DNA of 64,000 nt, taken from positions 5,404 through 69,403 of the IMG/VR virus record IMGVR_UViG_3300001199_000001; one strand, written 5' to 3'. The notes beneath the pieces are model-generated. The model had not been told where the DNA came from. It saw only the letters and a list, made by a program, of their open reading frames with translations, and did no database searches. The position numbers were made by a program, and so were the translations under genes. Of this stretch, positions 1 through 64,000 are shown in pieces; within the stretch, counting starts at the first letter, position 1, and the number at the start of each line of letters is the position of its first letter. The stretch comes from a virus (Duplodnaviria > Heunggongvirae > Uroviricota > Caudoviricetes).

Positions 1-216
1 TACGTGTTCGGTCTCTATAAGCAATACTGCGCCATGGGCGCGCTGCGTATGGCGGGGGACGGCGACAGCCGTAAAGGCGAAGTCTCACCCCCGACGCTCG
101 CCGCCATCATCGCCATGCAAGATCAAGTCGGCAACATCTCCTATTGGAATGACGCCGAGAATCGCAAGAAGCGTGATGTCCTCTCAGCCTTCGACCGGGC
201 TATCGCAGCGGTCTGA
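1..216 (+). CDS. hypothetical protein, 5'-truncated by window; C-terminal region paralogous to C-terminus of 532..1221 product
   Basis: ORF open to window start; shared motif CA(M/L)GA(L/I)...(A/G)RPG...NI(S/P)(Y/S)WND with 532..1221. Confidence 0.55.
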   Translation, partial: YVFGLYKQYCAMGALRMAGDGDSRKGEVSPPTLAAIIAMQDQVGNISYWNDAENRKKRDVLSAFDRAIAAV

Positions 217-249
217 TCTACCACTCTAATCAAACACTTGAGGGAAAAC

Positions 250-507
250 ATGTCCGCCAAAGTAAAACTGTCCTTGGACGAAGCGCTCGACGACCACGAC
301 ACCGACCTTCATAACAGCAATATCAAAAACATCGTCGCCGCCTTGAAGCACATCGAGGCGGCGCGCAAAGACCTTGCCAAGCAGGAGCGCAAACTCGCTG
401 GCTGGGAAGTCACGCTTCGGGCGATGGCGGCCAACCCGGCTGAAGTCGACCACGAAGAACTCTACAAGCTTTACAGCACAGTCCGCTCGGACACCCCGTC
501 AATTTAA
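250..507 (+). CDS. hypothetical protein (coiled-coil, lysine/glutamate rich)
   Basis: ATG at 250 preceded by GAGGGA; track ORF 238..507 begins at TTG. Confidence 0.5.
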   Translation: MSAKVKLSLDEALDDHDTDLHNSNIKNIVAALKHIEAARKDLAKQERKLAGWEVTLRAMAANPAEVDHEELYKLYSTVRSDTPSI

Positions 508-531
508 CCGCGCCTCTGCCGGAGACCTCCC

Positions 532-1221
532 ATGCCCTTCGACGGATTTATCGAAGACCACACCACTGAGAAGAAGAAGCCACTGACTCTCCTTGAGCTT
601 CTTAAGGATGTCGATTTTTCGGTGCTTGAACAGCGCCTCTTTGCCGCCAACACACTGAAGATGACCAAGGCGGAGCAGGAACTACTGAAGTTCCCTGTTA
701 AGACCAATCCCTGCATGGACGTGCCGCTTTACGACGACGGTTACGCCATCGTCGAGTGGAAGACCACCAAAAAGGACTGGGACATCGACTGGTCGTTCGC
801 TGAGAAGGTCGACTACTATCAGTACCTCTACTCGGGGAAAATGACGGCTCCCAGGCCGAAGAAAGTCGTTGGCGACCTACCCATCGACCGTCCCACGCTC
901 GAAGCGATCATCGATATTCTGACCCGCGCGCGGGCGCTGGTCGCTGAAGGCTGGATGCAAGGGACTTTCGGGGGCTATGATCCTGATACTGAAACCGTGC
1001 GCTACTGCGCGCTCGGCGCTATCCACAAGGCGCATCACGGTCGCCCCGGTCGTCCCTATGACAGTAATCCAAACGTGACGATCCTCGATTACGCCTACAA
1101 GGCGCTCAGCAACGTCGTCGGTAATATTCCGTCGTGGAATGACTACGGCGGCAGGACCCAGGCACAGGTCGTCGCCGGTTTCGACGAGAGCATCGGACGC
1201 CTGCAAAGGATGCTCCCTTGA
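532..1221 (+). CDS. hypothetical protein (paralog of first ORF C-terminus)
   Basis: 229 aa ORF, GGAG upstream; high-GC codon bias. Confidence 0.6.
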   Translation: MPFDGFIEDHTTEKKKPLTLLELLKDVDFSVLEQRLFAANTLKMTKAEQELLKFPVKTNPCMDVPLYDDGYAIVEWKTTKKDWDIDWSFAEKVDYYQYLYSGKMTAPRPKKVVGDLPIDRPTLEAIIDILTRARALVAEGWMQGTFGGYDPDTETVRYCALGAIHKAHHGRPGRPYDSNPNVTILDYAYKALSNVVGNIPSWNDYGGRTQAQVVAGFDESIGRLQRMLP

Positions 1222-1264
1222 GCGACATCCCAGCACTAGGTATGCCGAAAGAGGGCGACGCCTG

Positions 1265-1582
1265 ATGCAGCAGGTCACTTCAATGTACTGCCCTCTCACT
1301 CACGCGCCCTGCGAGTTCACTGGCTGCGTCAGCGGGTTGCGTTGCGCCAACGGCACAGGACCAACATTCATCGATACGTCGCCACCGACCTACCAACCAC
1401 CGCAGCAGATGGCGTCGTGGCTGTCGTCCGACGAAGTCCATCGCATGGTCATGACCGTCGCCGCCAAGCACGACGACTTCGCCTGGAAAGCCTGCGCCAT
1501 GGAAATCCTCGGCGAACTTGAAATCCTCTCAAGAGCCGCGCTCTTCAACACGCCGCGTCCGCCAGCAGACGGCTGCCTTTGA
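1265..1582 (+). CDS. hypothetical Cys-rich protein
   Basis: ATG 1265 after GAGGGCG RBS; N-terminal CPLTHAPCEFTGC. Confidence 0.45.
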   Translation: MQQVTSMYCPLTHAPCEFTGCVSGLRCANGTGPTFIDTSPPTYQPPQQMASWLSSDEVHRMVMTVAAKHDDFAWKACAMEILGELEILSRAALFNTPRPPADGCL

Positions 1583-1848
1583 TGGATAAACCGACCGACA
1601 CCGCTATCCGATTCCTGCGACGGATGAACGACTGGGAAATGGTGGCTTGCGATAAACCGTTAGAGCGGTGCTTTCTAGAAGCGCTTCTGCTTGATTTCAT
1701 CGAACTCAAGCGTAGTTCTAGCAGCGGCGTCCCGGTATTCGTCCTTAGTAATGAAGGGCGGGAATTCGTCATGGCGAATGGTGGTTTTGTAGATTACTGG
1801 GCAGAGGAAGATACTAGAAGAAGCCCGAAAGATCGTCCGGATGCCTAA
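1582..1848 (+). CDS. hypothetical protein
   Basis: ATG overlaps upstream TGA (TGATG). Confidence 0.5.
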   Translation: MDKPTDTAIRFLRRMNDWEMVACDKPLERCFLEALLLDFIELKRSSSSGVPVFVLSNEGREFVMANGGFVDYWAEEDTRRSPKDRPDA

Positions 1849-2125
1849 GTTCACGCCCGACAAAGAATGGGACTATTACGACGGCCCTCTCTTCGGCACC
1901 GCGTTGGACGAGACCGGCGCGGCCTGGGTCTACATCGTCGCCGGTAGTAAAGGGCGTAAATTCCTCGTCGTGCCGTGGATCGAAGGCGTCACCCACGTTC
2001 GGGAACTCATAAAACGCGCCGATAAGGCGTTCCTCTGGGACTTCGAGGGCGACGCTGTCGAGATCGCCGTTCCCGAACCCAGTGATTTCGCCGGAGAAGG
2101 TCTGCTGGTTGGGGATGTAGCCTGA
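1841..2125 (+). CDS. hypothetical protein
   Basis: 94 aa ORF, 8-nt overlap with upstream gene. Confidence 0.5.
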   Translation: MPKFTPDKEWDYYDGPLFGTALDETGAAWVYIVAGSKGRKFLVVPWIEGVTHVRELIKRADKAFLWDFEGDAVEIAVPEPSDFAGEGLLVGDVA

Positions 2126-2637
2126 TGCACATCACCACCTACACCTTCAACACCGTTCGCGGTGAAGAGCCCTACAAATGCACCTGCGGCAGTTGTGGTA
2201 AAACCCTTCGCCGCAGAGCCGTCGTCGAGAACACCATCAATCCCTATAACCGCACTGAGGACGGGACGCCAAAGACCCGTTCGCAAGTCTATTGGGACGC
2301 CCGCGCCGCCGCCAAGGTCGAAGCCGCGAGGCTGGAAGGGACCGAGACAATCTGCCGCGACTGCGAGGAGAAGCCGCGTCGCGATCTCCTCCTCGCCATG
2401 GCGGCGGCCCCTGAAACCGAATTCCCCAAGCCTGAGCGGTACTGGAATTCGGCGATGCACTATCTCGAAGATCGTAAGCAGGTCGAACAGCGTCACACCA
2501 AATGCGAGTGCGGGGCGCCGTGTTGCAGCCGTTGGCGTACATCGGAAGGTTATTTCATCACCGAACTCGGCAAGAAGCGCGCCGCCAAGTTCCAGGCGAA
2601 GCCCCAACTTGTAAGGAACGCTGATGAGTTGGCCTGA
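2125..2637 (+). CDS. Cys-rich zinc-finger-like protein
   Basis: CTCGSCGK...CRDCEE...CECGAPCC motifs; TGATG coupling to upstream gene. Confidence 0.55.
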   Translation: MHITTYTFNTVRGEEPYKCTCGSCGKTLRRRAVVENTINPYNRTEDGTPKTRSQVYWDARAAAKVEAARLEGTETICRDCEEKPRRDLLLAMAAAPETEFPKPERYWNSAMHYLEDRKQVEQRHTKCECGAPCCSRWRTSEGYFITELGKKRAAKFQAKPQLVRNADELA

Positions 2638-2701
2638 AGCTTTTATCGCCGTTGGATTTGGTCTGGTCTTCGCCGTGGCTATCGGAGCCTGCGCGCGATG
2701 A
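2624..2701 (+). CDS. 25-aa hydrophobic micro-protein (MSWPEAF family, copy 1)
   Basis: MSWPEAFIAVGFGLVFAVAIGACAR; ATGA overlap with next copy. Confidence 0.35.
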   Translation: MSWPEAFIAVGFGLVFAVAIGACAR

Positions 2702-2775
2702 GTTGGCTAGAAGTTGTCACCTTTGTCGGCTTTTCCGCCTCCGTCGTTTTTATCATGTGGTGCTCCAGCCTATGA
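2698..2775 (+). CDS. 25-aa hydrophobic micro-protein (copy 2)
   Basis: MSWLEVVTFVGFSASVVFIMWCSSL; ATGA overlaps at both ends. Confidence 0.35.
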   Translation: MSWLEVVTFVGFSASVVFIMWCSSL

Positions 2776-2849
2776 ACTGGCCTGAAGCTTTCGCCGCCGT
2801 AGGTATCGCCGCCTCGTTCGCCTTCATGATCTGGTGTGCATCTCGATGA
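2772..2849 (+). CDS. 25-aa hydrophobic micro-protein (copy 3)
   Basis: MNWPEAFAAVGIAASFAFMIWCASR; ATGA overlaps at both ends. Confidence 0.35.
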   Translation: MNWPEAFAAVGIAASFAFMIWCASR

Positions 2850-3274
2850 CCGAACCCGTCACCCTTGCAGATTGCCCGCCCGGCCTGTTCCGTTTCGGTG
2901 AAGGCCGAAGTGTCTCCCTCGGCTTCAAGACCGAATACGGTATGATCGGCGGCGAGGCAGTCGGACCCGACGTGGTCTTCAAGGTAACCAACTGGCCGGA
3001 CGCCTACGTTCTCGCCAGTGGTGAATTCTTCTGGGGCGGCGTTACGACTCACGAGGAACGCGCCGCGCTGATGGTCACGCCTATCGACCCTGATCACGTC
3101 GCCGATCTCTTCTCACACCGCGACTCATGGGGCGATATGCTGAACACGCTTGTCAGCCGCGTTGACATCGAATACATTCCTGACGACGACAAATCATACT
3201 GGCAACACGAACTGAAGGTTTTCAACCGCGTGTTCACCGCCATTACGGGAAAGGCATATGACCCAGAAAGATGA
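2846..3274 (+). CDS. hypothetical protein
   Basis: ATG 2846 overlaps stop of micro-ORF (ATGA); 142 aa. Confidence 0.55.
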   Translation: MTEPVTLADCPPGLFRFGEGRSVSLGFKTEYGMIGGEAVGPDVVFKVTNWPDAYVLASGEFFWGGVTTHEERAALMVTPIDPDHVADLFSHRDSWGDMLNTLVSRVDIEYIPDDDKSYWQHELKVFNRVFTAITGKAYDPER

Positions 3275-3452
3275 CCTGCTCTCGGAATGGGAACGCGAGG
3301 CGCGCGCTGCCGCCGAACGTCTGTTCCCCTACGAGCCGATCACACCGCGTGAACGTCAGCGGATGAAATCGCTCGGCTGCGATGTCGACTACATCGAACG
3401 GCTGGAGCGCGGCGAGCATCTGAACGAAAACTTCCTGAAGGACTGCGATTGA
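3258..3452 (+). CDS. hypothetical protein
   Basis: 64 aa ORF. Confidence 0.45.
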   Translation: MTQKDDLLSEWEREARAAAERLFPYEPITPRERQRMKSLGCDVDYIERLERGEHLNENFLKDCD

Positions 3453-3455
3453 CTC

Positions 3456-3836
3456 ATGGCGCGCTATCCCGGCTCTCGCTACGGGAAGGTCCACCCGAAA
3501 AACCGGGCGCTGGTCTTCAAGCGCGACGGACTGCGTTGCAAATATTGCGGGTGCACCTGCATCCACCCGGACCAAACCTACCAGGGGAACCCTCGGGCGG
3601 CGACTATCGACCATAAGATTCCCCGTTCGATGGAGGGCGATAACCGTCCCTCCAATCTCGTGACAGCTTGTTTTGACTGCAATAATAAGAAGGGAGGGGC
3701 TACGGATTTCGATCCGACAACCAAGTACCGCGACAATCCGCCCCTTGTCTCCGGCGAGGCCGCACGCGAACTCGCACGTCAAATCATCCGCCAGAACATC
3801 GATCACTACGCGACCTTGAACGGGAAGAAGGCTTAA
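3456..3836 (+). CDS. HNH endonuclease
   Basis: CKYCGC...IDHKIP...N...CFDCNNKKG motif (HNH, Cys4 plus His/Asn). Confidence 0.8.
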   Translation: MARYPGSRYGKVHPKNRALVFKRDGLRCKYCGCTCIHPDQTYQGNPRAATIDHKIPRSMEGDNRPSNLVTACFDCNNKKGGATDFDPTTKYRDNPPLVSGEAARELARQIIRQNIDHYATLNGKKA

Positions 3837-4051
3837 TGGACACCGGCTCGAAAATCTTTGTCACCTTCGTTCTGTTCTTCCTGAGCGCCACTGCTACGGT
3901 TAGCAACCTTCAGGTCGAATCACTGCTGCGTCTGGCGAAGGCTGCCGTCCATGACGAGGACGTGGCTAAGCCGTCGACTAACGATAGGGTGACCTGCTTT
4001 CTCCCCGTGGTCATCGCGGCTTTAGGTATTTTTGCGGTCTGGACTAACTAA
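3836..4051 (+). CDS. small membrane protein
   Basis: two hydrophobic helices; TAATG coupling to HNH gene. Confidence 0.5.
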   Translation: MDTGSKIFVTFVLFFLSATATVSNLQVESLLRLAKAAVHDEDVAKPSTNDRVTCFLPVVIAALGIFAVWTN

Positions 4052-4086
4052 AAAATCATCAACGAGAAAAACAAAGGAAACACCCT

Positions 4087-4497
4087 ATGTCGGACACCCT
4101 CGAACTCGTCCAAACCACAGCCGCCACCTCGGGTCTCGTCTTTGACGCCAGTGGCAACATCGTCGACCACCCGGTCATTGAACAGCCGACGGAGCGCCAG
4201 ATCGTCCTCTGGACGGAGACCGGCGAGACCATCGAGATGGTCGATCTCGAACTGCGTTCTGATGCCGTGCCGCTCGAAGATTTCGACGCCGCCCTGAACC
4301 GCTGGCAACTGGCGCGCATGACCAAGCCGGGCAAGGCCAACAAGAACTTCATGCGCGAGTTCCCGTTCGAATACCTCGTCGAACTGGCCTACCGGGGGCG
4401 CTCCGGGCTCGCGAGCCTGTCGGTCCTGCAATGGAAGCCGACCGTCGTTGTCGTCGGTGAAGGCGTCATCGGATCGGCAATTCATCCCGGTGAATAA
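4087..4497 (+). CDS. hypothetical protein
   Basis: AAAGGAAACACCCT-ATG RBS; 136 aa. Confidence 0.6.
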   Translation: MSDTLELVQTTAATSGLVFDASGNIVDHPVIEQPTERQIVLWTETGETIEMVDLELRSDAVPLEDFDAALNRWQLARMTKPGKANKNFMREFPFEYLVELAYRGRSGLASLSVLQWKPTVVVVGEGVIGSAIHPGE

Positions 4498-4564
4498 AAC
4501 CCAGCCCTCCAAGCGTAAGCTGAAGCTGCTCGACAGCGCGGGCGACTATACATCGCCCCAGCTT

Positions 4565-4858
4565 ATGATTGAAATTCTGGACGATGCGATGAGAGAAATC
4601 GATTACTCGAATTTTCACACCAATCGCATGCGGCTGATTCAGGGGATTATCCGCGACTGGGCGAAAGACAACGGCATCGAGATGGGGCCGACGAAAGCTC
4701 AACGAGACAAGATGCGAGAAGAGGCTTCGAGACAGAGAAACATCCAAGCCTATGTGGATATGAACGTTCCCAAAGATCGCGCCGAAGCTTTCGTGGACGG
4801 TAAAATCAGCGCCCGCGAACTTCTTGAGGAAGTTACCAAGGGTACCGAAGGAACTTGA
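4565..4858 (+). CDS. hypothetical protein (start uncertain; ORF open from 4448)
   Basis: first ATG after upstream stop at 4565. Confidence 0.45.
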   Translation: MIEILDDAMREIDYSNFHTNRMRLIQGIIRDWAKDNGIEMGPTKAQRDKMREEASRQRNIQAYVDMNVPKDRAEAFVDGKISARELLEEVTKGTEGT

Positions 4859-4859
4859 G

Positions 4860-5123
4860 ATGCCCTACTCTCTTTACCGCAACCTCCGCCGCCTGTGGGA
4901 TTACAAGGCCCTGCCTATGTTCTTGACCTCCCGTCCGAAAAGGCGGGAGGGCCGCCTGATTGGGTTGCTGTTTGAAGACATGACCTTGACTGAGCCGACA
5001 TGGCGAGACGCGCAGTGGTATCCGTACTCGGGTGGTTATTGGCAGTTCAAGGGCGGCGGCAAACTTCCTCAAGGGGCATCTCGCCTTTGGGGCTGGAAAC
5101 CATTGAAAGCAGGAAAGGTCTAA
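4860..5123 (+). CDS. hypothetical protein (N-terminus MPYSLYR)
   Basis: AAGGAACT RBS; ATG 4860. Confidence 0.55.
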   Translation: MPYSLYRNLRRLWDYKALPMFLTSRPKRREGRLIGLLFEDMTLTEPTWRDAQWYPYSGGYWQFKGGGKLPQGASRLWGWKPLKAGKV

Positions 5124-5422
5124 TGCCCTATTCCCTCTACCGCACGCGTGACGGCGCCGGGGACAGCGGCGGCATGAGCATGGCTCTCATTCCGAACAAG
5201 AGTGCTGCCTCTTCCGATGACCCCGATAACCTGAAAATCGACTACGAGCACAACGCCCGTCCGCGCGTGGGCGTCGCCATGCGTGTCGGCAGCATCGCCG
5301 GGCGTACTTTCGCCAGTCAGGACTGGTGGCAGACGACGCTGATAACCGAGATCATCAGCGATACGCCTGAAGAAGTGCGGTTCAAGACCGGTAACTCTGA
5401 ATATGTCTGGAAGGTGTTGTGA
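5123..5422 (+). CDS. hypothetical protein (N-terminus MPYSLYR, paralogous start)
   Basis: AGGAAAGG RBS, TAATG coupling. Confidence 0.55.
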   Translation: MPYSLYRTRDGAGDSGGMSMALIPNKSAASSDDPDNLKIDYEHNARPRVGVAMRVGSIAGRTFASQDWWQTTLITEIISDTPEEVRFKTGNSEYVWKVL

Positions 5423-5763
5423 TGACTGAAGAAACCGCCGCCCATACCTACGTATTAACTGAGAGTTCCCGGATCACCAAGCGTCACATTTGCAAATCGT
5501 GGTCTCACTTCTTCCAGGCCATCAAGGCGGGCGATAAGAAGCACGATCTCCGCTTTGACGGGGATCGAGGCTTCTCCGTCGGCGATGAAGTCCTGCTGAG
5601 GGAATATGACAACATCAACGGTGTTTACACCGGAGAAGAGTGCCTAACCAAGGTCACCTATCTCACCTCGCGCGAGGTGCCTTGCGCCTTCTCAAGCGCC
5701 GTGCTGGATCGTGATTATGTTATCCTCAGTCTGGAGCCGATCAGGCAGCGCGGACGGTTCTAG
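5422..5763 (+). CDS. DUF3850 / ASCH-like (PUA-fold) domain protein
   Basis: HTYVLTES...FQAIKAGDKKHDLRFDGDRGFSVGDEVLLREYD..NGVYTGEE matches DUF3850 consensus. Confidence 0.7.
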   Translation: MTEETAAHTYVLTESSRITKRHICKSWSHFFQAIKAGDKKHDLRFDGDRGFSVGDEVLLREYDNINGVYTGEECLTKVTYLTSREVPCAFSSAVLDRDYVILSLEPIRQRGRF

Positions 5764-5951
5764 TGGGATACCGCCCGCCGACTGCCGAAGACCTCCGCGC
5801 CGATCTGCAAGACATGGGATGTCCTTGGCAGCTTACTGAACTCTTGATCGCCAACGTCATCATCGGTCTCTTCACCGTCGACGAAGTCATCCGACTCGCT
5901 GACAACCTCCGCCTCTCGTCAATTCAGGAACGTAAACTTGTCCAACCGTAA
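5763..5951 (+). CDS. hypothetical protein (GTG start)
   Basis: 62 aa ORF coupled to upstream stop. Confidence 0.4.
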   Translation: MGYRPPTAEDLRADLQDMGCPWQLTELLIANVIIGLFTVDEVIRLADNLRLSSIQERKLVQP

Positions 5952-6288
5952 CCTATATAAATTTAGCTGGGACTGCGGGCGCGCAGGCGAGGTCGACGGC
6001 CTGCTGACCGCTACCCCTGAGCAGATCGCAGGCATCGTCGGCAAGGGCGTCTACTTCGGTGAAATCCTCGGCAAACACTCCGAAGTGTATGGGCTAGCAC
6101 AGGCTGAAGAATTCACTCTCGTCACCGACGATCAAACCTTCATCGCCAAGATGGAGGAACTGTTCGCCCCACCTTTCGAAGACGGCGACGGCCCGAAATG
6201 CCTCTTCGGCTACAGCCCGTTTGACTATCTCGAAGAGATCGAGGACGACGAACCGACCGATGAAACCGACGAAGAGGTCGAAGATTGA
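5938..6288 (+). CDS. hypothetical acidic protein (TTG start in track; true start uncertain)
   Basis: 116 aa ORF with acidic C-terminus EEIEDDEPTDETDEEVED. Confidence 0.4.
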   Translation: MSNRNLYKFSWDCGRAGEVDGLLTATPEQIAGIVGKGVYFGEILGKHSEVYGLAQAEEFTLVTDDQTFIAKMEELFAPPFEDGDGPKCLFGYSPFDYLEEIEDDEPTDETDEEVED

Positions 6289-6371
6289 TCGTTGAAGCCT
6301 TGCGGCTTTTCGCAGCCGCCGCCTTCGTCGTCTTCGGACTGCTCGTACTCGCCACCGCTATCGCCAAATAG
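6285..6371 (+). CDS. possible 28-aa hydrophobic micro-protein (TTG start)
   Basis: MIVEALRLFAAAAFVVFGLLVLATAIAK; AAGAGGTCGAAGA RBS 7 nt upstream. Confidence 0.3.
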   Translation: MIVEALRLFAAAAFVVFGLLVLATAIAK

Positions 6372-6378
6372 ACATGAC

Positions 6379-6555
6379 GTGATCAAACGAACCGGCAACT
6401 TCAGAGTTGGCGACACAGTGCGGCGCCGGGGGTTCACGATCCCCGGCGTCATCACTGACATCACCGATTCGAGTTGGATCAAAATGCGCTGGGCGGTCAA
6501 AGCCAAGGGCCATGCCGAATACCACCACCCGGCTGAGTTGGAGAAGATCGAGTGA
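6379..6555 (+). CDS. hypothetical protein (GTG start; ORF open from 6292)
   Basis: VIKRTGNFRVGDTVRRRGFTIPGVITDI...; upstream part of the ORF is low complexity. Confidence 0.4.
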   Translation: MIKRTGNFRVGDTVRRRGFTIPGVITDITDSSWIKMRWAVKAKGHAEYHHPAELEKIE

Positions 6556-6635
6556 GCGAAGCCATCATTGTCGGTAGTCTCGTCTACATCTCCGGCCTCC
6601 TGACCCTGATCTATTTCAGACTGGGTGAAAAATGA
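6552..6635 (+). CDS. possible 27-aa hydrophobic micro-protein (GTG start)
   Basis: VSEAIIVGSLVYISGLLTLIYFRLGEK; overlapping start/stop at both ends. Confidence 0.3.
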   Translation: MSEAIIVGSLVYISGLLTLIYFRLGEK

Positions 6636-6865
6636 CCGCACGCATCCCCACCACCACCGTAGCCGAACTCAACACCCTCGACGACGCCGAGATCATCGAA
6701 GGCTACTGGGACGGTTTCAACGGCGAGCCCGCGCCCGGCGATAACCGATCCCTCAGGTATTGGCACGGTTGGCGCAACGGCGCTGTCGATGGTGGTTTCA
6801 TCGAGAAGGACGACGCTCAAGCTGCGTTAGCTAAGGAAGTCGTGGCGGGGTGGAAGAAAAAATGA
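6632..6865 (+). CDS. small protein with Rmf-like (ribosome modulation factor) motif, tentative
   Basis: EGYWDGFNGEP...NRSLRYWHGWRNGA resembles Rmf RGYQAGIAGRS...RSQWLGGWREA. Confidence 0.4.
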   Translation: MTARIPTTTVAELNTLDDAEIIEGYWDGFNGEPAPGDNRSLRYWHGWRNGAVDGGFIEKDDAQAALAKEVVAGWKKK

Positions 6866-7101
6866 ACAAAGCTCAAAGATGGCTGGACGAAAAAGCCGCC
6901 GACTATCCCTTCGGCCCTGTTGAAACCCCGATCAAGACTGTCGATCCACGACACTACGGCGCCGGCATGTGCTCGGCTGTGCTGCGCGACGGCGTGCGCA
7001 CGTGGCGGTTCAAGACTGAGAAGGGCATGGCCCGGTTCATCTACAACAACGAGGAACACATCCTTGTCAGCTTCTCCGCCGCCGCTGTTTCGCCGGACTG
7101 A
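6862..7101 (+). CDS. hypothetical protein
   Basis: GGTGGAAG RBS, ATGA coupling; alternative ATG at 6850. Confidence 0.5.
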   Translation: MNKAQRWLDEKAADYPFGPVETPIKTVDPRHYGAGMCSAVLRDGVRTWRFKTEKGMARFIYNNEEHILVSFSAAAVSPD

Positions 7102-7747
7102 ACAACCCAGCGTCATTCAGATCATTCCAAATTCTTTTCAACACGGAGCCGGTCTCCTGGTTAACGAAGATGGAAGAACGCGCGCCATGCGGACTCCCGA
7201 GTAAATAAGGACGCATCGTCTCCCAAGATTCAGCGTAGTCCGCATTTTTAGTACGAAGCAATTCGCGCTCCAACAGCAGCCGTCCAGCTACTTCAAGCGG
7301 AACGGTACCATCTGCTAATGGAGCGTGCAGCCATCCGCAATTAACGAGCACAGGAACGGCCATATGGTGATAAAATTTTACATCTAAAATCTGCGCCATG
7401 AAAACAGCAGCGGGACTGGTTATAGATTTTACCGATTCAATAACTCTCTCAGCATCTTCGATGTGATACGGGCAGGTTATAAAACCATTAGCAAAGTGAA
7501 CGGTATGATCTAATCCTTTGTACCCAGTGTCATGGCCCGGTTCCGTCACGTATGTGTCGGGTCCCTGCTTGCTGAGCAGTGGGTGCCATAAAGGGTACGA
7601 AGATACTACCGGCCCGAGATCAGTCACGATGTCACGGAGCATCCACTGACTTCTCTCTCGGTCAGCATTTTTTATGTCCCTTCCGATCAGGTAGTTCTCG
7701 ACACTCGCGTAGCCCGTTCTAGCTGCCTCATCCGCTCTAAAGGTCAT
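7067..7747 (-). CDS. hypothetical protein on opposite strand in low-GC segment (moron-like)
   Basis: 226 aa ORF; locally AT-rich relative to flanks; divergent from promoter at 7832. Confidence 0.55.
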   Translation of the reverse strand: MTFRADEAARTGYASVENYLIGRDIKNADRERSQWMLRDIVTDLGPVVSSYPLWHPLLSKQGPDTYVTEPGHDTGYKGLDHTVHFANGFITCPYHIEDAERVIESVKSITSPAAVFMAQILDVKFYHHMAVPVLVNCGWLHAPLADGTVPLEVAGRLLLERELLRTKNADYAESWETMRPYLLGSPHGARSSIFVNQETGSVLKRIWNDLNDAGLFSPAKQRRRRS

Positions 7748-7831
7748 CTTCGTTCCTCATAAAATCTGTTCCTAACGCATAAAACATTCATTCTGTGCGT
7801 AAGTCAACGATTCCATGTTCCGACAAAAGTG

Positions 7832-7860
7832 TTGACGGCTGACATCGAATGTCATAGGAT
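7832..7860 (+). promoter_or_regulatory. sigma70-like promoter TTGACG-N17-TAGGAT, 6 nt before ATG (leaderless mRNA)
   Basis: TTGACG 7832-7837, TAGGAT 7855-7860, ATG 7867. Confidence 0.55.
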
Positions 7861-7866
7861 CGGCAA

Positions 7867-8352
7867 ATGCTGATCCTCTACACCCTGGTCCGGACCGACA
7901 TGCCCTCCATGGGTTACGGCAAGGGCGCGGCCCAAGCCCAGCACGCCGCAACCGCCTTCTCTGAATTCGAAATGCTGCGCCCGCTGGAAGCTGATGGCGA
8001 GATCGACGCCGACGTAATGGAATGGCGCAAGTCCACCAACCAAGGCTTCGGCACCAAGCTGACCCTCGATTGCTCCGACAAAGAGACGATGATCAAGGTC
8101 GTCGCCGCCGCACGCAAGCTCGGCTTCCCGGCGCGTGTGGTCACCGACCCGACCTACCCCTACCTCGTATCCGACGAAATCGTCCCGCTGATCGATAAGG
8201 CCGTCCACACCGACGATCCGAAATCCATCGGCGGCGGGCAGTCGATCTGCTTCCGTGAAGAGAAGACCTGCGCCTACGTCTTCGGTCTGAAGGACGATGT
8301 CAGCATCCTGCTGTCGCGGTTCAAACTACTGCCGAATGAGCCTGTTGCATGA
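7867..8352 (+). CDS. PTH2-family peptidyl-tRNA hydrolase-like protein
   Basis: LVRTDMPSMGYGKGAAQAQHAA matches PTH2 VVRxDLxMxxGKxAAQxxHAA. Confidence 0.6.
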   Translation: MLILYTLVRTDMPSMGYGKGAAQAQHAATAFSEFEMLRPLEADGEIDADVMEWRKSTNQGFGTKLTLDCSDKETMIKVVAAARKLGFPARVVTDPTYPYLVSDEIVPLIDKAVHTDDPKSIGGGQSICFREEKTCAYVFGLKDDVSILLSRFKLLPNEPVA

Positions 8353-8738
8353 CCACTAAAAACCCCCACGAGCGCACGATCATGCTCGCCACCGTCGCTG
8401 TAATGTTCATCGGCATCCTGAGCGCGGTGACCATCTCCAGTATCAATGCGGGTCGAACGGCGGCGATGCAGGAGACCATGACCGCGCGCAACGAGACCAA
8501 ACTGGCCAAGGCCTCGTTGGAGGTCTGCCAGAAAAACATCGTCTCGCTAGAGACCGCCGTCGTCTATCAAACAGATATTGTCCAAGTCCTGAAAGCCGAG
8601 CGCGATCACGCCCAAAGCCTCGTGGCGCAAAGCCAAGCAGCGGTTCGCGCCCAACTACGCGGTCCACAGGGCCTCGACGAAGGCGCCGTCGATAAGCTGC
8701 TCGTGTCGACCCTGAACCGCAAACCCCAGTGCCTGTGA
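8349..8738 (+). CDS. membrane-anchored coiled-coil protein
   Basis: N-terminal TM helix then coiled coil; ATGA coupling. Confidence 0.5.
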   Translation: MTTKNPHERTIMLATVAVMFIGILSAVTISSINAGRTAAMQETMTARNETKLAKASLEVCQKNIVSLETAVVYQTDIVQVLKAERDHAQSLVAQSQAAVRAQLRGPQGLDEGAVDKLLVSTLNRKPQCL

Positions 8739-8739
8739 C

Positions 8740-9021
8740 ATGAGTAAGGCCGTCCCCTTCAAGCTGGATAAGGTCTGCGACGGCTGCGGCGCTCGGGGTG
8801 CTTACGACTTTATGGGCGACTACTATTGTCAGGCTTGTACGGACAAAGCGTTCGACGAGCAGGCACGTGAGGAGTGGATCGATGTCACCACGATCTTTGA
8901 CCACCCCTATGAAATCGAAATGAAAGCGTACAGCGATCCGCCGCGCTTCCGTCACCGCACGGACGATGGCGACGGTTTCAGTACTGCTTGGATCGACGGA
9001 AAACCAAAAAGGGACGACTAA
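8740..9021 (+). CDS. zinc-ribbon protein
   Basis: CDGCGARG...CQAC. Confidence 0.5.
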   Translation: MSKAVPFKLDKVCDGCGARGAYDFMGDYYCQACTDKAFDEQAREEWIDVTTIFDHPYEIEMKAYSDPPRFRHRTDDGDGFSTAWIDGKPKRDD

Positions 9022-9221
9022 TGGGCTGGTCCAGAGGCAGTGCACTCCTGAGCGATATCGTCGGCGTGATCGAACAAAACGTCACGACACACGTCAACAA
9101 AGTCGCTATCTATAAGGAACTGATCGGCATCTTTGAGGACGCAGACTGCGACACCATAGATGAGGTGCTGAGCGATCACAGCGATTCCGCCGCCTTTCGA
9201 GAGGCATACAACCATGATTAA
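9021..9221 (+). CDS. hypothetical protein
   Basis: TAATG coupling; 66 aa. Confidence 0.45.
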   Translation: MGWSRGSALLSDIVGVIEQNVTTHVNKVAIYKELIGIFEDADCDTIDEVLSDHSDSAAFREAYNHD

Positions 9222-9516
9222 CTTCGATTTCAAACGTGGCCCCATCGACCTCGGATTCCTTCCGATGTTCCTCAACCCGAACAGCCCTGACCCCGCCACG
9301 GTGCAACTTGATCGCAGCTACGCGCACGGCGGTGGCTGGCGTCCGCAAAAGGGTTTCGTCATGCTCCCCAACGGCTCCCTACGCTATCCGGGCGACGAAC
9401 CGATGCCGGTGCTGGCGGAAGCGAAGCTCGGCGACGAGATCATCCGCGTCTACGACTTCAGTTATATCGCCGTCGTCCAACCGGACGGCTCCTTTGAAGC
9501 GTGCAGGATGGACTGA
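9214..9516 (+). CDS. hypothetical protein
   Basis: 100 aa ORF. Confidence 0.5.
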   Translation: MINFDFKRGPIDLGFLPMFLNPNSPDPATVQLDRSYAHGGGWRPQKGFVMLPNGSLRYPGDEPMPVLAEAKLGDEIIRVYDFSYIAVVQPDGSFEACRMD

Positions 9517-9728
9517 TGCCTAGAAGAACCTTCACGAACCCGGCCGGAAAAGCCGACGCCCTGCGCATCCAAGCCTTAAGTCGAGCCTACGACAAGCAGG
9601 CCGAAGTCCTGAAGGACGTGTTCGAGGCCGGTAGAAAGGCTAAGGCTGCTGGCAAGCCGATCTCCGACTGCCCGCGCGTCGCCGACCTTGAGGTGTCGAG
9701 AACATGGCGGGATGGGTATCTCAGTTAA
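9516..9728 (+). CDS. hypothetical protein
   Basis: ATG overlaps upstream TGA; last plus-strand early gene, convergent with minus block. Confidence 0.45.
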   Translation: MPRRTFTNPAGKADALRIQALSRAYDKQAEVLKDVFEAGRKAKAAGKPISDCPRVADLEVSRTWRDGYLS

Positions 9729-10071
9729 GGTCAGACTTGGGTTTAGGATACCGCTCGATTTCTTTGACATCCGAAAACGCTTCTTCGAATAAGAACACGA
9801 GCCTTCGCGCTTCAACATCCGCCGCATCCAACTCTTCCTGCGTGTAAGGCGGCGGCAGAACGATGTCTCCAGTCTCGGTGATGTAGAAGATCAGTCCGTC
9901 GACCGGCGGAACTGGAAACTTGCCGATGTCGATCTCGCCCCACATCTCGTCGCGGTCTTTGTCGTCATCGGTGTAAAACATCCGTACCGTCACCACCCGC
10001 CGCGTCCCCGGCTCGTCGTCCCAGACGTAGCCTTCGATAGGATAGTCTCGCGGATTGAAGGGCTCGGTCAT
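9721..10071 (-). CDS. hypothetical protein
   Basis: 116 aa ORF. Confidence 0.5.
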   Translation of the reverse strand: MTEPFNPRDYPIEGYVWDDEPGTRRVVTVRMFYTDDDKDRDEMWGEIDIGKFPVPPVDGLIFYITETGDIVLPPPYTQEELDAADVEARRLVFLFEEAFSDVKEIERYPKPKSDLN

Positions 10072-10172
10072 CAGATTTCCGGATGCGTGCGGAGGATATT
10101 AATCACGGTTAAGCCGATGCAGCCGAGCGCTGCTAATATCGCTATCGCCAGAAGCAACTTGTGCCGTTTCAT
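10071..10172 (-). CDS. 33-aa membrane micro-protein
   Basis: MKRHKLLLAIAILAALGCIGLTVINILRTHPEI; ATGA overlaps at both ends. Confidence 0.4.
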   Translation of the reverse strand: MKRHKLLLAIAILAALGCIGLTVINILRTHPEI

Positions 10173-10366
10173 CACGCGTCTCTGATGATCTTGTAGTGGG
10201 TCGGCTCTTCGTCGACCTCGACCTTATGATCGTCCTCGGCGTGGCCGATCTGCCAGAAATCACCGTTCCAGTGGCCGACCATCACCAGCCCGGATTCTTC
10301 GTTCAAGAGAAGACGCGTACTGCCGTCTTTGGCTGCGTCGTCGATCATGATGAAATCTTCGGTCAA
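10172..10366 (-). CDS. hypothetical acidic protein
   Basis: 64 aa ORF. Confidence 0.45.
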   Translation of the reverse strand: MTEDFIMIDDAAKDGSTRLLLNEESGLVMVGHWNGDFWQIGHAEDDHKVEVDEEPTHYKIIRDA

Positions 10367-10476
10367 AAGCCGAACTCCCGCAAAATCGTGAACCTGTTAA
10401 CCGCGACTAGCAAATAAACTAGGGCCACAAGACAAGCGCTCACGGAGACCGTCAGAAAAATGTACTCTTTCATCAT
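10363..10476 (-). CDS. 37-aa membrane micro-protein
   Basis: MMKEYIFLTVSVSACLVALVYLLVAVNRFTILREFGF; ATGA overlaps at both ends. Confidence 0.4.
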   Translation of the reverse strand: MMKEYIFLTVSVSACLVALVYLLVAVNRFTILREFGF

Positions 10477-10739
10477 CACCGTCTCCCCGGCAGAACATAA
10501 TGCCCGCCGTCCTTGCTCCGGCGCCAGCGCTGCGGCGGCGTCCACTTCGGATCGCGCTTAGCGAATCCCCCTGATTTCAACTGCCAGTCAAATGACAGGC
10601 GCTTAGCCGTGCGCGGACGCTCCCAGCCGTCACCCTCAACCTCGATCCATGACCCGAACGGCGCGGTCTCGATGGGCCGCCACTCGTTCGCTTGATCATG
10701 GGCGAGATAAAACGGCTCTTTAGGCTGTTCGTCTCTCAT
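10476..10739 (-). CDS. hypothetical protein (Trp/Arg rich)
   Basis: 87 aa ORF. Confidence 0.45.
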   Translation of the reverse strand: MRDEQPKEPFYLAHDQANEWRPIETAPFGSWIEVEGDGWERPRTAKRLSFDWQLKSGGFAKRDPKWTPPQRWRRSKDGGHYVLPGRR

Positions 10740-10751
10740 TACTCGAAATCC

Positions 10752-10898
10752 CTAAACCGTTATACGTCCGATGGCCCACAGCAGCGCTGCGACGAACCAC
10801 AGACCCCAGGCGACCTGCTCGGCATGACGAGCCCCCAGGCTGGCGATAAACTTGGCGATGAAACCAAGCAGAACCAGTAGTGTGAAAAGAAGGGCCAT
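10752..10898 (-). CDS. 48-aa two-helix membrane protein
   Basis: MALLFTLLVLLGFIAKFIASLGARHAEQVAWGLWFVAALLWAIGRITV; below the track length cut-off. Confidence 0.4.
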   Translation of the reverse strand: MALLFTLLVLLGFIAKFIASLGARHAEQVAWGLWFVAALLWAIGRITV

Positions 10899-10957
10899 TA
10901 TCGTTCCTTAGGGTTGGTAGTCACAGGTCCAGATTTCCAAACCATTTAGGTGGGTAG

Positions 10958-11167
10958 TCACCGGTCCAGATTTCCGGTCGGCGTGCGTAGCGACTTCCAT
11001 ACTTCCTTATTGCAGGTCGGGCAGTTGATGACGACCGCATTGCCGTCTCGCTGGTCGTAAACGACCCGGCCTTCGCGCTGCTCGAATTCAAAGATCGTAC
11101 GACAATTGGAACAGTCGACCCGGTAGGTGATCTCTTCGGGTAGCGTGCCCTGTTGGATGATCTTCAT
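10958..11167 (-). CDS. zinc-ribbon protein
   Basis: CSNC...CPTC. Confidence 0.5.
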   Translation of the reverse strand: MKIIQQGTLPEEITYRVDCSNCRTIFEFEQREGRVVYDQRDGNAVVINCPTCNKEVWKSLRTPTGNLDR

Positions 11168-11318
11168 CCCAACCCCTCTTCCAGTATTTCCAAAGTAACA
11201 ACCATGTAATAATAGTAAGTACTGAACGCATTACTGTCTATGATAGAACTATTTCGTGTTGAGTGATAATAACCATACCACTCACTACGTTCTACGCTGT
11301 AGAGATAGGCGTTACTAC

Positions 11319-11573
11319 TCACCCGAACGCTCTTCTCGCCCCGGCTTCATCCTCGAAGAACCGGCAGCCCCAATAGGTCAGCCTCTCGCGGTTGTAGTGG
11401 GAGTCGTCGCCAAGGGCCTCCACGGCGGCGTCGCATGCTTCCGCGAAACTATAGGCGTAGGTCGAAGTCACGAACCGCGCCCGACCGTGCTCGCCGGTCG
11501 CTGCGAAGCCTTCCAACCAGACCTCGTACTTACGTGCTTGAGCGTGGTGGGTAAAGTCATCAGGATCGCGCAT
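11319..11573 (-). CDS. hypothetical protein
   Basis: 84 aa ORF. Confidence 0.5.
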   Translation of the reverse strand: MRDPDDFTHHAQARKYEVWLEGFAATGEHGRARFVTSTYAYSFAEACDAAVEALGDDSHYNRERLTYWGCRFFEDEAGARRAFG

Positions 11574-11823
11574 CTACCGAAAACTCTTCTTTTAAAAGCA
11601 GGTTGCGGCAGTCAACAAACATCCCTTGGTAGGCTAAATCAAGCCGCCTGCGGTACTCATCCGTCTCGACCCGGATCACATCTCCGACATGGACGTATGA
11701 GCCGTACGGCACGACCTTGGCCTTGGTGCACAGCAACCATTTACCCATGGTGTACGGGGTTGATGGCCAGCCCACGCTCTGCGGCCCCCATGAACCGGGA
11801 ATGTCGTCATAAGTTAGCGGCAT
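11560..11823 (-). CDS. hypothetical protein
   Basis: 87 aa ORF. Confidence 0.5.
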   Translation of the reverse strand: MPLTYDDIPGSWGPQSVGWPSTPYTMGKWLLCTKAKVVPYGSYVHVGDVIRVETDEYRRRLDLAYQGMFVDCRNLLLKEEFSVDARS

Positions 11824-11873
11824 TCTATTTCCCCGCCTTTGTCTGCTGGCTCATCGTCGTTGTCAGCGGCATC

Positions 11874-12179
11874 TTATCGTCCGTCATCCAGATTGCTGCG
11901 GGCCATGTCCAACATCTCAACGAACCACGTCGCGGCTGCGTAGCCTTGAAGGACGATCACGTTCTGGGCCTGTTCCATCTGCTTGCCGACCCGCTCCGCA
12001 TGCATCGCCTTGACCTCGATATAGAGACTGTCGTCGGGCAGAAAGAAATCGAGTGCCGTTGTGTTCTCCGGCTCCTTCTCGTGGAAGTAGCGGATACCCG
12101 CCCGGTCCATGCCGCCCGCGACATAGGCTTCCAGTGGATCGGAGATGACGACTGCCTTTCTAATAGTCGACAATGTCAT
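11874..12179 (-). CDS. VRR-NUC / PD-(D/E)xK-like nuclease, tentative
   Basis: ALDFFLPDDSLYIEVKAMHAE (D...EVK motif); internal ATG chosen to limit overlap with the DHH gene. Confidence 0.45.
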   Translation of the reverse strand: MTLSTIRKAVVISDPLEAYVAGGMDRAGIRYFHEKEPENTTALDFFLPDDSLYIEVKAMHAERVGKQMEQAQNVIVLQGYAAATWFVEMLDMARSNLDDGR

Positions 12180-13047
12180 CGCCTTCCCAGCCAATCGGCA
12201 TCCGGAAACCCGAAGCCCGCGCATGCCCGCCGCCGCCATACTTCACAGCAATCTGCGAGACATCCATCCCGTCGTCCGCCGACCGCAGGCTGAAAATGCG
12301 ATCACTGAGGCCGTCGTAATAGGTTGCCGCGAACGGCTTGTCCTTGGACATGATGTTCCCGGCGTCAGACCCCATGGTGTAAGGCACGTTCGCTACCGGC
12401 ACGCGGACACCGCCGATGACCATCTCGCGGGTCGTCTCTTCAAGAAGCGCTAGAATGTCCTTCTGCATACGGCGTTCGATAGCAGCGCCTTGGCTGATGA
12501 AGCTCGCTTCCATGACAGCGTCTTCCAGCCCCTTCGCCACATAAGACCACTCGGCGAAATCGTAGGGATAGCTGAACAGGTTCGCTGCGACTTCTCGCGA
12601 ATGTTTCATCTCGAATTTCCACAGGTCTCGGTCCTGCACGTAGCGCACCAGCAGGGGCGCAGGCTCGCCGGGATGAGCATACTCCCACGCCAGCATCGCC
12701 CCAGACTTATCCATGTCAAAGAAAGCCTGGATATGCGGATAGCCGTCGGCGGCGAGCACGCGCGGATCGTACAGTTTATCGACCCTATACTGCGCAAGGT
12801 CTTCCATGGCGCTCTTGTGGTGGTCGACAATCGTGATCGAAGCCGCCTTCTTGGCGAGCGCTTCCAGCACCGGACGCTTAAACGAATAGTCGACGAGCAG
12901 CACGTGCTTTCCCGCGACATCCGGTAGTTCGCCGTTGCTGTATGATCCCGGCCGAAATTCGATATCAGGCCAGCGCTTCCAGATCGCCCACGCCGCCGTG
13001 AACCCGTCCGCGCAGGGGGCGTGGTAGATGCAAATGTCGGGCTTCAT
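12160..13047 (-). CDS. DHH-family phosphoesterase
   Basis: APCADGFTAAW...VLLVDYS...IVDHH motifs. Confidence 0.75.
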   Translation of the reverse strand: MKPDICIYHAPCADGFTAAWAIWKRWPDIEFRPGSYSNGELPDVAGKHVLLVDYSFKRPVLEALAKKAASITIVDHHKSAMEDLAQYRVDKLYDPRVLAADGYPHIQAFFDMDKSGAMLAWEYAHPGEPAPLLVRYVQDRDLWKFEMKHSREVAANLFSYPYDFAEWSYVAKGLEDAVMEASFISQGAAIERRMQKDILALLEETTREMVIGGVRVPVANVPYTMGSDAGNIMSKDKPFAATYYDGLSDRIFSLRSADDGMDVSQIAVKYGGGGHARASGFRMPIGWEGDDIVDY

Positions 13048-13436
13048 GCGACCTCTTCTTGTTCAGGCTCGTTAGCGAGGAATTTTTTCGCGTCTTTGCG
13101 GTTGCGCGTCGGCCCCCGCCTCAAACGCCAGACTTCGTCCAGCGCCTCGCAGCGCAGTGGCAGCCTGATAAGACCTTCGACATAGAGCGGATCGTTTCGC
13201 CAAAACCCGCAACCCTGCGCATCAACCGATAGCCCGCAGACTAGACAGACACGCACGTGCAACCAGCCGTTGGCTAGGTAGGCGCCATCATACTCGGCGA
13301 TAGTCGGGTGAGCACATTTGCGTTGAACGTTCTCGATAACTGCCTGCTCATGCTGTTGCGCTTGTTGGCGTGCTTCCTCAGCAGCGTTAATTTCCGGGTG
13401 AAGAAACTGTCCGGCGTCAAACTCGTCCTGTCTCAT
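13044..13436 (-). CDS. hypothetical Cys-containing protein
   Basis: 130 aa ORF. Confidence 0.5.
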   Translation of the reverse strand: MRQDEFDAGQFLHPEINAAEEARQQAQQHEQAVIENVQRKCAHPTIAEYDGAYLANGWLHVRVCLVCGLSVDAQGCGFWRNDPLYVEGLIRLPLRCEALDEVWRLRRGPTRNRKDAKKFLANEPEQEEVA

Positions 13437-13912
13437 TTCCCCGCCCCAGAAGCCGCCTCAGCGGCAAGCCTCGCCTTACGTAGCTCGACATACTTATTAA
13501 GATATTGCCGAGCAGAGCGACGATCAGGTGGTACCGTGTACACGCCATAGAAGCCATCCACATAGCAGCGCGTACAACTACACGGGTCGGACGTGCAGTC
13601 GCCGCAGTGCAGTCCCCCTTCAGCTTCTTCCCGAAGCGCCGCTGGCGGCGCATGCACCAAAGGCAGGAACCAGTCGTACTCATCGCCGTCATCGTCCGGA
13701 CGATCCTCCGGGAATAGCAGCTTATGCAAAGCCTCGACCGCCTCTTCAGCAGGTCGGCCTTTATGCTTGACGGAATAGAAGATGCTGTAGAGTTCGTCTT
13801 TCAGCAGTGACATCGCGTAGCGCAGGTAGGCGCGGGCATGCGCCTCTTCGCTGTAGGAGCGCGCGGGTGCGATCAGGGCGTAGAAATCGTCTTCGGTCTG
13901 CGGCTCACTCAT
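13433..13912 (-). CDS. hypothetical protein (start at internal ATG)
   Basis: ORF open from 14029; overlap with 13905..14135 favours 13912 start. Confidence 0.45.
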   Translation of the reverse strand: MSEPQTEDDFYALIAPARSYSEEAHARAYLRYAMSLLKDELYSIFYSVKHKGRPAEEAVEALHKLLFPEDRPDDDGDEYDWFLPLVHAPPAALREEAEGGLHCGDCTSDPCSCTRCYVDGFYGVYTVPPDRRSARQYLNKYVELRKARLAAEAASGAGK

Positions 13913-14135
13913 CTTCCGGTCCGCCTCCCATACGAGCGATCTCTCTGAAGACCGGCCGGAGGATATCGATGTCATAATCATCGACCTCGAACTCCCACGC
14001 CTTATCGACCGTTGTGATCCCGGCGGCATGAAGGATTTCGGCCGCGTATACCGGCTGGTCGAAGGCGTTCATGATGATGCCCGCTGCAATCACCATGCCC
14101 CGGCCGACGGCGCGATCTTCGGCATCGTCACTCAT
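13905..14135 (-). CDS. hypothetical protein
   Basis: 76 aa ORF. Confidence 0.45.
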   Translation of the reverse strand: MSDDAEDRAVGRGMVIAAGIIMNAFDQPVYAAEILHAAGITTVDKAWEFEVDDYDIDILRPVFREIARMGGGPEDE

Positions 14136-15045
14136 CGGGTGTGGTTTCCGGAGCAGGCTCTTCCTTCGGCGTCAGGCTGTCGCAAATCACATACCCGTCG
14201 ATATCAAGACGCAGGCCTCTGGTGTCGTACTCGCCCGCCGCCACTTCCCGCTTGCCTGTATCATCAACCGCAAGCCAAAGCTCCCAGCCACCAGCATGCG
14301 TGCAGGTAAGCAGGCAATTGAACGCAAGATCGAAGATCGAAGCCCGCTCGATCTCCGCCGTGGTGATATACAGATCATGATAACTTTTCGGCTTGGTCAT
14401 GACATGCAGCGTCTCGGTCAGGAGATCGTACAATGCCTCCATCGCGCCTTCCATGCACTGACGAGGGCCATCGCCTCGACTCCCCTCGATAATCCAAGCA
14501 CGAGCTTGGTCCCAGCCGACCAATACCTCTTCGCGGCCCTCAATAGAAATCTGTCGCGTGATTCGCGCAACGAGGCTGTCATTGGTGGGATCGAGCCAAG
14601 CCTTGAAGTGGTTGAGGCGTAGCTCGGCGTCCATCCACTTCCTATAATACTCTGGATGCACATGCTTGGCCGCGATGGCGCGAAGCTCGTTACGCAACTC
14701 ACCCAGAGTCCGATCACCTGCCGCGTTCCAGAGCAGGTTAACCGCCTCGATAGGCATGGTCTCGCCGAACATTTCGATCATCTCGTCCTGAGTGATCGGC
14801 GCGTTGTTCATATCTTGCGCGGCCTGTGACGCTTCGCTAAACGCCGCCATGTTTTCGTCAAACCGACGTTTCGACGCCGCATTCAGCGTTTCATCGAGTC
14901 GCTCACGATTGATTTGCCCAGTAGCGAAAGCTGTCGCGGCCTTTTCCAATACTACCGCATCAACAGCGGGATCAGTCGCTTGCGCCCCGGCGACATAGCC
15001 TAGTTTGTAAGCCAGGAAGTCTTCCAGTTCGTCTTCAGTCATCAC
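14128..15045 (-). CDS. hypothetical protein
   Basis: 305 aa ORF. Confidence 0.6.
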   Translation of the reverse strand: MMTEDELEDFLAYKLGYVAGAQATDPAVDAVVLEKAATAFATGQINRERLDETLNAASKRRFDENMAAFSEASQAAQDMNNAPITQDEMIEMFGETMPIEAVNLLWNAAGDRTLGELRNELRAIAAKHVHPEYYRKWMDAELRLNHFKAWLDPTNDSLVARITRQISIEGREEVLVGWDQARAWIIEGSRGDGPRQCMEGAMEALYDLLTETLHVMTKPKSYHDLYITTAEIERASIFDLAFNCLLTCTHAGGWELWLAVDDTGKREVAAGEYDTRGLRLDIDGYVICDSLTPKEEPAPETTPDE

Positions 15046-15403
15046 TAACCCCCACGTTCATCAGGTCAACAGCTTTTAGCAACCCCATCGTCGTCGGCGG
15101 GGTAATGATCGGCAGGCCAGCACCATAAAGCGCCGCAGAAATCACATTGGCGGCCCACTCTATCTCGGACTCGCGACTACGCCAGTAATGATATTTTTCG
15201 TCCTGCTGGGCGAAGGCGTCGACCATGGCGCGGCGGGATTCGGTGAGAAGATCGGCCAGAGCGTCGGGCGTGGTGGTGTTTCTGATTTCACCGATGCCGA
15301 ATAGGGCTCCGTCCCGAGCCTCTATCTGAGGGTAGTCGCTAGTTTGTTGAATCAAGGCGAGCCGTTCATCGCAAAGCGCGTTCTTGATGCCGTCGTAGTC
15401 CAT
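15035..15403 (-). CDS. hypothetical protein
   Basis: 122 aa ORF. Confidence 0.55.
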   Translation of the reverse strand: MDYDGIKNALCDERLALIQQTSDYPQIEARDGALFGIGEIRNTTTPDALADLLTESRRAMVDAFAQQDEKYHYWRSRESEIEWAANVISAALYGAGLPIITPPTTMGLLKAVDLMNVGVSDD

Positions 15404-15452
15404 CGGCGTGCTCCAACCTTAAAGTCAAAGCTACGCCCTTACGCGGCAGTCG

Positions 15453-15644
15453 TCAACTCTTTGGTACCGCGCTCACGTTGCGGGGTTTGATGCTGATCTC
15501 CAAGGCGATGAACACATCGTCCGTGAGCTTTTCAGCCGCCTCCTGCGAGATCACGTGATCCTTGATCGCATTGAACACCATCAACCAGCGGTCGTTGTAA
15601 TGACGGTTGCCGTCAAGATCGGGGAGTATGATTCGTTTACCCAT
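15453..15644 (-). CDS. hypothetical protein
   Basis: start MGKRIILPD with ATGA coupling to upstream gene. Confidence 0.45.
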   Translation of the reverse strand: MGKRIILPDLDGNRHYNDRWLMVFNAIKDHVISQEAAEKLTDDVFIALEISIKPRNVSAVPKS

Positions 15645-15892
15645 CAGCCTAGACCTATTACTCGACCCAGCAGCCGACTCCATGCCAAGATGGCCGTCAG
15701 GATCAAAAGAGCGGCGCCACCATAGATTAAGTACCTCGCAGACAGGAGGAGCTTGAGATCGAGTCTGCCTTGCGATGCTCGGTTAACCGCCTCGGCTCCG
15801 ACAACAAAGCCCGTCAGCACACCGCCCAAGCCCGTCCACAGAAGGGCGGCGATCAATCCTTCCACCCGTAAAAGAGACGAGTATCCTCCCAC
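15644..15892 (-). CDS. membrane protein (two TM helices)
   Basis: 82 aa hydrophobic ORF. Confidence 0.5.
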   Translation of the reverse strand: MGGYSSLLRVEGLIAALLWTGLGGVLTGFVVGAEAVNRASQGRLDLKLLLSARYLIYGGAALLILTAILAWSRLLGRVIGLG

Positions 15893-16128
15893 AATGGTCC
15901 GCGCACCCAGCCCTCTGCCGTGCGTGTAGCGACCCCCTTAGCGACCAGTCGGGCCATCGTATCGATGGTGTAGCCCTCGCTCATCCGAATACGACGTTGG
16001 ATATCATCGACGCTCAGGGCTTCGTCTGCGCGCAGCACGGACCCAGCCGTGCGCATGTAGGTCCCAAGCTTAGTAGCAGGCTGACGGACGATCTGGACGT
16101 GCTGTGGGCCTAAGCTGAACGGCGTCAC
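15853..16128 (-). CDS. hypothetical protein
   Basis: 91 aa ORF. Confidence 0.5.
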   Translation of the reverse strand: MTPFSLGPQHVQIVRQPATKLGTYMRTAGSVLRADEALSVDDIQRRIRMSEGYTIDTMARLVAKGVATRTAEGWVRGPLWEDTRLFYGWKD

Positions 16129-16541
16129 GGCTTTGGCTCCACGATGGCGCTGCTGACGGCGTCTCGCATCGCCTTGAAGAAGTCCTTCGGGTTCTTCGCC
16201 AAGCTCTCGTTGAAGGTGTCGGTCGCTTTCTGGATTCGGCCCGACGACAGGGCCATGTCGCGCACGACGGCGACGGTCTTCGTCTCGACCTCTTCGTACT
16301 GCGCCCGCATCCGGGCGATGGTCTTCTCGTAGAGAAGCCGCTCGATGTCTGAGAGCATCAGATCATCAACGATCTTCTCAGCGGCGCTTTCAGCGTCGGG
16401 ACAGCCGTGCTCGACAAGGCGCAATGCGACTTTTTCGATCAGTGTCGCTTGCGCTGACTTCTCAGTACCGGACATGGCCGCCCTCACCTTGGCCTTGATC
16501 TCGTCGAAGTCGCTCATCACCGATATCCTCGCATTGTGCAT
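16125..16541 (-). CDS. hypothetical protein (start uncertain)
   Basis: 138 aa ORF; internal ATGs at 16517 and 16475. Confidence 0.5.
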   Translation of the reverse strand: MHNARISVMSDFDEIKAKVRAAMSGTEKSAQATLIEKVALRLVEHGCPDAESAAEKIVDDLMLSDIERLLYEKTIARMRAQYEEVETKTVAVVRDMALSSGRIQKATDTFNESLAKNPKDFFKAMRDAVSSAIVEPKP

Positions 16542-16686
16542 CGATCCATCCGGGCCGTAATTCCAGAGCTTTCAGCGCCCGCTCTGTGGACGGGCGCTGA
16601 GCCCAGCCGACAACGATTCTCTGATCCTTGTCACGGTCGAACACAGTGATTTCGTAGCGTTGTCCACTGTACCCAACCTTATGCAT
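16462..16686 (-). CDS. hypothetical protein
   Basis: internal start MHKVGYSG of ORF 16462..16830; overlaps downstream gene. Confidence 0.3.
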   Translation of the reverse strand: MHKVGYSGQRYEITVFDRDKDQRIVVGWAQRPSTERALKALELRPGWIDAQCEDIGDERLRRDQGQGEGGHVRY

Positions 16687-16690
16687 GGTC

Positions 16691-17317
16691 TTACCCTCGG
16701 ATTTCTCTGATCGTCTCGTACTTGCGATGCGCCGGATTCCAGTAGAGCACCGGCTCTTTAACGACCGGTGTCCGCCGGAGAGACGGGTCGAGCGAGAAGA
16801 CCGCTTTCTTGACCGTCTCGTCAGTGACATTGAACCGCTTGCCGACTTCCGTGAAGCTCTTTCCTGCGCGGACCAACTTCAAGGCTTCGTTATAATCGAA
16901 GGTCCGTGGCCGACCTCGAATTTCGGATTTAAGGCGAGGGTTCTGTGTCTTGATGGCATACCAGATCGCCGCCCCGCTCACCTTGTACTTTTTGATCAGC
17001 GCGGTGATCTTGCTACCGGTGATATAATCGTTATAGGCCGCCTCATGATCGAACTTCCGTCGCCGAACGAGGGCAGTTCCCCTGACGATAACATCTCGAC
17101 CGAACTGGAGGTCAGGGTCAACGCGTTTGATGGCGCTGCGAACGGTCCGCTCGTGAATGCCTAAGTCCTTGGCGATCTCGGAGACCTTGGCGCCCGCCAC
17201 GTAGGCGTCATAAGCCTGCTGGTCGTAATTTGGGCGGACCTTCTTGCTGACCTTCTTATGAGACGCTGCCTTTGGTCGCTTAAAGGTCGTTTTTTCGAGG
17301 GTTTGGACGGTGGTCAA
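16691..17317 (-). CDS. DNA-binding protein with three tandem HTH repeats
   Basis: three repeats of Y(D/N)xYxxGxK(V/I)(S/T)E(I/V)xK..GxxxxT(V/I)xxA(I/V)K..(D/N)P. Confidence 0.6.
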   Translation of the reverse strand: MTTVQTLEKTTFKRPKAASHKKVSKKVRPNYDQQAYDAYVAGAKVSEIAKDLGIHERTVRSAIKRVDPDLQFGRDVIVRGTALVRRRKFDHEAAYNDYITGSKITALIKKYKVSGAAIWYAIKTQNPRLKSEIRGRPRTFDYNEALKLVRAGKSFTEVGKRFNVTDETVKKAVFSLDPSLRRTPVVKEPVLYWNPAHRKYETIREIRG

Positions 17318-17628
17318 GCTTCGCTCTCCTTGAGTTTAGCGACAAGCGCCGCATGGCTGGAGATAAGAAAGCCAATGGGGTCTGTGCCGCAGCCTACAGC
17401 CCCTTTTGTCAGGGCTTGTAGATAATCACAGACCTTTCGCTGTTCAGGCGAGTATCCGCCTTCTGATGTTGGAGCATTGTTTATTAACGCTTGCTGAACA
17501 ACATCATAGCCGTACATGTCGGCAGCTAGGACTGTGTTTATAGCCCGGACGGCCTCGGCATAGCCTGCCTGCCTTCCGGTCTCGTAGAGTTCTTCGTCCG
17601 GCGTAAGCACGGGTTCGCTTGCTGTCAT
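17314..17628 (-). CDS. hypothetical protein
   Basis: 104 aa ORF; first gene after leaderless promoter. Confidence 0.5.
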   Translation of the reverse strand: MTASEPVLTPDEELYETGRQAGYAEAVRAINTVLAADMYGYDVVQQALINNAPTSEGGYSPEQRKVCDYLQALTKGAVGCGTDPIGFLISSHAALVAKLKESEA

Positions 17629-17634
17629 AATCCT

Positions 17635-17663
17635 ACAATAGGACTAGGACAAGCTACTGTCAA
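17635..17663 (-). promoter_or_regulatory. sigma70-like promoter TTGACA-N17-TATTGT, 6 nt before ATG (leaderless)
   Basis: minus-strand TTGACA (plus 17658-17663), -10 TATTGT (plus 17635-17640), ATG at 17628. Confidence 0.5.
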
Positions 17664-17677
17664 GCGTGTTGACAATG

Positions 17678-18034
17678 CTAAATTGTCAAACTAGCACGGG
17701 CTTGCGCAGCGATAGCCCTAAAGGCTAGGGGGTCTGCCGCCAGATCAGCCATGATCTTGCGGTCAATTGCGACGCCCGCCTTTTCCAGGCCATGCACCAG
17801 CGTGGAATAGGTCAGACCCTCCAGTCGCGCAGCCGCGTTTATCCGTTGAATCCACAGGGCGCGGAAACTGCGCTTCTTGTTGCGGCGGTCACGATAAGCA
17901 TATTGCCCGGCCTTATCGACCGCAGCCTTGGCGGTACGGATTGTGCTCTTGCGCCGCCCTGAGAAGCCCTTGGCCTGCTCCAGAACGTTCTTGTGACGGG
18001 CGTGAGACGTGACGCCCCGTTTGACACGAGCCAT
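17678..18034 (-). CDS. rplT: 50S ribosomal protein L20 (bL20)
   Basis: [30 protein letters not shown]...; AAAGGA RBS. Confidence 0.85.
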
Positions 18035-18058
18035 ATCAAATTCCTTTAGATCGAGGGC

Positions 18059-18256
18059 TTAAGCGTAAGGCATGTAGGTTTTGATCTTCGCCGTGTCGGC
18101 GTCGCTCATCACCTTCGTGCCTCGGTTCTGACGGATGTATTTGCCGTTATGGCTAATCAAGCGGTGGCGCTTACCGGCGACACCTGCTTTGATCTTGCCC
18201 GCAGCCGTGATCTTGAAGCGCTTTTTGGCGCCTGACTTAGTCTTCAGTTTCGGCAT
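18059..18256 (-). CDS. rpmI: 50S ribosomal protein L35 (bL35)
   Basis: [23 protein letters not shown]...; AGAGGA RBS. Confidence 0.85.
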
Positions 18257-18333
18257 TTCGGTCCTCTGGACTACGTAAAAAGAATCGCCAAGGCATGCCA
18301 TGAGCCCGGCGATCCGAAGAGGTGTCTAATAAC

Positions 18334-18594
18334 CTACGTGAAGGTCTTAGTCACCTTCGGCGTCAACGTCACGATCCGCACCGGAGCCTTGAATACCCGG
18401 AAGTGCTCCGCTGCCGCCACCTCGGCGTCCTTATAGGTCGCAGGCCAGCGGAATGGATCGCCCATCATGAACCAGCGTGACGCGTGCGGACGGTATGTCT
18501 GAAGCTGATAAACCGTCATCCGGGCGAGGTATTCGGCTTCGGTCGTGGTGTCGGCCGCCATCTTAAGCTGCGTCTGCGTCAGGCCCTTAACCAT
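18334..18594 (-). CDS. hypothetical protein
   Basis: internal start MVKGLTQTQL preferred; not infC-like. Confidence 0.45.
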   Translation of the reverse strand: MVKGLTQTQLKMAADTTTEAEYLARMTVYQLQTYRPHASRWFMMGDPFRWPATYKDAEVAAAEHFRVFKAPVRIVTLTPKVTKTFT

Positions 18595-19234
18595 CGACTT
18601 CGGCTTCTTTCGGGTATTCAAGAATGCTCTTGAGATACGGATCAACGCCTTTCTCGCGTAGCGCGATGTACTTCGACTGGTGGACCCCGTGGTTTACGTA
18701 AAGACCGCACACCCGGCAAAGCCCCTTCGCGTCTGCCCTAGGCTCGGCCTTATGCGCCGTCGCAGTCAGGAGTTGGACGTACTGGCGGATGAAATAGTCG
18801 TTGCGCGCCTTAAGCTGATCGTCATGGCGCCGTCGAAGGTCAGGCCTGCCGCGACGCAGGCGCTGAACTTCATCTTCCCGCTCGCGTAACTCCCGGTTCA
18901 GATCACGATTTTGACGTTCGCAAATCTCCACCGTCCGATGTAGGAAGTATAGTTCCTGCTCCACCGTCCCGTGGTCCGGCGCGTAGGTCGCAGCCTCCGC
19001 GTGCTCGGGCCAGAAGTTTTTAACGATCTCTTCCAGCGGCGTATCGAGATAGGAATAAGGCAAGGCCGCGACCGACCAGAAATCGTCATCCACTCGGATA
19101 CCGACAGCGCCATCAGGAAAATACTCGCTGCCCGGCGCGATGATTTCCCGGTTGAAATCAATCCCAGGAAGGTCCGTCAGGTGGACGTAGTAGGGGCGCT
19201 CTAGAACAGGAATTTCTGTCACGCGTCCGACCAC
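18587..19234 (-). CDS. hypothetical protein
   Basis: 215 aa ORF. Confidence 0.55.
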   Translation of the reverse strand: MVGRVTEIPVLERPYYVHLTDLPGIDFNREIIAPGSEYFPDGAVGIRVDDDFWSVAALPYSYLDTPLEEIVKNFWPEHAEAATYAPDHGTVEQELYFLHRTVEICERQNRDLNRELREREDEVQRLRRGRPDLRRRHDDQLKARNDYFIRQYVQLLTATAHKAEPRADAKGLCRVCGLYVNHGVHQSKYIALREKGVDPYLKSILEYPKEAEVDG

Positions 19235-19506
19235 TTCGCTGAAACCAAGTCGATAGAAGTGAACTTGGCAAACAGGTTGCTGCCGCCGAAAAGCTCACGC
19301 TGTGCATCCAGATCATTCTCAAGGAAGGTCAGCACTTCGGCGATATCGTCCGGCTCGGCGTCTGCAATGCGCGGCATCTCTTCCGCCGCTTCTTCCGGGT
19401 CGGTGTCACCGAAGGCGGCGATCTTGGCCTCCTCGCGTCGCTCTTCATCCGAGAGATCGGAGACCACGATGCGCAAGGTCACCTCAAGCGTGCGAGTGTC
19501 GGTCAT
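19219..19506 (-). CDS. hypothetical acidic protein
   Basis: 95 aa ORF. Confidence 0.5.
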   Translation of the reverse strand: MTDTRTLEVTLRIVVSDLSDEERREEAKIAAFGDTDPEEAAEEMPRIADAEPDDIAEVLTFLENDLDAQRELFGGSNLFAKFTSIDLVSAKWSDA

Positions 19507-19686
19507 TTATGGGCCTTCTTTCAGAGCTTCCTCGTACATACTCTGCGCGATCCGCCGCCACTTCCGGCGCTCTAACAACGGTATGCCGAACCACGAACCG
19601 CCGTGACCTTCCCCCGCGTGCGCGCTCAATTGCGCGTACTGGCCATACATGGCGACAGCGAGGAGTTCCCGCTCGACGAGGGTCAT
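19507..19686 (-). CDS. hypothetical 59-aa protein
   Basis: MTLVERELLAVAMYGQYAQL...; ATGA coupling with upstream gene, fills gap. Confidence 0.4.
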   Translation of the reverse strand: MTLVERELLAVAMYGQYAQLSAHAGEGHGGSWFGIPLLERRKWRRIAQSMYEEALKEGP

Positions 19687-20129
19687 GAAGGGAAATACTC
19701 TTCAAGATCGAGGAACGCGCCGACATCGTCGCCCAGCCGAACCGTTCGCGTGATTTGTTCCTCCCCTGAACCACGGACAAGATCACCATCGCCAAGGAGG
19801 GCGATTACCGGAGGCTCACATCGGAAGATCAACCCACGGCTCTCGACCCCAGCGAAGTTGCGCATCTTGACGCGGTTGCCCTTCGAGCCGCCGAGCATGC
19901 CCTTGGACTTACCTTCTTCCCAATAGCCGCGCTCCTTGAGCACGTCTTCAGGGACGATGGCGTTCTCTGGAATGTAGGCGACAACATCGCCCGGCGCCCA
20001 ACGCAGGTTGCCGTCATCATCCAGATTGGCGACGACCTCAGGGAAGTCGCCCTCCAGGGTGACTATGGAGAGGCGGGGCGCGACTGGGTGGAGACGGACG
20101 GCTTTGACGGTGGTGATAGGGGCTTTCAT
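19683..20129 (-). CDS. hypothetical protein
   Basis: 148 aa ORF. Confidence 0.55.
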   Translation of the reverse strand: MKAPITTVKAVRLHPVAPRLSIVTLEGDFPEVVANLDDDGNLRWAPGDVVAYIPENAIVPEDVLKERGYWEEGKSKGMLGGSKGNRVKMRNFAGVESRGLIFRCEPPVIALLGDGDLVRGSGEEQITRTVRLGDDVGAFLDLEEYFPS

Positions 20130-20149
20130 CAGGACAGGCTACTAACAGC

Positions 20150-20533
20150 TTATCCCGATGTCAACACATTATCACGTCCCCGCATCAACCGCATGAGCAC
20201 CGCGCGCAGGGCTGATTGCTCGTAAGGCTTCTGAAGGAAGGGCAGGGTCTGATCCGGGACATTCTCCTTGTTATAACCGGTTGACAGCACAAAGGGGATT
20301 CCACGTCCTTGGAGTGCAGTAGCTACCGGGCAGCTATACACTCCGTTCAGGTTGAGGTCGAGAACCGCCATGTCTATCGACTCACTCTCGATGATCGCGA
20401 GAGCCTGCTCGACGCGTGCTGCGGGACCTATGACCTTGCAACCAAGGTCGGCTAACATGTCTTCCAGCACCCAGGAAACCATGAGTTCGTCCTCGACTAC
20501 GAGGACGCGGCGACCCAACAGCGGGCTAGTCAT
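20150..20533 (-). CDS. single-domain response regulator (CheY-like receiver, LovR-like)
   Basis: RVLVVEDELMV...VIGPA...IDMAVLDLNL...PFVLSTGY receiver motifs. Confidence 0.8.
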   Translation of the reverse strand: MTSPLLGRRVLVVEDELMVSWVLEDMLADLGCKVIGPAARVEQALAIIESESIDMAVLDLNLNGVYSCPVATALQGRGIPFVLSTGYNKENVPDQTLPFLQKPYEQSALRAVLMRLMRGRDNVLTSG

Positions 20534-21602
20534 TGGGGCTACGTCCATGACCCTTCGGAAGGGGCATAACGACTTCACACGAAACGCCGGATGGATCGTA
20601 ATCCAATCGGACTTCGCCGTTCAACTCTTGGGCAAGGCCGCGCTCGATAAGGCGAGAACCGAAGCCTTTGCGGGTGGGCTGCACGAGGCGCGGTCCGCCG
20701 CTTTCCTTCCACAGTAGTCGCATCCATTCGCCATCGGCTCGACATTCAACGCCCCAGGACATAGTAACCCGCCCGTCGTCTACCGAGAGTGCGCCATATT
20801 TTGCCGAGTTGGTGGCTAGCTCATGGAAAACCATGGCCAGAGACAAAGCCGCCTTAGGCCGCAAGCGGATATCGGCCTTGGCCTCTAAAGTGAAGCGTTC
20901 CTTTCGCTGATCGTGTAAGCCAAACGGTTCTAGGATAAGGTCGACCACGTTACGCAGCACCACACGGCCCCAACTCGCGCTGCCAAGCAGGCTATGGGTT
21001 TTCGACAACGCGAGGATGCGACCTTCAAACAGTGCAAGAACTTTGCCATCTACGATGCCCCGTAAAGTCTGCCTAGCTATCGCCAGCACGGTTGCGAGCG
21101 TGTTCTGGGTGCGATGGTCTAGTTCATTCAGAAGAAAGCGCAGACGATCTTGCTCCTTCTTGTGGCGCGTAGTGTCCACAAAGGAGGCGAAATGTTGAAC
21201 GACCTCCCCCACTTCGTTCTTGACAGGACTAATGAACACGGTGGCCCACAATACGCTGCCGTCCTTGCGACAATAGCGTATCTCCGTGTCGTGGCCTTCG
21301 CCGTCGTCACGCTCAAAATCGACTTTGATAGCCTCCAACATATCTGGTGCGCCCCCCGGCGCCATCAAGGAGTTAAAGGCCTGCCCAAGTACTTCGCCTC
21401 GACTGTATCCAGTGAGAGCCAAAAAGCTGTCATTAGCGAAAATGAGCGGGTTTCCCGCTGCCTTGGCGTCCGTGAACACCATAGCCATTCGAGTCTGCTC
21501 TGCGGCCACGACAAACGGTCCAAGCTCATCCTTGAACTCTTGAACAACGGCTTCTGCTTTGGCCTGCGCGTTGGCGGGCGTCTTGTGTTGTTCTTCATCC
21601 AT
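20526..21602 (-). CDS. LOV-type PAS domain / HWE (HisKA_2) histidine kinase, LovK-like, lacking the photoactive cysteine
   Basis: GNPLIFANDSFLALTGYSRGEVLGQAFNSLMAP (LOV core with GRNCRFLQG replaced), ...YCRKDGS..W; ELDHRTQNTLATVLAIARQT HWE H-box; C-terminal ATPase. Confidence 0.75.
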   Translation of the reverse strand: MDEEQHKTPANAQAKAEAVVQEFKDELGPFVVAAEQTRMAMVFTDAKAAGNPLIFANDSFLALTGYSRGEVLGQAFNSLMAPGGAPDMLEAIKVDFERDDGEGHDTEIRYCRKDGSVLWATVFISPVKNEVGEVVQHFASFVDTTRHKKEQDRLRFLLNELDHRTQNTLATVLAIARQTLRGIVDGKVLALFEGRILALSKTHSLLGSASWGRVVLRNVVDLILEPFGLHDQRKERFTLEAKADIRLRPKAALSLAMVFHELATNSAKYGALSVDDGRVTMSWGVECRADGEWMRLLWKESGGPRLVQPTRKGFGSRLIERGLAQELNGEVRLDYDPSGVSCEVVMPLPKGHGRSPND

Positions 21603-21659
21603 AAGAGCGGTCCTCTGCCGGAGTCCAGAGATACTTCTCAGTCTTCATAATGGGCGTAC

Positions 21660-22130
21660 TTAGGCACGCCGCTTGATCGCTGTTAGCGTCTCATCGTCCT
21701 CAACAACTGGACAACGCATGCCAAACGCATCCTTGAAACGTTTAACCACGACGGCGGGCAGTCGGACCTCCCCATCGCTAATGTGAACGGCGAGGCCGTG
21801 CAGACCGTCTTCCCATTTGCTATCAAGGAAGTTCCACAAACCGATCCGGCTGATCGTGATTTGTGGATTGATCAAGGGAGCATACTCCGCGAACCACAGT
21901 CGACCCGTTTTCGTAGAGTTCATCCACGCGTTACCGAACGGTGATAAGAACCGAACGCTGCCCTGAGCCTGAATTTGCTTGATGTATGTTTCCACCACCC
22001 CGGTAACTCCGGGTGCTTGTTGACGCGTCCCCGGATACCACGTCACGGACCAATCCGCCGGGGAAGCCAGGGAAGCAGCAGGTGCAAGCGCGGCTGCGCC
22101 GCCAAGGGCGAGAAGTTGTCTGCGGTCCAT
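21660..22130 (-). CDS. Tat-signal secreted protein (paralog A)
   Basis: MDRRQLLALGGAAALAPAASLA twin-arginine signal. Confidence 0.6.
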   Translation of the reverse strand: MDRRQLLALGGAAALAPAASLASPADWSVTWYPGTRQQAPGVTGVVETYIKQIQAQGSVRFLSPFGNAWMNSTKTGRLWFAEYAPLINPQITISRIGLWNFLDSKWEDGLHGLAVHISDGEVRLPAVVVKRFKDAFGMRCPVVEDDETLTAIKRRA

Positions 22131-22366
22131 TACCTTGTCCCTGCTTCCTCTAGCCCAGCTAGAATTTGTTCGTGGTTATCCAGAATGAACTGAATAAGCT
22201 CGCGCTGATGGGTATCGCAGCGTTCATTCAAACGCGCGAACTCCTTGATGCTCTTGGCGTCGTCGCTGTCGAGATCGAAGTTATCGACCTCATCCGATGC
22301 ATCAGCGGCAGCGTCGAGGACGTAGTAGTAGGTCGCGAGGGTGTGGAATTGATCTACGTCCATCAA
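22130..22366 (-). CDS. hypothetical acidic protein
   Basis: 78 aa ORF. Confidence 0.45.
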   Translation of the reverse strand: MMDVDQFHTLATYYYVLDAAADASDEVDNFDLDSDDAKSIKEFARLNERCDTHQRELIQFILDNHEQILAGLEEAGTR

Positions 22367-22836
22367 TCAATCTCCTCAAGCGCGCTAAACGGCTCTGTCG
22401 TCGCGCCGCCCTCAACATTGACCCACTCGCCGTTATCCAGCGACTCCCAGTCCCAGTCGTACCGTTCGCAAATGGCGCGCAGTTGCGGCTTACCGTAGTG
22501 ACTGTAGTCGTCAATTCGCAGCGCGCCCAGGAAGCCATCCTCGCCCGCGAGCCACAGCCACGCCCTCATATGGTCCAACGACCGCCCGGCGCTCAGCCCA
22601 CGGCAGTCGTTCGCCTTGCCCCAAGCGAAATCCATATATTCCTTCATCTCGTCAAGGACCGCCTCGCGATCTCGCGGCGAGATTTCCCAACCATCGCTCG
22701 TGGCTTCCGGCTTAAGGAATTGCTTGGCCTTATCGAACGGCAAACGGACGATCAGATCGCCGGTCTGTGTGCCGAAGAAGTCCGAACCGGATACCGCGTC
22801 GATGTGGGCGATGATTTCGTCGTCGGTGCGCATCAC
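22363..22836 (-). CDS. hypothetical protein
   Basis: 157 aa ORF. Confidence 0.55.
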   Translation of the reverse strand: MMRTDDEIIAHIDAVSGSDFFGTQTGDLIVRLPFDKAKQFLKPEATSDGWEISPRDREAVLDEMKEYMDFAWGKANDCRGLSAGRSLDHMRAWLWLAGEDGFLGALRIDDYSHYGKPQLRAICERYDWDWESLDNGEWVNVEGGATTEPFSALEEID

Positions 22837-23051
22837 TTAATATCTTCTCCAAGGCGTATCCGTGCACGTCTGCGTGCTTTCTCATAACCGCGTTCAGTCA
22901 TGCCTAGGCGAGCAGCTTGCTCCGCCCGCGTCCCAGGCCCGTTCATGGCGGCGATGATGGCGGCGTCATTCTTAGAAGCGCGGGACTTCTGTGCAACCCG
23001 CAAACGGGCGAGGCGGTACTTCTGAAACGGGGTTAAGGGCGGCTTGTTCAT
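22833..23051 (-). CDS. small HTH DNA-binding protein
   Basis: AEQAARLGMTERGYEKARRRA (sigma region 4-like HTH). Confidence 0.5.
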   Translation of the reverse strand: MNKPPLTPFQKYRLARLRVAQKSRASKNDAAIIAAMNGPGTRAEQAARLGMTERGYEKARRRARIRLGEDIK

Positions 23052-23060
23052 GCTGTCTTT

Positions 23061-23324
23061 CTAAGCATCGCTACTCACCGGGTCCTTCGCCAGCGCCAAC
23101 GCCTCTTGCAGCGTCTCGACGATCTCTTGAAGTTGTCCTCGCGAGAGCCACATCCAAGCTTTCTCATCCTTGCCTACAGCGAGGTAAACTGGACAGCTTC
23201 TAACCGCGCTGCCCCAGTCAGTCTCCTTCACCTTGACGCGAATAGGGTAGTAGCGCCCAACGGATTTATCCATCAGGATGGTCAGCGGTTTATCGTCATC
23301 GTTTCCTAGATTGCTACCACTCAC
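23061..23324 (-). CDS. hypothetical protein
   Basis: 87 aa ORF. Confidence 0.45.
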   Translation of the reverse strand: MSGSNLGNDDDKPLTILMDKSVGRYYPIRVKVKETDWGSAVRSCPVYLAVGKDEKAWMWLSRGQLQEIVETLQEALALAKDPVSSDA

Positions 23325-24670
23325 GCCGCCACCTCTTTCAGCAGCCCGCCTGTCTTACCCGCCAGATCGAAGTTATTCTCGATGAACTTGATCACCCTGA
23401 GCGCAGGCGTATCCCGCTTGAATACGATGTTCGGTCCGTGGTTATCCAGCATTACAGCTTTAACCCCCGGACGAACCTCAACGAGGTTTTGCGATGTGTT
23501 GGCTCCGCACTGATGCGAGCCACATTCGTTTTGCCACTGCGGCGCGACCTTGACCGGCTCGTGGTCTTCCCTGAACGGTAGATGGGCATGGACGATGCAG
23601 TCGTAGCCAGGATGCTCGCGGAACACCATTCGTTGGCTCTGGCCGCCGACTGATGGCTTGGCGCCGAACGCCACCACCTTATCGTCGCCTTCGTACTCGA
23701 CGCGCACAAGGCCGATTTCCGCTAGCTTGTTGAAGTCCTGTTTGCGTTTGGAAGTGAGGATCGTCTTGTCGTCGATCCGCACAGCAAAATGCCCGACCGT
23801 CGCGCCTCGGAAAGGCTTATAGGCGCCGCGCTCGATGAGGTAGTTGACGACTTCACGTAAATTGTCCGGGATCGCGGGATCATCCCATGCGACCGAGTCG
23901 CCGTGCTGGACTGTGGATCGCGTGAAGGTATTGGTTGATCTCGCCATCACCATCTTGACCAGACCCTTAAGCACCTCATCACGGTCCGTCGTTTCATGGT
24001 AGCGCGCCTCTTCCGGCGTCACGATCATGTTGTTTCGCGTCACCGTATCGTTGGCTAGGACGAGGTTCAGGCTGTCTCGCTTGAGCATATTCAGAGCGAT
24101 GGCGTACTGCTCGTCCGAAGTCGCCCCGGTCGTCGTCTTGAAACCGACCACGAAGATGTCCTTGCGGGTCTTGCGGATTTTACCGATCAGCTTGGTGGCT
24201 GGCGTGAGCACCATATCTTGCTGACCGGCTGAGGTCTTAAGACGTGGTTCATGCGAGCCTGAGGGCGTCGTGACGAAATCAGCATGCCACGTCGAACCAA
24301 GCTGCCCGTCTTCGAGGATCGATCCGTCGTAGTCGCACAGCGCCGCGTTCAGAACGATGACGCGGGTCTCGGGATCAGCGATCAGTTCGTCCAGCAGCGC
24401 GCTGACATCGTCGTTGGTGACGAGCTTGCTGAAATAGGGTTCAGCCATCTTAGTGAGATGAAGGTGCACCGTCTCCTTCATATCTTCAACAGCAACACAG
24501 GCTTCATAAAGGGACCTTATCTTGCCCCCGTTTGTAGCGAGGTCACGAACTGCCGCACCAAACAGTTCGGACAGTCTTCGCGCCGTCTTCCCGAACGCCG
24601 GAGCCGCAAGTGCGAGGTGATTGCGCACGTGGGAGAAAGTCCCGCCGCCGATGATGTGGATTTTCTTCAT
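23321..24670 (-). CDS. two-domain enzyme: N-terminal CoaB/DFP-like (phosphopantothenate-cysteine ligase fold) plus C-terminal class II aldolase/adducin-like domain
   Basis: KKIHIIGGGTFSHVRN...VLNAALCDY...IFVVGFKTTTG...LVLAND (DFP-like); GHFAVRIDD.TILTSKR...GAKPSVGGQS...HPGYDCIVHAHL (class II aldolase). Confidence 0.6.
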   Translation of the reverse strand: MKKIHIIGGGTFSHVRNHLALAAPAFGKTARRLSELFGAAVRDLATNGGKIRSLYEACVAVEDMKETVHLHLTKMAEPYFSKLVTNDDVSALLDELIADPETRVIVLNAALCDYDGSILEDGQLGSTWHADFVTTPSGSHEPRLKTSAGQQDMVLTPATKLIGKIRKTRKDIFVVGFKTTTGATSDEQYAIALNMLKRDSLNLVLANDTVTRNNMIVTPEEARYHETTDRDEVLKGLVKMVMARSTNTFTRSTVQHGDSVAWDDPAIPDNLREVVNYLIERGAYKPFRGATVGHFAVRIDDKTILTSKRKQDFNKLAEIGLVRVEYEGDDKVVAFGAKPSVGGQSQRMVFREHPGYDCIVHAHLPFREDHEPVKVAPQWQNECGSHQCGANTSQNLVEVRPGVKAVMLDNHGPNIVFKRDTPALRVIKFIENNFDLAGKTGGLLKEVAA

Positions 24671-25143
24671 GACCAGTTGATCTCAAAAGACAGTTTGAAG
24701 TTGCCTTGATCCTCAAGCGGAAAGCGAGGAGGCAAGATTTCGTAACTGATTTCTTCCCGGTGGCCCTCCGACGACAGAACAAGATATCGCCGCCGCATGA
24801 CCAGCGCCGCAGGCATAGACTCACGACCATCGACGATATGGATGCTTAGGCCTTCCTCAGGCAGGAAGGTTTTATCCGAAGCGTCCCAGACACCGATCTG
24901 GTTGACGTGGAACTCCGGGTTGGCGAGCTTCACCTGCCAGAGCATGAAGAGCCGGTCCGTCGTGACGGCGACCGCACTTTCGGCGCGGATGCGGGCTATA
25001 TAATCCCGCACCAGTTGCGCGTGTGGGTTTGCCTTCGCCGCGTCCGACCAGAATTCGTCCTGAGGCTCCGCCGCCAGCAAAACCGACGGCATTAGGGAGG
25101 CGGCCCCACCTAGGGCAAGGAGTTGTCGCCTATCCATCATCAT
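24667..25143 (-). CDS. Tat-signal secreted protein (paralog B)
   Basis: MMMDRRQLLALGGAASLMPSVLLA; homologous to 21660..22130 (QIG.W...D......GL.IH..DG). Confidence 0.6.
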   Translation of the reverse strand: MMMDRRQLLALGGAASLMPSVLLAAEPQDEFWSDAAKANPHAQLVRDYIARIRAESAVAVTTDRLFMLWQVKLANPEFHVNQIGVWDASDKTFLPEEGLSIHIVDGRESMPAALVMRRRYLVLSSEGHREEISYEILPPRFPLEDQGNFKLSFEINWS

Positions 25144-25348
25144 CCTCGCTAAACGTCCAGCCCATATGGTTCAAAATTTCTTCCGGCTTGATCGGACTAT
25201 CGACCGTGCCGACGCCGATGAGCATGAAGGTGAATCTCTTGTCCTTTTTATCGACCTTATACCGCAGCCGCGAGCCATTAGGCGTGACGCTCTCGAAAGC
25301 GGTCATCGTGTGGATTTGACCTAGCTCCAGCTTACCGAAATCGCTCAC
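25130..25348 (-). CDS. hypothetical protein
   Basis: 72 aa ORF. Confidence 0.45.
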   Translation of the reverse strand: MSDFGKLELGQIHTMTAFESVTPNGSRLRYKVDKKDKRFTFMLIGVGTVDSPIKPEEILNHMGWTFSEDDDG

Positions 25349-25365
25349 GCAGGCCCCCGTGGTTA

Positions 25366-25698
25366 TCAGTGCGTCGCGAACTTAACAGTCGCCGTGGCCA
25401 AAACATCCGAAAGGGTGTCAGCCATGGCGATCTTCCGCGACACGACATCGCGCAGAAAGTCCTCGTGTTCCGGTTGGCCCATCAGGGCGTCAGCCCCTTC
25501 TTCATAGGCCGCCGCGATTTCTCGCACCTCCTCGATAAGGACATATACCTCTTCAAGAATGGACGACGGAATGTAACCATGGGCGACGCATTGCTCGACC
25601 CGGCGCACCAGTTTGACGCCCTTCTCGGTATTCTTCTCCTGCCGGTGCGAGGCCGCCAGCAGATGTCTCATCACGTCTTGTTCAGTAGCGCCGATCAT
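25366..25698 (-). CDS. hypothetical protein
   Basis: AAGGAG RBS before internal ATG 25698. Confidence 0.5.
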   Translation of the reverse strand: MIGATEQDVMRHLLAASHRQEKNTEKGVKLVRRVEQCVAHGYIPSSILEEVYVLIEEVREIAAAYEEGADALMGQPEHEDFLRDVVSRKIAMADTLSDVLATATVKFATH

Positions 25699-25795
25699 GT
25701 CTACTCCTTTGGTTGCCGGAGGTTTTCTCGGTACCCTCACCCCGGCCTTTGGGTTGTGCGCGCAAAGCAGATGGAGGGCTACTCGCGCACCAAGC

Positions 25796-26008
25796 CTAAC
25801 TCACAGTGATGTTAATGGATTCGACGGGAACGCCGAGACGAACAGCAAGCGCTTCTCGCGCTTCTTGGATAGTCACTTCGACCGCCTGCGCCGGGAAGGC
25901 CTGCGCGGCGGTGAAGTGTGAGGTCTTAAACAGGGGATCGAGAAAACCCTCTGGCGAGACAGTCTGATCTGCCGGACGGTCTTGTTCGATTTTCGAATCG
26001 CCGGTCAT
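25796..26008 (-). CDS. hypothetical protein
   Basis: AGGAGA RBS; TTGACA-N16-TAGTCT promoter at about 26030-26057. Confidence 0.5.
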   Translation of the reverse strand: MTGDSKIEQDRPADQTVSPEGFLDPLFKTSHFTAAQAFPAQAVEVTIQEAREALAVRLGVPVESINITVS

Positions 26009-26075
26009 GTCAACGTCTCCTGAAGTTAAAGACTACTTCCTCGCGGCGGGCCTGTCAATGTGTTACCAGCGGAAA

Positions 26076-26687
26076 TTATGCTCCCGCAAGGCGAGCGTAC
26101 AGATCGTCTCGTAATGTGGAATTGGACAGCTTGCGGCTGGAATAGCTGTCCGTCTCCGCGCGTGGCACCGCATAGAGGATATGCGGCTCTAGGAACTTTG
26201 GGATTTCGGGGGGCTCTGACATCGTCTCCGGCATCTCCGCTTCGGCCATAACGAAATTGATCGCTGCACCCGCCAGGAAGAAATCGATATCCCACCGCAC
26301 ACGTAAACCGCCCTTCACGGTCTGCACGTCAGTCAGGCGGTATTTAGCCAGCCGGTGTGTCGTGTGCGGCCATAAAAGGTTGTATTCATGCGCCGACAAA
26401 TCCTTCTCGATCTCAAAGAACATACCTTCCACCGGCAGCTTGTAGGTGAAGGTGAACTTGTGACCACGTGGGCTGAGCTTGCGGCGGATGCGCCCCTTGC
26501 CCGGCAGATAGCCCTGATCGATCATCTCTTCGCTGTAGTTCAGGCGTTTGCGTATGGGCTCGACGCTGTCGAGGCGCAAAACGTATTTGAGTTCGTTCTC
26601 GATCAAATCAGCACCGCCAGAAGATAGACAAAAGCTACAACAGGCCAGAACAAGGCGTTCGTCAGCGCCGTATACAGCGCCCGCCAT
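26076..26687 (-). CDS. CYTH-like (triphosphate tunnel metalloenzyme) domain protein; start uncertain
   Basis: LIENELKYVL resembles CYTH N-terminal EIERKFLV; repeated E.E/K.K motifs. Confidence 0.4.
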   Translation of the reverse strand: MAGAVYGADERLVLACCSFCLSSGGADLIENELKYVLRLDSVEPIRKRLNYSEEMIDQGYLPGKGRIRRKLSPRGHKFTFTYKLPVEGMFFEIEKDLSAHEYNLLWPHTTHRLAKYRLTDVQTVKGGLRVRWDIDFFLAGAAINFVMAEAEMPETMSEPPEIPKFLEPHILYAVPRAETDSYSSRKLSNSTLRDDLYARLAGA

Positions 26688-26803
26688 GGTTTCGTGTCAT
26701 CGTGGGCCATGTCAGCGATAAACGACCAGACGAAAACGAGCGCCGATATGCTGAAATAGGCCAGCACTCCCGTGCGCAGCCAATCGATGTCGTGCAAGTT
26801 CAT
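26603..26803 (-). CDS. small membrane protein
   Basis: MNLHDIDWLRTGVLAYFSISALVFVWSFIA... Confidence 0.45.
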   Translation of the reverse strand: MNLHDIDWLRTGVLAYFSISALVFVWSFIADMAHDDTKPWRALYTALTNALFWPVVAFVYLLAVLI

Positions 26804-27108
26804 GGCGGCGCTCCTATCGTCAGCGCCACGGCGCCGTTGCCAAACAGTGATTCCTGACAGGCCCGACAAGCGTAGGTGATGCCCTCTATATAGGCGTGGG
26901 CTCCAAAAGCCGTGTGACCAGCAAGAGCGATGGCCATCGTCTCGGCATGCCCCGGCTGATCACATATCGTCCTGCATTTGATGTAACCCTCGCCCGGCAA
27001 ACGCGGACAAACCGCTTGCGGCTTGTTACAAGCGTTTTCCCCAACGACGCGCCGCCCGTCCGGGAAGACCAGGGTGCAGAGCACGACAGTTTTGGCGCAA
27101 GGCCCCAT
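26800..27108 (-). CDS. cytidine/deoxycytidylate deaminase-family zinc-binding protein
   Basis: GHAETMAI (HAE) and ACRACQESL (PCxxC) motifs; ATGA coupling. Confidence 0.6.
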   Translation of the reverse strand: MGPCAKTVVLCTLVFPDGRRVVGENACNKPQAVCPRLPGEGYIKCRTICDQPGHAETMAIALAGHTAFGAHAYIEGITYACRACQESLFGNGAVALTIGAPP

Positions 27109-27440
27109 CAGCGCATGCCTTGCGGCAGGTACTGCGCCATGAATTCGGTCTCCAGCGCCTTGCTGGGGAAGCTGAAAGTAGGCATCCGACTGATCGGGTC
27201 GACGTAATATTTCACCGTCGGATGCTGCTGCAACCACTCACGCACGCCCAGCAGCAAGACAGGCGGCACCCGACCGGCATGAGCAGGCTCGGTCAACCGC
27301 CAGTTCTTCCACATCGCGGTCGCTTCAAGTTGAAGATAGAAAATGCCCTCATGATTATATCGCCGCATGTCGGGTCTCTTCGGCCAGCGCGTCAAAAACA
27401 CAAAGGCCCGCCCCGAAGGGCGGGCCTCGATTAAGTTCAA
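27108..27440 (-). CDS. hypothetical protein
   Basis: 110 aa ORF; start possibly at 27365. Confidence 0.45.
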   Translation of the reverse strand: MNLIEARPSGRAFVFLTRWPKRPDMRRYNHEGIFYLQLEATAMWKNWRLTEPAHAGRVPPVLLLGVREWLQQHPTVKYYVDPISRMPTFSFPSKALETEFMAQYLPQGMR

Positions 27441-27450
27441 CCTTACTGTC

Positions 27451-28518
27451 TTACCTGACAGCAGTCAACACATTTGGGTTGGGCGCGGTGCGTCTCTGTG
27501 CGTTCGTGTAAGTGAACGGCGCTGTGACTTTTTGCGGATCGCGCGTGACGGGATAGCCCGTAATTTCGGTCGGCCATTGGGCAACCTTATATACCCGCAT
27601 CGAGCGGCGTGTACGACCCGCGACGAAGTCGTTCCAAGCCGTACTAATCAACCCGAACCAAGTGTCCACGTTGAGTGACGAACCGCGACGCAGATTGAGC
27701 GTAACATTGCGCAGCGCTAGGATCGGACTGCCCTTTTCGAGTTCCGCCCCCGACGAAAGCTTGGCAAGAAATTCCGACCACTTGTCGGCATACTCGCCGG
27801 ATGCTGTCGCCATCCAGCCGACCGCGCTGAGCGCCGACATCGAGACTGGCGGTCTGGCGGTATCGATTTTGGAGACGATCTGCTGGATTTCGGGGTGTTG
27901 GCGTACGAAATCGAGCATTTCGTTCTTACTGATCGTATTGTTCCGTGTAGGCAGCAACTGGTTCCACGTGATGATCAGGCGGACCGCAGCGGCGACCTTG
28001 GTCGCTTGGACGATGCCAGCGCCGCTGAGCGTGTCGGAGGCGCTGCGCTTGGCGCCTTGGTCCAGGGTGGAGAAAGTGTCTTCTTCGAGACCGCGAACGA
28101 CCATCATGCGAACCGGGGTCTTGGCGAGGAGGACGGCGGTGAGGCGGTGTTGACCGTTCAGGAGGCGACCGTTGCTAGCAAATTGAATGGGCTCGCCATT
28201 CATCTTCCACATGCCCATGCTCATTTGCCGGGCGAGAGATTCGACATGTTTGCGTCGAATAGGGCGGTTGCCCCAATTGGTGGTCGACAGATACTGATCG
28301 GCGACCTCCGGAGTGATAATTTCGTCCGACCACGAAAGGTGGGATGCGACGTGAACTGATTTGGACTTCGCAGCGGCCATGCCGTTACCTCCTGAGTTGA
28401 TGGTTTCTAACTCATAGTCGCCTTCGTTTCCCGTTGTCAACTCATTAGTGACAGCCTCGATGAACTGAGATTGGGGAGGCTTGGTCCGCCTCGAAAAGAT
28501 CAAATCCATTAGACTCAT
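27451..28518 (-). CDS. ParB-like nuclease domain (ParBc/DUF262-like) protein
   Basis: NGRLLNGQHRLTAV motif resembles DGQ(Q/H)R of ParB/DUF262. Confidence 0.5.
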   Translation of the reverse strand: MSLMDLIFSRRTKPPQSQFIEAVTNELTTGNEGDYELETINSGGNGMAAAKSKSVHVASHLSWSDEIITPEVADQYLSTTNWGNRPIRRKHVESLARQMSMGMWKMNGEPIQFASNGRLLNGQHRLTAVLLAKTPVRMMVVRGLEEDTFSTLDQGAKRSASDTLSGAGIVQATKVAAAVRLIITWNQLLPTRNNTISKNEMLDFVRQHPEIQQIVSKIDTARPPVSMSALSAVGWMATASGEYADKWSEFLAKLSSGAELEKGSPILALRNVTLNLRRGSSLNVDTWFGLISTAWNDFVAGRTRRSMRVYKVAQWPTEITGYPVTRDPQKVTAPFTYTNAQRRTAPNPNVLTAVR

Positions 28519-29630
28519 ACAACCACCCCTCCGTTGGCTGGGTTTTCCCGCACGACGCCGGTCCGTTCGTTGGGCGGGAAACAGAGAGAATAATGCAGAC
28601 CGGTGAAACGATATTCGAGGCGGGCGATGCCGTTGACCTCATTGGGTAGGCCCCTGGTCAAAAGACGCGTTCCGAAGGATGTTTTTTTAGGCCGTTCGAC
28701 ATACGGTCCGCCGCTCTCGTCCCAGCCCAGGCAAATCTCATTTTCACTGACGTGGACGCTGAGATTGACTGCGCCGTTGTATTCCGCGCTCCACGCCCCG
28801 TGCTTGGCGGCGTTAGTGGCCAATTCATGTAAGGCCATGCCAATCGACACCGCGTAATTCGGGTGAAGTTCGATATCCTTGCCGACCACCGTATAAACCT
28901 TGCCGTAAGGTGCGAGCAGGCGGTCGACCAACTCCCGGAAAAACACATGCGACCAGTGATGCTCGACTAGCAGATTATGGGTTTGCGAGAGCGCCATGAG
29001 ACGCTTCTCGAACGTCATCGCGAACTGCTCCTTCGACTCCGCCGCGCGCAAGGTCTGCTGGGCGATGGACTGCACCGACGCGAGTGTGTTCTTGACGCGG
29101 TGGTTCAGTTCGTCGATCAGCAGTTGCTGCCTACGATCATGCTCCTTCAGCGCAATCATCTCGTCCGATTTCTGCTGTAGCGCTAGGTAGGCGGCTTCCC
29201 GGTCACGCAACGCTTCGTCCTTCGCTCGAATCTGGTTTTCGAGCATTGAGGGAGAGGGTATCGCAAGCAGTTGCGGCGTCAAGGGCATCAACATTAATGC
29301 CGTAATCACTGACACTGAGGCGGTGACAGCCTTGAGCAAGGCCTCCACTCCGTAGTGTGGGTTCCACAGCGTCCAGATGGAAAAGAAGTGGGTCGTGCCG
29401 CAGAGCAGGATGAACGACACGAACAGCCAGCCCATCCACCCAAAGCTCAAACCCCTCCGCTTCAATAAGAAATAACCGATGGCGAACGGAATCGAATAAT
29501 ACGCCAGCCCGATAAGCACGTCGGAAGCGACATGGACAATGAGGATGTCAGGGCGCCATAATAAGCAGAGCCCGTGGGGATTTAGAAACTCGGAATCGAA
29601 GAAATATCGAATCCGTTCAATGATATTCAT
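28515..29630 (-). CDS. membrane-anchored HWE (HisKA_2) sensor histidine kinase
   Basis: N-terminal multi-TM domain; ELNHRVKNTLASVQSIAQQT H-box; C-terminal ATPase. Confidence 0.75.
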   Translation of the reverse strand: MNIIERIRYFFDSEFLNPHGLCLLWRPDILIVHVASDVLIGLAYYSIPFAIGYFLLKRRGLSFGWMGWLFVSFILLCGTTHFFSIWTLWNPHYGVEALLKAVTASVSVITALMLMPLTPQLLAIPSPSMLENQIRAKDEALRDREAAYLALQQKSDEMIALKEHDRRQQLLIDELNHRVKNTLASVQSIAQQTLRAAESKEQFAMTFEKRLMALSQTHNLLVEHHWSHVFFRELVDRLLAPYGKVYTVVGKDIELHPNYAVSIGMALHELATNAAKHGAWSAEYNGAVNLSVHVSENEICLGWDESGGPYVERPKKTSFGTRLLTRGLPNEVNGIARLEYRFTGLHYSLCFPPNERTGVVRENPANGGVVV

Positions 29631-29707
29631 GCAGCCGTCACATTAGCTAACCTTGCGGCCTAGCATACGGCGAAACCGCATATAAATCCACTGACAAAGC
29701 TAAAAAG

Positions 29708-29742
29708 AAAAGGGACCCGTTTCACGGGTCCCTTTCCAGTTT
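29708..29742 (-). terminator. rho-independent terminator (bidirectional hairpin)
   Basis: GGGACCCG-tttca-CGGGTCCC stem; T-run on minus strand after stem. Confidence 0.6.
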
Positions 29743-29762
29743 TCAGCCAGGAGGCGAGAAGT

Positions 29763-30281
29763 TTAGGCTTCTTCGGCGTCCGGGGCGGGCGTGACGAACG
29801 GAGCTTCGTCAGGTTGCGGCTCAACCGGGGCCGGTTCTTCGACCGGAGGAGCGGGCTCAGGATCGACCGGAGCAGGCTCTTCAACCGGAGGAGCGGGCTC
29901 AGGGTCGACTGGCGCAGGCTCTTCAACCGGCGGCAGGGGCTCAGGATCAACCGGAGCCGGTTCTGCCGGGGTGTTGGCCGAGATGGCGGCGGCGAGGGCT
30001 GCTTGCGCGCCGTCGAGTTCACCAGCAAGGGCTTCCAGCGCAGCCGGGTCGTCCTTGAGAGCGCGAATTTGATCGGCGAGACCAGCGATCATAACAACGG
30101 CGCTAGCCATCACTTCTTTGGTTTCGGCGACTTCGAGAGTCAGTTTGTCAAGTGCAGCAGTCATAGCTGTGAGTTTCCCGTCATTGGATTGTAGGAGAGC
30201 AATGATCAGGGAGAGCTTTTCAACCGCCGAGGTAAGTAATTGTCCGGACAGGTTTACATTAAAGTCTATAGAAATGTTCAC
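29763..30281 (-). CDS. coiled-coil protein with C-terminal proline-rich 14-aa repeats (GTG start)
   Basis: VEEPAPVDPEPAPP x3.5. Confidence 0.55.
   Translation of the reverse strand: MNISIDFNVNLSGQLLTSAVEKLSLIIALLQSNDGKLTAMTAALDKLTLEVAETKEVMASAVVMIAGLADQIRALKDDPAALEALAGELDGAQAALAAAISANTPAEPAPVDPEPLPPVEEPAPVDPEPAPPVEEPAPVDPEPAPPVEEPAPVEPQPDEAPFVTPAPDAEEA
29820..29965. repeat. 42-bp tandem repeat (about 3.4 copies) encoding Pro-rich repeats
   Basis: ttcaaccggaggagcgggctcagg(g/a)tcgac(c/t)gg(a/c)gcaggctc units. Confidence 0.7.
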
Positions 30282-30361
30282 GAAGCCGCCCCTCTGATCT
30301 TCGGGAAGCTAGCTAAAAATCGTGTTTAATTTATGTTATTATGACTTACTTCTTTGAATAC

Positions 30362-30571
30362 TTAAACGATGACGCCTCGCATCAATTTAGCCGATTTCAC
30401 GCTCTGATAATGCCCCCGCGATGATATCGGCTGACGCTCAATCAGCGACTTCGCGTAATGTCGGGCCATGCCACGATATTCAGCCTCGATCTCGATCTTC
30501 GTACCGCAACTGAAGGTCACCAGCCATTGGCGCATGGTGGGGTTCTTGGGTCTGTCGGGGCGTGTCGCCAT
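30362..30571 (-). CDS. hypothetical protein
   Basis: start MATRPD with ATGA coupling. Confidence 0.4.
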   Translation of the reverse strand: MATRPDRPKNPTMRQWLVTFSCGTKIEIEAEYRGMARHYAKSLIERQPISSRGHYQSVKSAKLMRGVIV

Positions 30572-30771
30572 CAGAATGACCATACGTAATCTTCGTCGCC
30601 AATCTCCTTGGCGTCCGGACCAACGGGATAGGGATTGCCCTTTAGTTTCGCATCGCAGCCGTGACACTCAGTTTCCATCTGAACGCCGTCCATACACACT
30701 TGGATGTGACACTCAAGACAGGTGAATTCGGTACGCCACGGCACGCCTAGCGGGTAGATAGGCTTAGGCAT
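30571..30771 (-). CDS. Cys/His-rich small protein
   Basis: MPKPIYPLGVPWRTEFTCLECHIQVCMDGVQMETECHGCDAKLKG. Confidence 0.45.
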   Translation of the reverse strand: MPKPIYPLGVPWRTEFTCLECHIQVCMDGVQMETECHGCDAKLKGNPYPVGPDAKEIGDEDYVWSF

Positions 30772-30926
30772 GCGCCTGCTTCTTGAACGTGACGCTCGCA
30801 CCGTCCTTGGACAGGGAGCCGATGAGATCGTCCCCCTCCACCCAGCCTAAGCGTTCAATAATATCGCCGGGGATAGCGACGAGCAGTTCACCGGTCTCAG
30901 GGTCTTCTTCAATTTGTGCACGCATC

Positions 30927-31157
30927 TCAGCGATCCGGAAAGCGGTAAACGTTGCAGTCTTGGGGCGCAGAGGAATCCCTCAGTCGGGCAAGTTCCTGCG
31001 CGTAATCGAGTAGAAGAAGTCTTGGATGATCGTATTCCCGTTCAGCGAGTTCTACGATCTTGGCAGCGACAGCGTGGGCGATGCCCGGCTGGGTGTTGCC
31101 TCTGTGGATAAGTCCGGCCGCCAAAGCGTTGATATGTTCGCGATCACCGAATGCCAT
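30927..31157 (-). CDS. hypothetical protein
   Basis: 76 aa ORF. Confidence 0.45.
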   Translation of the reverse strand: MAFGDREHINALAAGLIHRGNTQPGIAHAVAAKIVELAEREYDHPRLLLLDYAQELARLRDSSAPQDCNVYRFPDR

Positions 31158-31211
31158 TTTGCCTACTCCCTAGGAACTAGGGAGGGGACGCATCCCCTCC
31201 CTTAACTGAAA

Positions 31212-32683
31212 TTATGCGTTCGCCCCGTTTCCGTTCGGCTTGCGCTTGGCCGGGACGACGGTCTCATTCGGGTGGAGCGTACCCACCGCCTTAGTGACGA
31301 TGGCCTGCCCCTCAGGTGTCTGTGCAAGGCCGGTTAGCATGGAGCCGATAGCCTGACCGCCCTTCGACGAGAACAGATCAGTGATCTTGCCGATGCCGGT
31401 CTGCACGTCGCCGCCGTTGACGATTACCTTCACGTCCGCCGCCTTGATGGCTTCGGCTTGCGCCACCCCGACGACTTGGTTGGCCTTCACCTGCTCGACA
31501 CTGACCAGATAGGTTTGATAGCCGGTGTTGCCGCCGATCTCACGGGCCAATTCCATCTGTGGCGCCACTTCAGCCAGTCCCTTGGCTTTCACGGCTTCAG
31601 CTTCGGCGAGGCCTCGCGCCTGAATGCCTTGAGCTTCCTTGATGGATTCTTCGAGGTTGCCTTCGGCGATCAAAATGGTCTGGTTTTTCTCGCCTTCGGC
31701 TTCGATTCGACGGCGTTCACGAACCGCTTCGGCGTCCACAACGGCGACATTCTTGTCCTGCTCGGCCTTAACCTCAGCCACCGCCTTGTCTTGCTGCGCC
31801 TTGATTTCAGCTACCTGCCGGTTGATCTCGGCGGCCCGTGTCATCTCGACCTGCTTGACCGCGTAATCTTTCTCGGCGGTGGTGCGGGATTCTTCGAGAA
31901 CCTGTTGCTCAGACCGCTGCTTCGCGATGCCGACGGCCTGCTCTTGCTGCGCGGTACGCTCGCCGACCTGTTGTGCGGCTTCCTGTCCAGCCAGATCGAT
32001 CTGACGGCGAGCTTCGATTTCACGCTCTTCGGCTTCGCGATGGTTTTCCGCAACAGCGACGCGGCTTTCCTTCTCGATGCGGGATTTCTCTTTGGCCATG
32101 ATGTTCTCAATGACCTTCGAGCCGTTTGAGTCACGGATGTCCATGAACTCGATGGTCTTGACCGTCTGAACGCCCCATTCCTTCAACTGTCCGTCGACTT
32201 CGGAAGTGAAACGCTCACCGAGCGACGAGCGGTCATGCATGATCGTCTCAAGCTGAGACTGTCCAAGCACGGTCCGGACGGCACCTTGCAGCACGGCGTG
32301 AAGCTGTTCAGTCAGTTCGGCGAAGTTGGCGACGCGGTGCGCGGCTACGTCCGAATCAGCGATCCGGAAGAAGGCCATGACATCGACGCGAAACGGCAGG
32401 CGTCCCTGGTCATAAGCTTCGTAATCCTTCAAGCCGACGTTGAAGACGCTCTCAGGAAGCTCGACCTGCGTGACGCCGAAGAACGGAACGAAACCGGGGA
32501 TTTCATAATAGACGTTCCCGGCTGTCCGGCCCTTGCCGTAGGAAGTCGTTGCTCGGCGTGATTGAACGATGTGCACCATATTGGTTGGTACGACCCGGCG
32601 CAGCACCATCATGATGATGGTTACGAGGACAACGAGGCCAAGCGCCACGCCTCCCCCGATCATTGCAATAATACTACCCATGA
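31212..32683 (-). CDS. SPFH/band-7 (flotillin-like, YqiK-type) protein with long coiled coil
   Basis: N-terminal TM, SPFH core, EA-rich coiled coil; GGAG RBS before ATG 32683. Confidence 0.7.
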
Positions 32684-32697
32684 CTCTGATGCTCCGG

Positions 32698-33252
32698 TTA
32701 TTTTCTGAGGTTTTTGGTGTCGACCTTGACCAAGGCGTCAAGGTGCTTATCGACAGAGGCGACGGCCTCATCACGAAGCTGCTCTTTCATCGCGCCGATG
32801 ATGTTGACGGCGTTCTGCTTGACGAGGTCGATAAAGGCCTCGCTGACGAACTTGCCGACCATCCATTCGGCGCGCGTCTTAGCGCCTTGTTTGTCGTAGT
32901 AGCCGCTGCTGGAAGAGAGTTCCTTGCCGCTCTTGTCGACAAGCTTAGACCAGAAGTCCTTCGATTTTTCGTTCAAGGTATCGCGGATGCTGATCGGCTG
33001 ACCGGCAGCTTGGCCATAAATATCGACAGGCTGGATCGGCTGCGTGAGCATAGACTCAAGCCGGTCATTGAGGAGGTCGTCGATCTTCGATGTGATCTTC
33101 GCGCCTATCGCCTCATCGACGCGTTTATCAATCAAACGACCAACGCGGTCGCCAACGTAGCCGGACGATGCGGCATCATCAGCTAGCTTCCGAGCGGCGC
33201 GCTCAAGGATTTGCTCGCGGATTTCTTCTTGGGAAAGGCCAAGGTCGATCAT
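32698..33252 (-). CDS. hypothetical protein
   Basis: 184 aa ORF. Confidence 0.55.
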   Translation of the reverse strand: MIDLGLSQEEIREQILERAARKLADDAASSGYVGDRVGRLIDKRVDEAIGAKITSKIDDLLNDRLESMLTQPIQPVDIYGQAAGQPISIRDTLNEKSKDFWSKLVDKSGKELSSSSGYYDKQGAKTRAEWMVGKFVSEAFIDLVKQNAVNIIGAMKEQLRDEAVASVDKHLDALVKVDTKNLRK

Positions 33253-33253
33253 G

Positions 33254-33424
33254 TCAGTCCTCTTGGGGTCGGAAAATGATGCCCCTGTCTTCCAGTTGCT
33301 TGTGAACGCGGTTTGAACCCATGTAATACGCAGCCCACATCAATGACCGGATTTTTGCCACGCTCATGCTGTCACTCAAGGCAAGGTCGCAGAATTCATC
33401 GAGGGGGTGGGAACTGTCAGTCAT
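33254..33424 (-). CDS. hypothetical protein (internal start)
   Basis: MTDSSHPLDEF...; ORF open from 33496. Confidence 0.35.
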   Translation of the reverse strand: MTDSSHPLDEFCDLALSDSMSVAKIRSLMWAAYYMGSNRVHKQLEDRGIIFRPQED

Positions 33425-33533
33425 CGTCCGCCCACTCGGCGTCACAGACGGGACATTTCCAATAGCCTTTGGCTGGGACCTTATCACCGTCTCCACAGCC
33501 TAGGCAGGGCTCTAGGTCTTCTTCGTCGTCCAT
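33417..33533 (-). CDS. 38-aa zinc-ribbon micro-protein
   Basis: MDDEEDLEPCLGCGDGDKVPAKGYWKCPVCDAEWADDD; ATGA coupling to upstream gene. Confidence 0.4.
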   Translation of the reverse strand: MDDEEDLEPCLGCGDGDKVPAKGYWKCPVCDAEWADDD

Positions 33534-33934
33534 CAGAAGGTTGCCGTCTTCTCTTCAGCCTTGCCGGGCGTGAGCACGAAAAACTCGTCAGGCCATCCTT
33601 CAGCTTCGAGTCGAAGGACGAGCTTACCGGCCGTGATGTGCTTCGCAATGGTCTGAAATGTATCAGGACCAACGCAACCATAAACCGATACATTGGCTCC
33701 GGAGTACGCTGCTGTTGCTCCATCGGCGTCATACTTCGAGATGAAGACAACTTGCCCTTCGGGCGTCTGATTCACGAAGCCGACAAAGTTTTCGGGCGCG
33801 ACGCTGTCGTACTCTTCGAACAGTAGAAGTTCGCTGACATAAATGTCGTTCTCAAGCTCGGCGTTTAACGCCGCGAGATCGTCGAAAACGACTTCTTCGC
33901 ATTGATGAGTGGAGAGGTATCTTTCGGTCGACAT
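33533..33934 (-). CDS. hypothetical protein
   Basis: 133 aa ORF; AAGGAG RBS. Confidence 0.55.
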   Translation of the reverse strand: MSTERYLSTHQCEEVVFDDLAALNAELENDIYVSELLLFEEYDSVAPENFVGFVNQTPEGQVVFISKYDADGATAAYSGANVSVYGCVGPDTFQTIAKHITAGKLVLRLEAEGWPDEFFVLTPGKAEEKTATF

Positions 33935-34021
33935 CGCTGGCTCCTTGAAGCGCTACGATGTCGACCGTATCAAACCCGTGATGGCTGTCAACACCCGCGT
34001 GTCAGCCATCTTGTCACAGGT

Positions 34022-34423
34022 TTAGGAGCGAAACGTCCCCAGGCCCATGCCCTTGGCGATCTCGCTACGGCGTTTCGCATAGTTAGGGGCGGTCATGGGA
34101 TAATCGGACGGGAGACCCCACTTACGGCGATAAGCTTCCGGCGACATGTCGTAACGCGCGCGGAGGTGACGCTTCAGCATTGTCAGCCGCTTGCCGTCCT
34201 CCAGGCAGACGATATAGTCAGGTTGAATCGACCGCCTGATCGAGACGGCGGGCTCTTTCTGTTCAACAGGCGCTTCATCAGGGGCGTCGAGGGTGGCCAT
34301 AGTGCGATGCACCGAGCGGATCAGTTCCGGTATAGTTTCCACGGGGACCTGATTATTCGCCACGTATGCCGCGACGATATCGGCGCTCATGTGGATAATG
34401 TCTTCACTGCTGTCCGTAGTCAT
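34022..34423 (-). CDS. Ros/MucR-family transcriptional regulator with degenerate zinc finger
   Basis: IVCLEDGKRLTMLKRHLRARYDMSPEAYRRKWGLPSDYPMTAPNYAKRRSEIAKGMGLG vs Ros CLECG..FK.LKRHL..H..TPEEYR.KW.LP.DYPMVAP.YA..RS.LAK.MGLG. Confidence 0.8.
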   Translation of the reverse strand: MTTDSSEDIIHMSADIVAAYVANNQVPVETIPELIRSVHRTMATLDAPDEAPVEQKEPAVSIRRSIQPDYIVCLEDGKRLTMLKRHLRARYDMSPEAYRRKWGLPSDYPMTAPNYAKRRSEIAKGMGLGTFRS

Positions 34424-34460
34424 ATGCTAAACCTCGCTAAGATTGCCCAAAATGGGACGA

Positions 34461-34634
34461 TTAGTTTCCGTTGATTCCTCGCATGGTCGCAACCCATGCC
34501 TTATTCAGTTCGTCGATACTCTTCATGATGTCGTCGGCCGTGGGAAACGGACCGATATCATGGCCGATACAGGTGTCGCGATAATACCATCCCTTTTCGG
34601 TCTGCCAGTACTGCTGTCCACGATAATTATCCAT
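34461..34634 (-). CDS. hypothetical 57-aa protein
   Basis: MDNYRGQQYWQTEKGWYYRDTCIGHDIGPF...; C-terminal part of track ORF 34461..34913. Confidence 0.4.
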   Translation of the reverse strand: MDNYRGQQYWQTEKGWYYRDTCIGHDIGPFPTADDIMKSIDELNKAWVATMRGINGN

Positions 34635-35112
34635 TGGTGAGTCTCTTGAGGTATTCCCACGCTTGTTTCGTCCACCGCGCATCGTCGAGGGCATTATGGA
34701 CAGTGCCCTCGTGTTTTGGGAGCCGGAGCGCAGGATTGAGCATGTAGCGCCATTGCTGGATATCAAGACAGAACATCGGGAAGTGTTTCGGTGATTGCAC
34801 CATCGAGCCGAACAGCCAACAGAAAGCGACCCAATCATAGCTAGCGAAGTAGGCCCAGAACTCTGGATGCTTGTCGTCACCGATGAAATTGAGAACAGCA
34901 GGCCCGATCTCATGATAAGGCATGAGCACGTCGCCGCCGCTTAACAGTGGTTTGATGTTGGCTTGTATCCAGTGTTCCGCCGGGACTTCGCCCCAGACGA
35001 AATCGGCATTCTCAGCGTAGAATTCCCGCCCGTCCTCAGCGACGATCCCAAGCGAGATGAGGTGCAGTCGGCCGGGACGGTCCCAGAATTCCGTGTCGAT
35101 GAAGTATCTCAT
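34627..35112 (-). CDS. DEDDh 3'-5' exonuclease (DnaQ/oligoribonuclease-like)
   Basis: FIDTEF...LISLGIV; H.ALDDA motif. Confidence 0.7.
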   Translation of the reverse strand: MRYFIDTEFWDRPGRLHLISLGIVAEDGREFYAENADFVWGEVPAEHWIQANIKPLLSGGDVLMPYHEIGPAVLNFIGDDKHPEFWAYFASYDWVAFCWLFGSMVQSPKHFPMFCLDIQQWRYMLNPALRLPKHEGTVHNALDDARWTKQAWEYLKRLTNG

Positions 35113-35396
35113 GATCCCTCGGGCGGCGTATAAAGTTGTTCAGGAGCGGTGGTAAAGAAAACCCCCTTAAAGGGATCACCCATAAACCGGCGTGCATCGC
35201 GCTGCATCAGGACGCTCCAGCCGTGCGGGGCTTCATATTGATCGACTAGCTCGCGGAGAGCTTCGATGCGCGACGCGGCAGTTTCCAGCAGATGAGCCAA
35301 TTGCGGCCAATCCTGCTCGCGCACGTCGAAGGCGCGCGCGTAGTCACGCAAGCGCTCAGCAATCTCTGCGTCAGTCATCCGCGTGGTCACGTTCAA
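35109..35396 (-). CDS. hypothetical protein
   Basis: 95 aa ORF. Confidence 0.5.
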   Translation of the reverse strand: MNVTTRMTDAEIAERLRDYARAFDVREQDWPQLAHLLETAASRIEALRELVDQYEAPHGWSVLMQRDARRFMGDPFKGVFFTTAPEQLYTPPEGS

Positions 35397-35610
35397 AACG
35401 CGCGACGTTTGTTCCGTCAGGGAAAGCGCGCAGCGGATTGTCGATCCGCACGCCGATTATCTCCCTTGTTTCCATGTCGTAAAGGATCGACAGCGAATGA
35501 TCGATGTGGCGCACGAAGGACGGCCGGTCGGTTGTCGCGTACTCCAGCGCGTCAGCGAGAGGGTAATAAATCGGGACTGGGACGTAGACAGGCCCTAGGT
35601 GTTTGATCAT
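35371..35610 (-). CDS. hypothetical protein
   Basis: 79 aa ORF. Confidence 0.45.
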   Translation of the reverse strand: MIKHLGPVYVPVPIYYPLADALEYATTDRPSFVRHIDHSLSILYDMETREIIGVRIDNPLRAFPDGTNVARFERDHADD

Positions 35611-35816
35611 GGCTTTACCGTCCTCCCACAGCGAATGCAGACATCGCCAAGATAGCGATCAACGATTAGGTATTCCGCATCGGCTGATATGAACATACTA
35701 TCCCCATTGGCGAGCGCTTCGATTTGATCGGCGCTAGGTGTGACCTTCTCGTAACGCGGCTGAAAACGACATCCGAATAGTTTGCCCTGCTTCTCGCAGG
35801 AGATCATGTTAACCAC
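35607..35816 (-). CDS. hypothetical protein
   Basis: 69 aa ORF. Confidence 0.45.
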   Translation of the reverse strand: MVNMISCEKQGKLFGCRFQPRYEKVTPSADQIEALANGDSMFISADAEYLIVDRYLGDVCIRCGRTVKP

Positions 35817-36993
35817 ACTGAAGCTCCGGATAGCCCACTAGACGCGCCCTTTGATAGAAGGGCAGGTGCTCGGCGATGACAGTTTTGAAGACCCACGCGC
35901 TGACCTGTTTCTTCATGTCAGCGACTTTGACTTTACGTTCTTCAGTGTCTCCTGTCAACACTTGCAGGACATCGTCGAGTGCTTGGATTTGCATTTCGGT
36001 GCGTTTCTTCGGCAGGAACGGCTCAAGCCATTCCTGCTGATAAGCGCTATCATCGCGAACGTGCGCGTTGCCGATCTTGAGGATTTCTTCTTCCTCGCCC
36101 GCCTTGATATGCATGATCAACGAGCCGACGTGATCGAGCAGCGGTACGCCCGGCGTATTGATGCAGATTTCACAGAGCATTAGATCGGGGTGGGTTTTAT
36201 CGAACACCGCCAGAGCACGGTGGCCACCATGACTCTCAGTCAGCGACGAATGCCGCTTGATCTCGTAAATCGCGTGCTGCCCTTCGACGCGGATCGCCTG
36301 CCCAGCGATAAACATGCGCGTCGTCTCTGGTCCCATCAGCCGTTCAAAAAACCTGATCGACCGCTTGATCACGCGTCGGGCCGCCCTTTGTCGTTCCTTA
36401 AGCAGGTCCCGGACAACTTCGATGTCGTCATCATAATTGGCGTGTACACGCGGGCTCTGGGCTTGGCGCAGGAGGCGATGGTAAGCTTCTCGGCTGGCTT
36501 GGTAGCGCTCATCGACCATCGCCCTCACGGCGTGCATGTCGTCGACTGTGGCTGTGCGGAAATCACTGGCCGAGCGTCGAAGAGCGCGCCGGATTACTTC
36601 AAGCGATGTCGCCGCGCAGTATCGGTCTTCGACAGCTTGCAGGGCTTTCGCCCCCCAGCGAGCAAAGCCGTTGTCCACAGAATGACTAGCCATCGTTAGG
36701 ATGGATTCAGACAGCATGTGACGGAGAGCCATAGCGCCCTGCATCGACGCCAGCAGTCGCTCGGGTGGGTTCTGCGCCCGCCAGCCTATATAACGCTCTT
36801 CGAGGTGCAGACCCATCGCCACCAGCCCGCGCCAGTGCGGTGACTGCGGGCCGTCGCGACAGAGTCCTTCGGTCTCGTCCATAACGGCGTTGGCGTTCGG
36901 CTCCAACTCCATCATCCAGTAGTAGGTGTCGCCAGCGATATGCCCGGCCTCCATGGCGCCGTCGAGCACGTACTGAACGTCAGGCGCGGGCAT
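35809..36993 (-). CDS. hypothetical protein
   Basis: 394 aa ORF. Confidence 0.65.
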   Translation of the reverse strand: MPAPDVQYVLDGAMEAGHIAGDTYYWMMELEPNANAVMDETEGLCRDGPQSPHWRGLVAMGLHLEERYIGWRAQNPPERLLASMQGAMALRHMLSESILTMASHSVDNGFARWGAKALQAVEDRYCAATSLEVIRRALRRSASDFRTATVDDMHAVRAMVDERYQASREAYHRLLRQAQSPRVHANYDDDIEVVRDLLKERQRAARRVIKRSIRFFERLMGPETTRMFIAGQAIRVEGQHAIYEIKRHSSLTESHGGHRALAVFDKTHPDLMLCEICINTPGVPLLDHVGSLIMHIKAGEEEEILKIGNAHVRDDSAYQQEWLEPFLPKKRTEMQIQALDDVLQVLTGDTEERKVKVADMKKQVSAWVFKTVIAEHLPFYQRARLVGYPELQCG

Positions 36994-37430
36994 CAGCTAT
37001 AAGGAACGAATTCTTCGTGATCGTCGACTATCCGGACATAGCCATTCGCCCCCTTGCCGCCAGAACGGGCGTAGCTGATACCGCCGTCGAGCATGACGAA
37101 GTTGTCACCCTCACCGCCCGTGACATAGTCGTGGCGGTAGCGGGTGCAGATGTACGTCCCGTCTTCGAATCTATGGGCCGGATACTTGGCCTCAAGGATC
37201 GACTTGGCGTTGGTTAGGTAAATCGTAGGTGGAACGTCGATATCCACGTAGTGCTCAAAGACCCCAAGATAATTCGAGTGGCCTAAATCGACCTTCGGGT
37301 TGGCCTGATAGAAGACGTAAATATGCTCGCGCTCGGTATCCTTGCCGTCCTTGGTCTTGGCCGGGATGTCGTAGAAGCCGATGTATTTGACACCGTATTT
37401 TTCTTCAACGACTTCGGTGTTAATTCCCAT
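36993..37430 (-). CDS. hypothetical protein
   Basis: GGAAGGA RBS before ATG 37430. Confidence 0.55.
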   Translation of the reverse strand: MGINTEVVEEKYGVKYIGFYDIPAKTKDGKDTEREHIYVFYQANPKVDLGHSNYLGVFEHYVDIDVPPTIYLTNAKSILEAKYPAHRFEDGTYICTRYRHDYVTGGEGDNFVMLDGGISYARSGGKGANGYVRIVDDHEEFVPYS

Positions 37431-37692
37431 GGGTTGATTCCTTCCGGCGCTGTTTACCAAAGGCGAGGCTCAAGCCTACACCCAGCCATTCGAAGATGAA
37501 CGCCTCCCGCTCGTAGGTGCTCACGATGCTGGTCTCACCGACTTCCCGCACTGGCTCGCCGTCAGCGTAGCAGGGAAACCAACAGACCTCGACACGCGGG
37601 AAGATGTGTCCAAACACGGCGTACCCGTAGAATAAGAGAATCCCATCGTGGCTGCGCTTGAAACCGCGATATTCCGGATCGATATAATACAT
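37420..37692 (-). CDS. hypothetical protein
   Basis: 90 aa ORF. Confidence 0.45.
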   Translation of the reverse strand: MYYIDPEYRGFKRSHDGILLFYGYAVFGHIFPRVEVCWFPCYADGEPVREVGETSIVSTYEREAFIFEWLGVGLSLAFGKQRRKESTHGN

Positions 37693-38072
37693 CAGCCGCC
37701 TTTCAGAGGACGCACGCCGACAGCGCTTCTAGCAGCGATGACTTCCTGAGCCGTAGAGGCTACCGGACCGCTGTCGTAAGCGTCGGACGCGACCCGCGTC
37801 AGTTCGATCTTACCAGCGGCGAACAACTGCTCAAGAGAGTCATCCTCGATCTTGACTTTCTGTTCTTTAAGCTCTTTCAAATTTGTCAGGCGCGTACGGC
37901 GATGGAAGGATGAGTGAAGGATGGGCTTGATGATGAAAAACCGCACGCCTTCCTGCATCTTCTTCTCGATAACGGCGCGCATCGCCTCATCGTGTTCTTT
38001 GTCCCACGCGATCTCAATGTCGCCCATTTCATTCATCAGAACGATGTGACGTGTACCGCTGCCTTCACTCAT
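37692..38072 (-). CDS. hypothetical protein
   Basis: 126 aa ORF. Confidence 0.55.
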   Translation of the reverse strand: MSEGSGTRHIVLMNEMGDIEIAWDKEHDEAMRAVIEKKMQEGVRFFIIKPILHSSFHRRTRLTNLKELKEQKVKIEDDSLEQLFAAGKIELTRVASDAYDSGPVASTAQEVIAARSAVGVRPLKGG

Positions 38073-38391
38073 TGGAAGTTTCCTCTGGTGCTGCGCCGGG
38101 CTCTTCAGGCGCCGTTTCCTCGACGAGTGTTTCGTCGGGCGGGGTTTCCTCGACCGGCGCTAGATCAGGGGCAGCCACCGGGAGGGTGGCCTGTAGGCGG
38201 CGCATCGCCTCCTCCAGCATGAACTGGCGGACGTAAGCTCCCTCTTCCCTGGCTTTACCGACGTGCGGCTTTAAATAACCGTCAATTAGTTTCTGCGTCG
38301 ATAATCCAGCCCAATATGAACGGCTGGTTTTTGAGACTTCGTCGGTCATCGAATACGCAACTCCGGATGAGCGATAAAAACTTCTTCCCAA
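38065..38391 (-). CDS. hypothetical protein with acidic Pro/Glu-rich C-terminus
   Basis: 108 aa ORF. Confidence 0.5.
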   Translation of the reverse strand: MGRSFYRSSGVAYSMTDEVSKTSRSYWAGLSTQKLIDGYLKPHVGKAREEGAYVRQFMLEEAMRRLQATLPVAAPDLAPVEETPPDETLVEETAPEEPGAAPEETSNE

Positions 38392-39035
38392 ATCGCTGCG
38401 TACACATCCTCATCCAGCCGCCGTTTGACGGCCTTAATGAACAAACGTTCTGCGCTTCGGTCGCGCGCCTCGAACTCGGCTGCACGTTCTTGCCGCCTTA
38501 TCTCCCCTGCCTTTTGTTGAAGGCTGTTACGGAGCGCGTTCGCCTTAGCGAGGACGCCGCTTGCCCGACGCAGCCAGTCGGTGTCGCGCACCTCGACAGC
38601 AAGGCCTTTTTCGTCATCGATCTCGTTTCGCAGTTCTGCGGTTTCTTCACGCAGCCATTCAAGAGCACGCTCCACGGCTTCCACCGTGGTCAGAGCCTGT
38701 ACATCGAATTTGTCGAAAACCTCAATGAACTGAGCGACTCTAGGATGGACGACACGGGGGATAGGCGGATCGCTCTCTTCCACTACGGGCGGAGCTACAG
38801 CGGCCAATCGCTGAGCGACAGCCTTACGGGTGACCCTATGGATAACCAAGGCTGAGATCGCCCGTGCTTCCCAGTCCTGCGAATCATTACTGGAGTGCTC
38901 AAGCGCCGTCTCGATCTTGGTCGCCTCGAAGTCGATGTGGTCGAGCAGGTCTTGAAGCTCTTCCACAGAGGTGATGGCGTTGATATCGGCCTTCGACGGC
39001 AAACGACGACGATCACGTAAAGCTTGATTTTGCAT
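38346..39035 (-). CDS. coiled-coil protein
   Basis: 229 aa ORF. Confidence 0.55.
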   Translation of the reverse strand: MQNQALRDRRRLPSKADINAITSVEELQDLLDHIDFEATKIETALEHSSNDSQDWEARAISALVIHRVTRKAVAQRLAAVAPPVVEESDPPIPRVVHPRVAQFIEVFDKFDVQALTTVEAVERALEWLREETAELRNEIDDEKGLAVEVRDTDWLRRASGVLAKANALRNSLQQKAGEIRRQERAAEFEARDRSAERLFIKAVKRRLDEDVYAAIWEEVFIAHPELRIR

Positions 39036-39112
39036 GGCTGCCCTTTAATGGGTCCGATTGCCGTCGGACTCATTGTGTTGTTTTATGTCAAGCCCTGCGC
39101 GCTGTCAACGCT

Positions 39113-39466
39113 TTATCTACCCACCAACCGCTCAGCTTCGACAAGGTCGCCGTGCCTCACTCGCACGGTCAGTTCGGCCACATCATCCGCCTTGTGTCCC
39201 CGCCAGCTACTGAAATAATCCAACAGGGTCGTGAGGGATGAACGAAGCGCTTTGACCCTTGATGGAACGCAGTTCACGTCCTCAGGCCAACCTAAAGCCG
39301 CCTTGATTTTGTCACCGCCCAAAGCTGCTTGATCACAGTCTTCAATCGACTTGCCGTAAGTCACGACATGGGTATTTTTCCCATCCCATGCACAGATAAT
39401 AACCTGACGCAGCACATGCGTTTCGGCGAATGAACGTGCGGCTGAGATGGGGATGTTCTTGGGCAT
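39113..39466 (-). CDS. hypothetical protein
   Basis: 117 aa ORF. Confidence 0.5.
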   Translation of the reverse strand: MPKNIPISAARSFAETHVLRQVIICAWDGKNTHVVTYGKSIEDCDQAALGGDKIKAALGWPEDVNCVPSRVKALRSSLTTLLDYFSSWRGHKADDVAELTVRVRHGDLVEAERLVGR

Positions 39467-39468
39467 GG

Positions 39469-39702
39469 TCAGATTTCCTGGGAAAGAATTTCGATGCCGT
39501 CCTTGACCGCCTTGATCTGTCCGGTCAGTTGCTCGCGCTCGGCCCGCAACTGATCGACATCCGACGCGAAATCGTCATGTTGCAGGTAATCTTCGATCAG
39601 AAGGTCGGTGTCGGATACTTCCCGCTCCAGGGATTTCAGGACTTCCTTCAGTCCCTCAACGACGTGATCAGGAACGCGTTGGCCGCCGCCGATGATATAC
39701 AT
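39469..39702 (-). CDS. hypothetical coiled-coil protein
   Basis: 77 aa ORF. Confidence 0.5.
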   Translation of the reverse strand: MYIIGGGQRVPDHVVEGLKEVLKSLEREVSDTDLLIEDYLQHDDFASDVDQLRAEREQLTGQIKAVKDGIEILSQEI

Positions 39703-39989
39703 TATGCAAGCCTCAAGGCGTAGACCTGCACTGGGTCCGGGCCGAAGTGGGGGTGTGTTATGATCTTGATTTCAAAGCCGCGCCACGGAAGCTCGATGCG
39801 GCGTTCCTTATCGTCCTTTGCGGGGTAGCCTTTGGTCAGGACGATCTTATCGTAAGAAAACCGCTCGAAGCGGTTTTTCCAGTATGCGTTTACCAGCCTG
39901 TATTCTTCTATTTTTGTACCGTCCTTGACTTCGTCGAAATACGCAGCCTTCAAGGCTAAGTTCATTGTACGCTTCACAAAATCACCCAT
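39702..39989 (-). CDS. ASCH-like domain protein (second copy of PUA-like fold); start uncertain
   Basis: MNLALKAAYFDEVKDGTKIEEYR...IVLTKGY; ORF open from 40148. Confidence 0.45.
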   Translation of the reverse strand: MGDFVKRTMNLALKAAYFDEVKDGTKIEEYRLVNAYWKNRFERFSYDKIVLTKGYPAKDDKERRIELPWRGFEIKIITHPHFGPDPVQVYALRLA

Positions 39990-40614
39990 AGATTTCTTCG
40001 AGAACTTGCACACATAGACTGAGGTCAAACTCGTCCTGTTCGTTGCGGACCTTTGTCTCCATATCGATCCAATACGGCGCGCCGTTCGCGGCGTCTGCGA
40101 TAAGCGACCAATCGTAACCCGGCCCGAGACCGCCTGCGTAACCGACAAGCCGCTGTGGGTTCACCGCGCGCGGCCAACGCGTCGGAGTCTCGCCGCGCCC
40201 GCCGGACGTGTCGTACAGCCAATCGACTTCGGCATCTTCCGGGAACACATCCTCACGGGCCTGCAAGATCGCTCGAACGTTGTGGGTCCCTGCCCACAGC
40301 CCGACCTGAAAGGGGTTAGCGGAGCCGAAGATATTGACCTGCGCCCGCTTATAACCGCGAATGTCTATGTCGCGGTGATTGCCTAAGTGCGCGATGACCT
40401 TGGCGTCCGCACCACATATATGAGCCGAACAGGTGAGACGACTGATGCCGAAGGCTTCGAAGCGCTCACGGGTCGGGTATCTCGCTGTCCCTGCGCGTTT
40501 ACCTGAATAGAGAATACCCCATTCAACGGGATAATCTCGCTCGATGGACCGCATCTCGTGGAAGTCGGTCTTATCATCGGCCCCGGTAAAGGTAACGAAC
40601 TGCGGCCTATGCAT
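39982..40614 (-). CDS. hypothetical protein
   Basis: 210 aa ORF. Confidence 0.55.
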   Translation of the reverse strand: MHRPQFVTFTGADDKTDFHEMRSIERDYPVEWGILYSGKRAGTARYPTRERFEAFGISRLTCSAHICGADAKVIAHLGNHRDIDIRGYKRAQVNIFGSANPFQVGLWAGTHNVRAILQAREDVFPEDAEVDWLYDTSGGRGETPTRWPRAVNPQRLVGYAGGLGPGYDWSLIADAANGAPYWIDMETKVRNEQDEFDLSLCVQVLEEIYG

Positions 40615-40804
40615 AAGCGTCTTCCAGTCTGACGATGCGTTTCACGACATGGTGCCTGCGGTGTAGCAGCCAGCGCTGGACCATGCTCTTGGCGTCGAGG
40701 TCGTCCCGCGCTTCAATGACCTTCTCGAAAGGCTCATCCATCCCATCGGGATTGAACCGCGACGGCGGTACGACCATGCGGCCGATCAGGCGAAATTTCA
40801 TCAT
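40607..40804 (-). CDS. hypothetical protein
   Basis: 65 aa ORF. Confidence 0.45.
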   Translation of the reverse strand: MMKFRLIGRMVVPPSRFNPDGMDEPFEKVIEARDDLDAKSMVQRWLLHRRHHVVKRIVRLEDAYA

Positions 40805-40956
40805 ACTGATTCATCCAACACGATGCTGATCCATGCCTCGCGCATTTCGTATTGATCTCCGGTGTCCATTTCGTCCCACACTGCGTCGAACCCCTTCCGG
40901 TCGGTGAGGTTGTCGATCAACTCCGTAACGATGGCGGCGGCTTCACGGCGGGTCAT
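40801..40956 (-). CDS. hypothetical 51-aa acidic protein
   Basis: MTRREAAAIVTELIDNLTDRKGFDAVWDEMD...; ATGA overlaps at both ends. Confidence 0.4.
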   Translation of the reverse strand: MTRREAAAIVTELIDNLTDRKGFDAVWDEMDTGDQYEMREAWISIVLDESV

Positions 40957-41645
40957 GCAGATTTCCTCGGATCGAAAAGAACGCCTGACTCACCCACTCC
41001 ACTCCATTCACGGGCGTTGCTGGCAGGCTCGTAGAGTTCTCTGAGCGCCCGGATAGAAGTTGGCGAGTCGACATGCAGGATACCAATCCCACCCTTCTCT
41101 GCCCACGTCCGGACATTATCGATTCGGTCATCGATGAGAATTTGATGGTCCGAATGTTTACGGTTCATGAACTGCCACTTGCGAGCCGATGTGGTGCAGA
41201 CGAATCGCCCGTCCGGAATCGGTACTGAATCCCATGGCCGCGTGTGCGCGTCCTCATCGGCCCTGGCTGCTTCCACCTCACGCAGAAGATGGCATTCGAC
41301 CCAGCGCCGCTTATGATAAGCCGCACCTAGCCAATACGGGTTGAGGAAATAGTCATCTTCGGTACCGCCGAACTTTGGAGCCGCCGTCAGGATGATCGGA
41401 TCGGCCGCCGCCACCGCCGCGTAGAGGTCGACGGCGCCCGGCAATAAGGGCAGGGTAAAGTAGAAGTCGGTCCCCTTGACCGTCTCGTACATTTCCCGCT
41501 TCAGCGGATGACTGGTGCCTGACCGGTTCAGATCAAGCTTCACGCTTGGGTCGATAAAGTAGCCGAACCGTTCCATACCCTTGTTGTAGTCGGCGAGGAC
41601 GCCGTCTAGATCGAGGTAGATCGCGTAATCGGCGAGGTTTGTCAT
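40953..41645 (-). CDS. HAD-superfamily 5'(3')-deoxyribonucleotidase (NT5C-like)
   Basis: IYLDLDGVLADY motif I; leaderless start at second ATG. Confidence 0.65.
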   Translation of the reverse strand: MTNLADYAIYLDLDGVLADYNKGMERFGYFIDPSVKLDLNRSGTSHPLKREMYETVKGTDFYFTLPLLPGAVDLYAAVAAADPIILTAAPKFGGTEDDYFLNPYWLGAAYHKRRWVECHLLREVEAARADEDAHTRPWDSVPIPDGRFVCTTSARKWQFMNRKHSDHQILIDDRIDNVRTWAEKGGIGILHVDSPTSIRALRELYEPASNAREWSGVGESGVLFDPRKSA

Positions 41646-41651
41646 ATGTGC

Positions 41652-41680
41652 ATATGACAAACAAACGTGTCCGCTGTCAA
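41652..41680 (-). promoter_or_regulatory. sigma70-like promoter TTGACA-N17-TCATAT, 6 nt before ATG (leaderless)
   Basis: minus TTGACA = plus 41675-41680; -10 = plus 41652-41657; ATG 41645. Confidence 0.55.
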
Positions 41681-41684
41681 CTAT

Positions 41685-42005
41685 TCACTGAGGGATCAAT
41701 TCGCCCGCATGAGACAAGGCGAGCATTGACACAGCGAACATCGTATTCGGGCGCGACTGAAACCCACGCCGTTCAAAAACAATTTCAGCCTGTTCTTCGA
41801 ATGCGTCGAACGAGGTGATGTACTCGCGATAATGCCGTCCGGCAGTAAGGTAAGTGTCGACAACGACACTCGGCATCAAACTGGGATTGGCGCGGAACAA
41901 GGTGCTGAGTTTTTGCCAATCGCCTTTCGCGGCAAAGCGGTCGATGGCCGCCATCACCGATGCAAGGTTTTGACTCGATATCTCGATGTCGTCCAATCTA
42001 TGCAT
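41685..42005 (-). CDS. hypothetical protein
   Basis: start MHRLDD; ORF open to 42044. Confidence 0.5.
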   Translation of the reverse strand: MHRLDDIEISSQNLASVMAAIDRFAAKGDWQKLSTLFRANPSLMPSVVVDTYLTAGRHYREYITSFDAFEEQAEIVFERRGFQSRPNTMFAVSMLALSHAGELIPQ

Positions 42006-42046
42006 GTCGGTATCCCTGACTTCCCATGTCAGAATACATTGCATAG

Positions 42047-42811
42047 TTAGGGGATCGACGCCAGTCGCAATGTTCCGTGTCGCGGAAAATTCACTGCGTC
42101 TACAGTCGAGCTTCCAGTAGCTTGGCAGCAGATGATCGCAGAAGGCCCGCCGCCGTTCCCGTTAAACACGCCGACAGCTAAGTTACCGCTGGCGAATGCT
42201 TCTGAATCGAGATTGGTCCGCCAAGATAATACTAAGGGAAGGCCGTCCTGTTTACCCTCTTCGTATGGCGTATGGCCGTGGACGATGTGAGGCCAGTCCG
42301 GGAAACCCGCTTCACTATTCAAGAAGAGGCCTCTGATCCACATCATCGTATTTGCGTCTTGCTCGGTTAAAGGCACGTGAGGCCTAAAGCCTGCATGCAC
42401 GAATACTCGCCCGGCTTTTTCGACGACGTAGGGTAGGTTCTCGATCCACCGAATGTGGGCGGACGGGATCAGTGGCCAGTAGTTGGGCTTACCCCATCCG
42501 ACCTCGCCACCGTAGCTCTCAATGGCCATTTCCCCACCGTTGTCCTGCCAGAAGCGAACCTCTGAACGTGTACGGAGGGTGTAAGCCTCAAGCATCAACT
42601 GCTCGTGGTTGCCCCGTAGGCAGGTGACATTATCCTGCGTCGATAGCTCGATCAGCTTGTCTAGAACCTGCTTCGATTGCGGGCCACGGTCGACGTAGTC
42701 GCCTAGAAAGACGATCTCATGCTCTTGCCCCGACGCGTGAGCGGCAATCGCGTCGAGCGCCTGCGTCAGCAGATCATACCGTCCGTGGATATCGCCGATA
42801 GCGAAAATCAT
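42047..42811 (-). CDS. PPP-family Ser/Thr protein phosphatase (lambda phosphatase/ApaH-like metallophosphoesterase)
   Basis: IGDIHGRYD...VFLGDYVDRGP...LRGNHE motifs. Confidence 0.75.
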   Translation of the reverse strand: MIFAIGDIHGRYDLLTQALDAIAAHASGQEHEIVFLGDYVDRGPQSKQVLDKLIELSTQDNVTCLRGNHEQLMLEAYTLRTRSEVRFWQDNGGEMAIESYGGEVGWGKPNYWPLIPSAHIRWIENLPYVVEKAGRVFVHAGFRPHVPLTEQDANTMMWIRGLFLNSEAGFPDWPHIVHGHTPYEEGKQDGLPLVLSWRTNLDSEAFASGNLAVGVFNGNGGGPSAIICCQATGSSTVDAVNFPRHGTLRLASIP

Positions 42812-43098
42812 GAGCCGTCTTCCAGCAAGGCTTCCTCAATCCAACGTTCTATAACTTCCAACACAAGATGCGCTGTGACATCACCGCACATTTCTTCTTC
42901 GACTTTGGCTGCCCTAACATCATCATCACGGTGGAGAGACGGGATGGGCATCATCGCCGACAAGGCGGCGGTGGCTAGGACGCGGCAACCGGAGCCGCTG
43001 AATTCGTCGCGGACTGTATCGCAGTCCTTACACGGAAAGGCGCGCACGCAGTGGGTATGCTTCGAGATGCTGAGAGCGACGCGGTTAAGCAGCGTCAT
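42808..43098 (-). CDS. hypothetical Cys-containing protein
   Basis: 96 aa ORF. Confidence 0.5.
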   Translation of the reverse strand: MTLLNRVALSISKHTHCVRAFPCKDCDTVRDEFSGSGCRVLATAALSAMMPIPSLHRDDDVRAAKVEEEMCGDVTAHLVLEVIERWIEEALLEDGS

Positions 43099-43273
43099 CA
43101 GGGGAAACGAAAGTGAAAAGCAAGGCTAAAGCAAATGGCAAAGAGCAAATTGCAAATAACAACGAGCAAAATCCTAAAAACCGACGATCAATAAGCAAAG
43201 CCTCCACGCATTTCTGCGCTTCATCGGTAATTATCGCCGGAGCAAAGGATTTGAGCGCCTGAGCGCTAGCCAT
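43085..43273 (-). CDS. small membrane protein
   Basis: 62 aa hydrophobic ORF. Confidence 0.4.
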   Translation of the reverse strand: MASAQALKSFAPAIITDEAQKCVEALLIDRRFLGFCSLLFAICSLPFALALLFTFVSPDDAA

Positions 43274-43359
43274 TATGTTGTAATCTCGCGATTACGGGTA
43301 GCCTGTACTCCTTCACTTTCGCCCCTCAGGGTTGGAGCTTGCGCTCCTCGCCTAAGCTA

Positions 43360-43923
43360 TTAATCGATCAGGCCGAGCGTCCGCAGACGGCCCTCGGTGG
43401 CTGAATCGATCTCGATCTTGTTCTGCATATTGATCTCCATCAGGCGATCAGAAATACGCGTCTTCTGGCGACGAATCGCCTGGAAGTCCTCGGCGAGCTT
43501 GGCCTTGAATTCCTCGGTCAGCGCCGAAGTCGTGACGTAATTGTTGCCGTAGCCGTTCTCCAGCCCCTTCAGGAGAGCCGCCATCTCACCGTTCAACTGC
43601 GCCTTTGACATACGCAGGCCCGAGCCTACGGCGGCGCTGATCAGCTTCTCATGCGCATTGCAGACCTCGCGCTCGACGAGCAGATCATCGACGCCGGTTC
43701 TGGCATTAGCGGCGGCGAGCGCCCGCCGGATGCTGTAGGCCGACGTGATAAGATCACGCGCGACGGTGATGTTCTGCTCGAATTCTACACTCAGCTTGCT
43801 GAGCGTTTGCTCTGCATTCCCATCATAGATCGACAGCCGCTCCGACGACTTCGCCTTGATCTGGTGAGCCGCTTCGATCAGCGCTTGCGCCAGCAGGTGA
43901 GCCTTGCGGAGAGTGACTTGCAT
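43360..43923 (-). CDS. coiled-coil protein
   Basis: 187 aa; AAGGGA RBS; promoter upstream. Confidence 0.55.
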   Translation of the reverse strand: MQVTLRKAHLLAQALIEAAHQIKAKSSERLSIYDGNAEQTLSKLSVEFEQNITVARDLITSAYSIRRALAAANARTGVDDLLVEREVCNAHEKLISAAVGSGLRMSKAQLNGEMAALLKGLENGYGNNYVTTSALTEEFKAKLAEDFQAIRRQKTRISDRLMEINMQNKIEIDSATEGRLRTLGLID

Positions 43924-44173
43924 TGGTGGTCCCTTTGTGTTGACAGCTATCTAACGTGTCAGCACCAGCGCTGTCAACCGATAATTTCGTAAGACCAACA
44001 AACGCTGACGCCATTCCAAACTTGGCGTCCATGTCGTGAACTACGTCCGTGACCTCGAACCTTGACGACATGTCACCTCGAAAAGTGAAGCGAATCTGAT
44101 CGCCGACGGACGGCACACGCGGCCAATGAATCTGCTGGCGATAATTACCGCAAACCAGTTCAAGAAGCGTCAT
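43823..44173 (-). CDS. hypothetical protein (3' end overlaps promoter and next gene; extent uncertain)
   Basis: ATGA coupling at 44173. Confidence 0.35.
   Translation of the reverse strand: MTLLELVCGNYRQQIHWPRVPSVGDQIRFTFRGDMSSRFEVTDVVHDMDAKFGMASAFVGLTKLSVDSAGADTLDSCQHKGTTNASHSPQGSPAGASADRSGSPDQGEVVGAAVDL
43949..43977 (-). promoter_or_regulatory. sigma70-like promoter TTGACA-N17-TTAGAT
   Basis: minus TTGACA = plus 43972-43977; -10 = plus 43949-43954; 24-nt leader with RBS. Confidence 0.55.
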
Positions 44174-44706
44174 GCGTGGACTTCGTTGTCGTAACGCTTG
44201 GCGAAACCACTGGACCCGTAACGGTCTGACTGATAGGTGGCCAGCAATTCGTAGCGCCGCCTCATGAGAGCGCTATATTTGTACTTCACGTCTTTAAATT
44301 TCCCCTCATCCGCTACCCGGATGCGTATGTCCTCGGGCGGGATCGCGGTCATGACGCAATAACATTTTTCGGAAAACATCACCCAGAACTTACGCTTGCG
44401 TCCGCTCCAGGGCTGAAAGACCACTTCATAAACGGTGGTGTCGTCGGATTTTACGAACAATCGCTTTACTTTTTCGCCGGACTGGGTCGGCGAGTACTCG
44501 CGGAATATCATCCAATTCAAGCGTTCCCAATCTTGGGCTGACAAGGTGATATTATAACGGGCTTTGAGTCGGTCCAGTGTGTGCTCGGCGCAAAGCTGGA
44601 GTATGTGCGTCAGGTTGGTGACATGACCTTCCTGCTCTCGATAGCGCTGTAGGACGGGGTTGTAATTGAATTGGTAGAGACGCTTGGGAAGAAGCTTCTC
44701 GGCCAT
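44170..44706 (-). CDS. hypothetical protein
   Basis: 178 aa ORF. Confidence 0.55.
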   Translation of the reverse strand: MAEKLLPKRLYQFNYNPVLQRYREQEGHVTNLTHILQLCAEHTLDRLKARYNITLSAQDWERLNWMIFREYSPTQSGEKVKRLFVKSDDTTVYEVVFQPWSGRKRKFWVMFSEKCYCVMTAIPPEDIRIRVADEGKFKDVKYKYSALMRRRYELLATYQSDRYGSSGFAKRYDNEVHA

Positions 44707-44766
44707 CAGGGAGCCTCGCGGGGGTCTGTGTGTGGCCCCTAAGCTAGGGAGCCCTGCGACATTCTG

Positions 44767-45162
44767 TCAACCCTCAGATCGCAGCATTCCCTTCGGCGGC
44801 GGCGCCTTCGGCTTTTTTGGCGGCGGCCCGTTGCTATCCTCATCGCGCTCGCGTTGTATTTCTCGCAATATTGTGTCATAGTTGTATGGACGTTCGAGGA
44901 GATAGTCGAAAGCACCGGCTTTTGGTCGGTGGACGCGGCTGAAATAAGTCGAGCACCACCAGTCTCGCGGATTTCGCATTTGTGGGAAGATTAACCGAAT
45001 GCCGGGCGCGTCGCAGCCAAATCCCGATGTACATGCGTGCGGGGTGGAGCGGCCGATCATGATTTCGGCGACCCGATAAAGTCGCCGCTTCTCAATCGCT
45101 ACTTTACCATCGGTCGCTGTATATAAAGCGACTACGAAATCACCCGCCGCAAGATCGGTCAT
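44767..45162 (-). CDS. tandem paralog family protein (copy 3)
   Basis: shares GDFV...Y.V.EI...C...G..L...WC..F...YRPK.GAFDYLL with next two genes. Confidence 0.55.
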   Translation of the reverse strand: MTDLAAGDFVVALYTATDGKVAIEKRRLYRVAEIMIGRSTPHACTSGFGCDAPGIRLIFPQMRNPRDWWCSTYFSRVHRPKAGAFDYLLERPYNYDTILREIQRERDEDSNGPPPKKPKAPPPKGMLRSEG

Positions 45163-45455
45163 TACACAGACTCAAGATCATCGACCGGTGTGAGGAGATA
45201 ATCAAACGCCCCCGGCTTTGGACGATATATTGGCCTGAAGGACTGGGAGCACCACGCTTCGCCTTGGGGCATCTTCGGAGAAGACAGGATGACGCCGTCG
45301 CCGCGACAACCGGGATGCAGGCTGCAATCCAGTTTGCGCCACAACTCCGGTTCGATGTCTTGGACGTGGTACATCACGCCCTCGCAGATCATCACACCGG
45401 GGTAGGCCTCATCGTTCTCGATACTTTGGACGTAATCGCCGGGTAGGAAACTCAT
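45162..45455 (-). CDS. tandem paralog family protein (copy 2)
   Basis: ATGA coupling; motif ...WCSQSFRPIYRPKPGAFDYLL. Confidence 0.55.
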   Translation of the reverse strand: MSFLPGDYVQSIENDEAYPGVMICEGVMYHVQDIEPELWRKLDCSLHPGCRGDGVILSSPKMPQGEAWCSQSFRPIYRPKPGAFDYLLTPVDDLESV

Positions 45456-45766
45456 TACTGTGGTTCTTTTGTCGATTTAACTTGGATGGCGTGAAAGCGG
45501 CGTTCCAGGGGCTTCATCAGATTCTTGATGAGATCGTCGTTCGGTCGGTAGACGAGTTTGAAGCGCTCCGAGCAGAAACATTCGTCGTCTAACGAAACTT
45601 CCTTTAAAGTGACTCCTATGCCGGTGCAGTGATCGCCGTGGGCCGCACAGCCGTCATACATGGCGTCTGGCCATATCTCGGCAACGGTATAAAGCGTCTT
45701 AGTGTCGACCCCGCCGGTTGCATCCTCGGCAAGACATTTAACAAAATCCCCGACGATCAAACTCAT
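45455..45766 (-). CDS. tandem paralog family protein (copy 1)
   Basis: ATGA coupling; MSLIVGDFVKCL...CSERFKLVYRPNDDL. Confidence 0.55.
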   Translation of the reverse strand: MSLIVGDFVKCLAEDATGGVDTKTLYTVAEIWPDAMYDGCAAHGDHCTGIGVTLKEVSLDDECFCSERFKLVYRPNDDLIKNLMKPLERRFHAIQVKSTKEPQ

Positions 45767-45769
45767 GAC

Positions 45770-45946
45770 TCAAACCCTGATTAAAGTGTCTTCAATGGAA
45801 TAGTTCGGGTCTTTTAGATCGGGGATATGAGCGAGGGCTTCGTCGCGGGTCTCGTACTCGCCGATTTTAACCGGCACGAGGTACCCCGCATCGAACCACA
45901 CTCGATAGACCCGCTTAACGCGGTAGCCGCGCCAATTGCTTGACAT
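45770..45946 (-). CDS. hypothetical 58-aa protein
   Basis: MSSNWRGYRVKRVYRVWFDAGYLVPVKIGEYETRDEAL...; TAATG coupling. Confidence 0.4.
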   Translation of the reverse strand: MSSNWRGYRVKRVYRVWFDAGYLVPVKIGEYETRDEALAHIPDLKDPNYSIEDTLIRV

Positions 45947-46350
45947 TAGGGTGCGAGCCTTCTGCCGAGATTGTCGGTGGTGTCCGGGTCGAGTAGTTTA
46001 GCCAGCTTGGCTTCGGCCGCCTCCATGATCGCCTGCCGGTTCACCACGCCCCGCTCTTCGGCGTAGGCGACTGCGGCGAGAACATCGCCGAGTTCCTTTT
46101 CGAGGCAGGTGCGCGGCGTCTTGTCCATATCGACGTGTCCGGTTAGCGGGTCTTTGACGCCGGGCGTGTCGATACCGAACCGTCCGGCCTTGCCGATCAA
46201 CTGCGCAACCTCGCCCATTTCTTCCGTCAGAAGAGCTAGGAAATACTGCTCGGCGTTGCGGTTGTCAGCGTCATTCACCATAGCGCAAACCCCTATTTCG
46301 TCAAGAATTTTGTCAAGGAAACCAAACTTCCATGTCAACGTGGCTGACAT
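45946..46350 (-). CDS. MazG-like nucleoside triphosphate pyrophosphohydrolase
   Basis: LLTEEMGEVAQ...EKELGDVLAAVAY (EExxE...ExxD MazG motifs). Confidence 0.65.
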   Translation of the reverse strand: MSATLTWKFGFLDKILDEIGVCAMVNDADNRNAEQYFLALLTEEMGEVAQLIGKAGRFGIDTPGVKDPLTGHVDMDKTPRTCLEKELGDVLAAVAYAEERGVVNRQAIMEAAEAKLAKLLDPDTTDNLGRRLAP

Positions 46351-46910
46351 CAGCCCCCGCCGTATAACCCAATAGCGGTGGTGAAGCGAGGCTCGGCGAC
46401 GCCCGTGCCATAGAGCCATTTGTCGCGGCGCCCGTAGGAGCCGATCTCGACGTAACCGATGTTCAGGTCAAAACCCTCTTCGGTCATGATCCAGTTAACC
46501 ATTCCGTCTAAGGCTCCGGCGGCCTTAACCTCGGTGTTGGCAAACTGGTAGGCGTCTTGACGCAGCCGGGTTAACGCTCGCTCAGAAAGATCGTCGTTCT
46601 GATAAAGCTCGACCTTCATGAAGTGTTTCTGGTGCAGTCCGTCGTTCAGTTCGGTAAGGCGGAAACACGGGGTGCAGGCGACGAACCTGCCCTTGCCAAG
46701 CTCAGCGACATTATCGAGGTGTAAGAAAGATTGTTCGGCTGATCCCACAAGAGTGCCGATGGAGGTCCGCGCCCCCTCTCGCCAAGCGTCTGGCTGTGCG
46801 GTGATCGCGACAATTTCGTCAGGCACAGCCCAAGGCGCTTCTATATATGTATAGCCCTTGGTCTGGTAGTAGGTGACCGCACGGCTCAGGCGACCCCAGT
46901 TGATGGTCAT
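46350..46910 (-). CDS. hypothetical protein
   Basis: 186 aa ORF. Confidence 0.55.
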   Translation of the reverse strand: MTINWGRLSRAVTYYQTKGYTYIEAPWAVPDEIVAITAQPDAWREGARTSIGTLVGSAEQSFLHLDNVAELGKGRFVACTPCFRLTELNDGLHQKHFMKVELYQNDDLSERALTRLRQDAYQFANTEVKAAGALDGMVNWIMTEEGFDLNIGYVEIGSYGRRDKWLYGTGVAEPRFTTAIGLYGGG

Positions 46911-47167
46911 GTTCGTGCTGTCCTGACGCCGGACGCGAAGGCCCGCGCCGTGATCTCCGAGAACGCGATGAGGTCGTTCAAGTCGACGGATGGATGATGG
47001 TTGGCGAGATAAAGACGCACAGCCCCTACGAGGTCAGCGAGTTCGACCAACGCCATCACCTTACTGCCCTGGTCCACCGCATCGATGAACTCCAGGGTTT
47101 CTTCCAAGACCTTCGAGGCTTCGCCTAGCTGGCCCCGAGGAATGTGCGCAAGGTGATAGCCGGACAT
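46907..47167 (-). CDS. hypothetical protein
   Basis: internal start with TAATG coupling. Confidence 0.4.
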   Translation of the reverse strand: MSGYHLAHIPRGQLGEASKVLEETLEFIDAVDQGSKVMALVELADLVGAVRLYLANHHPSVDLNDLIAFSEITARAFASGVRTART

Positions 47168-47427
47168 TAGGGCGTCTTGATCAGATACAGTTTCCAGTCG
47201 CCATAAATCTTGAGCAGCGTATCCGTGCGGGCCAGCCTGTCGACGACATAGGCCCAACCACCGAGCGTGTTGATTTCAACGAACGCCACGGTCTTGCCGT
47301 CGTCATGGGTCGGCGTTTCGCCCGTGTGAGCGCAGACAATGCGAAAATGGCCCGGATCACCAATCGGGTTACCGTCGCAGTCGCGTACGACGCGGCCATC
47401 GACGCGTGCATAGAAAAGTTCTTTCAT
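47167..47427 (-). CDS. hypothetical protein
   Basis: start MKELFYARV. Confidence 0.45.
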   Translation of the reverse strand: MKELFYARVDGRVVRDCDGNPIGDPGHFRIVCAHTGETPTHDDGKTVAFVEINTLGGWAYVVDRLARTDTLLKIYGDWKLYLIKTP

Positions 47428-47636
47428 GCTGCTTCTCCCATGTCGTCCGGTGCGATAACCAGCCGCAGTTCCCACGTCCGCTTGGTAATGTAAGGACAAA
47501 TGTGGGGGTGCTTCTCGGCGACCATGGGACTTCTGACTACCGCCCAATCCCCATCGACGAACACGATTTCGCCGCGCGAGACGACTTCATTCATGGACCA
47601 GCCGTTGGACCATTCGACTTTATCGCCCGGCAGCAT
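47424..47636 (-). CDS. hypothetical protein
   Basis: start MLPGDKVEW. Confidence 0.4.
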   Translation of the reverse strand: MLPGDKVEWSNGWSMNEVVSRGEIVFVDGDWAVVRSPMVAEKHPHICPYITKRTWELRLVIAPDDMGEAA

Positions 47637-47637
47637 C

Positions 47638-47865
47638 TCAGTGGCTCGTACCGACGGTGTCAAAAGCAAGGTCATGCAAAATGCCGAGCGAGGCTTCTTC
47701 GCCGCCGAACATGGCCGAGACGGTGACTCCGCCATCGTCCGAAAAGTTCAAGCTGACGATTTCACATTCATCGACAGTCTCGCTGAAAACATCAGCGTCG
47801 ATATGCTGAGCAATAAGCTCCATCAGCGTTTCGTGGGGAATAAGCACGGTGACGATGCCCTTCAT
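47638..47865 (-). CDS. hypothetical protein
   Basis: start MKGIVTVLIP. Confidence 0.4.
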   Translation of the reverse strand: MKGIVTVLIPHETLMELIAQHIDADVFSETVDECEIVSLNFSDDGGVTVSAMFGGEEASLGILHDLAFDTVGTSH

Positions 47866-47976
47866 GGACGATCCTCGCAAATCATACAGGGAGGCTTTGG
47901 GATCGTGTCTGGTAGGGTGATGGCGAACCAAAGCTTAAACGCCACCCACGACCGTCTGTGTTGTAGCGAGTACACG

Positions 47977-48153
47977 CTACTTGGCAGAATCCTCGGTGTC
48001 GGCTTCGGCGCCAGCACCTGTCCGTTCACGTCGGTTGATTTCAAACTGGGCGGCAGCGCTGGAAAGCGTCTTTGCTTCGACGATCTTCTTCAGTTCGCCG
48101 ATGGATTTGCGGCGGAAGCTGTTTGCGCGCTTGTTATTGATAGGGTTGGACAT
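47977..48153 (-). CDS. hypothetical 58-aa basic protein; first gene of minus block
   Basis: MSNPINNKRANSFRRKSIGELKKIVEAKTLSS... Confidence 0.4.
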   Translation of the reverse strand: MSNPINNKRANSFRRKSIGELKKIVEAKTLSSAAAQFEINRRERTGAGAEADTEDSAK

Positions 48154-48348
48154 CCGAGCCTTCTTATTGATCTAGGTGCCCGATGGACGGCGCGACAACG
48201 AGGGCTGTTCTCTCAGAACATCTTCGTGGTGCAGAGACGCCCCTCTAGGCGCGCCATCCATCGGATAAAGTGACACATACGCCTCTGCGCCCCTCGTGTC
48301 AATAATCCTGACACGGAAATCCAGCGAGGCTGTCCCAAGTCCGAATCC

Positions 48349-48373
48349 TTGACAGATTCCACTTAATGTGACA
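48349..48373 (+). promoter_or_regulatory. conserved late-region element TTGACA-N7-CTTAATGTGACA (copy 1), upstream of portal gene
   Basis: same element at 56751 and 57832. Confidence 0.45.
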
Positions 48374-48446
48374 GAAGGTGGAGGTTGAGGCACAGGTTTA
48401 ACATTCGGGGCCGCCTCGTAACTCCCGAAATTCCGTTGGAAAATCA

Positions 48447-50246
48447 ATGTCCGGACTCGCTCCGAACTCCTCGAATTATCAAAGAGTTTCACGCGCCGTC
48501 GATCAGGCCGTCCATCTGCTTGTCCACCCCGAATATGAGTACTGGCTTCCGGAATGGCGGAAGATCAGGGACGCTCTGCGTGGCCAAAAGGAGATCAAGC
48601 AGAAGTCCGAGAGCTACCTGAAGCGTATGAAGGGGATGGACGACGAGGACTACGAAATCTATCTCGACCGCGCCTTGTTCTACAACATGACCGCGCAGAC
48701 CCTGAACGGCATGATCGGTCAGGTTTTCCGGCGCGAGCCCATCGTCCGCAACCTGCCGGACAAATTTAAGAACGCTGTCCGTAAGTTCGCTAAAGACGGA
48801 ACCAGCCATATCGGGCTGGCCAAGACCAGCATGGGCGAACAGCTATCGCTGGCTCGTTTTGGCATTCTCGTCGATGCGGCGGCTTCCGTACAATTGGAAA
48901 GCCCGTCTTCGTACGCCGTCGGCTACCAGACAGAAGATATCCTTGATTGGACCGTTGAAGAGGTCGACGGATTTTATCGCCCGACACGCGTCCTGCTGCG
49001 GGAATATGTCCGCGACGACTCGTTGTCGGCGAGCAATGCGCCGAGCGATACGGTCTCCCGCCGTGGAGCCGGTCCCCGCGTCAATGTGTCTAAAGCACGG
49101 GCTGGCATGCAGCCGAAACGCTCGTACACGAACTTCCAATATAAGGTGATCTACCGGGAACTCCTGCTGATCCCGCATCCTCGTCACCCGCAATTCGAAC
49201 GTGTGTACGTCCAGCGTCTTTATGACACAGACCCGCAGTCAGCCCCATCGTCCGAAGTCGTTCCTGTCATTCGCGGCGTGCCGCTGCCGTTCATCCCCTT
49301 CCAGTTTTTCGGCTCGCGCACGAACACCGCTGATATTGAGCCGCCGCCGCTAAACGACATTGTCGATATTAACCTGTCGCACTACCGGACCTACGCTGAG
49401 CTTGAGTACGGTCGTACCTTCACGGCCTTGCCAGTCTATTATGCGCCGGGCGGTAACGACGAAGGGGCGTCCGCGTACCATATCGGCCCCAATATGGTTT
49501 GGGAGGTTCCGCCGGACGGGTCCGAGCCGGGCATCCTTGAATATAAAGGCGAAGGCCTGAAGGCGCTTGAAAAAGCGCTGGAACAAAAAGAACAGCAGAT
49601 CGCCTCCATCGGCGGTCGTCTGATGCCCGGTGCGTCGCGGTCGATCTCTGAGTCGAACAACCAGACTGCGCTACGTGAATCAAATGAACAGTCCTTGCTT
49701 CTCAACGCCATCCAGGCCTGTGAAGAGGGCTTTGCTGAAGTCATTCGCTGGTGGCTGATGTTCCGTGACGTGCCGCTGATCGAGACGCAGGGCCTCCGTT
49801 ACGAGTTCAACACCCAGTTCCTGTCTACGCCGATTGGCGCCCGCGAACTGCGCGCCATGCAGCTTATGTACAAAGAAGGCATCATCACTGACCAAATCTA
49901 CTACGAGTTCCTTAAGAAGGCCGAGGTCGTGCCGTCATCGTGGACCTTCGAAGAATACCAAAAGGCCCGCAAGGACCCGAACAGCTTCGTCAACAACCCC
50001 GACGCCCAAGCCCGTCAACGCGGTTATTCCGACCGCAAGCAGGAACTTGGCGTGGAGTCGACCGAGTTCGAGCAAGACATCCTCGACCGTGAGATCGAGA
50101 TCGAAGAAGAAAAGCTTGAAATTGCCGCCAAGGTTGGTTCGACCACCGTCGCAGCTTCCCGCAAGCTGGGCGATCCCGAGCAAGCTGAACCGGCGAAGGC
50201 TGATAAACTTTCTGCCAAGAAAGCCGCAGCAAAACCTAGCAAGTAG
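48447..50246 (+). CDS. putative portal protein
   Basis: 599 aa, first gene of late plus-strand block, followed by scaffold and capsid; no Walker A. Confidence 0.5.
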   Translation: MSGLAPNSSNYQRVSRAVDQAVHLLVHPEYEYWLPEWRKIRDALRGQKEIKQKSESYLKRMKGMDDEDYEIYLDRALFYNMTAQTLNGMIGQVFRREPIVRNLPDKFKNAVRKFAKDGTSHIGLAKTSMGEQLSLARFGILVDAAASVQLESPSSYAVGYQTEDILDWTVEEVDGFYRPTRVLLREYVRDDSLSASNAPSDTVSRRGAGPRVNVSKARAGMQPKRSYTNFQYKVIYRELLLIPHPRHPQFERVYVQRLYDTDPQSAPSSEVVPVIRGVPLPFIPFQFFGSRTNTADIEPPPLNDIVDINLSHYRTYAELEYGRTFTALPVYYAPGGNDEGASAYHIGPNMVWEVPPDGSEPGILEYKGEGLKALEKALEQKEQQIASIGGRLMPGASRSISESNNQTALRESNEQSLLLNAIQACEEGFAEVIRWWLMFRDVPLIETQGLRYEFNTQFLSTPIGARELRAMQLMYKEGIITDQIYYEFLKKAEVVPSSWTFEEYQKARKDPNSFVNNPDAQARQRGYSDRKQELGVESTEFEQDILDREIEIEEEKLEIAAKVGSTTVAASRKLGDPEQAEPAKADKLSAKKAAAKPSK

Positions 50247-50259
50247 AGTCACTTTAAGT
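50247..50259. repeat. AGTCACTTTAAGT motif copy 1
   Basis: immediately after portal stop codon. Confidence 0.7.
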
Positions 50260-50655
50260 TAGGATACTGTGATGCCGAAAACGACAAAGAAGGCAGCCGC
50301 AAAAGTCACCAAACCATCCAAGCGGATGCCCAAAACAAAGAAGTGCTGATGAAAAAGTTAACCCCGGTTTTCAACCCGAAACGACCCGCAGTGCTCTGCG
50401 CTAGCGTCAGTGTCATCCCCTATCTCATCGGCCTTCGTTTCGGACGAGTCGCACGTCCGAAGACCTAATCTCCCGCGCGACCTCCCCTGCGGTCTTTGCC
50501 GGGTATGAGCAGGAAAAACCGATGACGATGCGACGTTCTAACTTTTCCCTGTGTGTTGGGACTTAGTGAACGCGGGTGCGCGGGGAGGGCTAAAACCCTT
50601 CATGTAGCTCGTGAATCTTTATCAACCCGGACTTCAACTTTGAAAGGACTTCCTT

Positions 50656-50856
50656 ATGGAACCTGAAGCCCCCAAGCCTTGGTATGCCCAGCACGCCCTG
50701 GCCCTTATCACTGTCGTTGCCCTTGTGCTCGGCGGTATCGGTTACTCGATCTCTCCTGAAGACCAGCAGGTCTTGGCAGGCGCCGCTGGCGGCCTGACCG
50801 CTCTGGTCACGCAAATCGTCGGCGTCGTTAAAAACGTCCTCGCGTCTAAGAAGTAA
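50656..50856 (+). CDS. small membrane protein
   Basis: GAAAGGA RBS; two hydrophobic segments. Confidence 0.55.
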   Translation: MEPEAPKPWYAQHALALITVVALVLGGIGYSISPEDQQVLAGAAGGLTALVTQIVGVVKNVLASKK

Positions 50857-50910
50857 TAACAGGCGGACTCCCACCCGACAGGGTCCGCCCAACTATTGGA
50901 AATTTCCCCG

Positions 50911-51249
50911 ATGCCTGAGCGTCCACAACGCCGTCACCAGACTAGGCCCCAGGCCTTCACAATCCAGATTGTCCCACTCCCGGACGGTACCTTCGCGGCA
51001 TCCTCGCGTGAGTTATCCGGCGGATTCGTCAAAGGTGAGACCATTGCTGCCGTACTGACGGACATGGGGATCGTACTGGAAGGAAAAGCAGCCGCTCAAG
51101 CTACCAGAATCAGTGAACGCCGCGCCGCGCGCGCAAGCCGAAAATCGGGAGCAGACGCTACCGTGACGGTGGACGAAACGCCGCAGGTTGTCGTCCATTC
51201 GAAGAACCCGAAAAACCCTAAGGCCGGTCCCCCCGACCCTGTAAATTAA
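50911..51249 (+). CDS. HicB-like (UPF0150/RNase H-like fold) domain protein with basic tail
   Basis: FTIQIVPLPDGTFAASSRELSGGFVKGETIAAVLTDMGIVLE matches HicB yt..i..e.dG.y.a.vPelpGc.tqGdT.eEal.n. Confidence 0.55.
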   Translation: MPERPQRRHQTRPQAFTIQIVPLPDGTFAASSRELSGGFVKGETIAAVLTDMGIVLEGKAAAQATRISERRAARASRKSGADATVTVDETPQVVVHSKNPKNPKAGPPDPVN

Positions 51250-51257
51250 GGATTCTA

Positions 51258-52034
51258 ATGACCACCCTTAGGCGTTACGCGGACCATGCTGATTGGCCTA
51301 TAGCAGACTACCGTTGCACCTACCCCGGCCGATTTATGCCAAACGGCGGTGGTTCGATCATTCTCGGTGATCTCGATAGCCGGGGACGACATTATGCCGC
51401 TGCCGGTGGCCAGTATATCGAAGTCGATTTATCTAGGACGATTTTGTCATTAACCGACGCCGTGGGACTAGCGGATTTTATCCGCGATCTCACGCTTCAA
51501 ATGGGCAACATCTATCCGTCTATCGAACTCTATAGCGGTAATTTTTACGATTTCCGGAACATCGAGGATAATGAGATCGACATCGAGGATGTCGCTCATT
51601 CGCTCTCGATGCAGTGTCGGTTTGGCGGCCACTGTTCGGAGTTCTATTCGATTGCCGAGCACTCGGTCAGGGCATCGTTCATCGATCCCGATCATGACGC
51701 CTTTGACAAACTTATGCACGACGCCGCCGAGAGTGTGGCGGTTGATTTGCCTACTCCGTTCAAACGTCTCCTGCGGGATTACACCCGAATTCTAGAGCGC
51801 ATCGAGGCAAACTTCGCAGATGTCTTTGGCCACCGGCACCCGCTCCCTGAGTCAGTAAAACATGCAGACCTGACCATGCTCGCGACGGAGAAGCGCGATC
51901 TTAAGAAGACGAACAATCAGTGGGGAATGCTCGAAGGCGTGCCGACCCTGCCCGACATCATCCAGCCGTGGACTCAGAAGCAAGCGAAACAAGCCTTTTT
52001 GGATCGCTACGAGCAACTGAAACACACGGCGTAA
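51258..52034 (+). CDS. HD-domain phosphohydrolase
   Basis: VAHSLSMQCRFGGHC..FYSIAEHS...LMHDAAE...DLPTP. Confidence 0.65.
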   Translation: MTTLRRYADHADWPIADYRCTYPGRFMPNGGGSIILGDLDSRGRHYAAAGGQYIEVDLSRTILSLTDAVGLADFIRDLTLQMGNIYPSIELYSGNFYDFRNIEDNEIDIEDVAHSLSMQCRFGGHCSEFYSIAEHSVRASFIDPDHDAFDKLMHDAAESVAVDLPTPFKRLLRDYTRILERIEANFADVFGHRHPLPESVKHADLTMLATEKRDLKKTNNQWGMLEGVPTLPDIIQPWTQKQAKQAFLDRYEQLKHTA

Positions 52035-52048
52035 CAAGAGAGAAAATT

Positions 52049-52240
52049 ATGAGTGAACTGTTTTTGATTGGCTTTGATGCAGGCTCCGAGAATCGGCTCA
52101 AGGAACGCATCATTCGCATGGGTGGTGAAGTCCATCACTTTGAAGTCCGGTCGGCGACCATGAAGGTCACCGGCATCACCCGGCGCGATCTCGCGTCACT
52201 GCCGGGTGTCCGTTACGTCCAGAACGATGGGCAACGCTGA
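52049..52240 (+). CDS. hypothetical protein
   Basis: start MSELFLIGFD. Confidence 0.45.
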   Translation: MSELFLIGFDAGSENRLKERIIRMGGEVHHFEVRSATMKVTGITRRDLASLPGVRYVQNDGQR

Positions 52241-52647
52241 TGTCTAAGACCAAGGAAGATTGCAAAGTGAAGTTCGAACAGAACATCAACTTCAAGGGCT
52301 TTAGGGCCGATCCTGTGTTCGATAACACACGGACGCTGGAGGCTTGTGCGACGAAGTTCAACGCACAGGAACTCGCCAAGGCCTGGGCTCAGCCTGTACC
52401 TACTTACGATTATCGTAACATCAATATCGTCGTGAATGTAACCGCAGCCACGGCAAGTCTTGAGCAGATGAAGATCGCCTTTGCAAAAACCGCTGATTTT
52501 GCCAAAGCCAATCGCATTAAGGCAGCCGAAGCTTTGTTGGCAGATAGGGCAAAAGCGACTTTTTACGCGAAAGAGGGAAAATCCACTCCCGAGTTATCGA
52601 TGTTCGATAAAGCCCGCGCGACGCTTAAAAACAAGCACCGCTCATAA
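52240..52647 (+). CDS. hypothetical protein
   Basis: 135 aa ORF. Confidence 0.55.
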   Translation: MSKTKEDCKVKFEQNINFKGFRADPVFDNTRTLEACATKFNAQELAKAWAQPVPTYDYRNINIVVNVTAATASLEQMKIAFAKTADFAKANRIKAAEALLADRAKATFYAKEGKSTPELSMFDKARATLKNKHRS

Positions 52648-52656
52648 AAATAAAAG

Positions 52657-52691
52657 TCCCGGACCGCCTTGGGTTTTAACGGTCCGGGACC
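52657..52691 (+). terminator. perfect 11-bp stem hairpin (possible terminator without U-tract)
   Basis: GTCCCGGACCG-ccttgggttttaa-CGGTCCGGGAC. Confidence 0.45.
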
Positions 52692-52743
52692 CTCAAGAAG
52701 CAGTGGCTGGCAACCCTTTCACCGTCCACTGTCAACACATTAT

Positions 52744-53206
52744 CATGGCTGTCATCAGACGCAAGCGTAAACGGAAGAAGACGGCTATCGCAGTTCGCTT
52801 CTCCCATCGGACACATCCCGCGAAGATGTACAAGGCGCCGCCCGGTGTTTGTAGCTGGTGTGCGAGCGACATCTTGACCCTCGAAGGCAAGATCAACGCG
52901 AACAAGAAGTTCTGCGGACGCATCTGCGAAGATTCCTATAAAATCCACACTGATTCAAAGGCTTGGCGGAAAGAGGTCTGGCAGCGTGATCGCGGGTTCT
53001 GCCGCGAATGTGGCAAGAAACATCCACTCGACGGTAAGGAGTGGGAAGCTGATCACATCCAACCTTTGTTCATTTCCTGCGGCGATTGGAACTTCTGGTC
53101 TCCTGAGAATGGCGCGGTCTTGTGTAAGTCACCTTGTCATAAGATTAAGACCGAAGCTGATCGTCAGAAGTATTTAACTCCAAGACCAGTAAAACGCCGT
53201 CGTTGA
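52744..53206 (+). CDS. HNH endonuclease (second)
   Basis: CRECGKKH...EADHIQP...NGAVLCKSCH..K. Confidence 0.75.
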
Positions 53207-53428
53207 AGAAGAAATTTTCCAGTAGTCAACACCTTGTTTGTGCGAATTCTTGACAAACCAATTGGTTTGGTGTAGAAGGCATGCAAGCTGCAATAACAAA
53301 GAAACAAATTGCAGTGTCCCGACAAGACGACCTTACGCCCAATACCGACGTGGGTGGGTCTCTTTCTCGTCCGCGACGGGTCGTCGCCCAGCACTGGGGT
53401 CCAGTGTTTCCCTCTGAGAAAGTATACA

Positions 53429-54220
53429 ATGCCTGTTTTGACTTTTGATGCTCTTGAAGATGTGCCGGAAGGCCTTCGAGATTTTGCGAAAGACCATGGT
53501 GACGGCAAAATCACCGTGAACGTTGTTCCAGAAACGAAGCTTAGCGAGTTCCGGGATAACAACATCAACGTCTCCAAGGAGCGCGACCAGCTTCGGGAAG
53601 CCGTTGACAGACTGAAGAACATCGTGGGTGAAGACCCCGAAGCGTTCGAAAAGGATTTGGCGGAACTCCGCGTGACCCGAGATCGGGTGGCTGCCGGGGA
53701 ACTGCGTGAAAGTCGGGCTCTGGAAGAAGCCATCGGCAAGCGTACTGAAGAGATGCGCAAGAAGTTTGAAGAAGAGCTTCAAGGCCGTGGTCGCGAACTA
53801 GGTGCTTGGAAGGATAAATATGGAACACTGGACCGGCGCTACCGCGACGAAAAAGTGATCCAAGCGGTGAAGGATGCGGCTACGTCCCCGGACTCTGGGG
53901 TGCAGCACAAGGCCATCAGCGATGTCGCCAAACGGGCTCTCGAAGTCTTCAAGGTGATGGACGATGGACGCATCATTCCGATGAACGGTGACGTGCCGAT
54001 CTACGGAACCAACGGGGTTGACCCGATGACTCCGAACGAATGGCTCGCCAAGCTGAAGGACGAAGCTCCGTACTTCTTCATGGGCACCCAAGGCGGTGGC
54101 GCTGGCGGTGATCCCGGTAAAAAGACGGGTCTCGGCATGTCGTATGCCGATCTTTCGAAGCTCTCGGCAACTGAAAAGTTGGCGCTGGCGAACAAAGAAG
54201 GCCGTCCTTTCGGCAAGTAA
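53429..54220 (+). CDS. putative scaffolding protein
   Basis: coiled-coil, acidic, immediately upstream of capsid gene; start MPVLTFDAL. Confidence 0.5.
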   Translation: MPVLTFDALEDVPEGLRDFAKDHGDGKITVNVVPETKLSEFRDNNINVSKERDQLREAVDRLKNIVGEDPEAFEKDLAELRVTRDRVAAGELRESRALEEAIGKRTEEMRKKFEEELQGRGRELGAWKDKYGTLDRRYRDEKVIQAVKDAATSPDSGVQHKAISDVAKRALEVFKVMDDGRIIPMNGDVPIYGTNGVDPMTPNEWLAKLKDEAPYFFMGTQGGGAGGDPGKKTGLGMSYADLSKLSATEKLALANKEGRPFGK

Positions 54221-54223
54221 CTG

Positions 54224-54236
54224 AGTCACTTTAAGT
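54224..54236. repeat. AGTCACTTTAAGT motif copy 2
   Basis: 3 nt after scaffold stop; part of palindrome GTCACTTtaagtgaAGTGAC. Confidence 0.7.
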
Positions 54237-54387
54237 GAAGTGACTGGACTAAAAATTTGTGGGGTTGGATTCGTCCAACCCCGCTCCAAACAACCCTTGG
54301 GGACGCTGGACGCCCGAGGGGGAAGCCCGAGGCGGGGGGCCTGCCTCCTCAACCAGTCTAGCGTAACCCTTGAGGAGAATTCAGCTT

Positions 54388-55323
54388 ATGGCTGCTCTCA
54401 CACTGTTGCAAGCTGCCGAACAGGCGATGGGCAACGAAGAAATCAAGCGCGCCGCGATCATCGAACTGTTCGCTCAGCCTGACCTCCTTCGTGTCCTCCC
54501 GTTCATGGATATTCCGGGCAGCGCCTATTCGTATATCCAAGAAGGTCAGCTTCCGGGCGTCGCCTTCCGTGGTTACAACGAGTCTTACTCGACCACCACG
54601 GGCGTCGTTAACCCGCAAGTTGAACGCCTCCGCATCGCGGGCGGCGATCTGGATGTGGACAAGGCCCTCCTGAAGACGCACGGCGCGGGCGTTCGCTCGA
54701 CGCAAGAGCGTATGAAGGTTAAGGCCCTCTCGCTCTACATCTCGGGCAAGATGATCAACGGCGACTCCGACGTTGATCCGCGTGAATTCGACGGCCTCCG
54801 TAAGCGCATCGTCGGCGATCAGAAGATCGCTGCTGGTTCGACCGGTGGTGGCGACGCGCTGTCCCTGTCGGTTCTGGATGAAGCTATCGACGCTGTCGAC
54901 GGCGCCACCCACCTGATCATGTCCAAGAAGATGCGTAACCGCCTCTCGGCTGCTGCGCGTAACACCGGCACGACCGGCTTCATGGTCTGGGACAAGGACG
55001 AGTTCGGCAACCGTGTCGCTTTCTACAACGACATTCCGATCCTCGTGACTGACTACGACGACACCAACACTCAGGTCATCGCTTTCAACGAAGCATGCCC
55101 CGGTGGCGGTTCGGCGGTCGGTACGTCGATCTACGTCGTCAACATGAGCGACACCGGCGTTTGCGGTCTGCAAAACGGCGTCATGGAAGTCACCGACCTT
55201 GGTGAAGTCCAAGACAAGCCGGTTCTGCGCACCCGCGTTGAGTGGCTGATCGGTCTGGCCGTGCTCCACGGTCGTGCCGTTGCTCGTATCTGGGGCATCA
55301 AGGACGCGGCGGTGACGGCTTAA
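54388..55323 (+). CDS. putative major capsid protein
   Basis: GAGGAG RBS; 311 aa following scaffold; strong terminator two genes downstream. Confidence 0.55.
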   Translation: MAALTLLQAAEQAMGNEEIKRAAIIELFAQPDLLRVLPFMDIPGSAYSYIQEGQLPGVAFRGYNESYSTTTGVVNPQVERLRIAGGDLDVDKALLKTHGAGVRSTQERMKVKALSLYISGKMINGDSDVDPREFDGLRKRIVGDQKIAAGSTGGGDALSLSVLDEAIDAVDGATHLIMSKKMRNRLSAAARNTGTTGFMVWDKDEFGNRVAFYNDIPILVTDYDDTNTQVIAFNEACPGGGSAVGTSIYVVNMSDTGVCGLQNGVMEVTDLGEVQDKPVLRTRVEWLIGLAVLHGRAVARIWGIKDAAVTA

Positions 55324-55375
55324 TTGCCGTCACTACCCTGCCTTCGTTAGGAACCTTTTTTAGGAAACCCAGAAA

Positions 55376-55816
55376 ATGGAAAGCACTGTTAAGCACCAGT
55401 ACGACGGCGATCTCGCCCTTCGTGCGCCCGGTTTGGCCGCTCTTACGGCTGACACCGCTCTGACCAAGATCGACCTGCACCGCCTGACGGCGGGACGTGG
55501 CGATCTGGAGAACCGCTATGGTCTCGGTTCGTTCGACGTTGTCGTTGTTGTCGCTTCTATGGACACCACGACCGGCGACGAAGCCTACGCCCTGGAATTC
55601 ACGACCTATGACTCCGCTGGAGCCAACCCGGTCGTCCAGGCGTCGCACACCGTGACCTCGGCTGATGTCGCCAAGACGCGCGTCTTCACGTTCCACCCGG
55701 AATCGCTGAAGCTTGCGGACGCCGACGCTGCCAAGTTCTCGATCAACGTGAATGTCGGCGGCACGACCCCGATCATCTCGTTGTATGCCTTTGCGGCCCC
55801 CCACTCCCACGCGTAA
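55376..55816 (+). CDS. putative head-associated/decoration protein
   Basis: 146 aa following capsid gene. Confidence 0.4.
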   Translation: MESTVKHQYDGDLALRAPGLAALTADTALTKIDLHRLTAGRGDLENRYGLGSFDVVVVVASMDTTTGDEAYALEFTTYDSAGANPVVQASHTVTSADVAKTRVFTFHPESLKLADADAAKFSINVNVGGTTPIISLYAFAAPHSHA

Positions 55817-55859
55817 TGGCTGACGCTTCGGCGTCATCCTAGTGGATGTGGTAATAAGG

Positions 55860-55890
55860 AAGGCCCCGCTGAAAAGCGGGGCCTTTTCTT
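55860..55890 (+). terminator. rho-independent terminator
   Basis: GGCCCCGC-tgaaaa-GCGGGGCC followed by TTTTCTT. Confidence 0.8.
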
Positions 55891-55904
55891 ATGCGTAAGA
55901 GGTG

Positions 55905-55951
55905 TGAAGCCGGGAGGGGTCTTAACGGGGGGGCGACATCCTCCCGGCTTC
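55905..55951. repeat. long inverted repeat hairpin
   Basis: GAAGCCGGGAGG...CCTCCCGGCTTC 12-bp stem. Confidence 0.5.
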
Positions 55952-56043
55952 AGTCTTCGGGCGGGCTGTTCGTGGGGGGCGAGCCTCAGCACCGACGACA
56001 TGTAGAACTTATTGAATTATACGTTTGTGGTCAACACAAAAAT

Positions 56044-56676
56044 TCAATCCGGTCCATTCAGTTTGACGACTTCCACCCCGTCGACATAGCCAATTGCGGC
56101 GTGGGCCTTAGCGATCACGTCCTCCAAGAGAACGGGGGCGTAACCGACCTGTTCCGCAGAGACGCAAACATATCTCGGATCGGGAACCCTCATGATCGAG
56201 GGCGGCGTCGCGAGGCCGTCGTAGATATCCTCGTCCACAGTGATCTGGTTGGTGTGCAGGTGGCCATGGATGTTAACCACGAACCGACCCAGGCACTGTT
56301 CATGGATTGGAATATGGCTCAGGATAGCGCGCGGGCCACCTTCTCCGTCTACGACCTTATAGCCGCGCACGTCCTCGAAGTATTTCAGATACTCCTTAGC
56401 GCCGAAGATATCGTGGTTGCCGGAAATCAGCACCAGTTTTCCATTCAGGCGCTCTAAGATTGGCAGAGCCCGCTTGTTTATAGCGACATCGCCGACAAGG
56501 TAGACACGGTCGTGCTCACCCGTGACTGCGTTCCACGCGGCCACCATCGCTTCATCCATTTCCTCGGGCGTGTCCCACGGGCGGACGGGAGAGCCGTCGC
56601 TCCGCATGAACTGTGTGATTCCCTTGTGGCCCCAGTGGGTGTCACCGATCACTCGCGCTCTGTCTTTTTTAGCCAT
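56044..56676 (-). CDS. calcineurin-like metallophosphoesterase
   Basis: VIGDTHWGH...LVGD...GNHD...IHGHLH motifs; opposite strand inside late region. Confidence 0.75.
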   Translation of the reverse strand: MAKKDRARVIGDTHWGHKGITQFMRSDGSPVRPWDTPEEMDEAMVAAWNAVTGEHDRVYLVGDVAINKRALPILERLNGKLVLISGNHDIFGAKEYLKYFEDVRGYKVVDGEGGPRAILSHIPIHEQCLGRFVVNIHGHLHTNQITVDEDIYDGLATPPSIMRVPDPRYVCVSAEQVGYAPVLLEDVIAKAHAAIGYVDGVEVVKLNGPD

Positions 56677-56750
56677 GAGACAGTTTCATCGATTTTTAGG
56701 AACTTGTCAACACCCGGCGTCAACTGCACTGACAAGCCGGGTCAGAATCA

Positions 56751-56775
56751 TTGACATCTTAACTTATTGTGACAC
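56751..56775 (+). promoter_or_regulatory. conserved late-region element TTGACA-N6-CTTATTGTGACAC (copy 2)
   Basis: 23 nt before GGAGG RBS of gene at 56798. Confidence 0.45.
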
Positions 56776-56797
56776 ACTCCCCTCATTGGAGGCGCGT

Positions 56798-57157
56798 ATG
56801 GCTGATCTGAACTACACCGTTTATGACAATGAAGACCTTCATCGTGACTTTCAACTGAAGGAAGGCGCGTCGGCTGAGGCCGCGACTGCGACTGATATCA
56901 CCGACAGCACGATTAGCGCTGAAATCCGGGACGAGACAAATACGCTCATCCTCCGGATGACATCGACAGACAACACTACGCTCAAGATTTTGGACGCAGA
57001 AGAAGGACGCTTCGGGTTTCGTATTGATCGCGAGCTTCTGCCGACGAACAAGAAGCTGTTGAAGTACGATGTGCTGATTACCGACGCAGATGGGTACACG
57101 CGTCGTCTCTGGGGCGGCAAGATTACTGTCAAGATAGGCGTCACGCAGGACACCTAA
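56798..57157 (+). CDS. hypothetical structural protein
   Basis: GGAGGCG RBS; 119 aa. Confidence 0.55.
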   Translation: MADLNYTVYDNEDLHRDFQLKEGASAEAATATDITDSTISAEIRDETNTLILRMTSTDNTTLKILDAEEGRFGFRIDRELLPTNKKLLKYDVLITDADGYTRRLWGGKITVKIGVTQDT

Positions 57158-57813
57158 TGCCTGACCTCCAGCCCATTATATTCCCGCCGAACACACCGAC
57201 GGTGGTCGTTTTTACGCAGGAACAAGGCTCGCTCATAGTCCTTATCCCGCAAGAACAACCGATTCTTGAGACGCCCGTTGAGGCGGTCACGGTCGTCGAG
57301 CCGGTCAACGACACGCAGCCGATCATCGTAGAAGCCGTGACACCCAATCTCATCGTGATTGAGCAGCCTATTACGACGGCTGTCATTACCGCAGGACCGC
57401 CAGTGATCGTCATTGCCGACGCCACCGGAGCCCAAGGACCGCGCGGCGATTCCGGCAACGTCGAGCGTTATCTTGTTGGCTCCTGGGATGGGCCGATGCC
57501 TTTCAGCACTCCTAGCGATCCTGAGTTCCTTTTCGCGGCGGATATCCCTACAGCGATGCGAATCAGGGCAGACGCTCCGAAGTCCTTTGCAAAAGCAAAA
57601 ACACCCGCCACGTCCAATGTCGTACTTGATGTCACCTTGAATGAGGTGGTCGTGGGCACACTAACCTTCGGTCCTGGTGATGAGGATGGTGTGTTTGTTA
57701 TTACTGATCAAGTAGACATGGTTGCAGGCGATCTTCTTGAAATTCCGGCTCCAACATCTGGCGACGCAACACTAGCCGACATACGGATCACCATCACTAC
57801 AGAACTAACCTGA
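57157..57813 (+). CDS. hypothetical structural protein (collagen-like GAQGPRGDSG segment)
   Basis: 218 aa; TAATG coupling. Confidence 0.55.
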   Translation: MPDLQPIIFPPNTPTVVVFTQEQGSLIVLIPQEQPILETPVEAVTVVEPVNDTQPIIVEAVTPNLIVIEQPITTAVITAGPPVIVIADATGAQGPRGDSGNVERYLVGSWDGPMPFSTPSDPEFLFAADIPTAMRIRADAPKSFAKAKTPATSNVVLDVTLNEVVVGTLTFGPGDEDGVFVITDQVDMVAGDLLEIPAPTSGDATLADIRITITTELT

Positions 57814-57831
57814 GTAAAGTCACCCGAATTC

Positions 57832-57857
57832 TTGACAAGCTCAACTTAATATGACAC
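57832..57857 (+). promoter_or_regulatory. conserved late-region element TTGACA-N7-CTTAATATGACAC (copy 3)
   Basis: upstream of 57922 gene. Confidence 0.45.
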
Positions 57858-57921
57858 AAGGAAGGCTCAATAGCCCGCTCTGGGCTCGCGATCCCGAACC
57901 GCACCCAAACAGGATTTTCCC

Positions 57922-58389
57922 ATGGCATCTGCTAAGCGCATGGTCACAGTTTACGACAAGAATGGTAAGTCGTATGTTGTTGATCACCTGAACGCTCTCG
58001 ATATGACGGCGTCACTAGGCTTCACCTATCAACCGGGCCGCAAGTTTGATTATCACGAGCCGCTGCCTTACGCTGGTAAGAACGTCGAGCTTCTGAAGAG
58101 AGACCCGCAGGGCAAGTCCCTGGCGCAGGGCATTCTTGACGGTATCCGGGACACTGAAGAAGCTGTCGTCGCTGACGACACCGATGAAGTGTTTGACGCC
58201 GGTAAGGACGTTGCACCTGAACCGGAATCGCTGGTCATTCCTTCGGTTGAAGTTGAAGTCAAGCCAGACACCACGCTTGTGATCCCGACAACGGACGAAG
58301 TCGAAGAAGTCGAGACACCTGCCTTTGAAATTCCGGTCATTGAAGCGGATGCCGAAGTTAAGCCGCGTAGCCGCACGAAGAAGGCCTAA
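57922..58389 (+). CDS. hypothetical acidic protein
   Basis: 155 aa ORF. Confidence 0.55.
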   Translation: MASAKRMVTVYDKNGKSYVVDHLNALDMTASLGFTYQPGRKFDYHEPLPYAGKNVELLKRDPQGKSLAQGILDGIRDTEEAVVADDTDEVFDAGKDVAPEPESLVIPSVEVEVKPDTTLVIPTTDEVEEVETPAFEIPVIEADAEVKPRSRTKKA

Positions 58390-58394
58390 TATCG

Positions 58395-58796
58395 ATGCCG
58401 GTCCTTTCATACGAAGTTCATGAAAATATCCTGAATTGGATGAAGGGCTCGGCGTTCCCCTCGGCTCCGGCGTCTCTGCGCTTGGCCTTGCTTACGGCAG
58501 AGCCTAATCCGGATGGTACCGGTATAGCGGAGCCCAACGGTGGTCACGGCTATGGTCGCCAAGTCGTTGCGTTCGGTGCGATCACGACGGACAACGGTAT
58601 CTCAACGATGAAGAATTCCGCTCCGGTGGTGTTCGGTCCAGCTTCTACTTCGGGCTGGGCGACCGCCACCCATGTCGGCCTCTTCTCCGTTGGGGGTGAC
58701 CTTCTTGCTTACGGTCCTCTGCCTGCGCAGCGCACGGCGCCGCTGGGCGATACCATTTCTTTCGGTGCTGAAGCCGTACAGATTCGTCTAAAGTGA
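58395..58796 (+). CDS. hypothetical structural protein (related to 59536..59937)
   Basis: shared LALLT..P..DGTG...G.....G...LFS pattern. Confidence 0.5.
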   Translation: MPVLSYEVHENILNWMKGSAFPSAPASLRLALLTAEPNPDGTGIAEPNGGHGYGRQVVAFGAITTDNGISTMKNSAPVVFGPASTSGWATATHVGLFSVGGDLLAYGPLPAQRTAPLGDTISFGAEAVQIRLK

Positions 58797-58808
58797 GTCA
58801 CTTTAAGT
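58796..58808. repeat. AGTCACTTTAAGT motif copy 3 (palindrome GTCACtttaaGTGAC)
   Basis: overlaps stop codon of 58395..58796. Confidence 0.7.
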
Positions 58809-59517
58809 GACACAAGATGCGAGCATTAGTTGGTCGGCGGGGGCATCATTCGTCGCCACCTCCAACAAGACTCACATTGCGCGGGTGGGCTGGTCAGCGG
58901 AGGCGGCATTTAGCGCCGCCCCTAATCAGACTTACGCCGCGTCCGTGATTTTAATTGCTGAAGGCGGCATCGAACCAAACGATGCCTATCTCGGCAAGCC
59001 TACCAGTATCGAACTACTGATGGAGACTGATGGCGCGTCCACCGTCTTCCCCGGCAGCTTCGCTTATATACAGGACGCGTCGACCTACGAGGTCGTCATG
59101 TTCTTCGAGATGGAAGGGAACGCTCACGGATCGTTGGTCGTGCCGTATGTGCAGGACACCGATGGTGGGAAACCTCCGAGACTTCTTGGACAACCTGTAG
59201 AGGGTCAGCCCGAAGCAGCCGAGAAGTTGTTCCGCTTTCACGCGGCTGATTCAGCTTACCGAATTTCGGAAGCTCGCAGTCGTGGGTGGGCGGACAGTCC
59301 GGCGACGGCGGATGCAGTCTTCACGCTTGAAAGAAAGCGCGGGATTACATCCACCACCGTAGCCACGGTCACTTTTTATGCAGGCGCCAGCGCCCCGCAG
59401 ATCGAAGTGATTGATGCGAGTGTGGTGGTCGGTGACCGTCTCATCTTCCACGCCCCGACTGTGCAAGACATCACACTTGCCAATCTGGTTGTGACTTTTG
59501 TTCTGATCTTCGCCTAA
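58807..59517 (+). CDS. hypothetical structural protein (GTG start)
   Basis: 236 aa ORF. Confidence 0.5.
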   Translation: MTQDASISWSAGASFVATSNKTHIARVGWSAEAAFSAAPNQTYAASVILIAEGGIEPNDAYLGKPTSIELLMETDGASTVFPGSFAYIQDASTYEVVMFFEMEGNAHGSLVVPYVQDTDGGKPPRLLGQPVEGQPEAAEKLFRFHAADSAYRISEARSRGWADSPATADAVFTLERKRGITSTTVATVTFYAGASAPQIEVIDASVVVGDRLIFHAPTVQDITLANLVVTFVLIFA

Positions 59518-59535
59518 TCATAAGGAGACTTTCCC

Positions 59536-59937
59536 ATGGCGAACGCAATCTACCCCAAGGCCAAGGAGCAATTCCTCCAAGGCGGAATCAACATGTCATC
59601 GGACACCATCAAGGTGGCCCTGATCGACACCGGCACCTACACCTATTCGGCAGCCCATGACTTCTGGGATGACGCATCGGCTGGTGTTATCGGGACCCCG
59701 CAAACGCTGGGCACCAAGACCTTCACCAGCGGCGTTTTCGACGCCGCCGACTCGACCTTCACCTCGGTTTCGGGTGCGACGGTTGAAGCGCTGATCATCT
59801 ACAAGGACACCGGCACCCCGGCTACTTCGAACCTGATCGCGTACATCGACTCGGGTACGGGCCTGCCGGTTACGCCCAACGGCGGTAACATCAATGTGGT
59901 CTGGGACTCTGGCGCCAATAAAATCTTCGCGCTCTGA
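59536..59937 (+). CDS. hypothetical structural protein
   Basis: GGAGAC RBS-like; 133 aa. Confidence 0.55.
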   Translation: MANAIYPKAKEQFLQGGINMSSDTIKVALIDTGTYTYSAAHDFWDDASAGVIGTPQTLGTKTFTSGVFDAADSTFTSVSGATVEALIIYKDTGTPATSNLIAYIDSGTGLPVTPNGGNINVVWDSGANKIFAL

Positions 59938-59943
59938 TTTCTG

Positions 59944-59956
59944 AGTCATTTTAAGT
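59944..59956. repeat. AGTCATTTTAAGT motif copy 4 (variant)
   Basis: 6 nt after stop of 59536..59937. Confidence 0.65.
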
Positions 59957-59997
59957 GTAAGCTTTGGCGAAGGAGATCGGTTTTCGCCGGTCTCCTA

Positions 59998-60010
59998 AGT
60001 CATTTTAGGG
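59998..60010. repeat. AGTCATTTTAGGG motif copy 5 (degenerate)
   Basis: 5 nt before ATG 60016. Confidence 0.5.
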
Positions 60011-60015
60011 TAACA

Positions 60016-60363
60016 ATGGCTAGGCTTCTTTTCCGCGCACACGCGACTGTCTCGAACACGCCCGGTACCGGCAGTTTTACGCTGTCCACCGCAGCGTTCA
60101 CCGACACCCTTGCGTGGTCCACGGCGGGCGCAGAAGACGGCCATCAATACGCCTACCTCGCTATCGAGGGTACAAGCTGGGAGGCAGGCGAGGGAACCTA
60201 CACCAGCGGAACCCTGACGCGAGATAAAATCCTCAAGTCCTCGAACAGCGACAACGCCGTCACCTTCACGTCGGCTGTCACCGTCGCGTCCACGCCTGGA
60301 CCCACTCATCTTCAAAGCCGTGGTCGTATCCTGGCTTTGTCAAACCGCATTCCGCTTTTCTAA
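60016..60363 (+). CDS. fiber-like N-terminal module protein (paralog of 63751 ORF start)
   Basis: NTPGTGSFTLSTAAF...GTLTRDKILKSSNSDNA vs TGTGTITMGSAVSGF...TTLTRGVRKSNAALSSN. Confidence 0.5.
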   Translation: MARLLFRAHATVSNTPGTGSFTLSTAAFTDTLAWSTAGAEDGHQYAYLAIEGTSWEAGEGTYTSGTLTRDKILKSSNSDNAVTFTSAVTVASTPGPTHLQSRGRILALSNRIPLF

Positions 60364-60375
60364 GGGGCTGATCAC

Positions 60376-60795
60376 ATGGCTGCGAACGTCGAGCCTATTT
60401 ATACTAAAACGCCCCATATTGAATGGATCAGCTATATCGTAACCGCCAACACCACGGCGGACCTTACTGCTGGCACGAGCTATCTGACCTTCACCGCCAC
60501 GACGAACGGGTCGTTCTTGTCCCGCCTGCGTTTCAGACCAACGCCTGCGGGCAACACTACGGCGACTGTCGCCCGTATTTGGATCAACAACGGCGCGACC
60601 ACCGGCACGGCAGCGAACAACATTCTATTCGACGAAATCACCCTACCTGCCATCACTGCATCTTCTACAGCCGCTACGGCTGGATATGACGTACCGGTCA
60701 ACTTTCCGCTGCCTAACGGTTATCGAGTTTATGTGACTATCCATACAGGGTCAGCAAACGGCTGGGCTTGCTCATCTATCGGGGGCGACTACTAA
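60376..60795 (+). CDS. hypothetical structural protein
   Basis: 139 aa ORF. Confidence 0.5.
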   Translation: MAANVEPIYTKTPHIEWISYIVTANTTADLTAGTSYLTFTATTNGSFLSRLRFRPTPAGNTTATVARIWINNGATTGTAANNILFDEITLPAITASSTAATAGYDVPVNFPLPNGYRVYVTIHTGSANGWACSSIGGDY

Positions 60796-60986
60796 TGCAG
60801 GCCGTCTTCAATAAAATCGAATTCGAGTACGGGAAACAAGGCGAGGCCATTCAGGTCGTTGTCGATGGCATAGAGCAAGGCATCTTCTCACTCGATGGCC
60901 AAGCCATCACATTAGAAGGTGAATACGGCTACAAATTCACTGAACAGGACATCGAAGCGCCAGCATGGTTTGAATTCGGGGAATAG
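60795..60986 (+). CDS. hypothetical protein
   Basis: TAATG coupling. Confidence 0.45.
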   Translation: MQAVFNKIEFEYGKQGEAIQVVVDGIEQGIFSLDGQAITLEGEYGYKFTEQDIEAPAWFEFGE

Positions 60987-60989
60987 CCA

Positions 60990-61886
60990 ATGGATTTCCA
61001 TGGCTTTCCTCGTTTACCTGAATTTGATCGATTCAAGTTATTCACGCCGTCTGATGCTGGTTTGGCTCAGGCGGTTCTTTGGCACGTCCCTTCGACGGCT
61101 GTAGGGCTCCTTATTTCAGTTGTAGGTGGTGGCGGCGGCGGCGGCGGCGGCAATTCCGGATCAACGGGCACTACTCGGGGCGGCGGCGGCGGCGGTAGTT
61201 CATCTTCTTTGGCAACCTGGATCGGTCCGGCCAATCGCCTCCCGTCTATGCTTTATTTCTACATTGGAAATGGTGGTTTAGGCGGCGCAGCAGGCGTCAA
61301 CGGCACGGCGGGTGGACAAACGAGAGTCCACGTAGGTACAGGTACAACAGGGGCTTCGTGTCTACTGGCAGTCAATGGGGGAAATGGCGGCACGGCGGGA
61401 AGCGCTGCTGGCGGTACTGGCGGGACGGCTCCGACGGCCATAGCAATGACTTCAAGCTCCTTTTCAGCGACCGGCTTGTGGCAAGCCCTGACCGGTTTAG
61501 CCGGGCAGGCAGGGCGAACGGACAGCAATTTCACTGCCGACCCCATCAACAGCACGCCCTTGTGCAGAGGCTGGGGTGGTGGCGGATGTAACGCGACTGA
61601 TGTTGCAGGTACCGGAGGCGGCTCAACACAGATGTCTTTAGGGGGTATTGGAATCCCCCCCATAAATGGCGGCGCCATAAATGGTGGAGCAGGTACGAGT
61701 GGGTTACTTATCCAAAGACCGTTAGCAAGTTTAGGTGGCGCTGGTGGTGGTGGGCACGGTACGGGAACGGGCGGAGCAGGCGGCGGCGGCGGGCCAGGGA
61801 CAGGCGGCGGTGGTGGCGGCGCTGGTGTCACAGGCGGAGCAGGCGGTAACGGCGGTTCTGGTTTTGTCCTAGTTAACTGGTGGTGA
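60990..61886 (+). CDS. glycine-rich protein, paralog 1 (C-terminal ...GSGFVLVNWW)
   Basis: 298 aa, more than 40% Gly; conserved N-terminal block and WW terminus shared with next two genes. Confidence 0.65.
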   Translation: MDFHGFPRLPEFDRFKLFTPSDAGLAQAVLWHVPSTAVGLLISVVGGGGGGGGGNSGSTGTTRGGGGGGSSSSLATWIGPANRLPSMLYFYIGNGGLGGAAGVNGTAGGQTRVHVGTGTTGASCLLAVNGGNGGTAGSAAGGTGGTAPTAIAMTSSSFSATGLWQALTGLAGQAGRTDSNFTADPINSTPLCRGWGGGGCNATDVAGTGGGSTQMSLGGIGIPPINGGAINGGAGTSGLLIQRPLASLGGAGGGGHGTGTGGAGGGGGPGTGGGGGGAGVTGGAGGNGGSGFVLVNWW

Positions 61887-61887
61887 A

Positions 61888-62724
61888 ATGCTGGACTTTG
61901 GACCTCATCCTATCCCCAAAAACGTAGCCGTCTTCGCACGCGCCGCCGCTGCCACCGATTTCATGACTTTTATACGCCCAAGGGGAGCCAATACCCTAGG
62001 TATTTTCCTGCTATCTGCTGGAGGCAATGGTGGCGCGGGAGCATCGGGCGCCGCTGCGTCAAGTAGAATCGGAGGCGGAGGCGGAGGCTCTGGCTCGTAT
62101 CTTAACTGGCTGGGACCTATCAGCGTTCTTCCAGAGGTTCTGTATATTTACACAGGGCTTGAAAACAACACGTCAATTTCTATAGAGCCTACAACAATCG
62201 CCGCTGTAAAGCTTTTAGGTGCGCCGAACGGTGCAAATGGGAACGCAGGCGGAGCGGGAGGAGGAAGCGGGGGCGCTGGCAGTACACCAAACATCGCCAG
62301 CCACAGTCCTCTATCAATTCATGGGATGTTCACCTCAGTGGCAGGTGTGGCGGGCGGAAATGGCGGCGCGGCAGGGTCTGCCGGTACGTCCACGACGGTT
62401 TTGAATAATCACATCCTTGCTGGAGGCAATGGAGGATCGGGCGTGACATCAACCGATGTCCCCGGTGTCAACAGCCTGTCTAACGTCAATGAAATTATAC
62501 CATCTATATTGAGCACGAACGCAGCAAGCGCGCCTGCGGGATTTTGGTCGTGGCGTCCGTATTGCGGATCGGGCGGAGGCGGCGGAGGGTCCGTGAACTC
62601 CGGAACGGGCGGGGCCGGTGGAGCGGGGGCTTTTGGCTGCGGCGGCGGGGGCGGCGGAGCGGGCACAACCGGTGGCGCAGGTGGGGTGGGAGGCAGCGGT
62701 CTAGTTGTTATAAGCTGGTGGTAA
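61888..62724 (+). CDS. glycine-rich protein, paralog 2 (C-terminal ...GSGLVVISWW)
   Basis: 278 aa. Confidence 0.65.
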   Translation: MLDFGPHPIPKNVAVFARAAAATDFMTFIRPRGANTLGIFLLSAGGNGGAGASGAAASSRIGGGGGGSGSYLNWLGPISVLPEVLYIYTGLENNTSISIEPTTIAAVKLLGAPNGANGNAGGAGGGSGGAGSTPNIASHSPLSIHGMFTSVAGVAGGNGGAAGSAGTSTTVLNNHILAGGNGGSGVTSTDVPGVNSLSNVNEIIPSILSTNAASAPAGFWSWRPYCGSGGGGGGSVNSGTGGAGGAGAFGCGGGGGGAGTTGGAGGVGGSGLVVISWW

Positions 62725-62727
62725 GTT

Positions 62728-63606
62728 ATGGATGATTTTGCTTTTTTCACCCGCCCTGCCGCAATCGACAGGACGACTATCTTCGTTTCAGCGACACCAC
62801 TCAGTACAGCGGCGAACGACTGGCAAAAATGGCATCGTCCGAGAGCCGCTACGATGATTCAAGCCTTGATCATTGGCGCTGGAGGTGGGGGAGCCAACGG
62901 GTCTTCAGGAGCGTCTGGGACGAACAGGGCTGGCGGCGGAGGCGGCGGCTCCGGTGCTGTCATGAAGGCGCTTTTTCCCGCCTCCTTATGCCCGGAAGTG
63001 TTGTACGTCCGTCCCGGCAAAGGCGGCGATGCCGCCACATCCGGTACCTTCTCCTTCGTCGCTTTTGCCCCGTCAAACGCTCAAAATGCTTATCTCTTGC
63101 TAGAAGCATCAGGCGGTTCCGGCGCGACTACCGTCACGGGAGGCACGCAAGGAGCGGGGGACTCTCTAACTACCAAACCTCTTACCGCATGGGGTTTTTT
63201 GACTAGCTCAATCGGCCAAGCTGGAACGGCGGGCGGGACTTCGACAGGGGCTGCTGGCACCGCAGCAGTGGTGCTTAACTCCCATTTCTTAACGGGAGGA
63301 ACGGGAGGTGGGAGCGCTGGTGCATCTTCTGTGAGTTATGCAGGCGGGGCGATTACAGGCAAATCCGGTTATTTCCCGGACTTGGCCGGTGGTGTGGCTG
63401 GTGGAGGAGCCGGATCACATGGAATTTGGCGCCCGGAAATTTGGGCGGGGACAGGCGGAACGGGCGGCGGAAGCTCGTTCGACGGGGTTGGCGGCGCGGG
63501 CGGCAACGGCGCTTATGGGTGTGGCGGCGGTGGCGGCGGGGCTGGTGTCACAGGCGGCGCGGGAGGTAAAGGCGGAGACGCGTTGATCATGATCACGTGG
63601 TGGTGA
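62728..63606 (+). CDS. glycine-rich protein, paralog 3 (C-terminal ...GGDALIMITWW)
   Basis: 292 aa. Confidence 0.65.
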   Translation: MDDFAFFTRPAAIDRTTIFVSATPLSTAANDWQKWHRPRAATMIQALIIGAGGGGANGSSGASGTNRAGGGGGGSGAVMKALFPASLCPEVLYVRPGKGGDAATSGTFSFVAFAPSNAQNAYLLLEASGGSGATTVTGGTQGAGDSLTTKPLTAWGFLTSSIGQAGTAGGTSTGAAGTAAVVLNSHFLTGGTGGGSAGASSVSYAGGAITGKSGYFPDLAGGVAGGGAGSHGIWRPEIWAGTGGTGGGSSFDGVGGAGGNGAYGCGGGGGGAGVTGGAGGKGGDALIMITWW

Positions 63607-63665
63607 ATCCTTGACTTTTAGCCGATTTGAGGCAAGGTATTTCTTTGTTAAGCTTAGTGGCTGGC

Positions 63666-63678
63666 AGTCACTTTAAGT
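63666..63678. repeat. AGTCACTTTAAGT motif copy 6
   Basis: 60 nt after stop of third Gly-rich gene. Confidence 0.7.
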
Positions 63679-63750
63679 TTCCCGTCAATTAACCTTCGAC
63701 GCACGCCGTCGCTCTATTAGGGCGGTGGCGTTTTCTTTTAGGGCGGACCC

Positions 63751-64000
63751 ATGAGCCAGTATTTCAACCGCGTCTACGCGAGCACGGCGACGACCGGCAC
63801 CGGAACCATTACCATGGGCTCCGCCGTGTCGGGCTTTCGGGCGTTTTCGATTATCCCGTCGAACTGCGCGACCTATTATATGATCGAGGATGGCTCCAAC
63901 TGGGAATATGGGATCGGAGTCTGGAACGGTACGACGCTGACGCGTGGAGTCAGAAAAAGTAACGCAGCGCTCAGTTCGAACCTCTACCAACCGATCAACC
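63751..64000 (+). CDS. fiber-like protein, 3'-truncated by window
   Basis: MSQYFNRVYASTATTGTGTITMGS...; N-terminal module like 60016..60363. Confidence 0.5.
   Translation, partial: MSQYFNRVYASTATTGTGTITMGSAVSGFRAFSIIPSNCATYYMIEDGSNWEYGIGVWNGTTLTRGVRKSNAALSSNLYQPIN

Follow-up and report, generated by a model that had tools for sequence, protein, structure and literature searches.

A response regulator and an HWE sensor kinase with a LOV-derived PAS domain in a phiCbK-like jumbo phage

The window, that is, the whole stretch of 64,000 nucleotides of viral DNA that was analysed, encodes on its minus strand a sensor histidine kinase with a small response regulator directly behind it, and a second kinase some distance upstream. 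The original prediction had quoted peptides from the first kinase; these peptides are present, and both reading frames of the pair lie at the positions it had given. The features on which the argument depends are as follows.

20150..20533, minus strand: single-domain response regulator, 127 aa (Pfam Response_reg, 4e-9; PDB matches; gene call in an independent assembly)
20526..21602, minus strand: sensor histidine kinase gene, 358 aa (open reading frame; Pfam; NCBIfam; AF2 model, pLDDT 83.6)
20559..21155, minus strand: HWE kinase core, aa 150-348 (Pfam HWE_HK; family alignment; alignment and fold match to 5EPV)
21168..21491, minus strand: LOV-related PAS core, about aa 38-145 (HMMER alignment; Foldseek; AF2 secondary structure)
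21360..21386, minus strand: GQAFNSLMA, aa 73-81, where LOV domains have the motif GRNCRFLQG (alignments)
21611..21615, minus strand: GAGGA resembling a Shine-Dalgarno site, 8 nt before the kinase ATG (read from the sequence)
28515..29630, minus strand: second HWE kinase, 371 aa, with an ethylene-receptor-type (ETR1_N) membrane sensor (Pfam ETR1_N, 5.5e-36; HWE_HK, 1e-26)

The first kinase is a soluble sensor kinase in which N-terminal helices precede a single PAS_9 domain, and from this domain a continuous helix leads into an HWE-type kinase core (DHp plus catalytic core) that is intact. PAS_9 (1.2e-15, aa 51-145), HWE_HK (2e-18, aa 160-239) and, in the regulator, Response_reg all score above their curated Pfam cut-offs, with E-values far beyond chance. 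Together with the open reading frames, these matches bear out the predicted architecture, in which one LOV-like PAS domain and an HWE kinase core make up the first protein and a CheY-like single-domain regulator follows it. The stop of the kinase gene and the start of the regulator gene overlap by 8 nt (ATGACTAG), and the same overlap is found in bacterial operons; the two genes constitute a translationally coupled operon. An alternative version of the regulator (142 aa, GTG start, 20150..20578) is less likely, since it is the ATG at 20533 that gives the overlap seen in bacteria. A promoter scan found no sigma-70-like site, and the terminator-like matches of the scan all lie inside coding sequence.

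The kinase core carries the phospho-acceptor H163 in an HRxxN motif (H163, R164, N167), an N-box (H260-E-L-A-T-N265), the W298-x-E300 signature and two glycine boxes (E300-SGGP and G313-FGSRL), and it reaches 67.4 bits against the HWE_HK gathering score of 22.8. In the family alignment H163, R164, N167, E261, N265, W298 and E300 are invariant, and H260 is present in at least 90% of members. All of the invariant residues and the glycine boxes are retained in the phage protein, which deviates at 9 of the 159 highly conserved family positions (median 6 for bacterial members, with a range up to 16). In the regulator, the acidic pair E14-D15, the phospho-acceptor D59, N61 (D+2), T85, Y87 (T+2) and K102 are the key residues, and D59, T85 and K102 are kept. 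Both products of the operon retain every catalytic residue.

Several matches demonstrate that the PAS domain is of LOV ancestry. It aligns with the Brucella LOV domain at 58 bits (HMMER), and the AF2 model superposes on the structure of that domain (6PH2; Foldseek) with a TM score of 0.87, an rmsd of 1.9 A and 34-35% identity. Its alpha/beta fold is therefore of the LOV/PAS_9 type, as the PAS_9 match also indicates. We looked for the possibility that the N-terminal domain is a generic PAS domain with no affinity to LOV, and the sequence, curated-family and fold matches speak against it. For the PAS domain taken alone, this affinity is real but modest. When the PAS domain by itself was searched against 1.84 billion representatives, multi-PAS proteins made up most of the result, which was informative only after single domains had been re-scored; members of the kinase's own family then formed a tight clade at 113-176 bits per domain, and every other PAS domain scored 49 bits or less. 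Over this search and the HMMER alignment together, the best single domains outside the family reached 49-58 bits, with canonical LOV domains mixed among other PAS_9 domains.

The flavin pocket of LOV domains has been replaced. Because GQAFNSLMA aligns to GRNCRFLQG of Brucella LOV-HK and AsLOV2, Phe76 falls at the position of the adduct cysteine, Asn77 at the phosphate-binding arginine and Met80 at the ribityl-binding glutamine, and the GXNCRFLQ motif with its adduct-forming cysteine is absent. The AsLOV2 residues N449, C450, R451, Q454, R467, N482, N492 and Q513 correspond to A, F, N, M, K, Y, A and F in the phage kinase and to S, F, N, M, E, Y, A and F in the family consensus. None of the eight polar flavin contacts survives; hydrophobic or bulky residues have mostly taken their place, and the lost roles include both phosphate-binding arginines, the ribityl-binding glutamine, both isoalloxazine-binding asparagines and the signalling glutamine. 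The cysteine is also missing from each of the 118 closest bacterial homologues (118/118), nearly all of which have phenylalanine in its place (consensus GQSFNFLMA). We therefore reject the idea that the loss of the cysteine is a change specific to the phage. The original prediction of a cysteine-less LOV domain was correct as to the missing cysteine, but the substitution is neither confined to one residue nor to this protein, and the domain is better described, from its residues, as belonging to a distinct PAS family that lacks the flavin contacts than as a LOV domain with a single residue changed. Because every polar contact is replaced across the whole bacterial family, it is very unlikely that the phage kinase would act as a flavin photoreceptor.

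The best solved relatives of both halves of the kinase are Brucella abortus LOV-HK (6PH4, 6PH2, 5EPV) and Erythrobacter EL346 (4R3A), and the core is 32% identical to the LOV-HK kinase domain 5EPV. Both of these proteins bind FMN through GRNCRFLQG, where the phage kinase has GQAFNSLMA, and LOV-HK has an extra PAS domain between LOV and kinase that is not present in the phage kinase. The LovK-LovR arrangement, which the original prediction had invoked, has a similar layout in Caulobacter crescentus: LovK is likewise about 350 aa long, its single LOV-type PAS domain, at the N-terminus, runs straight into an HWE core, and a single-domain regulator is likewise encoded directly downstream. The LovK profiles (NCBIfam NF052306 BluLightHisKinLov, 'blue-light-activated histidine kinase', and PRK13559) align colinearly with the phage protein (aa 18-347 against 12-333 of 334), and its closest curated and solved relatives are indeed LOV histidine kinases. 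The scores of 223.9 and 224.5 bits, however, fall below the respective cut-offs of 450 (NF052306, equivalog) and 361 (PRK13559, subfamily). Unlike LovK, the phage kinase lacks the cysteine and the polar flavin contacts and is encoded by a phage. Nor is the layout particular to LovK-LovR: throughout the bacterial family to which this pair belongs, the kinase gene generally precedes that of a single-domain regulator.

The regulator had been taken to be of the LovR type, but its closest relatives among solved structures are the HWE-associated FATGUY regulators Sma0114 of S. meliloti (2LPM, 8.5e-23) and SdrG of S. melonis (5IEB, 1.5e-17). Like these two and MrrA of C. crescentus, it is encoded next to an HWE kinase; it consists of a receiver domain only, with no output domain, and its residues at D+2 (Asn) and T+2 (Tyr) are those described for MrrA. 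Its motif PFVLSTGY, which follows beta4, compares with PFIFATGY in Sma0114 and with PFVFATGG. The aromatic residue of Y-T coupling on beta5 has not been lost in the phage protein, which has Phe99 at the K-3 switch position in place of the Leu of Sma0114 and the Val of SdrG. These features identify an intact receiver of the HWE-associated, FATGUY-like type, yet not a textbook FATGUY protein, because of the phenylalanine at K-3 and the serine that replaces the alanine of the motif.

The pair belongs to a large alphaproteobacterial family of kinases and regulators that often travels on ICEs and prophages. Homologues of the kinase that are 59-71% identical occur in Beijerinckiaceae, Acetobacteraceae, Caulobacteraceae and Geminicoccaceae, the closest being from Beijerinckiaceae and Acetobacteraceae and not from Caulobacteraceae. 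The regulator lies directly downstream of the kinase in every bacterial locus that can be read on that side. Four loci (L003, L013, L019 and L020) are in integrase, ICE or prophage settings, and one chromosomal copy adjoins genes for CsbD, Dps/ferritin and PPK2.

The source of the window is a real phage, a phiCbK-like (Dolichocephalovirinae-related) jumbo phage of lytic type. It encodes the phiCbK-like structural module of portal, scaffold, major capsid and tail proteins: the portal gene (48447-50246) matches phrog_145 at 7e-109, with 59% identity to phiCbK-like portals including that of Caulobacter phage CcrBL10, and the major capsid protein gene (54370-55323) and the scaffold protein are 76% and 51% identical to their CcrBL10 counterparts. 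Phage families lie on either side of the kinase-regulator pair (at 22363, 23321, 27451 and 12160), and a related phage contig (L026) encodes a homologue, 56% identical, of the next gene after the regulator (19683-20129). The same gene order recurs in an independent assembly, in which the regulator is called as a gene, and the identical kinase protein is found on a contig of 278,859 bp. The claim that the pair lies inside a phage genome is thus upheld; a host chromosome outside any phage context was looked for as its source, and this, like a chimera, is ruled out by the phage families, portal, capsid, independent assembly and related contig. The window contains no tRNA gene and no PhyR-, NepR- or EcfG-like gene. 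The pair sits within a long co-directional block of small phage genes, which also encodes a Ros/MucR-like protein and an HTH/sigma-region-4 protein.

The viral records searched contain few relatives of the pair. Against 50,697 phage records, megablast of the region returned nothing, tblastn with both kinases gave only partial matches on three tiny unannotated contigs, and no cultured phage among these records carries this kinase. In IMG/VR, no exact match to kinase peptides turned up, a scan with the neighbouring 449-aa protein found one short, uninformative contig only, and a family-alignment scan of 2.9 million IMG/VR contigs recovered a single other family member, beside a prophage integrase. 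HWE kinases as such do occur on other large phage contigs of 0.5-0.6 Mb, and in two of five loci a regulator lies directly downstream. We found in the full-text literature no prior description of HWE kinases in phages, of histidine kinases in jumbo or huge phages or of a link between phages and PhyR or the general stress response.

The core of the second HWE kinase is 43% identical to that of the PAS kinase, and the H-box helix is nearly identical in the two. No second receiver gene was found within the window, so that the second kinase, having no regulator of its own there, may share the single one; probably it feeds the same regulator. A copy that is 63% identical is encoded in L026, and the retention of this kinase in a related phage suggests that HWE-kinase signalling is in use.

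Published work on the host network bears on what the operon may do. LovK-LovR acts as a drain on MrrA~P, and cross-talk among HWE/HisKA2 kinases and FATGUY regulators is promiscuous (PMC5964349). With moderate confidence we favor the hypothesis that the phage operon, a LOV-derived PAS HWE kinase with its FATGUY-like regulator, intervenes in the general-stress and adhesion phosphorelay of HWE kinases in its host. The pair would be expressed during infection and would plug into the promiscuous host network of HWE/HisKA2 kinases, single-domain regulators and PhyR, which governs the general stress response as well as, in the case of Caulobacter, adhesion and the holdfast. The pair might act there as a phosphate sink that mutes the stress response, in the manner of LovK-LovR, or as an additional phosphodonor. 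Such interference is likelier than light sensing given that every polar flavin contact of LOV is missing, and SdrG, a near relative of the regulator, is itself a general-stress-response regulator. Points against the hypothesis are the origin of the closest kinase homologues outside Caulobacteraceae, the absence of PhyR-, NepR- and EcfG-like genes from the window, the regulator's lack of an output domain and its departures from the FATGUY pattern, and the low GC3 of the pair and its absence from the visible part of L026.

The pair might instead be a neutral passenger, recently captured from a mobile element and with no role in infection, which we consider unlikely. The frequent presence of the family on ICEs and prophages and its near absence from IMG/VR are consistent with such cargo. 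The pair is also missing from the visible part of L026, and its GC3 (0.61-0.66) is lower than that of typical genes of the same phage (0.68-0.74), both of which fit a fairly recent and possibly dispensable acquisition. However, the best bacterial match is only 71% identical, which suggests that the capture was not very recent; the catalytic and family-invariant residues are all kept, with divergence at conserved sites inside the bacterial range; both the overlap within the operon and the GAGGA ahead of the kinase remain intact; and the second HWE kinase is conserved in the related phage. The pair is accessory cargo in its phage lineage and is under purifying selection.

Less probable again is a timing circuit internal to the phage, in which the kinase would read an intracellular cue (metabolite, redox or energy state) and the phosphorylated regulator would bind a phage protein, so that what is tuned is not host stress signalling but the programme of the phage itself, for instance its replication, the timing of lysis or deferred lysis. 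Single-domain regulators do act through protein-protein contacts, two sensor kinases with one regulator in the window look like a small integrated circuit, and the surrounding gene block with its two other regulators would suit this role. Against it, no phage partner was identified, and bacterial pairs occur without phage genes nearby, which implies that the native partners are cellular.

We regard as decidedly improbable a role in counter-defence, according to which bacterial triads of a ParD-like protein, kinase and regulator on mobile elements are defence or addiction modules that the phage copy poisons or drains as a decoy. In roughly every second close bacterial locus the start of the kinase is overlapped by a ParD-like gene that is highly conserved, several of these loci adjoin integrases, a SIR2-nSTAND NTPase gene, Mom or ICE genes, and the phage has no ParD-like gene. 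Yet none of the three proteins of the triad had a significant PADLOC match (the sole match of the regulator, to PDC-M60B, is negligible at E 2.6e-4 and 18.9 bits), many family members are in ordinary chromosomal settings without the ParD-like gene, and no toxin-like partner is evident. Finally, a flavin-based light or redox sensor that signals by flavin photoreduction is the least credible reading, and we give it hardly any weight: engineered LOV domains without the cysteine can still signal, and the fold and closest solved relatives are those of LOV kinases, but here the phosphate, ribityl, isoalloxazine and signalling contacts are replaced family-wide in addition to the cysteine.

The favored reading, intervention in the host phosphorelay, has a precedent in phiCbK, whose TgrL is a homologue of the host XRE regulators RtrA, RtrB, CdxA and CdxB, on which LovK-SkaH-SpdS acts from upstream; TgrL is made early, and phage production benefits from it (PMC10688885). 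A phage of the phiCbK type is thus able to carry a homologue of a regulator from the adhesion and stress pathway of its host. TgrL, however, is an output factor that binds DNA, whereas the parts captured here are upstream sensors and a phosphotransfer protein, and there is no sequence relationship between them. Our findings suggest that the phage may intervene at the head of the alphaproteobacterial HWE/PhyR network for stress and adhesion, where the sensors are, while TgrL, the example known until now, acts at the level of a transcription factor.

Two-component systems are regarded as cellular equipment, and here an intact kinase-regulator pair and a second sensor kinase are found in a lytic-type jumbo phage. 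We tentatively suggest that large phages of Alphaproteobacteria may carry their own environmental sensor kinases, and that the two described here converge on the phage regulator and reset the general-stress and adhesion phosphorelay of the host. If so, the virus would itself sense conditions outside or inside the cell, through the LOV-derived PAS domain of one kinase and the ethylene/copper-type membrane sensor of the other, and, in view of the other HWE kinases on viral contigs, two of them with a regulator directly downstream, two-component sensing encoded by viruses would be a recurring strategy. Beyond the phage, the findings point to LOV-derived sensors of bacteria that make up a very large and uncharacterised family, spread on mobile elements, in which the conserved hydrophobic motif GQSFNFLMA has been swapped in for the flavin pocket and whose members annotation pipelines could mislabel as blue-light receptors.

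The genes around the kinase-regulator pair are those of a phage. The portal protein (48447-50246; phrog_145 at 7e-109) shares 58-59% identity with its counterparts in the Caulobacter phages CcrBL10 and phiCbK. Compared with CcrBL10, the scaffold is 51% and the major capsid protein 76% identical, and tail-protein families come next at 61-63.6 kb. The pair sits among small minus-strand genes that form one block between about 10 kb and 47 kb, and phage families (PHROG matches) lie on either side of the pair:

12160-13047, DHH phosphoesterase (phrog_4771)
22363-22836, phrog_5706
23321-24670, minus strand, phrog_35624
27451-28518, phrog_5931

The gene directly 3' of the regulator (19683-20129) and several others have 34-72% identical homologues, in roughly the same order, on the related phage-like contig L026. 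An identical PAS kinase is carried by a 278,859-bp contig on record, and the gene order is the same in a separate 70,922-bp assembly. Among 100 ORFs of the window, the Pfam inventory comprises capsid, portal, and fibre domains, with cellular housekeeping genes almost absent. Based on the structural genes, flanks, contigs, and Pfam inventory, the source is therefore a jumbo phage related to Dolichocephalovirinae, as the original prediction of a phage gene block had it. A host chromosome is rejected by the structural genes, the flanking phage families, the L026 homologues, and the Pfam inventory.

ORF calling recovers both genes of the LovK/LovR-like pair that had been read from the sequence at 20150-21602:

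20526..21602, minus strand, PAS kinase gene, 358 aa, with Pfam domains PAS_9 and HWE_HK
20150..20533, minus strand, regulator gene, 127 aa from the ATG at 20533 or 142 aa from a GTG, with Pfam domain Response_reg

The profile search finds PAS_9 (1.2e-15, aa 51-145) and HWE_HK (2e-18, aa 160-239) in the kinase and Response_reg (4e-9) in the regulator, each exceeding its curated cut-off. The 127-aa form of the regulator is likely because its ATG is called in an independent assembly and makes the regulator start and kinase stop share 8 nt (ATGACTAG), just as they do in bacterial homologues. GAGGA lies 8 nt 5' of the PAS kinase ATG. The HWE kinase and the single-domain regulator are an intact, co-translated pair. 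Directly upstream of the kinase, an ORF (21660-22130, minus strand) that has no match in Pfam, PHROG, or NCBIfam starts with MDRRQLLALGGAAALAPAASLASP, which resembles a twin-arginine (Tat) signal peptide.

The predicted loss of the LOV cysteine is confirmed by alignment: GQAFNSLMA of the PAS kinase aligns to GRNCRFLQG, with Phe at the C450 position. Moreover, all eight polar flavin contacts of AsLOV2 are replaced in the phage protein.

Polar flavin contacts of AsLOV2, with the aligned phage residue and the consensus of 52 family sequences
N449: phage A, family S
C450: phage F, family F
R451: phage N, family N
Q454: phage M, family M
R467: phage K, family E
N482: phage Y, family Y
N492: phage A, family A
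Q513: phage F, family F

The cysteine is absent from the closest homologues (118 of 118), among which GQSFNFLMA is the commonest motif. When the PAS region alone was searched against 1.84 billion representative proteins and single domains were then re-scored, family members reached 113-176 bits, followed by a gap; the best non-family domain, a canonical GRNCRF LOV at 48.7 bits, was interspersed with other PAS_9 domains. A generic PAS with no LOV affinity does not describe this domain, since a PDB search with the PAS kinase gives the Brucella LOV domain 58 bits and Foldseek aligns the modeled PAS domain to Brucella LOV 6PH2 with TM 0.87 (rmsd 1.9 A, 34-35% identity). Given the domain scores and the family-wide replacement of contacts, the PAS domain is LOV-related and is a member of a separate, tightly conserved family whose pocket has been rebuilt with hydrophobic residues. 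It is very unlikely that the kinase is a residual flavin sensor, whether photoreceptor or redox sensor. The new motif is strongly conserved, which argues for a retained function.

The closest solved protein to the PAS kinase is Brucella LOV-HK (6PH4, 2e-49), whose LOV domain aligns to phage aa 27-147 and kinase core to aa 139-348. Among curated families, PRK13559 and the equivalog for LovK-type 'blue-light-activated histidine kinase' come closest; the phage protein is colinear with each over its full length, and its score of 224 bits is below both cut-offs (361 and 450, respectively). The AlphaFold model (pLDDT 83.6) comprises:

N-terminal helices
aa 40-143, five-stranded PAS core
aa 145-180, single long helix bearing His163
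second DHp helix, then the alpha/beta catalytic domain

By Foldseek, the kinase core is 32% identical to 5EPV. The HWE signatures are complete (H163-R-x-x-N167, H260-E-L-A-T-N265, W298-x-E300, and the glycine boxes) and invariant across the family except for H260, which is kept in at least 90% of members.

For the regulator, comparison was with solved structures, a set that does not include LovR. The closest are Sma0114 (2LPM, 8.5e-23) and SdrG (5IEB, 1.5e-17), both HWE-associated FATGUY regulators, and PhyR receiver domains match more weakly. The regulator retains E14-D15, D59, T85, and K102, and it has the combination of Asn at D+2 and Tyr at T+2 noted in MrrA, the phosphorylated form of which is stable. 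Its motif reads PFVLSTGY and that of Sma0114 PFIFATGY. The K-3 switch position of the regulator is still aromatic (Phe99), unlike in Sma0114 and SdrG.

Homologues of the PAS kinase (about 353 aa, 59-71% identity) are very numerous and occur on bacterial contigs of up to 2.6 Mb from Beijerinckiaceae, Acetobacteraceae, Caulobacteraceae, and Geminicoccaceae, with a regulator (42-69% identity) directly downstream in every locus with a readable downstream side. Some loci look chromosomal, one of them adjoining CsbD, ferritin/Dps, and PPK2 genes, and several are on mobile elements:

integrase and VapE
integrase, RecD-like helicase, and Mom
ICE with RPA/ParA/TraF-like genes and a SIR2-nSTAND gene
predicted prophage, with the kinase between a tail-fibre gene and an integrase

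In most of bacterial loci L002-L010 and L017-L020, kinase GC is 3-9 points below that of the surrounding locus (e.g., 0.55 vs 0.65), which fits a mobile, horizontally circulating module. A ParD-like ribbon-helix-helix gene of 66-72 aa overlaps the kinase start in about half of the close bacterial loci (L020:5811-6029, L019:5130-5330, L003:5829-6026, L023:6811-7011). It is strongly conserved (75-90% identity), its loci are often ICE or integrase-bearing elements, and some database entries show it apparently joined to the kinase as one protein of 417-423 aa. No ParD-like gene is present in the phage; that its pair is a counter-measure to these ParD-linked bacterial modules is an unlikely rival reading.

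Because its departures from the family, at 9 of the 159 highly conserved positions, lie within the bacterial range (median 6, maximum 16), the phage PAS kinase is under ordinary purifying selection. The pair has a GC3 of 0.61-0.66, somewhat under that of other genes of the same phage (0.68-0.74), and is missing from the visible 18.4 kb of L026; it is therefore accessory cargo. That the pair is a neutral passenger is a less likely rival reading.

The window encodes another HWE kinase and, 1.6 kb upstream of it, an SPFH/Band_7 gene:

28515-29630, minus strand, second kinase, with an ETR1_N (ethylene-receptor-type) N-terminal membrane domain (5.5e-36) and an HWE core
31212-32774, minus strand, SPFH/Band_7 gene

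In the second kinase, the ethylene/copper site still has its Cys and His (LLCGTTHFF). The cores of the two phage kinases share 43% identity and are almost the same in the H-box helix; the regulator is the only receiver found in the window. The relatives of the second kinase are chiefly from Phenylobacterium and other Caulobacteraceae (48-55% identity), with one 63% identical copy on L026. In a Phenylobacterium genome (L027:1947-3391), the homologous kinase is just 3' of Band_7 and NfeD genes, and the phage Band_7 gene and second kinase may have been captured together as one host segment. In IMG/VR, a pattern scan turns up further HWE kinases, whose sensors are of the GAF, dCache, or PAS type (L028:9476-11019, L030:8969-10657, L034:9203-10699, L031:8258-11036, L029:2-2303), two of the five with a single-domain regulator directly downstream, that of L028 being 45% identical to the window regulator. 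Their contigs are viral and include one of 499,572 bp, one of 607,744 bp, and smaller ones; strong PHROG matches in the flanks support a phage origin and suggest huge phages.

Other genes of the window include:

18059-18301, minus strand, bL35 (Pfam 2.5e-19)
17678-18034, minus strand, bL20 (Pfam 9e-42)
16691-17317, minus strand, 208-aa protein with sigma-70 region 4, HTH_23, and Mor-like helix-turn-helix matches
34022-34423, minus strand, Ros/MucR-family regulator, 133 aa (Pfam 6.4e-49)
23321-24670, minus strand, 449-aa protein of phrog_35624 with a DFP (CoaBC-like) C-terminal-type domain and a class II aldolase domain

The ribosomal protein genes lie within the phage block in bacterial rpmI-rplT order, with no IF3 gene recognised upstream. 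The adjoining 208-aa protein may be a phage transcription factor and is not an evident EcfG-type sigma factor. The DFP/aldolase protein has a 50% identical copy on one IMG/VR contig. An RNA/translation-related accessory set (7867-8352, plus strand; 34627-35112, 42047-42811, and 19683-20129, minus strand) comprises PTH2 peptidyl-tRNA hydrolase, an Rv2179c-like 3'-5' exoribonuclease, a calcineurin-like phosphoesterase, and an RNA-ligase-like N-terminal fragment. The Ros/MucR-family protein, with Asp in place of the second zinc-binding Cys (CLEDG...KRHL), is a further phage-carried homologue of a global alphaproteobacterial regulator.

The component families of the pair are already known, and the bacterial family bears generic annotation only. 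Full-text literature searches turned up no account of an HWE kinase, or of a kinase-regulator pair, carried by a phage, and 50,697 deposited phage records contained no such kinase beyond partial matches on three tiny unannotated contigs. Here the pair is intact, has a sensor without polar flavin contacts, and is located inside a phage. In Alphaproteobacteria, PhyR and the general stress response are under the control of a promiscuous phosphorelay made up of HWE/HisKA2 kinases and FATGUY regulators; in Caulobacter, MrrA loses phosphate to LovK-LovR, which damps that response, and LovK also affects holdfast via hfiA (PMC5964349). In phiCbK, TgrL, an early-expressed homologue of host regulators downstream of LovK-SkaH-SpdS, supports phage production (PMC10688885). 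A phage-internal timing circuit is a less likely role for the pair. We propose that the pair would enter the host HWE/FATGUY/PhyR network during infection and there either draw off phosphate as a sink or donate it, and both phage kinases may drive it.

Follow-up and report, generated by a model that had tools for sequence, protein, structure and literature searches.

A conserved fusion of CoaB-like and class II aldolase-like domains in jumbo phages and CPR bacteria

A co-directional gene run with two Tat-like paralogs

The window analyzed here, a whole stretch of 64 000 nucleotides of viral DNA, contains seven genes at positions 21660-25143 that all run in one direction, on the minus strand, with overlaps of 1-4 nt. 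One of them (23321..24670, with its stop codon at 23321-23323) encodes a 449-aa fusion enzyme with a CoaB-like N-domain and a class II aldolase-like C-domain. The start of the fusion gene shares 4 nt with the stop of a gene for a 158-aa protein with a Tat-like N-terminus (paralog A, 24667..25143; MMMDRRQLLALGGAASLMPSVLLA/AEP). Directly downstream of the fusion, with a 4-nt overlap, lies an 87-aa ORF (23061..23324), followed by a 72-aa ORF (22833..23051), a 157-aa protein of the phage family phrog_5706, whose function is unknown (22363..22836; E 7.9e-42), a 78-aa acidic ORF (22130..22366) and a second Tat-like protein of 156 aa (paralog B, 21660..22130; MDRRQLLALGGAAALAPAASLA/SP). The 87-, 72- and 78-aa ORFs have no family match. 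A sequence-only reading of this DNA had described a fusion enzyme flanked by two paralogs with twin-arginine signals, and we confirm both the arrangement and, by inspection, the twin-arginine-like N-termini.

Both paralogs carry the motif DRRQLLA, followed by stretches of 19 and 21 uncharged residues (mean Kyte-Doolittle 1.60 and 1.24) and A-x-A-like signal ends (LLA/AE and SLA/SP). They share with Tat signal peptides the Z-R-R-x-hydrophobic-hydrophobic motif, the mildly hydrophobic h-region and the A-x-A-like end, yet paralog B scores only 14.3 bits against the Pfam TAT_signal model (cutoff 22.7), paralog A has no match to it, and NCBIfam gives none for either. The paralogs have diverged at the DNA level, and the N-terminal peptide is conserved between them despite nine synonymous changes, indicating purifying selection. 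The public gene call for paralog B starts internally (112 aa, P0122); we favor the long ORF because its N-terminus is conserved between the paralogs. Homology searches with the pair returned only the phage itself, and paralog A weakly matches phrog_11563 (E 2.6e-4). For the mature domains we found no homologues and no recognizable fold, and the AlphaFold model (pLDDT 37) is unusable. The two form a duplicated pair private to this phage and are probably exported via Tat.

The region lacks the marks of a bounded unit. No direct or inverted repeats longer than 30 nt were found in 21500-25400, and none that pair both ends; there is no strong minus-strand terminator-like site inside the region, and the tight gene packing runs on upstream past its boundary. 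We found no near-identical DNA in cultured phages. A defense-system role was also considered and set aside, as none of the seven proteins has a match in PADLOC.

Two conserved domains in one protein

Domain searches recovered both domains that the sequence-only reading had named, CoaB/DFP and class II aldolase. The N-domain (aa 1 to ~250; 23921..24670, minus strand), with the motifs GGGT, AALCDY, RLKT, GFKTTT and LANDT, has the Rossmann-like fold of CoaB (DFP). It is 14-21% identical to CoaB/PPCS (Pfam DFP PF04127; monofunctional streptococcal CoaB, PDB 2gk4, TIGR02114/PRK06732), and its scores against the PPCS equivalog models are about one-eighth of the cutoffs (34.3 versus 265 for PRK06732, 26.1 versus 219.7 for TIGR00521 and 26.4 versus 217.2 for TIGR02114). 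The nucleotide-binding AAxxDY motif and the basic KxKK-type motif of CoaB are both matched: ALCD113Y aligns opposite AVSDY/AVADY, R143-L-K-T lies opposite K-I-S-S (2gk4) and K-M-K-K (5int), and GFK and ANDL/V also align. The position of the CoaB catalytic Lys is an invariant Arg in the fusion family. In CoaB, the (S/T)-N-H-S-(S/T)-G loop that follows the GGT strand contributes an Asn (N210 in Escherichia coli) that is required in the cysteine-transfer half-reaction. The HMM alignment places an invariant A-P-A-F-G in the fusion family opposite this loop (T-N-H-S-T-G in 2gk4), and due to this replacement the ligase step may differ from that of CoaB, or the domain may merely bind nucleotide. An R16-N17-H18 motif occurs about six residues before A-P-A-F-G and is a possible shifted structural counterpart.

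The C-domain (aa ~255-449; 23324..23908, minus strand), with the motifs TxGHFA, TSxRK, KPSVGGQSQR, VHxH, ECGSHxCG and HGPN, has the class II aldolase/adducin fold and scores above the gathering threshold of Pfam PF00596, with the match limited to the N-terminal half of the model (17-93 of 183). At ~190 aa it is shorter than other class II aldolase/adducin proteins (FucA, AraD, MtnB, OtnC/YgbL and pyruvic oxime dioxygenase), and its best scores against the NCBIfam subfamilies (FucA, AraD, MtnB, OtnC) are 16-23 bits, where the cutoffs are 137-251, leaving it outside all four. The His triad of class II aldolases (HxH plus a later HG) is present, and all three His are at least 98% conserved. VH361-A-H363 lies opposite VHTH/VHNH of 2irp, AraD and FucA, while H411-G-P finds a counterpart in the HGP of AraD and YgbL only in HMMER segments that are weak and not significant. 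In contrast, the catalytic acid that follows P-S-(S/A) in the aldolases (Glu73 in FucA, Asp76 in AraD), which serves as base and metal ligand, is a Gly in KPSVGGQSQR: P-S-V-G342-G343, with both Gly invariant, lies opposite P-S-A-E (2irp) and P-S-S-D (AraD). This replacement makes the chemistry of the C-domain uncertain. Distant family members have P-S-V-G-E, with an acid one position later. The invariant ECGSHxCG insert is specific to the fusion family compared with other class II aldolases.

We assessed residue conservation among 146 distinct phage and cellular proteins, down to 46% identity. At least 98% of them keep G9 G10 T11, D113, R143, K160, R169 K170 D171, F177 K178 T180 and N207 D208 in the ligase domain, and H294, S307 R309, P339-R347, H361 H363, E382 C383 C388 and H411 G412 P413 N414 in the aldolase-like domain, a pattern that argues for two working catalytic sites. 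No structure in the BFVD viral library matched significantly.

The fusion begins straight at the beta1-GGGT loop with no signal peptide, and should act in the cytoplasm given this and the NTP requirement of the ligase fold. On the same two grounds it could not work in the periplasm next to the Tat-like proteins. We found no functional link between the pair and the enzyme.

Distribution and gene neighborhoods of the family

The same architecture, which the sequence-only reading had proposed to seek in other genomes, turned out to be widespread: one search gave more than 3339 matches, and the family counts 552 clusters at 50% identity, with 181 of the clusters at E<=1e-30. The fusion is not rare. 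With 46-71% identity, the fusion is found in jumbo phages, on the chromosomes of CPR bacteria, and in metagenome-assembled genomes (MAGs) labeled Bdellovibrionales or Micavibrio, although many of the non-CPR 'genome' matches come from MAG contigs and could be phage sequence binned wrongly. Cellular copies lie among housekeeping genes such as valS, tsaD, bipA, yceG and rlmH, on CPR contigs of up to 1.19 Mb, and viral copies are on contigs of 200-580 kb. All representatives whose sequences were read or scanned have either both domains or the N-domain alone. Longer relatives examined for added domains (P0216, P0217, P0199, P0177, P0218, P0136) have the same architecture with insertions, or are a frameshift chimera, and none brings in a further domain. 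The domain combination was not recognized in the sequence-only reading, and the databases offer just the generic names 'hypothetical' or 'class II aldolase/adducin family protein'; our full-text literature search found no paper on a CoaB-aldolase fusion. The fusion is a conserved, uncharacterized and unnamed family that has been strongly kept across phages and cells.

Stand-alone CoaB-like phage proteins (phrog_35624) match aa 1-244 of the fusion at 36-52% identity and have the same invariant residues, but do not have the aldolase-type domain, and their genomes contain no second match. They occur in the Caulobacter phages CcrBL9/CcrSC and the Pseudomonas phages phiPsa315/PPSC2/Astolliot, all annotated as hypothetical. 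A split-gene arrangement was considered for CcrBL9, where the gene after the N-only homologue does not encode an aldolase-type domain.

The gene neighborhood is not conserved with the enzyme. Using ten cassette and adjacent proteins as tblastn queries (1e-3) against 171 other loci with the fusion or N-domain-only relatives, we recovered only the fusion itself; none of the six neighbor genes recurs within 7-10 kb. The functional cassette proposed for this region finds no backing in these loci or in the repeat search, and the apparent cassette is a juxtaposition. The fusion family has other recurrent partners, namely a ~107-aa His-rich protein and, in CPR, a TrmB-family regulator, both of which are absent from the 64-kb window. 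The ~107-aa partner is always stand-alone and labeled 'hypothetical', with no match in Pfam and no sequence match in PDB.

Phage neighbors of the fusion are nucleotide-, NAD/ADP-ribose- and RNA-repair-type genes (CYTH, ADP-ribosylglycohydrolase, PARP-like, Macro, NUDIX, HD_4, DNMK, Nuc_deoxyri_tr2, Thg1, RNA ligase and PTH2). Each of these themes rests on 2-5 of 52 independent clades, and they may merely reflect the clustering of accessory genes in jumbo phages. The gene after the fusion encodes an M23 peptidase at nine MAG loci, alphaproteobacterial and other. In the relatives L085/L086, a small protein whose N-terminus is hydrophobic overlaps the fusion start; these proteins were considered as homologues of the Tat-like paralogs and show no similarity to them. 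Two candidates near the region in the window were also rejected: the ORF at 26800-27237 has dCMP-deaminase-like HAE...CxxC motifs with Pfam support absent, and p203 (26076-26687) matches CYTH at 8.8 bits against a custom HMM only, with no Pfam match.

Possible functions and relation to known enzymes

The explanation that we favor, with moderate confidence, is that the fusion is a cytoplasmic, catalytically competent two-domain enzyme acting as a salvage-type auxiliary metabolic gene product, with no cassette around it and no tie to the Tat-like pair. The N-domain would work in a CoaB-like manner, binding an NTP (CTP by analogy), turning a carboxylate of the substrate into an acyl-nucleotidylate and handing it to a nucleophile. 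The C-domain would hold a divalent metal on its His triad, next to a very basic phosphate-binding pocket, and there the same phosphorylated small molecule would undergo a coupled enolate-type step (decarboxylation, epimerization or an aldol-type reaction). The ligate-then-transform logic would be that of CoaB-CoaC with a different substrate. We found no substrate, product or partner chemistry for the fusion; since the family is common to jumbo phages, CPR and MAGs labeled as predatory, the expected substrate is a metabolite taken from the host, related to nucleotides or cofactors, which the enzyme would help to salvage or rebuild. More tentatively, the fusion and its ~107-aa His-rich partner might together catalyze an undescribed reaction by which host-dependent bacteria (CPR, predators) and huge phages restore an essential cofactor, using material of the host. 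Such a reaction could be an NTP-dependent ligation plus a metal-dependent decarboxylation or isomerization of a phosphorylated nucleotide-derived metabolite, or else a flavin-independent CoaBC-like route.

A narrower reading, which we consider rather unlikely, has the fusion process a metabolite derived from NAD+ or ADP-ribose, or another ribosyl-phosphate, with the aldolase-type domain acting on the ribose/ribulose-phosphate and the CoaB-type domain on the carboxylate/phosphate of the same molecule. Phages would use it to rebuild or destroy molecules against NAD-depleting or nucleotide-signaling defenses, while CPR and predators would use it for salvage. The phage neighborhoods point this way, with recurring ADP-ribosylglycohydrolase (12 loci in 4 clades) and PARP-like proteins (8 loci in 5 clades), Macro, NUDIX, CYTH and a faint NAD_synthase match nearby, and Nuc_deoxyri_tr2 directly downstream at L085/L086. 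DUF4326 is found five genes upstream at one locus (L169), and in Pseudomonas phage phiPsa315 it overlaps the N-only homologue; PMC9503650 proposes that this domain processes ribose-linked phosphates of ADPr. However, the association comes from few clades and from raw counts, CPR loci have no such neighbors, and PADLOC gave no match. Neither a CoaB/DFP nor an aldolase domain is mentioned in the survey of viral NAD-ADPr proteins (PMC9503650), and we found no plausible carboxylate substrate.

It is improbable that the fusion is a true coenzyme A pathway enzyme, in which a divergent phosphopantothenate-cysteine ligase is joined to a flavin-independent CoaC replacement as a compact CoaBC analogue. 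The equivalog scores are far under their cutoffs, and the NHS(S/T)G loop with its catalytic Asn is not kept. Decarboxylation of PPC requires thiol oxidation by flavin chemistry, to which the three-His metal site gives no evident route. In addition, CoaA/X, CoaD and CoaE are absent from the 25 families listed for 150 adjacent phage proteins and from the other scanned neighbors, and the N-only versions belong to phages of Caulobacter and Pseudomonas, hosts that make CoA.

We give still less weight to a non-catalytic role for one or both domains, with the CoaB-type domain serving, for example, as a nucleotide sensor or the aldolase-type domain as a scaffold for oligomerization or ligand sensing, as in adducin, which would make the protein a regulator or binder. 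Although the protein has neither the Glu/Asp of class II aldolases nor the Asn loop of CoaB and N-only versions exist, the near-invariance of the His triad, basic pocket, ECGSHxCG and D113/R143/K178 over the 146 proteins fits catalysis better. Adducin-type domains have lost their metal ligands, whereas the fusion family keeps them. Hardly credible is a seven-gene cassette whose enzyme product is used by the Tat-exported proteins in the periplasm for the envelope remodeling or superinfection exclusion suggested in the sequence-only reading: the co-directional genes with short overlaps, the selection on the Tat-like peptide, the dissimilar small proteins at L085/L086 and the M23 peptidases would fit it, but the neighbors do not recur, the paralogs lack homologues, the region has no bounding repeats, flanking genes are packed just as tightly, most occurrences of the enzyme family are in CPR chromosomes and unrelated phage contexts, and nothing we found points to either role.

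If the fusion is a true bifunctional enzyme, as in our favored explanation, it would be one of few conserved unknowns common to CPR and jumbo phages, at ~50% identity. CPR bacteria and jumbo phages both rely on host metabolite pools. The identity of the substrate could reveal a missing CPR salvage step, and among phage auxiliary metabolic genes it could reveal a new class. To our knowledge, the CoaB fold has so far been tied to a single reaction, and the fusion would extend it to new chemistry. A close comparison is with bifunctional CoaBC (Dfp), which the fusion resembles in logic only, as a CoaB-type ligase joined to a second catalytic domain that possibly acts on the ligation product. In CoaBC the partner of the ligase is CoaC, an N-terminal flavoprotein decarboxylase, whereas the fusion has no flavoprotein domain and carries a metal-dependent domain of aldolase fold at the C-terminus, so that the domain order is opposite.

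Domain architecture and distribution of the fusion family

The 449-aa protein encoded at 23321-24670 (minus strand) combines a CoaB-like N-terminal domain of the DFP fold with a C-terminal domain of the class II aldolase fold. Pfam recovers both above their cutoffs, DFP at residues 135-214 (26.2 bits, cutoff 22) and Aldolase_II at residues 289-365 (35.5 bits, cutoff 22.2), as the sequence-only reading had expected. The AlphaFold model, obtained from 52 homologues, is confident (pLDDT 93.1, pTM 0.90). The analysis shows two conserved catalytic-looking domains within one rigid protein, which is placed in the cytoplasm because it lacks a signal peptide and a CoaB-type ligase requires NTP. In 146 distinct family members, the most distant at about 46% identity, key residues of both domains reach at least 98% conservation; we take this pattern to mean that both catalytic sites work, with a chemistry unlike that of the textbook enzymes.

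A search of a 90%-clustered database returned more than 3339 matches to the fusion; the best 120 of them are full length, share 57-70% identity, and are labelled only 'hypothetical' or 'class II aldolase/adducin family protein'. Clustering at 50% identity gives 552 family clusters, 181 of them with E <= 1e-30. In every representative whose sequence was read or scanned, either both domains are present or the N-domain stands alone; longer representatives show the same architecture plus insertions or are a frameshift chimera, and short matches to the C-domain only look like fragments. The domain combination had initially been described as unrecognised. Both folds are known and the architecture proved to be common, yet the family is uncharacterised and our literature search found no paper on it.

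The fusion is encoded at 162 loci in IMG/VR, many on contigs of 200-580 kb, and at 92 loci in GTDB genomes, where the copies share 46-61% identity with the window protein. CPR bacteria, which are tiny and host-dependent, account for about 35 of the 80 kept GTDB loci as counted from record labels. They include Saccharibacteria (with one complete 1.19-Mb chromosome), Paceibacterota, Nomurabacteria and others, and their fusion genes sit among housekeeping genes. The remaining carriers are metagenome-assembled genomes labelled Alphaproteobacteria, Micavibrio, Bdellovibrionales, Gammaproteobacteria and others. Among deposited phage records the full fusion occurs only in one uncultured 595-kb phage, and the N-domain alone is found in Caulobacter phages (CcrBL9, CcrSC and relatives) and Pseudomonas phages (phiPsa315, PPSC2 and Astolliot). 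The family is a well-defined, testable unknown common to jumbo phages and CPR bacteria.

Several fusion-bearing contigs measure about 540-580 kb and may be megaphage genomes sitting inside bacterial assemblies. One of them (581,572 bp; loci L020/L002) comes from the isolate assembly of Sphingomonas sp. 3-13AW, where DNA ligase, UvrD, RuvB and a homologue of a His-rich protein of about 107 aa are among the fusion neighbours.

Gene context in the window

The region at 21660-25143 contains seven co-directional minus-strand genes separated by 1-4 nt overlaps or short gaps. Paralog A (158 aa, 24667-25143, -) is the first and the fusion the second, followed by ORFs of 87, 72, 157 and 78 aa and finally by paralog B (156 aa, 21660-22130, -). 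The 157-aa protein (22363-22836, -) belongs to phrog_5706, a phage family of unknown function (E 8e-42), and is foreign to the usual neighbourhood of the fusion. The window is phage DNA, since it also encodes a portal protein (48447-50246, +; phrog_145, E 7e-109) and minor tail or tail-fibre-assembly-like proteins (60990-63606, +). An identical 449-aa protein is borne by a 278,859-bp metagenomic contig.

These seven genes had been proposed to form a functional cassette. The 171 other loci were compared over 7-10 kb around the fusion or its N-domain-only relatives, and neither the six remaining genes nor three more neighbours from upstream recur there. No DNA repeats bounding the region were found, and its tight gene packing continues into the flanking genes. 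These observations argue against a functional unit, and the 'cassette' is a juxtaposition. The region contains no strong minus-strand terminator-like site; the nearest, at 27403-27428 (-) after a 355-aa gene, is a strong hairpin with an 11-bp stem, nine GC pairs and a T-rich tail, and probably marks the start of a long minus-strand transcription unit containing the region.

The proteins at the two ends are, by sequence comparison, real paralogs, with 34% identity over 134 aa in BLASTP and 36% (E 6.8e-16) in tblastn with the low-complexity filter off. They share the N-terminus MDRRQLLALGGAA, 13 identical residues whose codons differ at 9 of 39 nucleotides, all synonymously, which indicates purifying selection and no recent copying. 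The public gene call for paralog B (P0122, 112 aa) begins at an internal start 44 codons later and drops the twin-arginine N-terminus; the 156-aa ORF is taken as the true one because this N-terminus is conserved with paralog A. Twin-arginine signals had been suggested for both proteins, and by inspection both N-termini fit one: each has DRRQLLA, then 19-21 uncharged, mildly hydrophobic residues and an A-x-A-like end, but the curated Pfam TAT_signal model scores one paralog at 14.3 bits (cutoff 22.7) and gives no score for the other. No homologues beyond this phage were found among 5.8 billion sequences searched, and the predicted structure has an unusably low pLDDT of 37. The pair is duplicated, private to this phage and probably exported.

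Two-component signalling proteins are encoded on the minus strand at two places. Paralog B is directly followed by a histidine kinase of the PAS + HWE type (20526-21602) and by a protein with a receiver domain (20150-20578), and a second HWE kinase with an ethylene-receptor-like ETR1_N sensor domain lies at 28515-29630. HWE kinases are typical of Alphaproteobacteria and therefore hint at an alphaproteobacterial host. Genes for ribosomal proteins L20 (17678-18034, -; E 9e-42) and L35 (18059-18256, -; E 1.3e-19) adjoin, as in the bacterial operon, which has the order infC-rpmI-rplT. Further cell-like genes are those for a Band_7/SPFH protein (31212-32774, -), a Ros/MucR-type regulator (~34022-34423, -) and an Rv2179c-like exoribonuclease (34627-35112, -), all mapped to the window from precomputed Pfam matches on the identical contig, and a stretch at 7873-8334 (+) similar to fusion-neighbour cluster v16, labelled PTH2 from gene tables and a scan of neighbours.

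Recurrent neighbours of the fusion

At other loci, the neighbour most robustly associated with the fusion is the His-rich protein of about 107 aa (motif KPSALEG..W..HN..GHP..Q...HD..TVP.P), encoded directly downstream at 54 of 154 loci and in 21 of 52 clades; examples among loci L085-L172 are L172:7001-7324 and L106:9973-10320. Reverse look-up from this protein placed the fusion within two genes in all three cases, counting one 438-aa protein with no recorded Pfam match that was taken to be the fusion. Neither Pfam nor PDB gives a match to the His-rich protein, which is absent from the window and is probably a functional partner of the fusion. A further recurrent neighbour, in CPR including Saccharibacteria, is a TrmB-family HTH regulator whose gene is divergent from the fusion gene and lies about 60-240 bp upstream of it (33 loci, nine clades; for example L070:7093-7863 and L058:7111-7866, both -), which suggests ligand-responsive control of the enzyme.

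Other phage neighbours comprise CYTH, ADP-ribosylglycohydrolase, PARP-like, Macro, NUDIX and HD_4 proteins, as well as dNMP kinase, Nuc_deoxyri_tr2, Thg1, RNA ligases and PTH2. Their themes are nucleotides, NAD/ADP-ribose and RNA repair, with each type coming from only 1-5 clades. In Pseudomonas phage phiPsa315, a DUF4326 gene and the start of the stand-alone CoaB-like gene overlap (L004:5693-6630), and a 1.33-Mb contig has a DUF4326 gene five genes upstream of its fusion (L169:305-697); one proposed function of DUF4326 is the processing of ribose-linked phosphates in ADP-ribose derivatives. CYTH-domain proteins often come after the fusion in other phages. In the window, a 203-aa ORF (26076-26687, -), some 0.9 kb upstream from paralog A, shows a hint of weak resemblance to them: its custom-HMM score is 8.8 bits, and it has no Pfam match.

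Possible activity and relationship to known enzymes

We propose that the N-domain would activate a substrate carboxylate as an acyl-nucleotidylate, in the manner of CoaB. The C-domain would subject the same small phosphorylated molecule to an enolate-type step, using a metal bound by its three histidines and a phosphate pocket of strongly basic character (H294, S307, R309, K338, R347). The host dependence of the carriers, together with the phage neighbours, suggests a substrate derived from a nucleotide or cofactor and a role in salvage. We give this general model slightly better than even chances. A role specific to NAD/ADP-ribose, one of the neighbour themes, is unlikely. That the protein is a divergent CoaB joined to a flavin-independent replacement for CoaC is very doubtful: the Asn loop is missing, the chemistry counts against it, and no other CoA genes appear among the neighbours scanned. 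With both sites conserved as they are, a non-catalytic binder is highly improbable. The envelope-modification cassette of the sequence-only reading is scarcely credible and is not what the region represents.

By its sequence features, the protein does not belong to the characterised CoaB or class II aldolase families. The N-domain profile and 2gk4 align almost end to end (E 8.8e-15). Against the NCBIfam PPCS (phosphopantothenate-cysteine ligase) equivalogs the domain scores 26-34 bits, with cutoffs of 217-265. The GGT strand, the AxxxDY motif (D113), GFK and ANDx are kept as in CoaB, and the basic motif R143-L-K-T stands opposite K-I-S-S of 2gk4 and K-M-K-K of 5int. The CoaB loop T-N-H-S-T-G bears the Asn required for the cysteine-transfer step; in the profile alignment, the fusion has an invariant A-P-A-F-G opposite it. 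The C-domain keeps the HxH pair of class II aldolases. AraD and YgbL have an HGP histidine to which H411-G-P can be aligned, but the only segments that do so are weak and not significant. Where FucA has Glu73 and AraD has Asp76, the fusion has Gly, inside an invariant KPSVGGQSQR motif, and an ECGSHxCG segment is invariant and specific to the fusion family.

Follow-up and report, generated by a model that had tools for sequence, protein, structure and literature searches.

The window analysed here, a 64,000-nucleotide stretch of an IMG/VR virus record, carries a gene for a membrane-bound histidine kinase, which raises the question of what a bacteriophage could sense with such a protein and where the signal would go. 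The gene (28515..29630, minus strand, stop codon included) starts with ATG and encodes a 371-aa protein, in which Pfam recognises ETR1_N (E 5.5e-36), HWE_HK (E 9.8e-27) and HisKA_2 (E 6.6e-9). The AlphaFold model of the protein has a mean pLDDT of 85. A previous sequence-only reading had described this ORF as an HWE kinase with an H-box, and the start codon, the phospho-acceptor H177 and the two kinase-family matches agree with that description.

Genomic context of the kinase gene

The kinase gene is flanked on both sides by transcription signals. Upstream, an intrinsic terminator (29707..29737, minus strand), composed of a 14-bp stem and a T-run, ends a 172-aa gene and, as judged from its structure, marks the 5' boundary of the kinase cassette; no sigma-70 promoter was recognised on the coding strand between this terminator and the kinase ATG. 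At the other end, the kinase stop codon overlaps the ATG (as ATGA) of a 355-aa phage gene (27451..28518, minus strand), with which the kinase is predicted to be co-transcribed. A second intrinsic terminator (27403..27428, minus strand; an 11-bp stem, 9 of whose pairs are GC, followed by a T-run) closes the cassette. These sequence signals define the kinase and its downstream neighbour as a terminator-bounded two-gene cassette, with the features of a phage accessory ('moron'-type) cassette: a non-structural gene in a phage genome, phage-like composition and flanking terminators.

The 355-aa product belongs to phrog_5931 (E 4.7e-61) and matched 91 phage records, the top one being from Brevundimonas phage Bajun (44%). 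Its earlier description as ParB-like is in line with the annotation of homologs by some depositors as 'ParB-like nuclease domain protein', although the Pfam search returned zero matches even at E<=1. Synteny with Bajun around this gene was considered and rejected, as that gene alone is common to both. In contrast to Bajun, the phage contig L002 has eight collinear genes in common with the window, including a kinase copy with 63% identity; the kinase is kept at a syntenic position in these two divergent phages.

An ethylene-binding domain as the sensor

The N-terminal part of the kinase had been read as about seven hydrophobic segments, with an MHYT- or MASE-type sensor to be looked for. Hydropathy analysis instead revealed three hydrophobic segments, all within residues 20-127 and none beyond residue 130, and the AlphaFold model places TM helices at residues 27-57, 65-89 and 93-122. 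The proposed membrane location is retained, with the protein anchored by three helices; a 7-TM, MHYT or MASE sensor was rejected on the number of segments and because ETR1_N was the sole matching sensor model.

The ethylene-binding domain (EBD) spans residues 27-124 (29259..29552, minus strand) and was delimited using Pfam, hydropathy and the model. ETR1_N (PF25487) scored 123.2 bits (cut-off 27) and aligned over profile positions 2-97 of 97, and the EBD searched alone reached 126.2 bits (E 6e-37). BLASTP of the EBD against what we take to be the N-terminus of AtETR1 gave 33% identity (E 1e-20). In this comparison D37, Y44, I47, P48, I74, C77 (codon 29400-29402), H81 (codon 29388-29390) and K100 align with the identical AtETR1 residues D25, Y32, I35, P36, I62, C65, H69 and K91, and the corresponding columns are invariant across the 29 homologs of alignment A1. 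Wang et al. in 2006 are said to have placed Tyr32, Ile35, Pro36 and Ile62 among the residues that AtETR1 needs for binding, and all of them are matched here, by Y44, I47, P48 and I74. In AtETR1, C65 and H69 are the Cu(I) ligands in TM2, with D25 and K91 as partners (PMC11971883, PMC11819568). Profile coverage and residue correspondence thus identify the sensor as a full-length ETR1_N domain, the same domain type that plants use for copper-dependent ethylene sensing. That ethylene itself is the ligand is about as likely as not.

Ahead of TM1, residues 1-26 (29553..29630, minus strand) form a segment that is predicted to be periplasmic, given the KRR loop after TM1 and the three TM helices. It bears the family motif NPHGxCLLWRP (H19, C22), the columns of which are nearly invariant in alignment A1. 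The cellular counterparts of the kinase, ETR1_N-HWE orphan kinases of Phenylobacterium/Caulobacterales with 47-56% identity, thus have a conserved NPHGxC motif in addition to the EBD, which makes it conceivable that the same protein responds to another ligand. Its Cu(I)-Cys/His site could report copper, redox state or some other small molecule, unsaturated or gaseous, and the phage would use it to sense stress in the periplasm or membrane. Ethylene binding has been demonstrated only in EBDs joined to PAS/GAF-HisKA kinases, never in a Caulobacterales EBD-HWE protein, and the phage copies have altered several EBD columns that are invariant elsewhere. The phage EBD is 58% identical to the cellular consensus, compared with 85% among cellular proteins; the window copy retains 96 of the 107 columns that are at least 98% conserved among cellular orthologs, and the 11 changed ones cluster where TM1 begins and where TM3 ends. 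However, all residues regarded as necessary for ethylene binding in AtETR1 are conserved, among them the pairs D25-H69 and D25-K91, and the ETR1_N match spans the entire domain; we consider a different ligand unlikely, though by no means negligible.

Signalling helix and HWE kinase core

The ethylene-receptor-type sensor is connected to the kinase by a predicted signalling (coiled-coil) helix that runs from TM3 to the DHp domain (residues 125-165; 29136..29258, minus strand) and that the AlphaFold model shows unbroken from residue 127 to 196. Within this helix, at about residues 149-155 (29166-29186, minus strand), lies a phage-specific 7-residue insertion, present in alignment A1 only in the window protein and in the other phage protein, P0002. 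Both phage proteins have a Cys-to-His spacing of 100; among the 119 proteins in which both motifs were found, 114 have a spacing of 93. The linker indel of the phage copies is exactly +7, one heptad, and the helix stays in register.

The DHp domain (residues 166-225; 28956..29135, minus strand) contains the H-box ELNHRVKNTLASVQSIAQQT with the phospho-acceptor H177 (codon 29100-29102), which is invariant within ELNHRVKN in alignment A1 and aligns with the H-box of Brucella LOV-HK. HWE_HK (PF07536) spans residues 174-244 with 94 bits against a cut-off of 22.8, and both HWE_HK and HisKA_2 exceed the Pfam gathering cut-offs. The catalytic ATP-binding (CA) domain (residues 226-352; 28575..28955, minus strand) is marked by the N-box HELATNAAKHGA, a W303-D-E305 GGP motif and an FGTRLL motif. 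H268, situated in the N-box HELATNAAKHG, is invariant in alignment A1, as are N273, K276, W303, E305, F319, G320 and R322. The HWE family was reportedly defined by Karniol and Vierstra in 2004 through a conserved N-box His and a W-x-E in the G1 region, and the kinase has both, as H268 and W303-D-E305.

Residues 162-352 (DHp and CA) are homologous to the Brucella LOV-HK HWE kinase 5epv/6ph4 (phmmer E 1.5e-27), and a Foldseek comparison with 5epv yielded E 6.6e-16, a target TM of 0.76-0.78 and an rmsd of 3.0-3.1 over ~200 residues. On the basis of Foldseek and of the phmmer alignment, which extends to residue 352, the ATP-binding domain is a Bergerat fold. The ATPase domain proposed in the sequence-only reading is accordingly upheld by homology and fold to 5epv/6ph4, but not by Pfam, where HATPase_c did not match the kinase and HATPase_c_2 remained sub-threshold (E 0.013). 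With all tested catalytic residues intact, the core is assigned to the HWE histidine kinases.

A well-preserved core could also be useful to a phage irrespective of any ligand, as a phosphatase or phosphate sink, or by poisoning the host ortholog through heterodimers, in either case shutting a host signalling branch. Of all the domains, DHp has diverged least between the two phage copies (80% identity), and it is also the one closest to the cellular orthologs (63-68% to consensus). In Caulobacter, LovK/LovR form a phosphate sink, and PhyK and LovK are without autokinase activity in vitro (PMC5964349). Nevertheless, in both phage copies the ligand site keeps its residues and the signalling helix, with its +7 insertion, remains in register, which would be unexpected if sensing were dispensable; the N-box, W-x-E and G2 motifs of the catalytic domain are preserved as well. 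Ligand-independent hijacking therefore appears improbable.

Phage location and origin of the kinase

The window portal protein (phrog_145) shows 58-59% identity to the portals of phiCbK-like phages. A protein identical to the kinase is encoded on a 278,859-bp contig, so that the sequence comes from two independent data sources. On each side of the kinase, small genes of phage type extend for over 20 kb, with dense small ORFs lacking Pfam matches (ORFans), and no cellular housekeeping neighbourhood around the kinase was seen among the window gene calls. The GC3 of the kinase gene (0.70) is close to that of the portal gene (0.69), unlike that of the host ortholog (0.95). No tRNA genes that might serve as host or phage markers were found in the window, and the 20-40 kb part of the window had no nucleotide similarity to deposited phages. 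A search of 50,697 deposited phage genomes returned no full-length kinase homolog, only weak partial matches to the kinase core, and when IMG/VR was scanned with the protein and alignment A1 as queries, seven viral contigs showed HWE cores and none the EBD.

Portal, composition and gene content identify the kinase gene as phage DNA, belonging to a jumbo phage of Caulobacter-like bacteria that has phiCbK-like phages as its relatives. The earlier claim that a second HWE kinase sits in genuine phage DNA, not in a host flank, is substantiated by the portal, the phage families, GC3, the syntenic copy and the phage-typical neighbour, and we regard the identity of the kinase and its phage location as very probably correct. 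The notion of a cellular gene, from host DNA flanking a prophage or from a chimeric assembly, draws on the chromosomal Phenylobacterium/Caulobacterales kinases that are its nearest full-length relatives besides P0002 and on the searches of deposited phages and IMG/VR, but it is already largely refuted and extremely improbable in view of the phage-like GC3, the phage-type genes on both sides, the stop codon overlapping a phage-family gene, the syntenic copy, the two data sources and the distance from any cellular copy.

In all of 50 NJ bootstraps the two phage kinases grouped together as a clade of their own. They sit on a long separate branch and have 15 derived substitutions in common, and the window protein shows just about 51% identity to cellular copies. 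A more distant EBD-HWE homolog occurs in Microvirga (38%). Sequence relationships place the phage kinase as a descendant of the Phenylobacterium/Caulobacterales orphan family, or as sharing a common origin with it. The absence of an adjacent receiver, already recorded in the sequence-only reading, was confirmed among the neighbouring gene calls, and neither the phage nor any of four cellular contexts has a receiver gene beside the kinase. One Phenylobacterium ortholog has Band_7/NfeD upstream of it, which suggested that the kinase and the nearby SPFH/Band_7 gene had been captured together; this was rejected, because the three other cellular contexts are wholly different.

A second kinase, a phage receiver and the host network

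Elsewhere in the window, a second HWE kinase gene (20526..21602, minus strand), encoding a LOV-like PAS and an HWE core according to Pfam PAS_9 and HWE_HK, overlaps the gene for a 127-aa single-domain receiver (20150..20533, minus strand). This kinase and the ETR1_N kinase share 43% identity over DHp and CA, and the two gene starts are 8.0 kb apart. The LOV-HWE kinase that had been placed about 8 kb away is thus indeed an HWE kinase at that distance, whereas its LOV-like domain is without the photoactive cysteine motif; for this reason the idea of a phage sensing both blue light and ethylene is weakened. The sequence-only reading had overlooked the ETR1_N sensor and left this receiver out of account.

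The receiver has D58 and a PFVLSTGY motif, matches Pfam Response_reg (E 2.8e-9) as well as PRK13435-type and PhyR-receiver models of NCBIfam, and its motif is a FATGUY-like variant (motif definition in PMC5964349). Its position directly after the second kinase gives the phage its own candidate phospho-acceptor. No PAS-HWE/receiver pair was found in the 18 kb examined of the related contig L002, and the phage receiver is therefore not a conserved partner.

HWE/HisKA_2 is the class of general-stress-response (PhyR-NepR-sigmaEcfG) sensor kinases, and in Caulobacter and Sphingomonas the HWE/HisKA2 kinases converge promiscuously on MrrA/SdrG and PhyR (PMC5964349). The ETR1_N kinase has the HWE/HisKA_2 core that general-stress-response kinases of this class require. 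No phyR/nepR/ecfG linkage was seen among the window gene calls or in the four cellular neighbourhoods, and the sigma-EcfG motif GGAAC-N16/17-CGTT does not occur in the 200-nt upstream stretches of the 11 phage and cellular genes tested. By analogy with the Caulobacter and Sphingomonas kinases, deliberate interference with a host HWE/PhyR-type network, as put forward in the sequence-only reading, may reasonably be supposed, with the host network as a tentative candidate for the target.

Proposed function

The most likely function is that of an ethylene-gated (or similar small-ligand-gated) kinase feeding or draining phosphate in a host HWE/MrrA/PhyR-type network or at the phage receiver, where we infer both the ligand and the target. 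The explanation as a whole, a phage-borne orphan kinase of the ethylene-receptor type that is ligand-gated and acts on a phospho-network, seems to us reasonably probable. During infection, the protein would form a dimer in the inner membrane of the host, its N-terminus outside and its kinase part inside. The EBD would presumably be loaded with Cu(I), one continuous coiled-coil helix joining it to the HWE core. Ethylene, or a similar small pi-ligand, could then bind at the Cu site and shift TM3 and the signalling helix, lowering autophosphorylation at H177 in the way that has been reported for ETR1 and suggested for SynEtr1. The flow of phosphate to a single-domain receiver would change as a result, and this receiver may be a host hub of the MrrA/PhyR/LovR type or the FATGUY-like one that the phage itself encodes 8 kb away. 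Host stress, adhesion and envelope physiology, or phage gene expression, could in this way be retuned to the environment.

AzoEtr1 and SynEtr1 bind ethylene and signal via a receiver, and ethylene inhibits the kinase activity of ETR1 (PMC11819568). Since its kinase has an intact plant-type ethylene-binding domain, the virus may couple infection to a gaseous signal. The most far-reaching form of this proposal, in which a lytic jumbo phage would perceive ethylene by its own receptor kinase and use the signal during infection to alter the adhesion, motility or stress signalling of its host, or the expression of its own late genes, is doubtful at present.

Comparison with known systems

AzoEtr1 of Azospirillum brasilense, likewise alphaproteobacterial, resembles the phage kinase in combining an N-terminal 3-TM EBD containing Asp/Cys/His/Lys with a C-terminal histidine kinase (PMC11819568), and the output of both is expected via a single-domain receiver. 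However, AzoEtr1 has 525 aa, a PAS domain between EBD and kinase, and a receiver gene overlapping its stop codon (PMC11819568), whereas in the virus-encoded kinase the EBD is joined straight to the HWE core by one helix and no receiver is adjacent. In SynEtr1 and the plant receptors, kinase activity is reportedly lowered by ethylene (PMC11819568). SynEtr1 (slr1212, Synechocystis) and plant ETR1/ERS have ETR1_N and the Cu-ligand Cys/His in TM2, as the phage kinase does, but differ in their GAF or cyanobacteriochrome modules, in their HisKA-type or degenerate kinase domains and, in some cases, in a fused receiver. Plant ethylene receptors signal largely independently of kinase activity.

The uncharacterised orphan ETR1_N-HWE kinases of Phenylobacterium/Caulobacterales (e.g., P0071 and P0013) have the same domain order as the phage protein, a length of ~355-364 aa and all of its catalytic and ligand-site residues, and they too are encoded by orphan genes; they differ in a GC3 of ~0.95, in their housekeeping neighbourhoods and in being without the +7 insertion. 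The Caulobacter LovK-LovR/MrrA-PhyK-PhyR network (PMC5964349) offers the same HWE/HisKA_2 family, the host clade and a FATGUY-like single-domain receiver, but its kinases are soluble PAS/LOV/GAF proteins, in contrast to the membrane EBD protein of the phage. Host-type sensor kinases are likewise carried by other viruses, namely the agr kinase of phiCDHM1 and the kinases of the Ectocarpus phaeovirus, some of them EBD-like, and in brown algae a link exists between inserted phaeovirus DNA and 'ethylene-binding-domain-like' kinases; these cases involve a Clostridium phage or a eukaryotic giant virus, and other kinase types. The literature searched, the deposited phage genomes and IMG/VR yielded no further EBD kinase from a bacteriophage.

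Significance

Ethylene is a gas released by plants, microbes and photochemistry, and ethylene receptors are textbook plant proteins. Working bacterial ethylene receptors are a recent addition, with SynEtr1 followed by AzoEtr1 in 2025. A conserved and apparently intact phage copy would extend hormone or gas perception to bacterial viruses: if true, this would be bacteriophage-encoded environmental gas sensing and the first viral member of the ethylene receptors with a predicted working binding site, and a sensory input would join the short list of phage-encoded two-component proteins. Phages of the phiCbK type are flagellum- and pilus-dependent. The uncharacterised Caulobacterales orphan EBD-HWE family may link ethylene to the HWE/MrrA/PhyR phospho-network, which controls stress responses and surface attachment, traits that decide phiCbK-type infection.

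An ethylene-receptor-like HWE histidine kinase

The open reading frame claimed at 28515..29630 (-) is present, encodes a 371-aa protein with an ATG start, and contains the H-box string ELNHRVKNTLASVQSIAQQT quoted in the sequence-only reading. Its assignment to the HWE kinases is borne out by Pfam, whose curated thresholds are passed both by HWE_HK, at E 9.8e-27, and by HisKA_2, at E 6.6e-9. Residues 162-352 align with the HWE kinase domain of Brucella LOV-HK, known from structures 5epv/6ph4 (E 1.5e-27), and an AlphaFold model (input alignment of 29 sequences; mean pLDDT 85) superposes on the same structures over ~200 residues (Foldseek E 6.6e-16, rmsd ~3 Å). No Pfam HATPase profile reached threshold on the kinase, the top one being HATPase_c_2 at E 0.013; given the good match to 5epv/6ph4, the ATP-binding domain proposed earlier therefore stands by homology and fold, not by profile. 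The protein has every testable feature of the HWE kinase family, and catalytic activity is predicted.

The N-terminal region had been described as carrying about seven hydrophobic segments; Kyte-Doolittle analysis finds three only, all within aa 20-127, with nothing hydrophobic C-terminal of these, and the model places three transmembrane (TM) helices at 27-57, 65-89 and 93-122. Together they match Pfam ETR1_N (PF25487) at E 5.5e-36, from position 2 to position 97 of a 97-position profile. They form the full ethylene-binding domain (EBD) known from plant and cyanobacterial ethylene receptors, instead of the suggested MHYT/MASE-type sensor, for which no family match was found. A PDB search for sequence relatives of this domain returned none at E <= 0.01. 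BLASTP against the Arabidopsis ETR1 N-terminus gave E 1e-20 with 33% identity over 153 residues. In this alignment the ETR1 copper ligands Cys65/His69 correspond to C77/H81 of the kinase, Asp25/Lys91 to D37/K100, and Tyr32/Ile35/Pro36/Ile62 to Y44/I47/P48/I74; the latter four reportedly round out the seven residues required for ethylene binding by ETR1, a result attributed to Wang et al. in 2006. All eight of these ligand-site columns (D37, Y44, I47, P48, I74, C77, H81, K100) are invariant across the 29-sequence alignment. In ETR1, Cys65 and His69 are the copper ligands, and Asp25 positions His69 and bonds Lys91 (PMC11971883, PMC11819568); the numbering of the aligned ETR1 sequence agrees with all residues named in PMC11971883, namely Asp25, Phe33, Ser34, Cys65, His69, Lys91, His107 and Pro110. 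On every testable point the sensor is an ETR1_N domain, with ethylene as its predicted ligand. N-terminal to TM1, aa 16-27 (window 29550-29585, -) carry a family-specific motif, NPHGxCLLWRP, whose nearly invariant His19 and Cys22 are predicted to be periplasmic; it may provide a dimerisation disulfide, as with Cys4/Cys6 of ETR1, or an additional metal site.

The kinase gene lies in phage DNA

The window is phage DNA. It encodes a portal protein (phrog_145, E 7e-109) with 58-59% identity to its counterparts in the phiCbK-like jumbo phages that infect Caulobacter, as well as tail-related proteins close to its 3' end, and the kinase gene is flanked on both sides by long same-strand stretches of small genes without Pfam matches (ORFans). 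That the gene lies in flanking host DNA, the objection foreseen in the sequence-only reading, is very unlikely given these surroundings and four further observations. Two independent records contain the identical protein, one a contig of 278,859 bp and the other a Logan contig of 70.9 kb. The composition of the gene (GC 0.555, GC3 0.70) is that of the portal gene (GC3 0.69) and the window (GC 0.565), unlike that of its Phenylobacterium ortholog (GC 0.70, GC3 0.95). At its stop codon it overlaps the beginning of a 355-aa gene from a phage family (phrog_5931, E 5e-61). Finally, the closest homolog, P0002 (63% identity), sits on a separate phage-like contig, L002, at the matching relative position among at least eight common, collinear genes (32-73% identity). 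The claim of two HWE kinases in a phage is thus upheld.

The two phages also have in common a PTH2-type peptidyl-tRNA hydrolase (window 7867-8352 (+), L002 17953-18429; 62% identity), an Rv2179c-like exonuclease and a DUF3850 protein. HWE cores with 35-41% identity to kinase aa ~135-345 are present at L004, L006 and L010, on very large viral-labelled IMG/VR contigs (499,572 and 607,744 bp; two cores on the 608-kb contig), none with an ethylene-binding domain.

Cellular relatives and constraint

Among the best 120 matches in 5.8 billion proteins, all besides P0002 are cellular, ~355 aa long and of the same ETR1_N + HWE architecture, and the named sources are Phenylobacterium or Caulobacteraceae. 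Species-representative genomes gave full-length matches in Phenylobacterium and in one MAG each of Caulobacter and Caulobacterales (48-52%), with Microvirga farther away (38%). The cellular gene is an orphan amid unrelated housekeeping genes, with no adjacent receiver, in all four contexts examined. In a neighbor-joining phylogeny without outgroup, the window kinase and P0002 cluster in 50 of 50 bootstraps, on a longer branch than the cellular proteins; the phage proteins share ~51% identity with the latter, which average 66% with each other. The window kinase nevertheless retains 96 of the 107 columns conserved at >=98% in the cellular set, and is best conserved in the DHp domain, which holds the phospho-acceptor His.

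Of the 119 proteins with both motifs detected, 114 have a spacing of 93 residues between the copper-ligand Cys and the phospho-acceptor His; the two phage proteins have 100 and two cellular proteins 86, so that the indels are whole heptads. Such indels keep the register of a coiled-coil signalling helix, and linker studies on engineered sensor kinases provide a link to signal polarity. These patterns argue that the gene was acquired long ago and has since been under purifying selection at the ligand site, in the transmission helix and in the catalytic core.

Genomic context and the second HWE kinase

The overlapping 355-aa gene (27451..28518, -) is the ParB-like neighbor noted before: 91 deposited phages encode homologs from the phrog_5931 family, several annotated as ParB-like nuclease, the top one being from the Dolichocephalovirinae jumbo phage Bajun, which infects Brevundimonas. 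Terminators on both sides, a 14-bp-stem hairpin with T-run at 29737-29707 (-) and an 11-bp stem at 27428-27403 (-), delimit the kinase and ParB-like genes as a two-gene cassette, whose 76-nt leader showed no match to a consensus sigma-70 promoter. In L002 the ParB-like gene is not beside the kinase, so the two are not a conserved pair. The first terminator, a strong one, ends the upstream 172-aa gene (29763-30281, -), whose product ends in a Pro/Glu-rich tandem repeat, PAPVDPEPAPPVEE, in ~3 copies.

As stated previously, the other HWE kinase (20526-21602, -) lies ~8 kb away. Its designation as LOV-HWE is doubtful in the LOV part: GYSRGEVLGQAFNSLMAPGG replaces GRNCRFLQG, the photoactive Cys and neighboring flavin-contact residues of LOV domains are missing, and the NCBIfam model BluLightHisKinLov reaches 224 of the 450 bits that its cut-off demands. 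Judging by sequence, the product is probably a PAS kinase descended from a LOV protein rather than a receptor for blue light. Its gene end is overlapped by that of a 127-aa single-domain receiver (20150-20533, -; D58), which gives the phage a LovK/LovR-like pair, absent from the examined part of L002. The receiver carries PFVLSTGY, a variant of the PFxFATG(G/Y) 'FATGUY' motif that marks MrrA/SdrG-type regulators (PMC5964349).

Elsewhere in the window, precomputed Pfam matches to Ribosomal_L35p (~18059-18256, -) and Ribosomal_L20 (~17678-18034, -) identify adjacent genes in the bacterial rpmI-rplT order, flanked by small ORFs without Pfam match. A Ros/MucR-family regulator (34022-34423, -; Pfam E 6.4e-49) is homologous to alphaproteobacterial cell-cycle and virulence regulators, and a 449-aa protein (23321-24670, -; phrog_35624) combines phosphopantothenate-cysteine-ligase-like (DFP/CoaB) and class II aldolase-like regions. 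A large flotillin-like SPFH/Band_7 protein (31212-32774, -), matched by Pfam at E 4.9e-14 and weakly by FloT of NCBIfam, is encoded 1.6 kb upstream of the kinase; Band_7/NfeD lies upstream of one Phenylobacterium ortholog and in none of the other cellular contexts examined, so this proximity looks coincidental.

Novelty and proposed mode of action

The protein family is recognisable, and the direct EBD-HWE fusion is uncharacterised. No phage ethylene-receptor homolog was found in the open-access literature searched, in 50,697 phage genomes or in IMG/VR; as far as found in that literature, an EBD-HWE kinase in a bacteriophage is unreported. Histidine kinases known from phages include the agr kinase of phiCDHM1, and 'EBD-like' kinases of brown algae have been associated with phaeovirus insertions. 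The phage kinase presumably acts like AzoEtr1 and SynEtr1, but unlike them it has an HWE core without an intervening PAS or GAF module and is encoded by an orphan gene.

In the model, one continuous helix (aa 127-196) connects the intact EBD to the intact HWE core. With three TM helices, and with the KRR loop that follows TM1 read by the positive-inside rule, the N-terminus would lie in the periplasm and the kinase part in the cytoplasm. On the model of ETR1, SynEtr1 and AzoEtr1, ethylene at the Cu(I) site would signal via TM3 and lower kinase activity; ETR1 kinase is inhibited by ethylene, and indirect evidence suggests likewise for SynEtr1 (PMC11819568). Neither phyR/nepR/ecfG linkage nor a sigma-EcfG promoter motif was found, which counts against a dedicated stress-response role. 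Its probable phosphate acceptors would be single-domain receivers, the phage's own 127-aa receiver being one candidate. HWE/HisKA2 kinases of Caulobacter and Sphingomonas promiscuously phosphorylate the FATGUY regulator MrrA/SdrG and PhyR, LovK/LovR serves as a phosphate sink, and the HWE/MrrA/PhyR network governs the general stress response and holdfast formation (PMC5964349).
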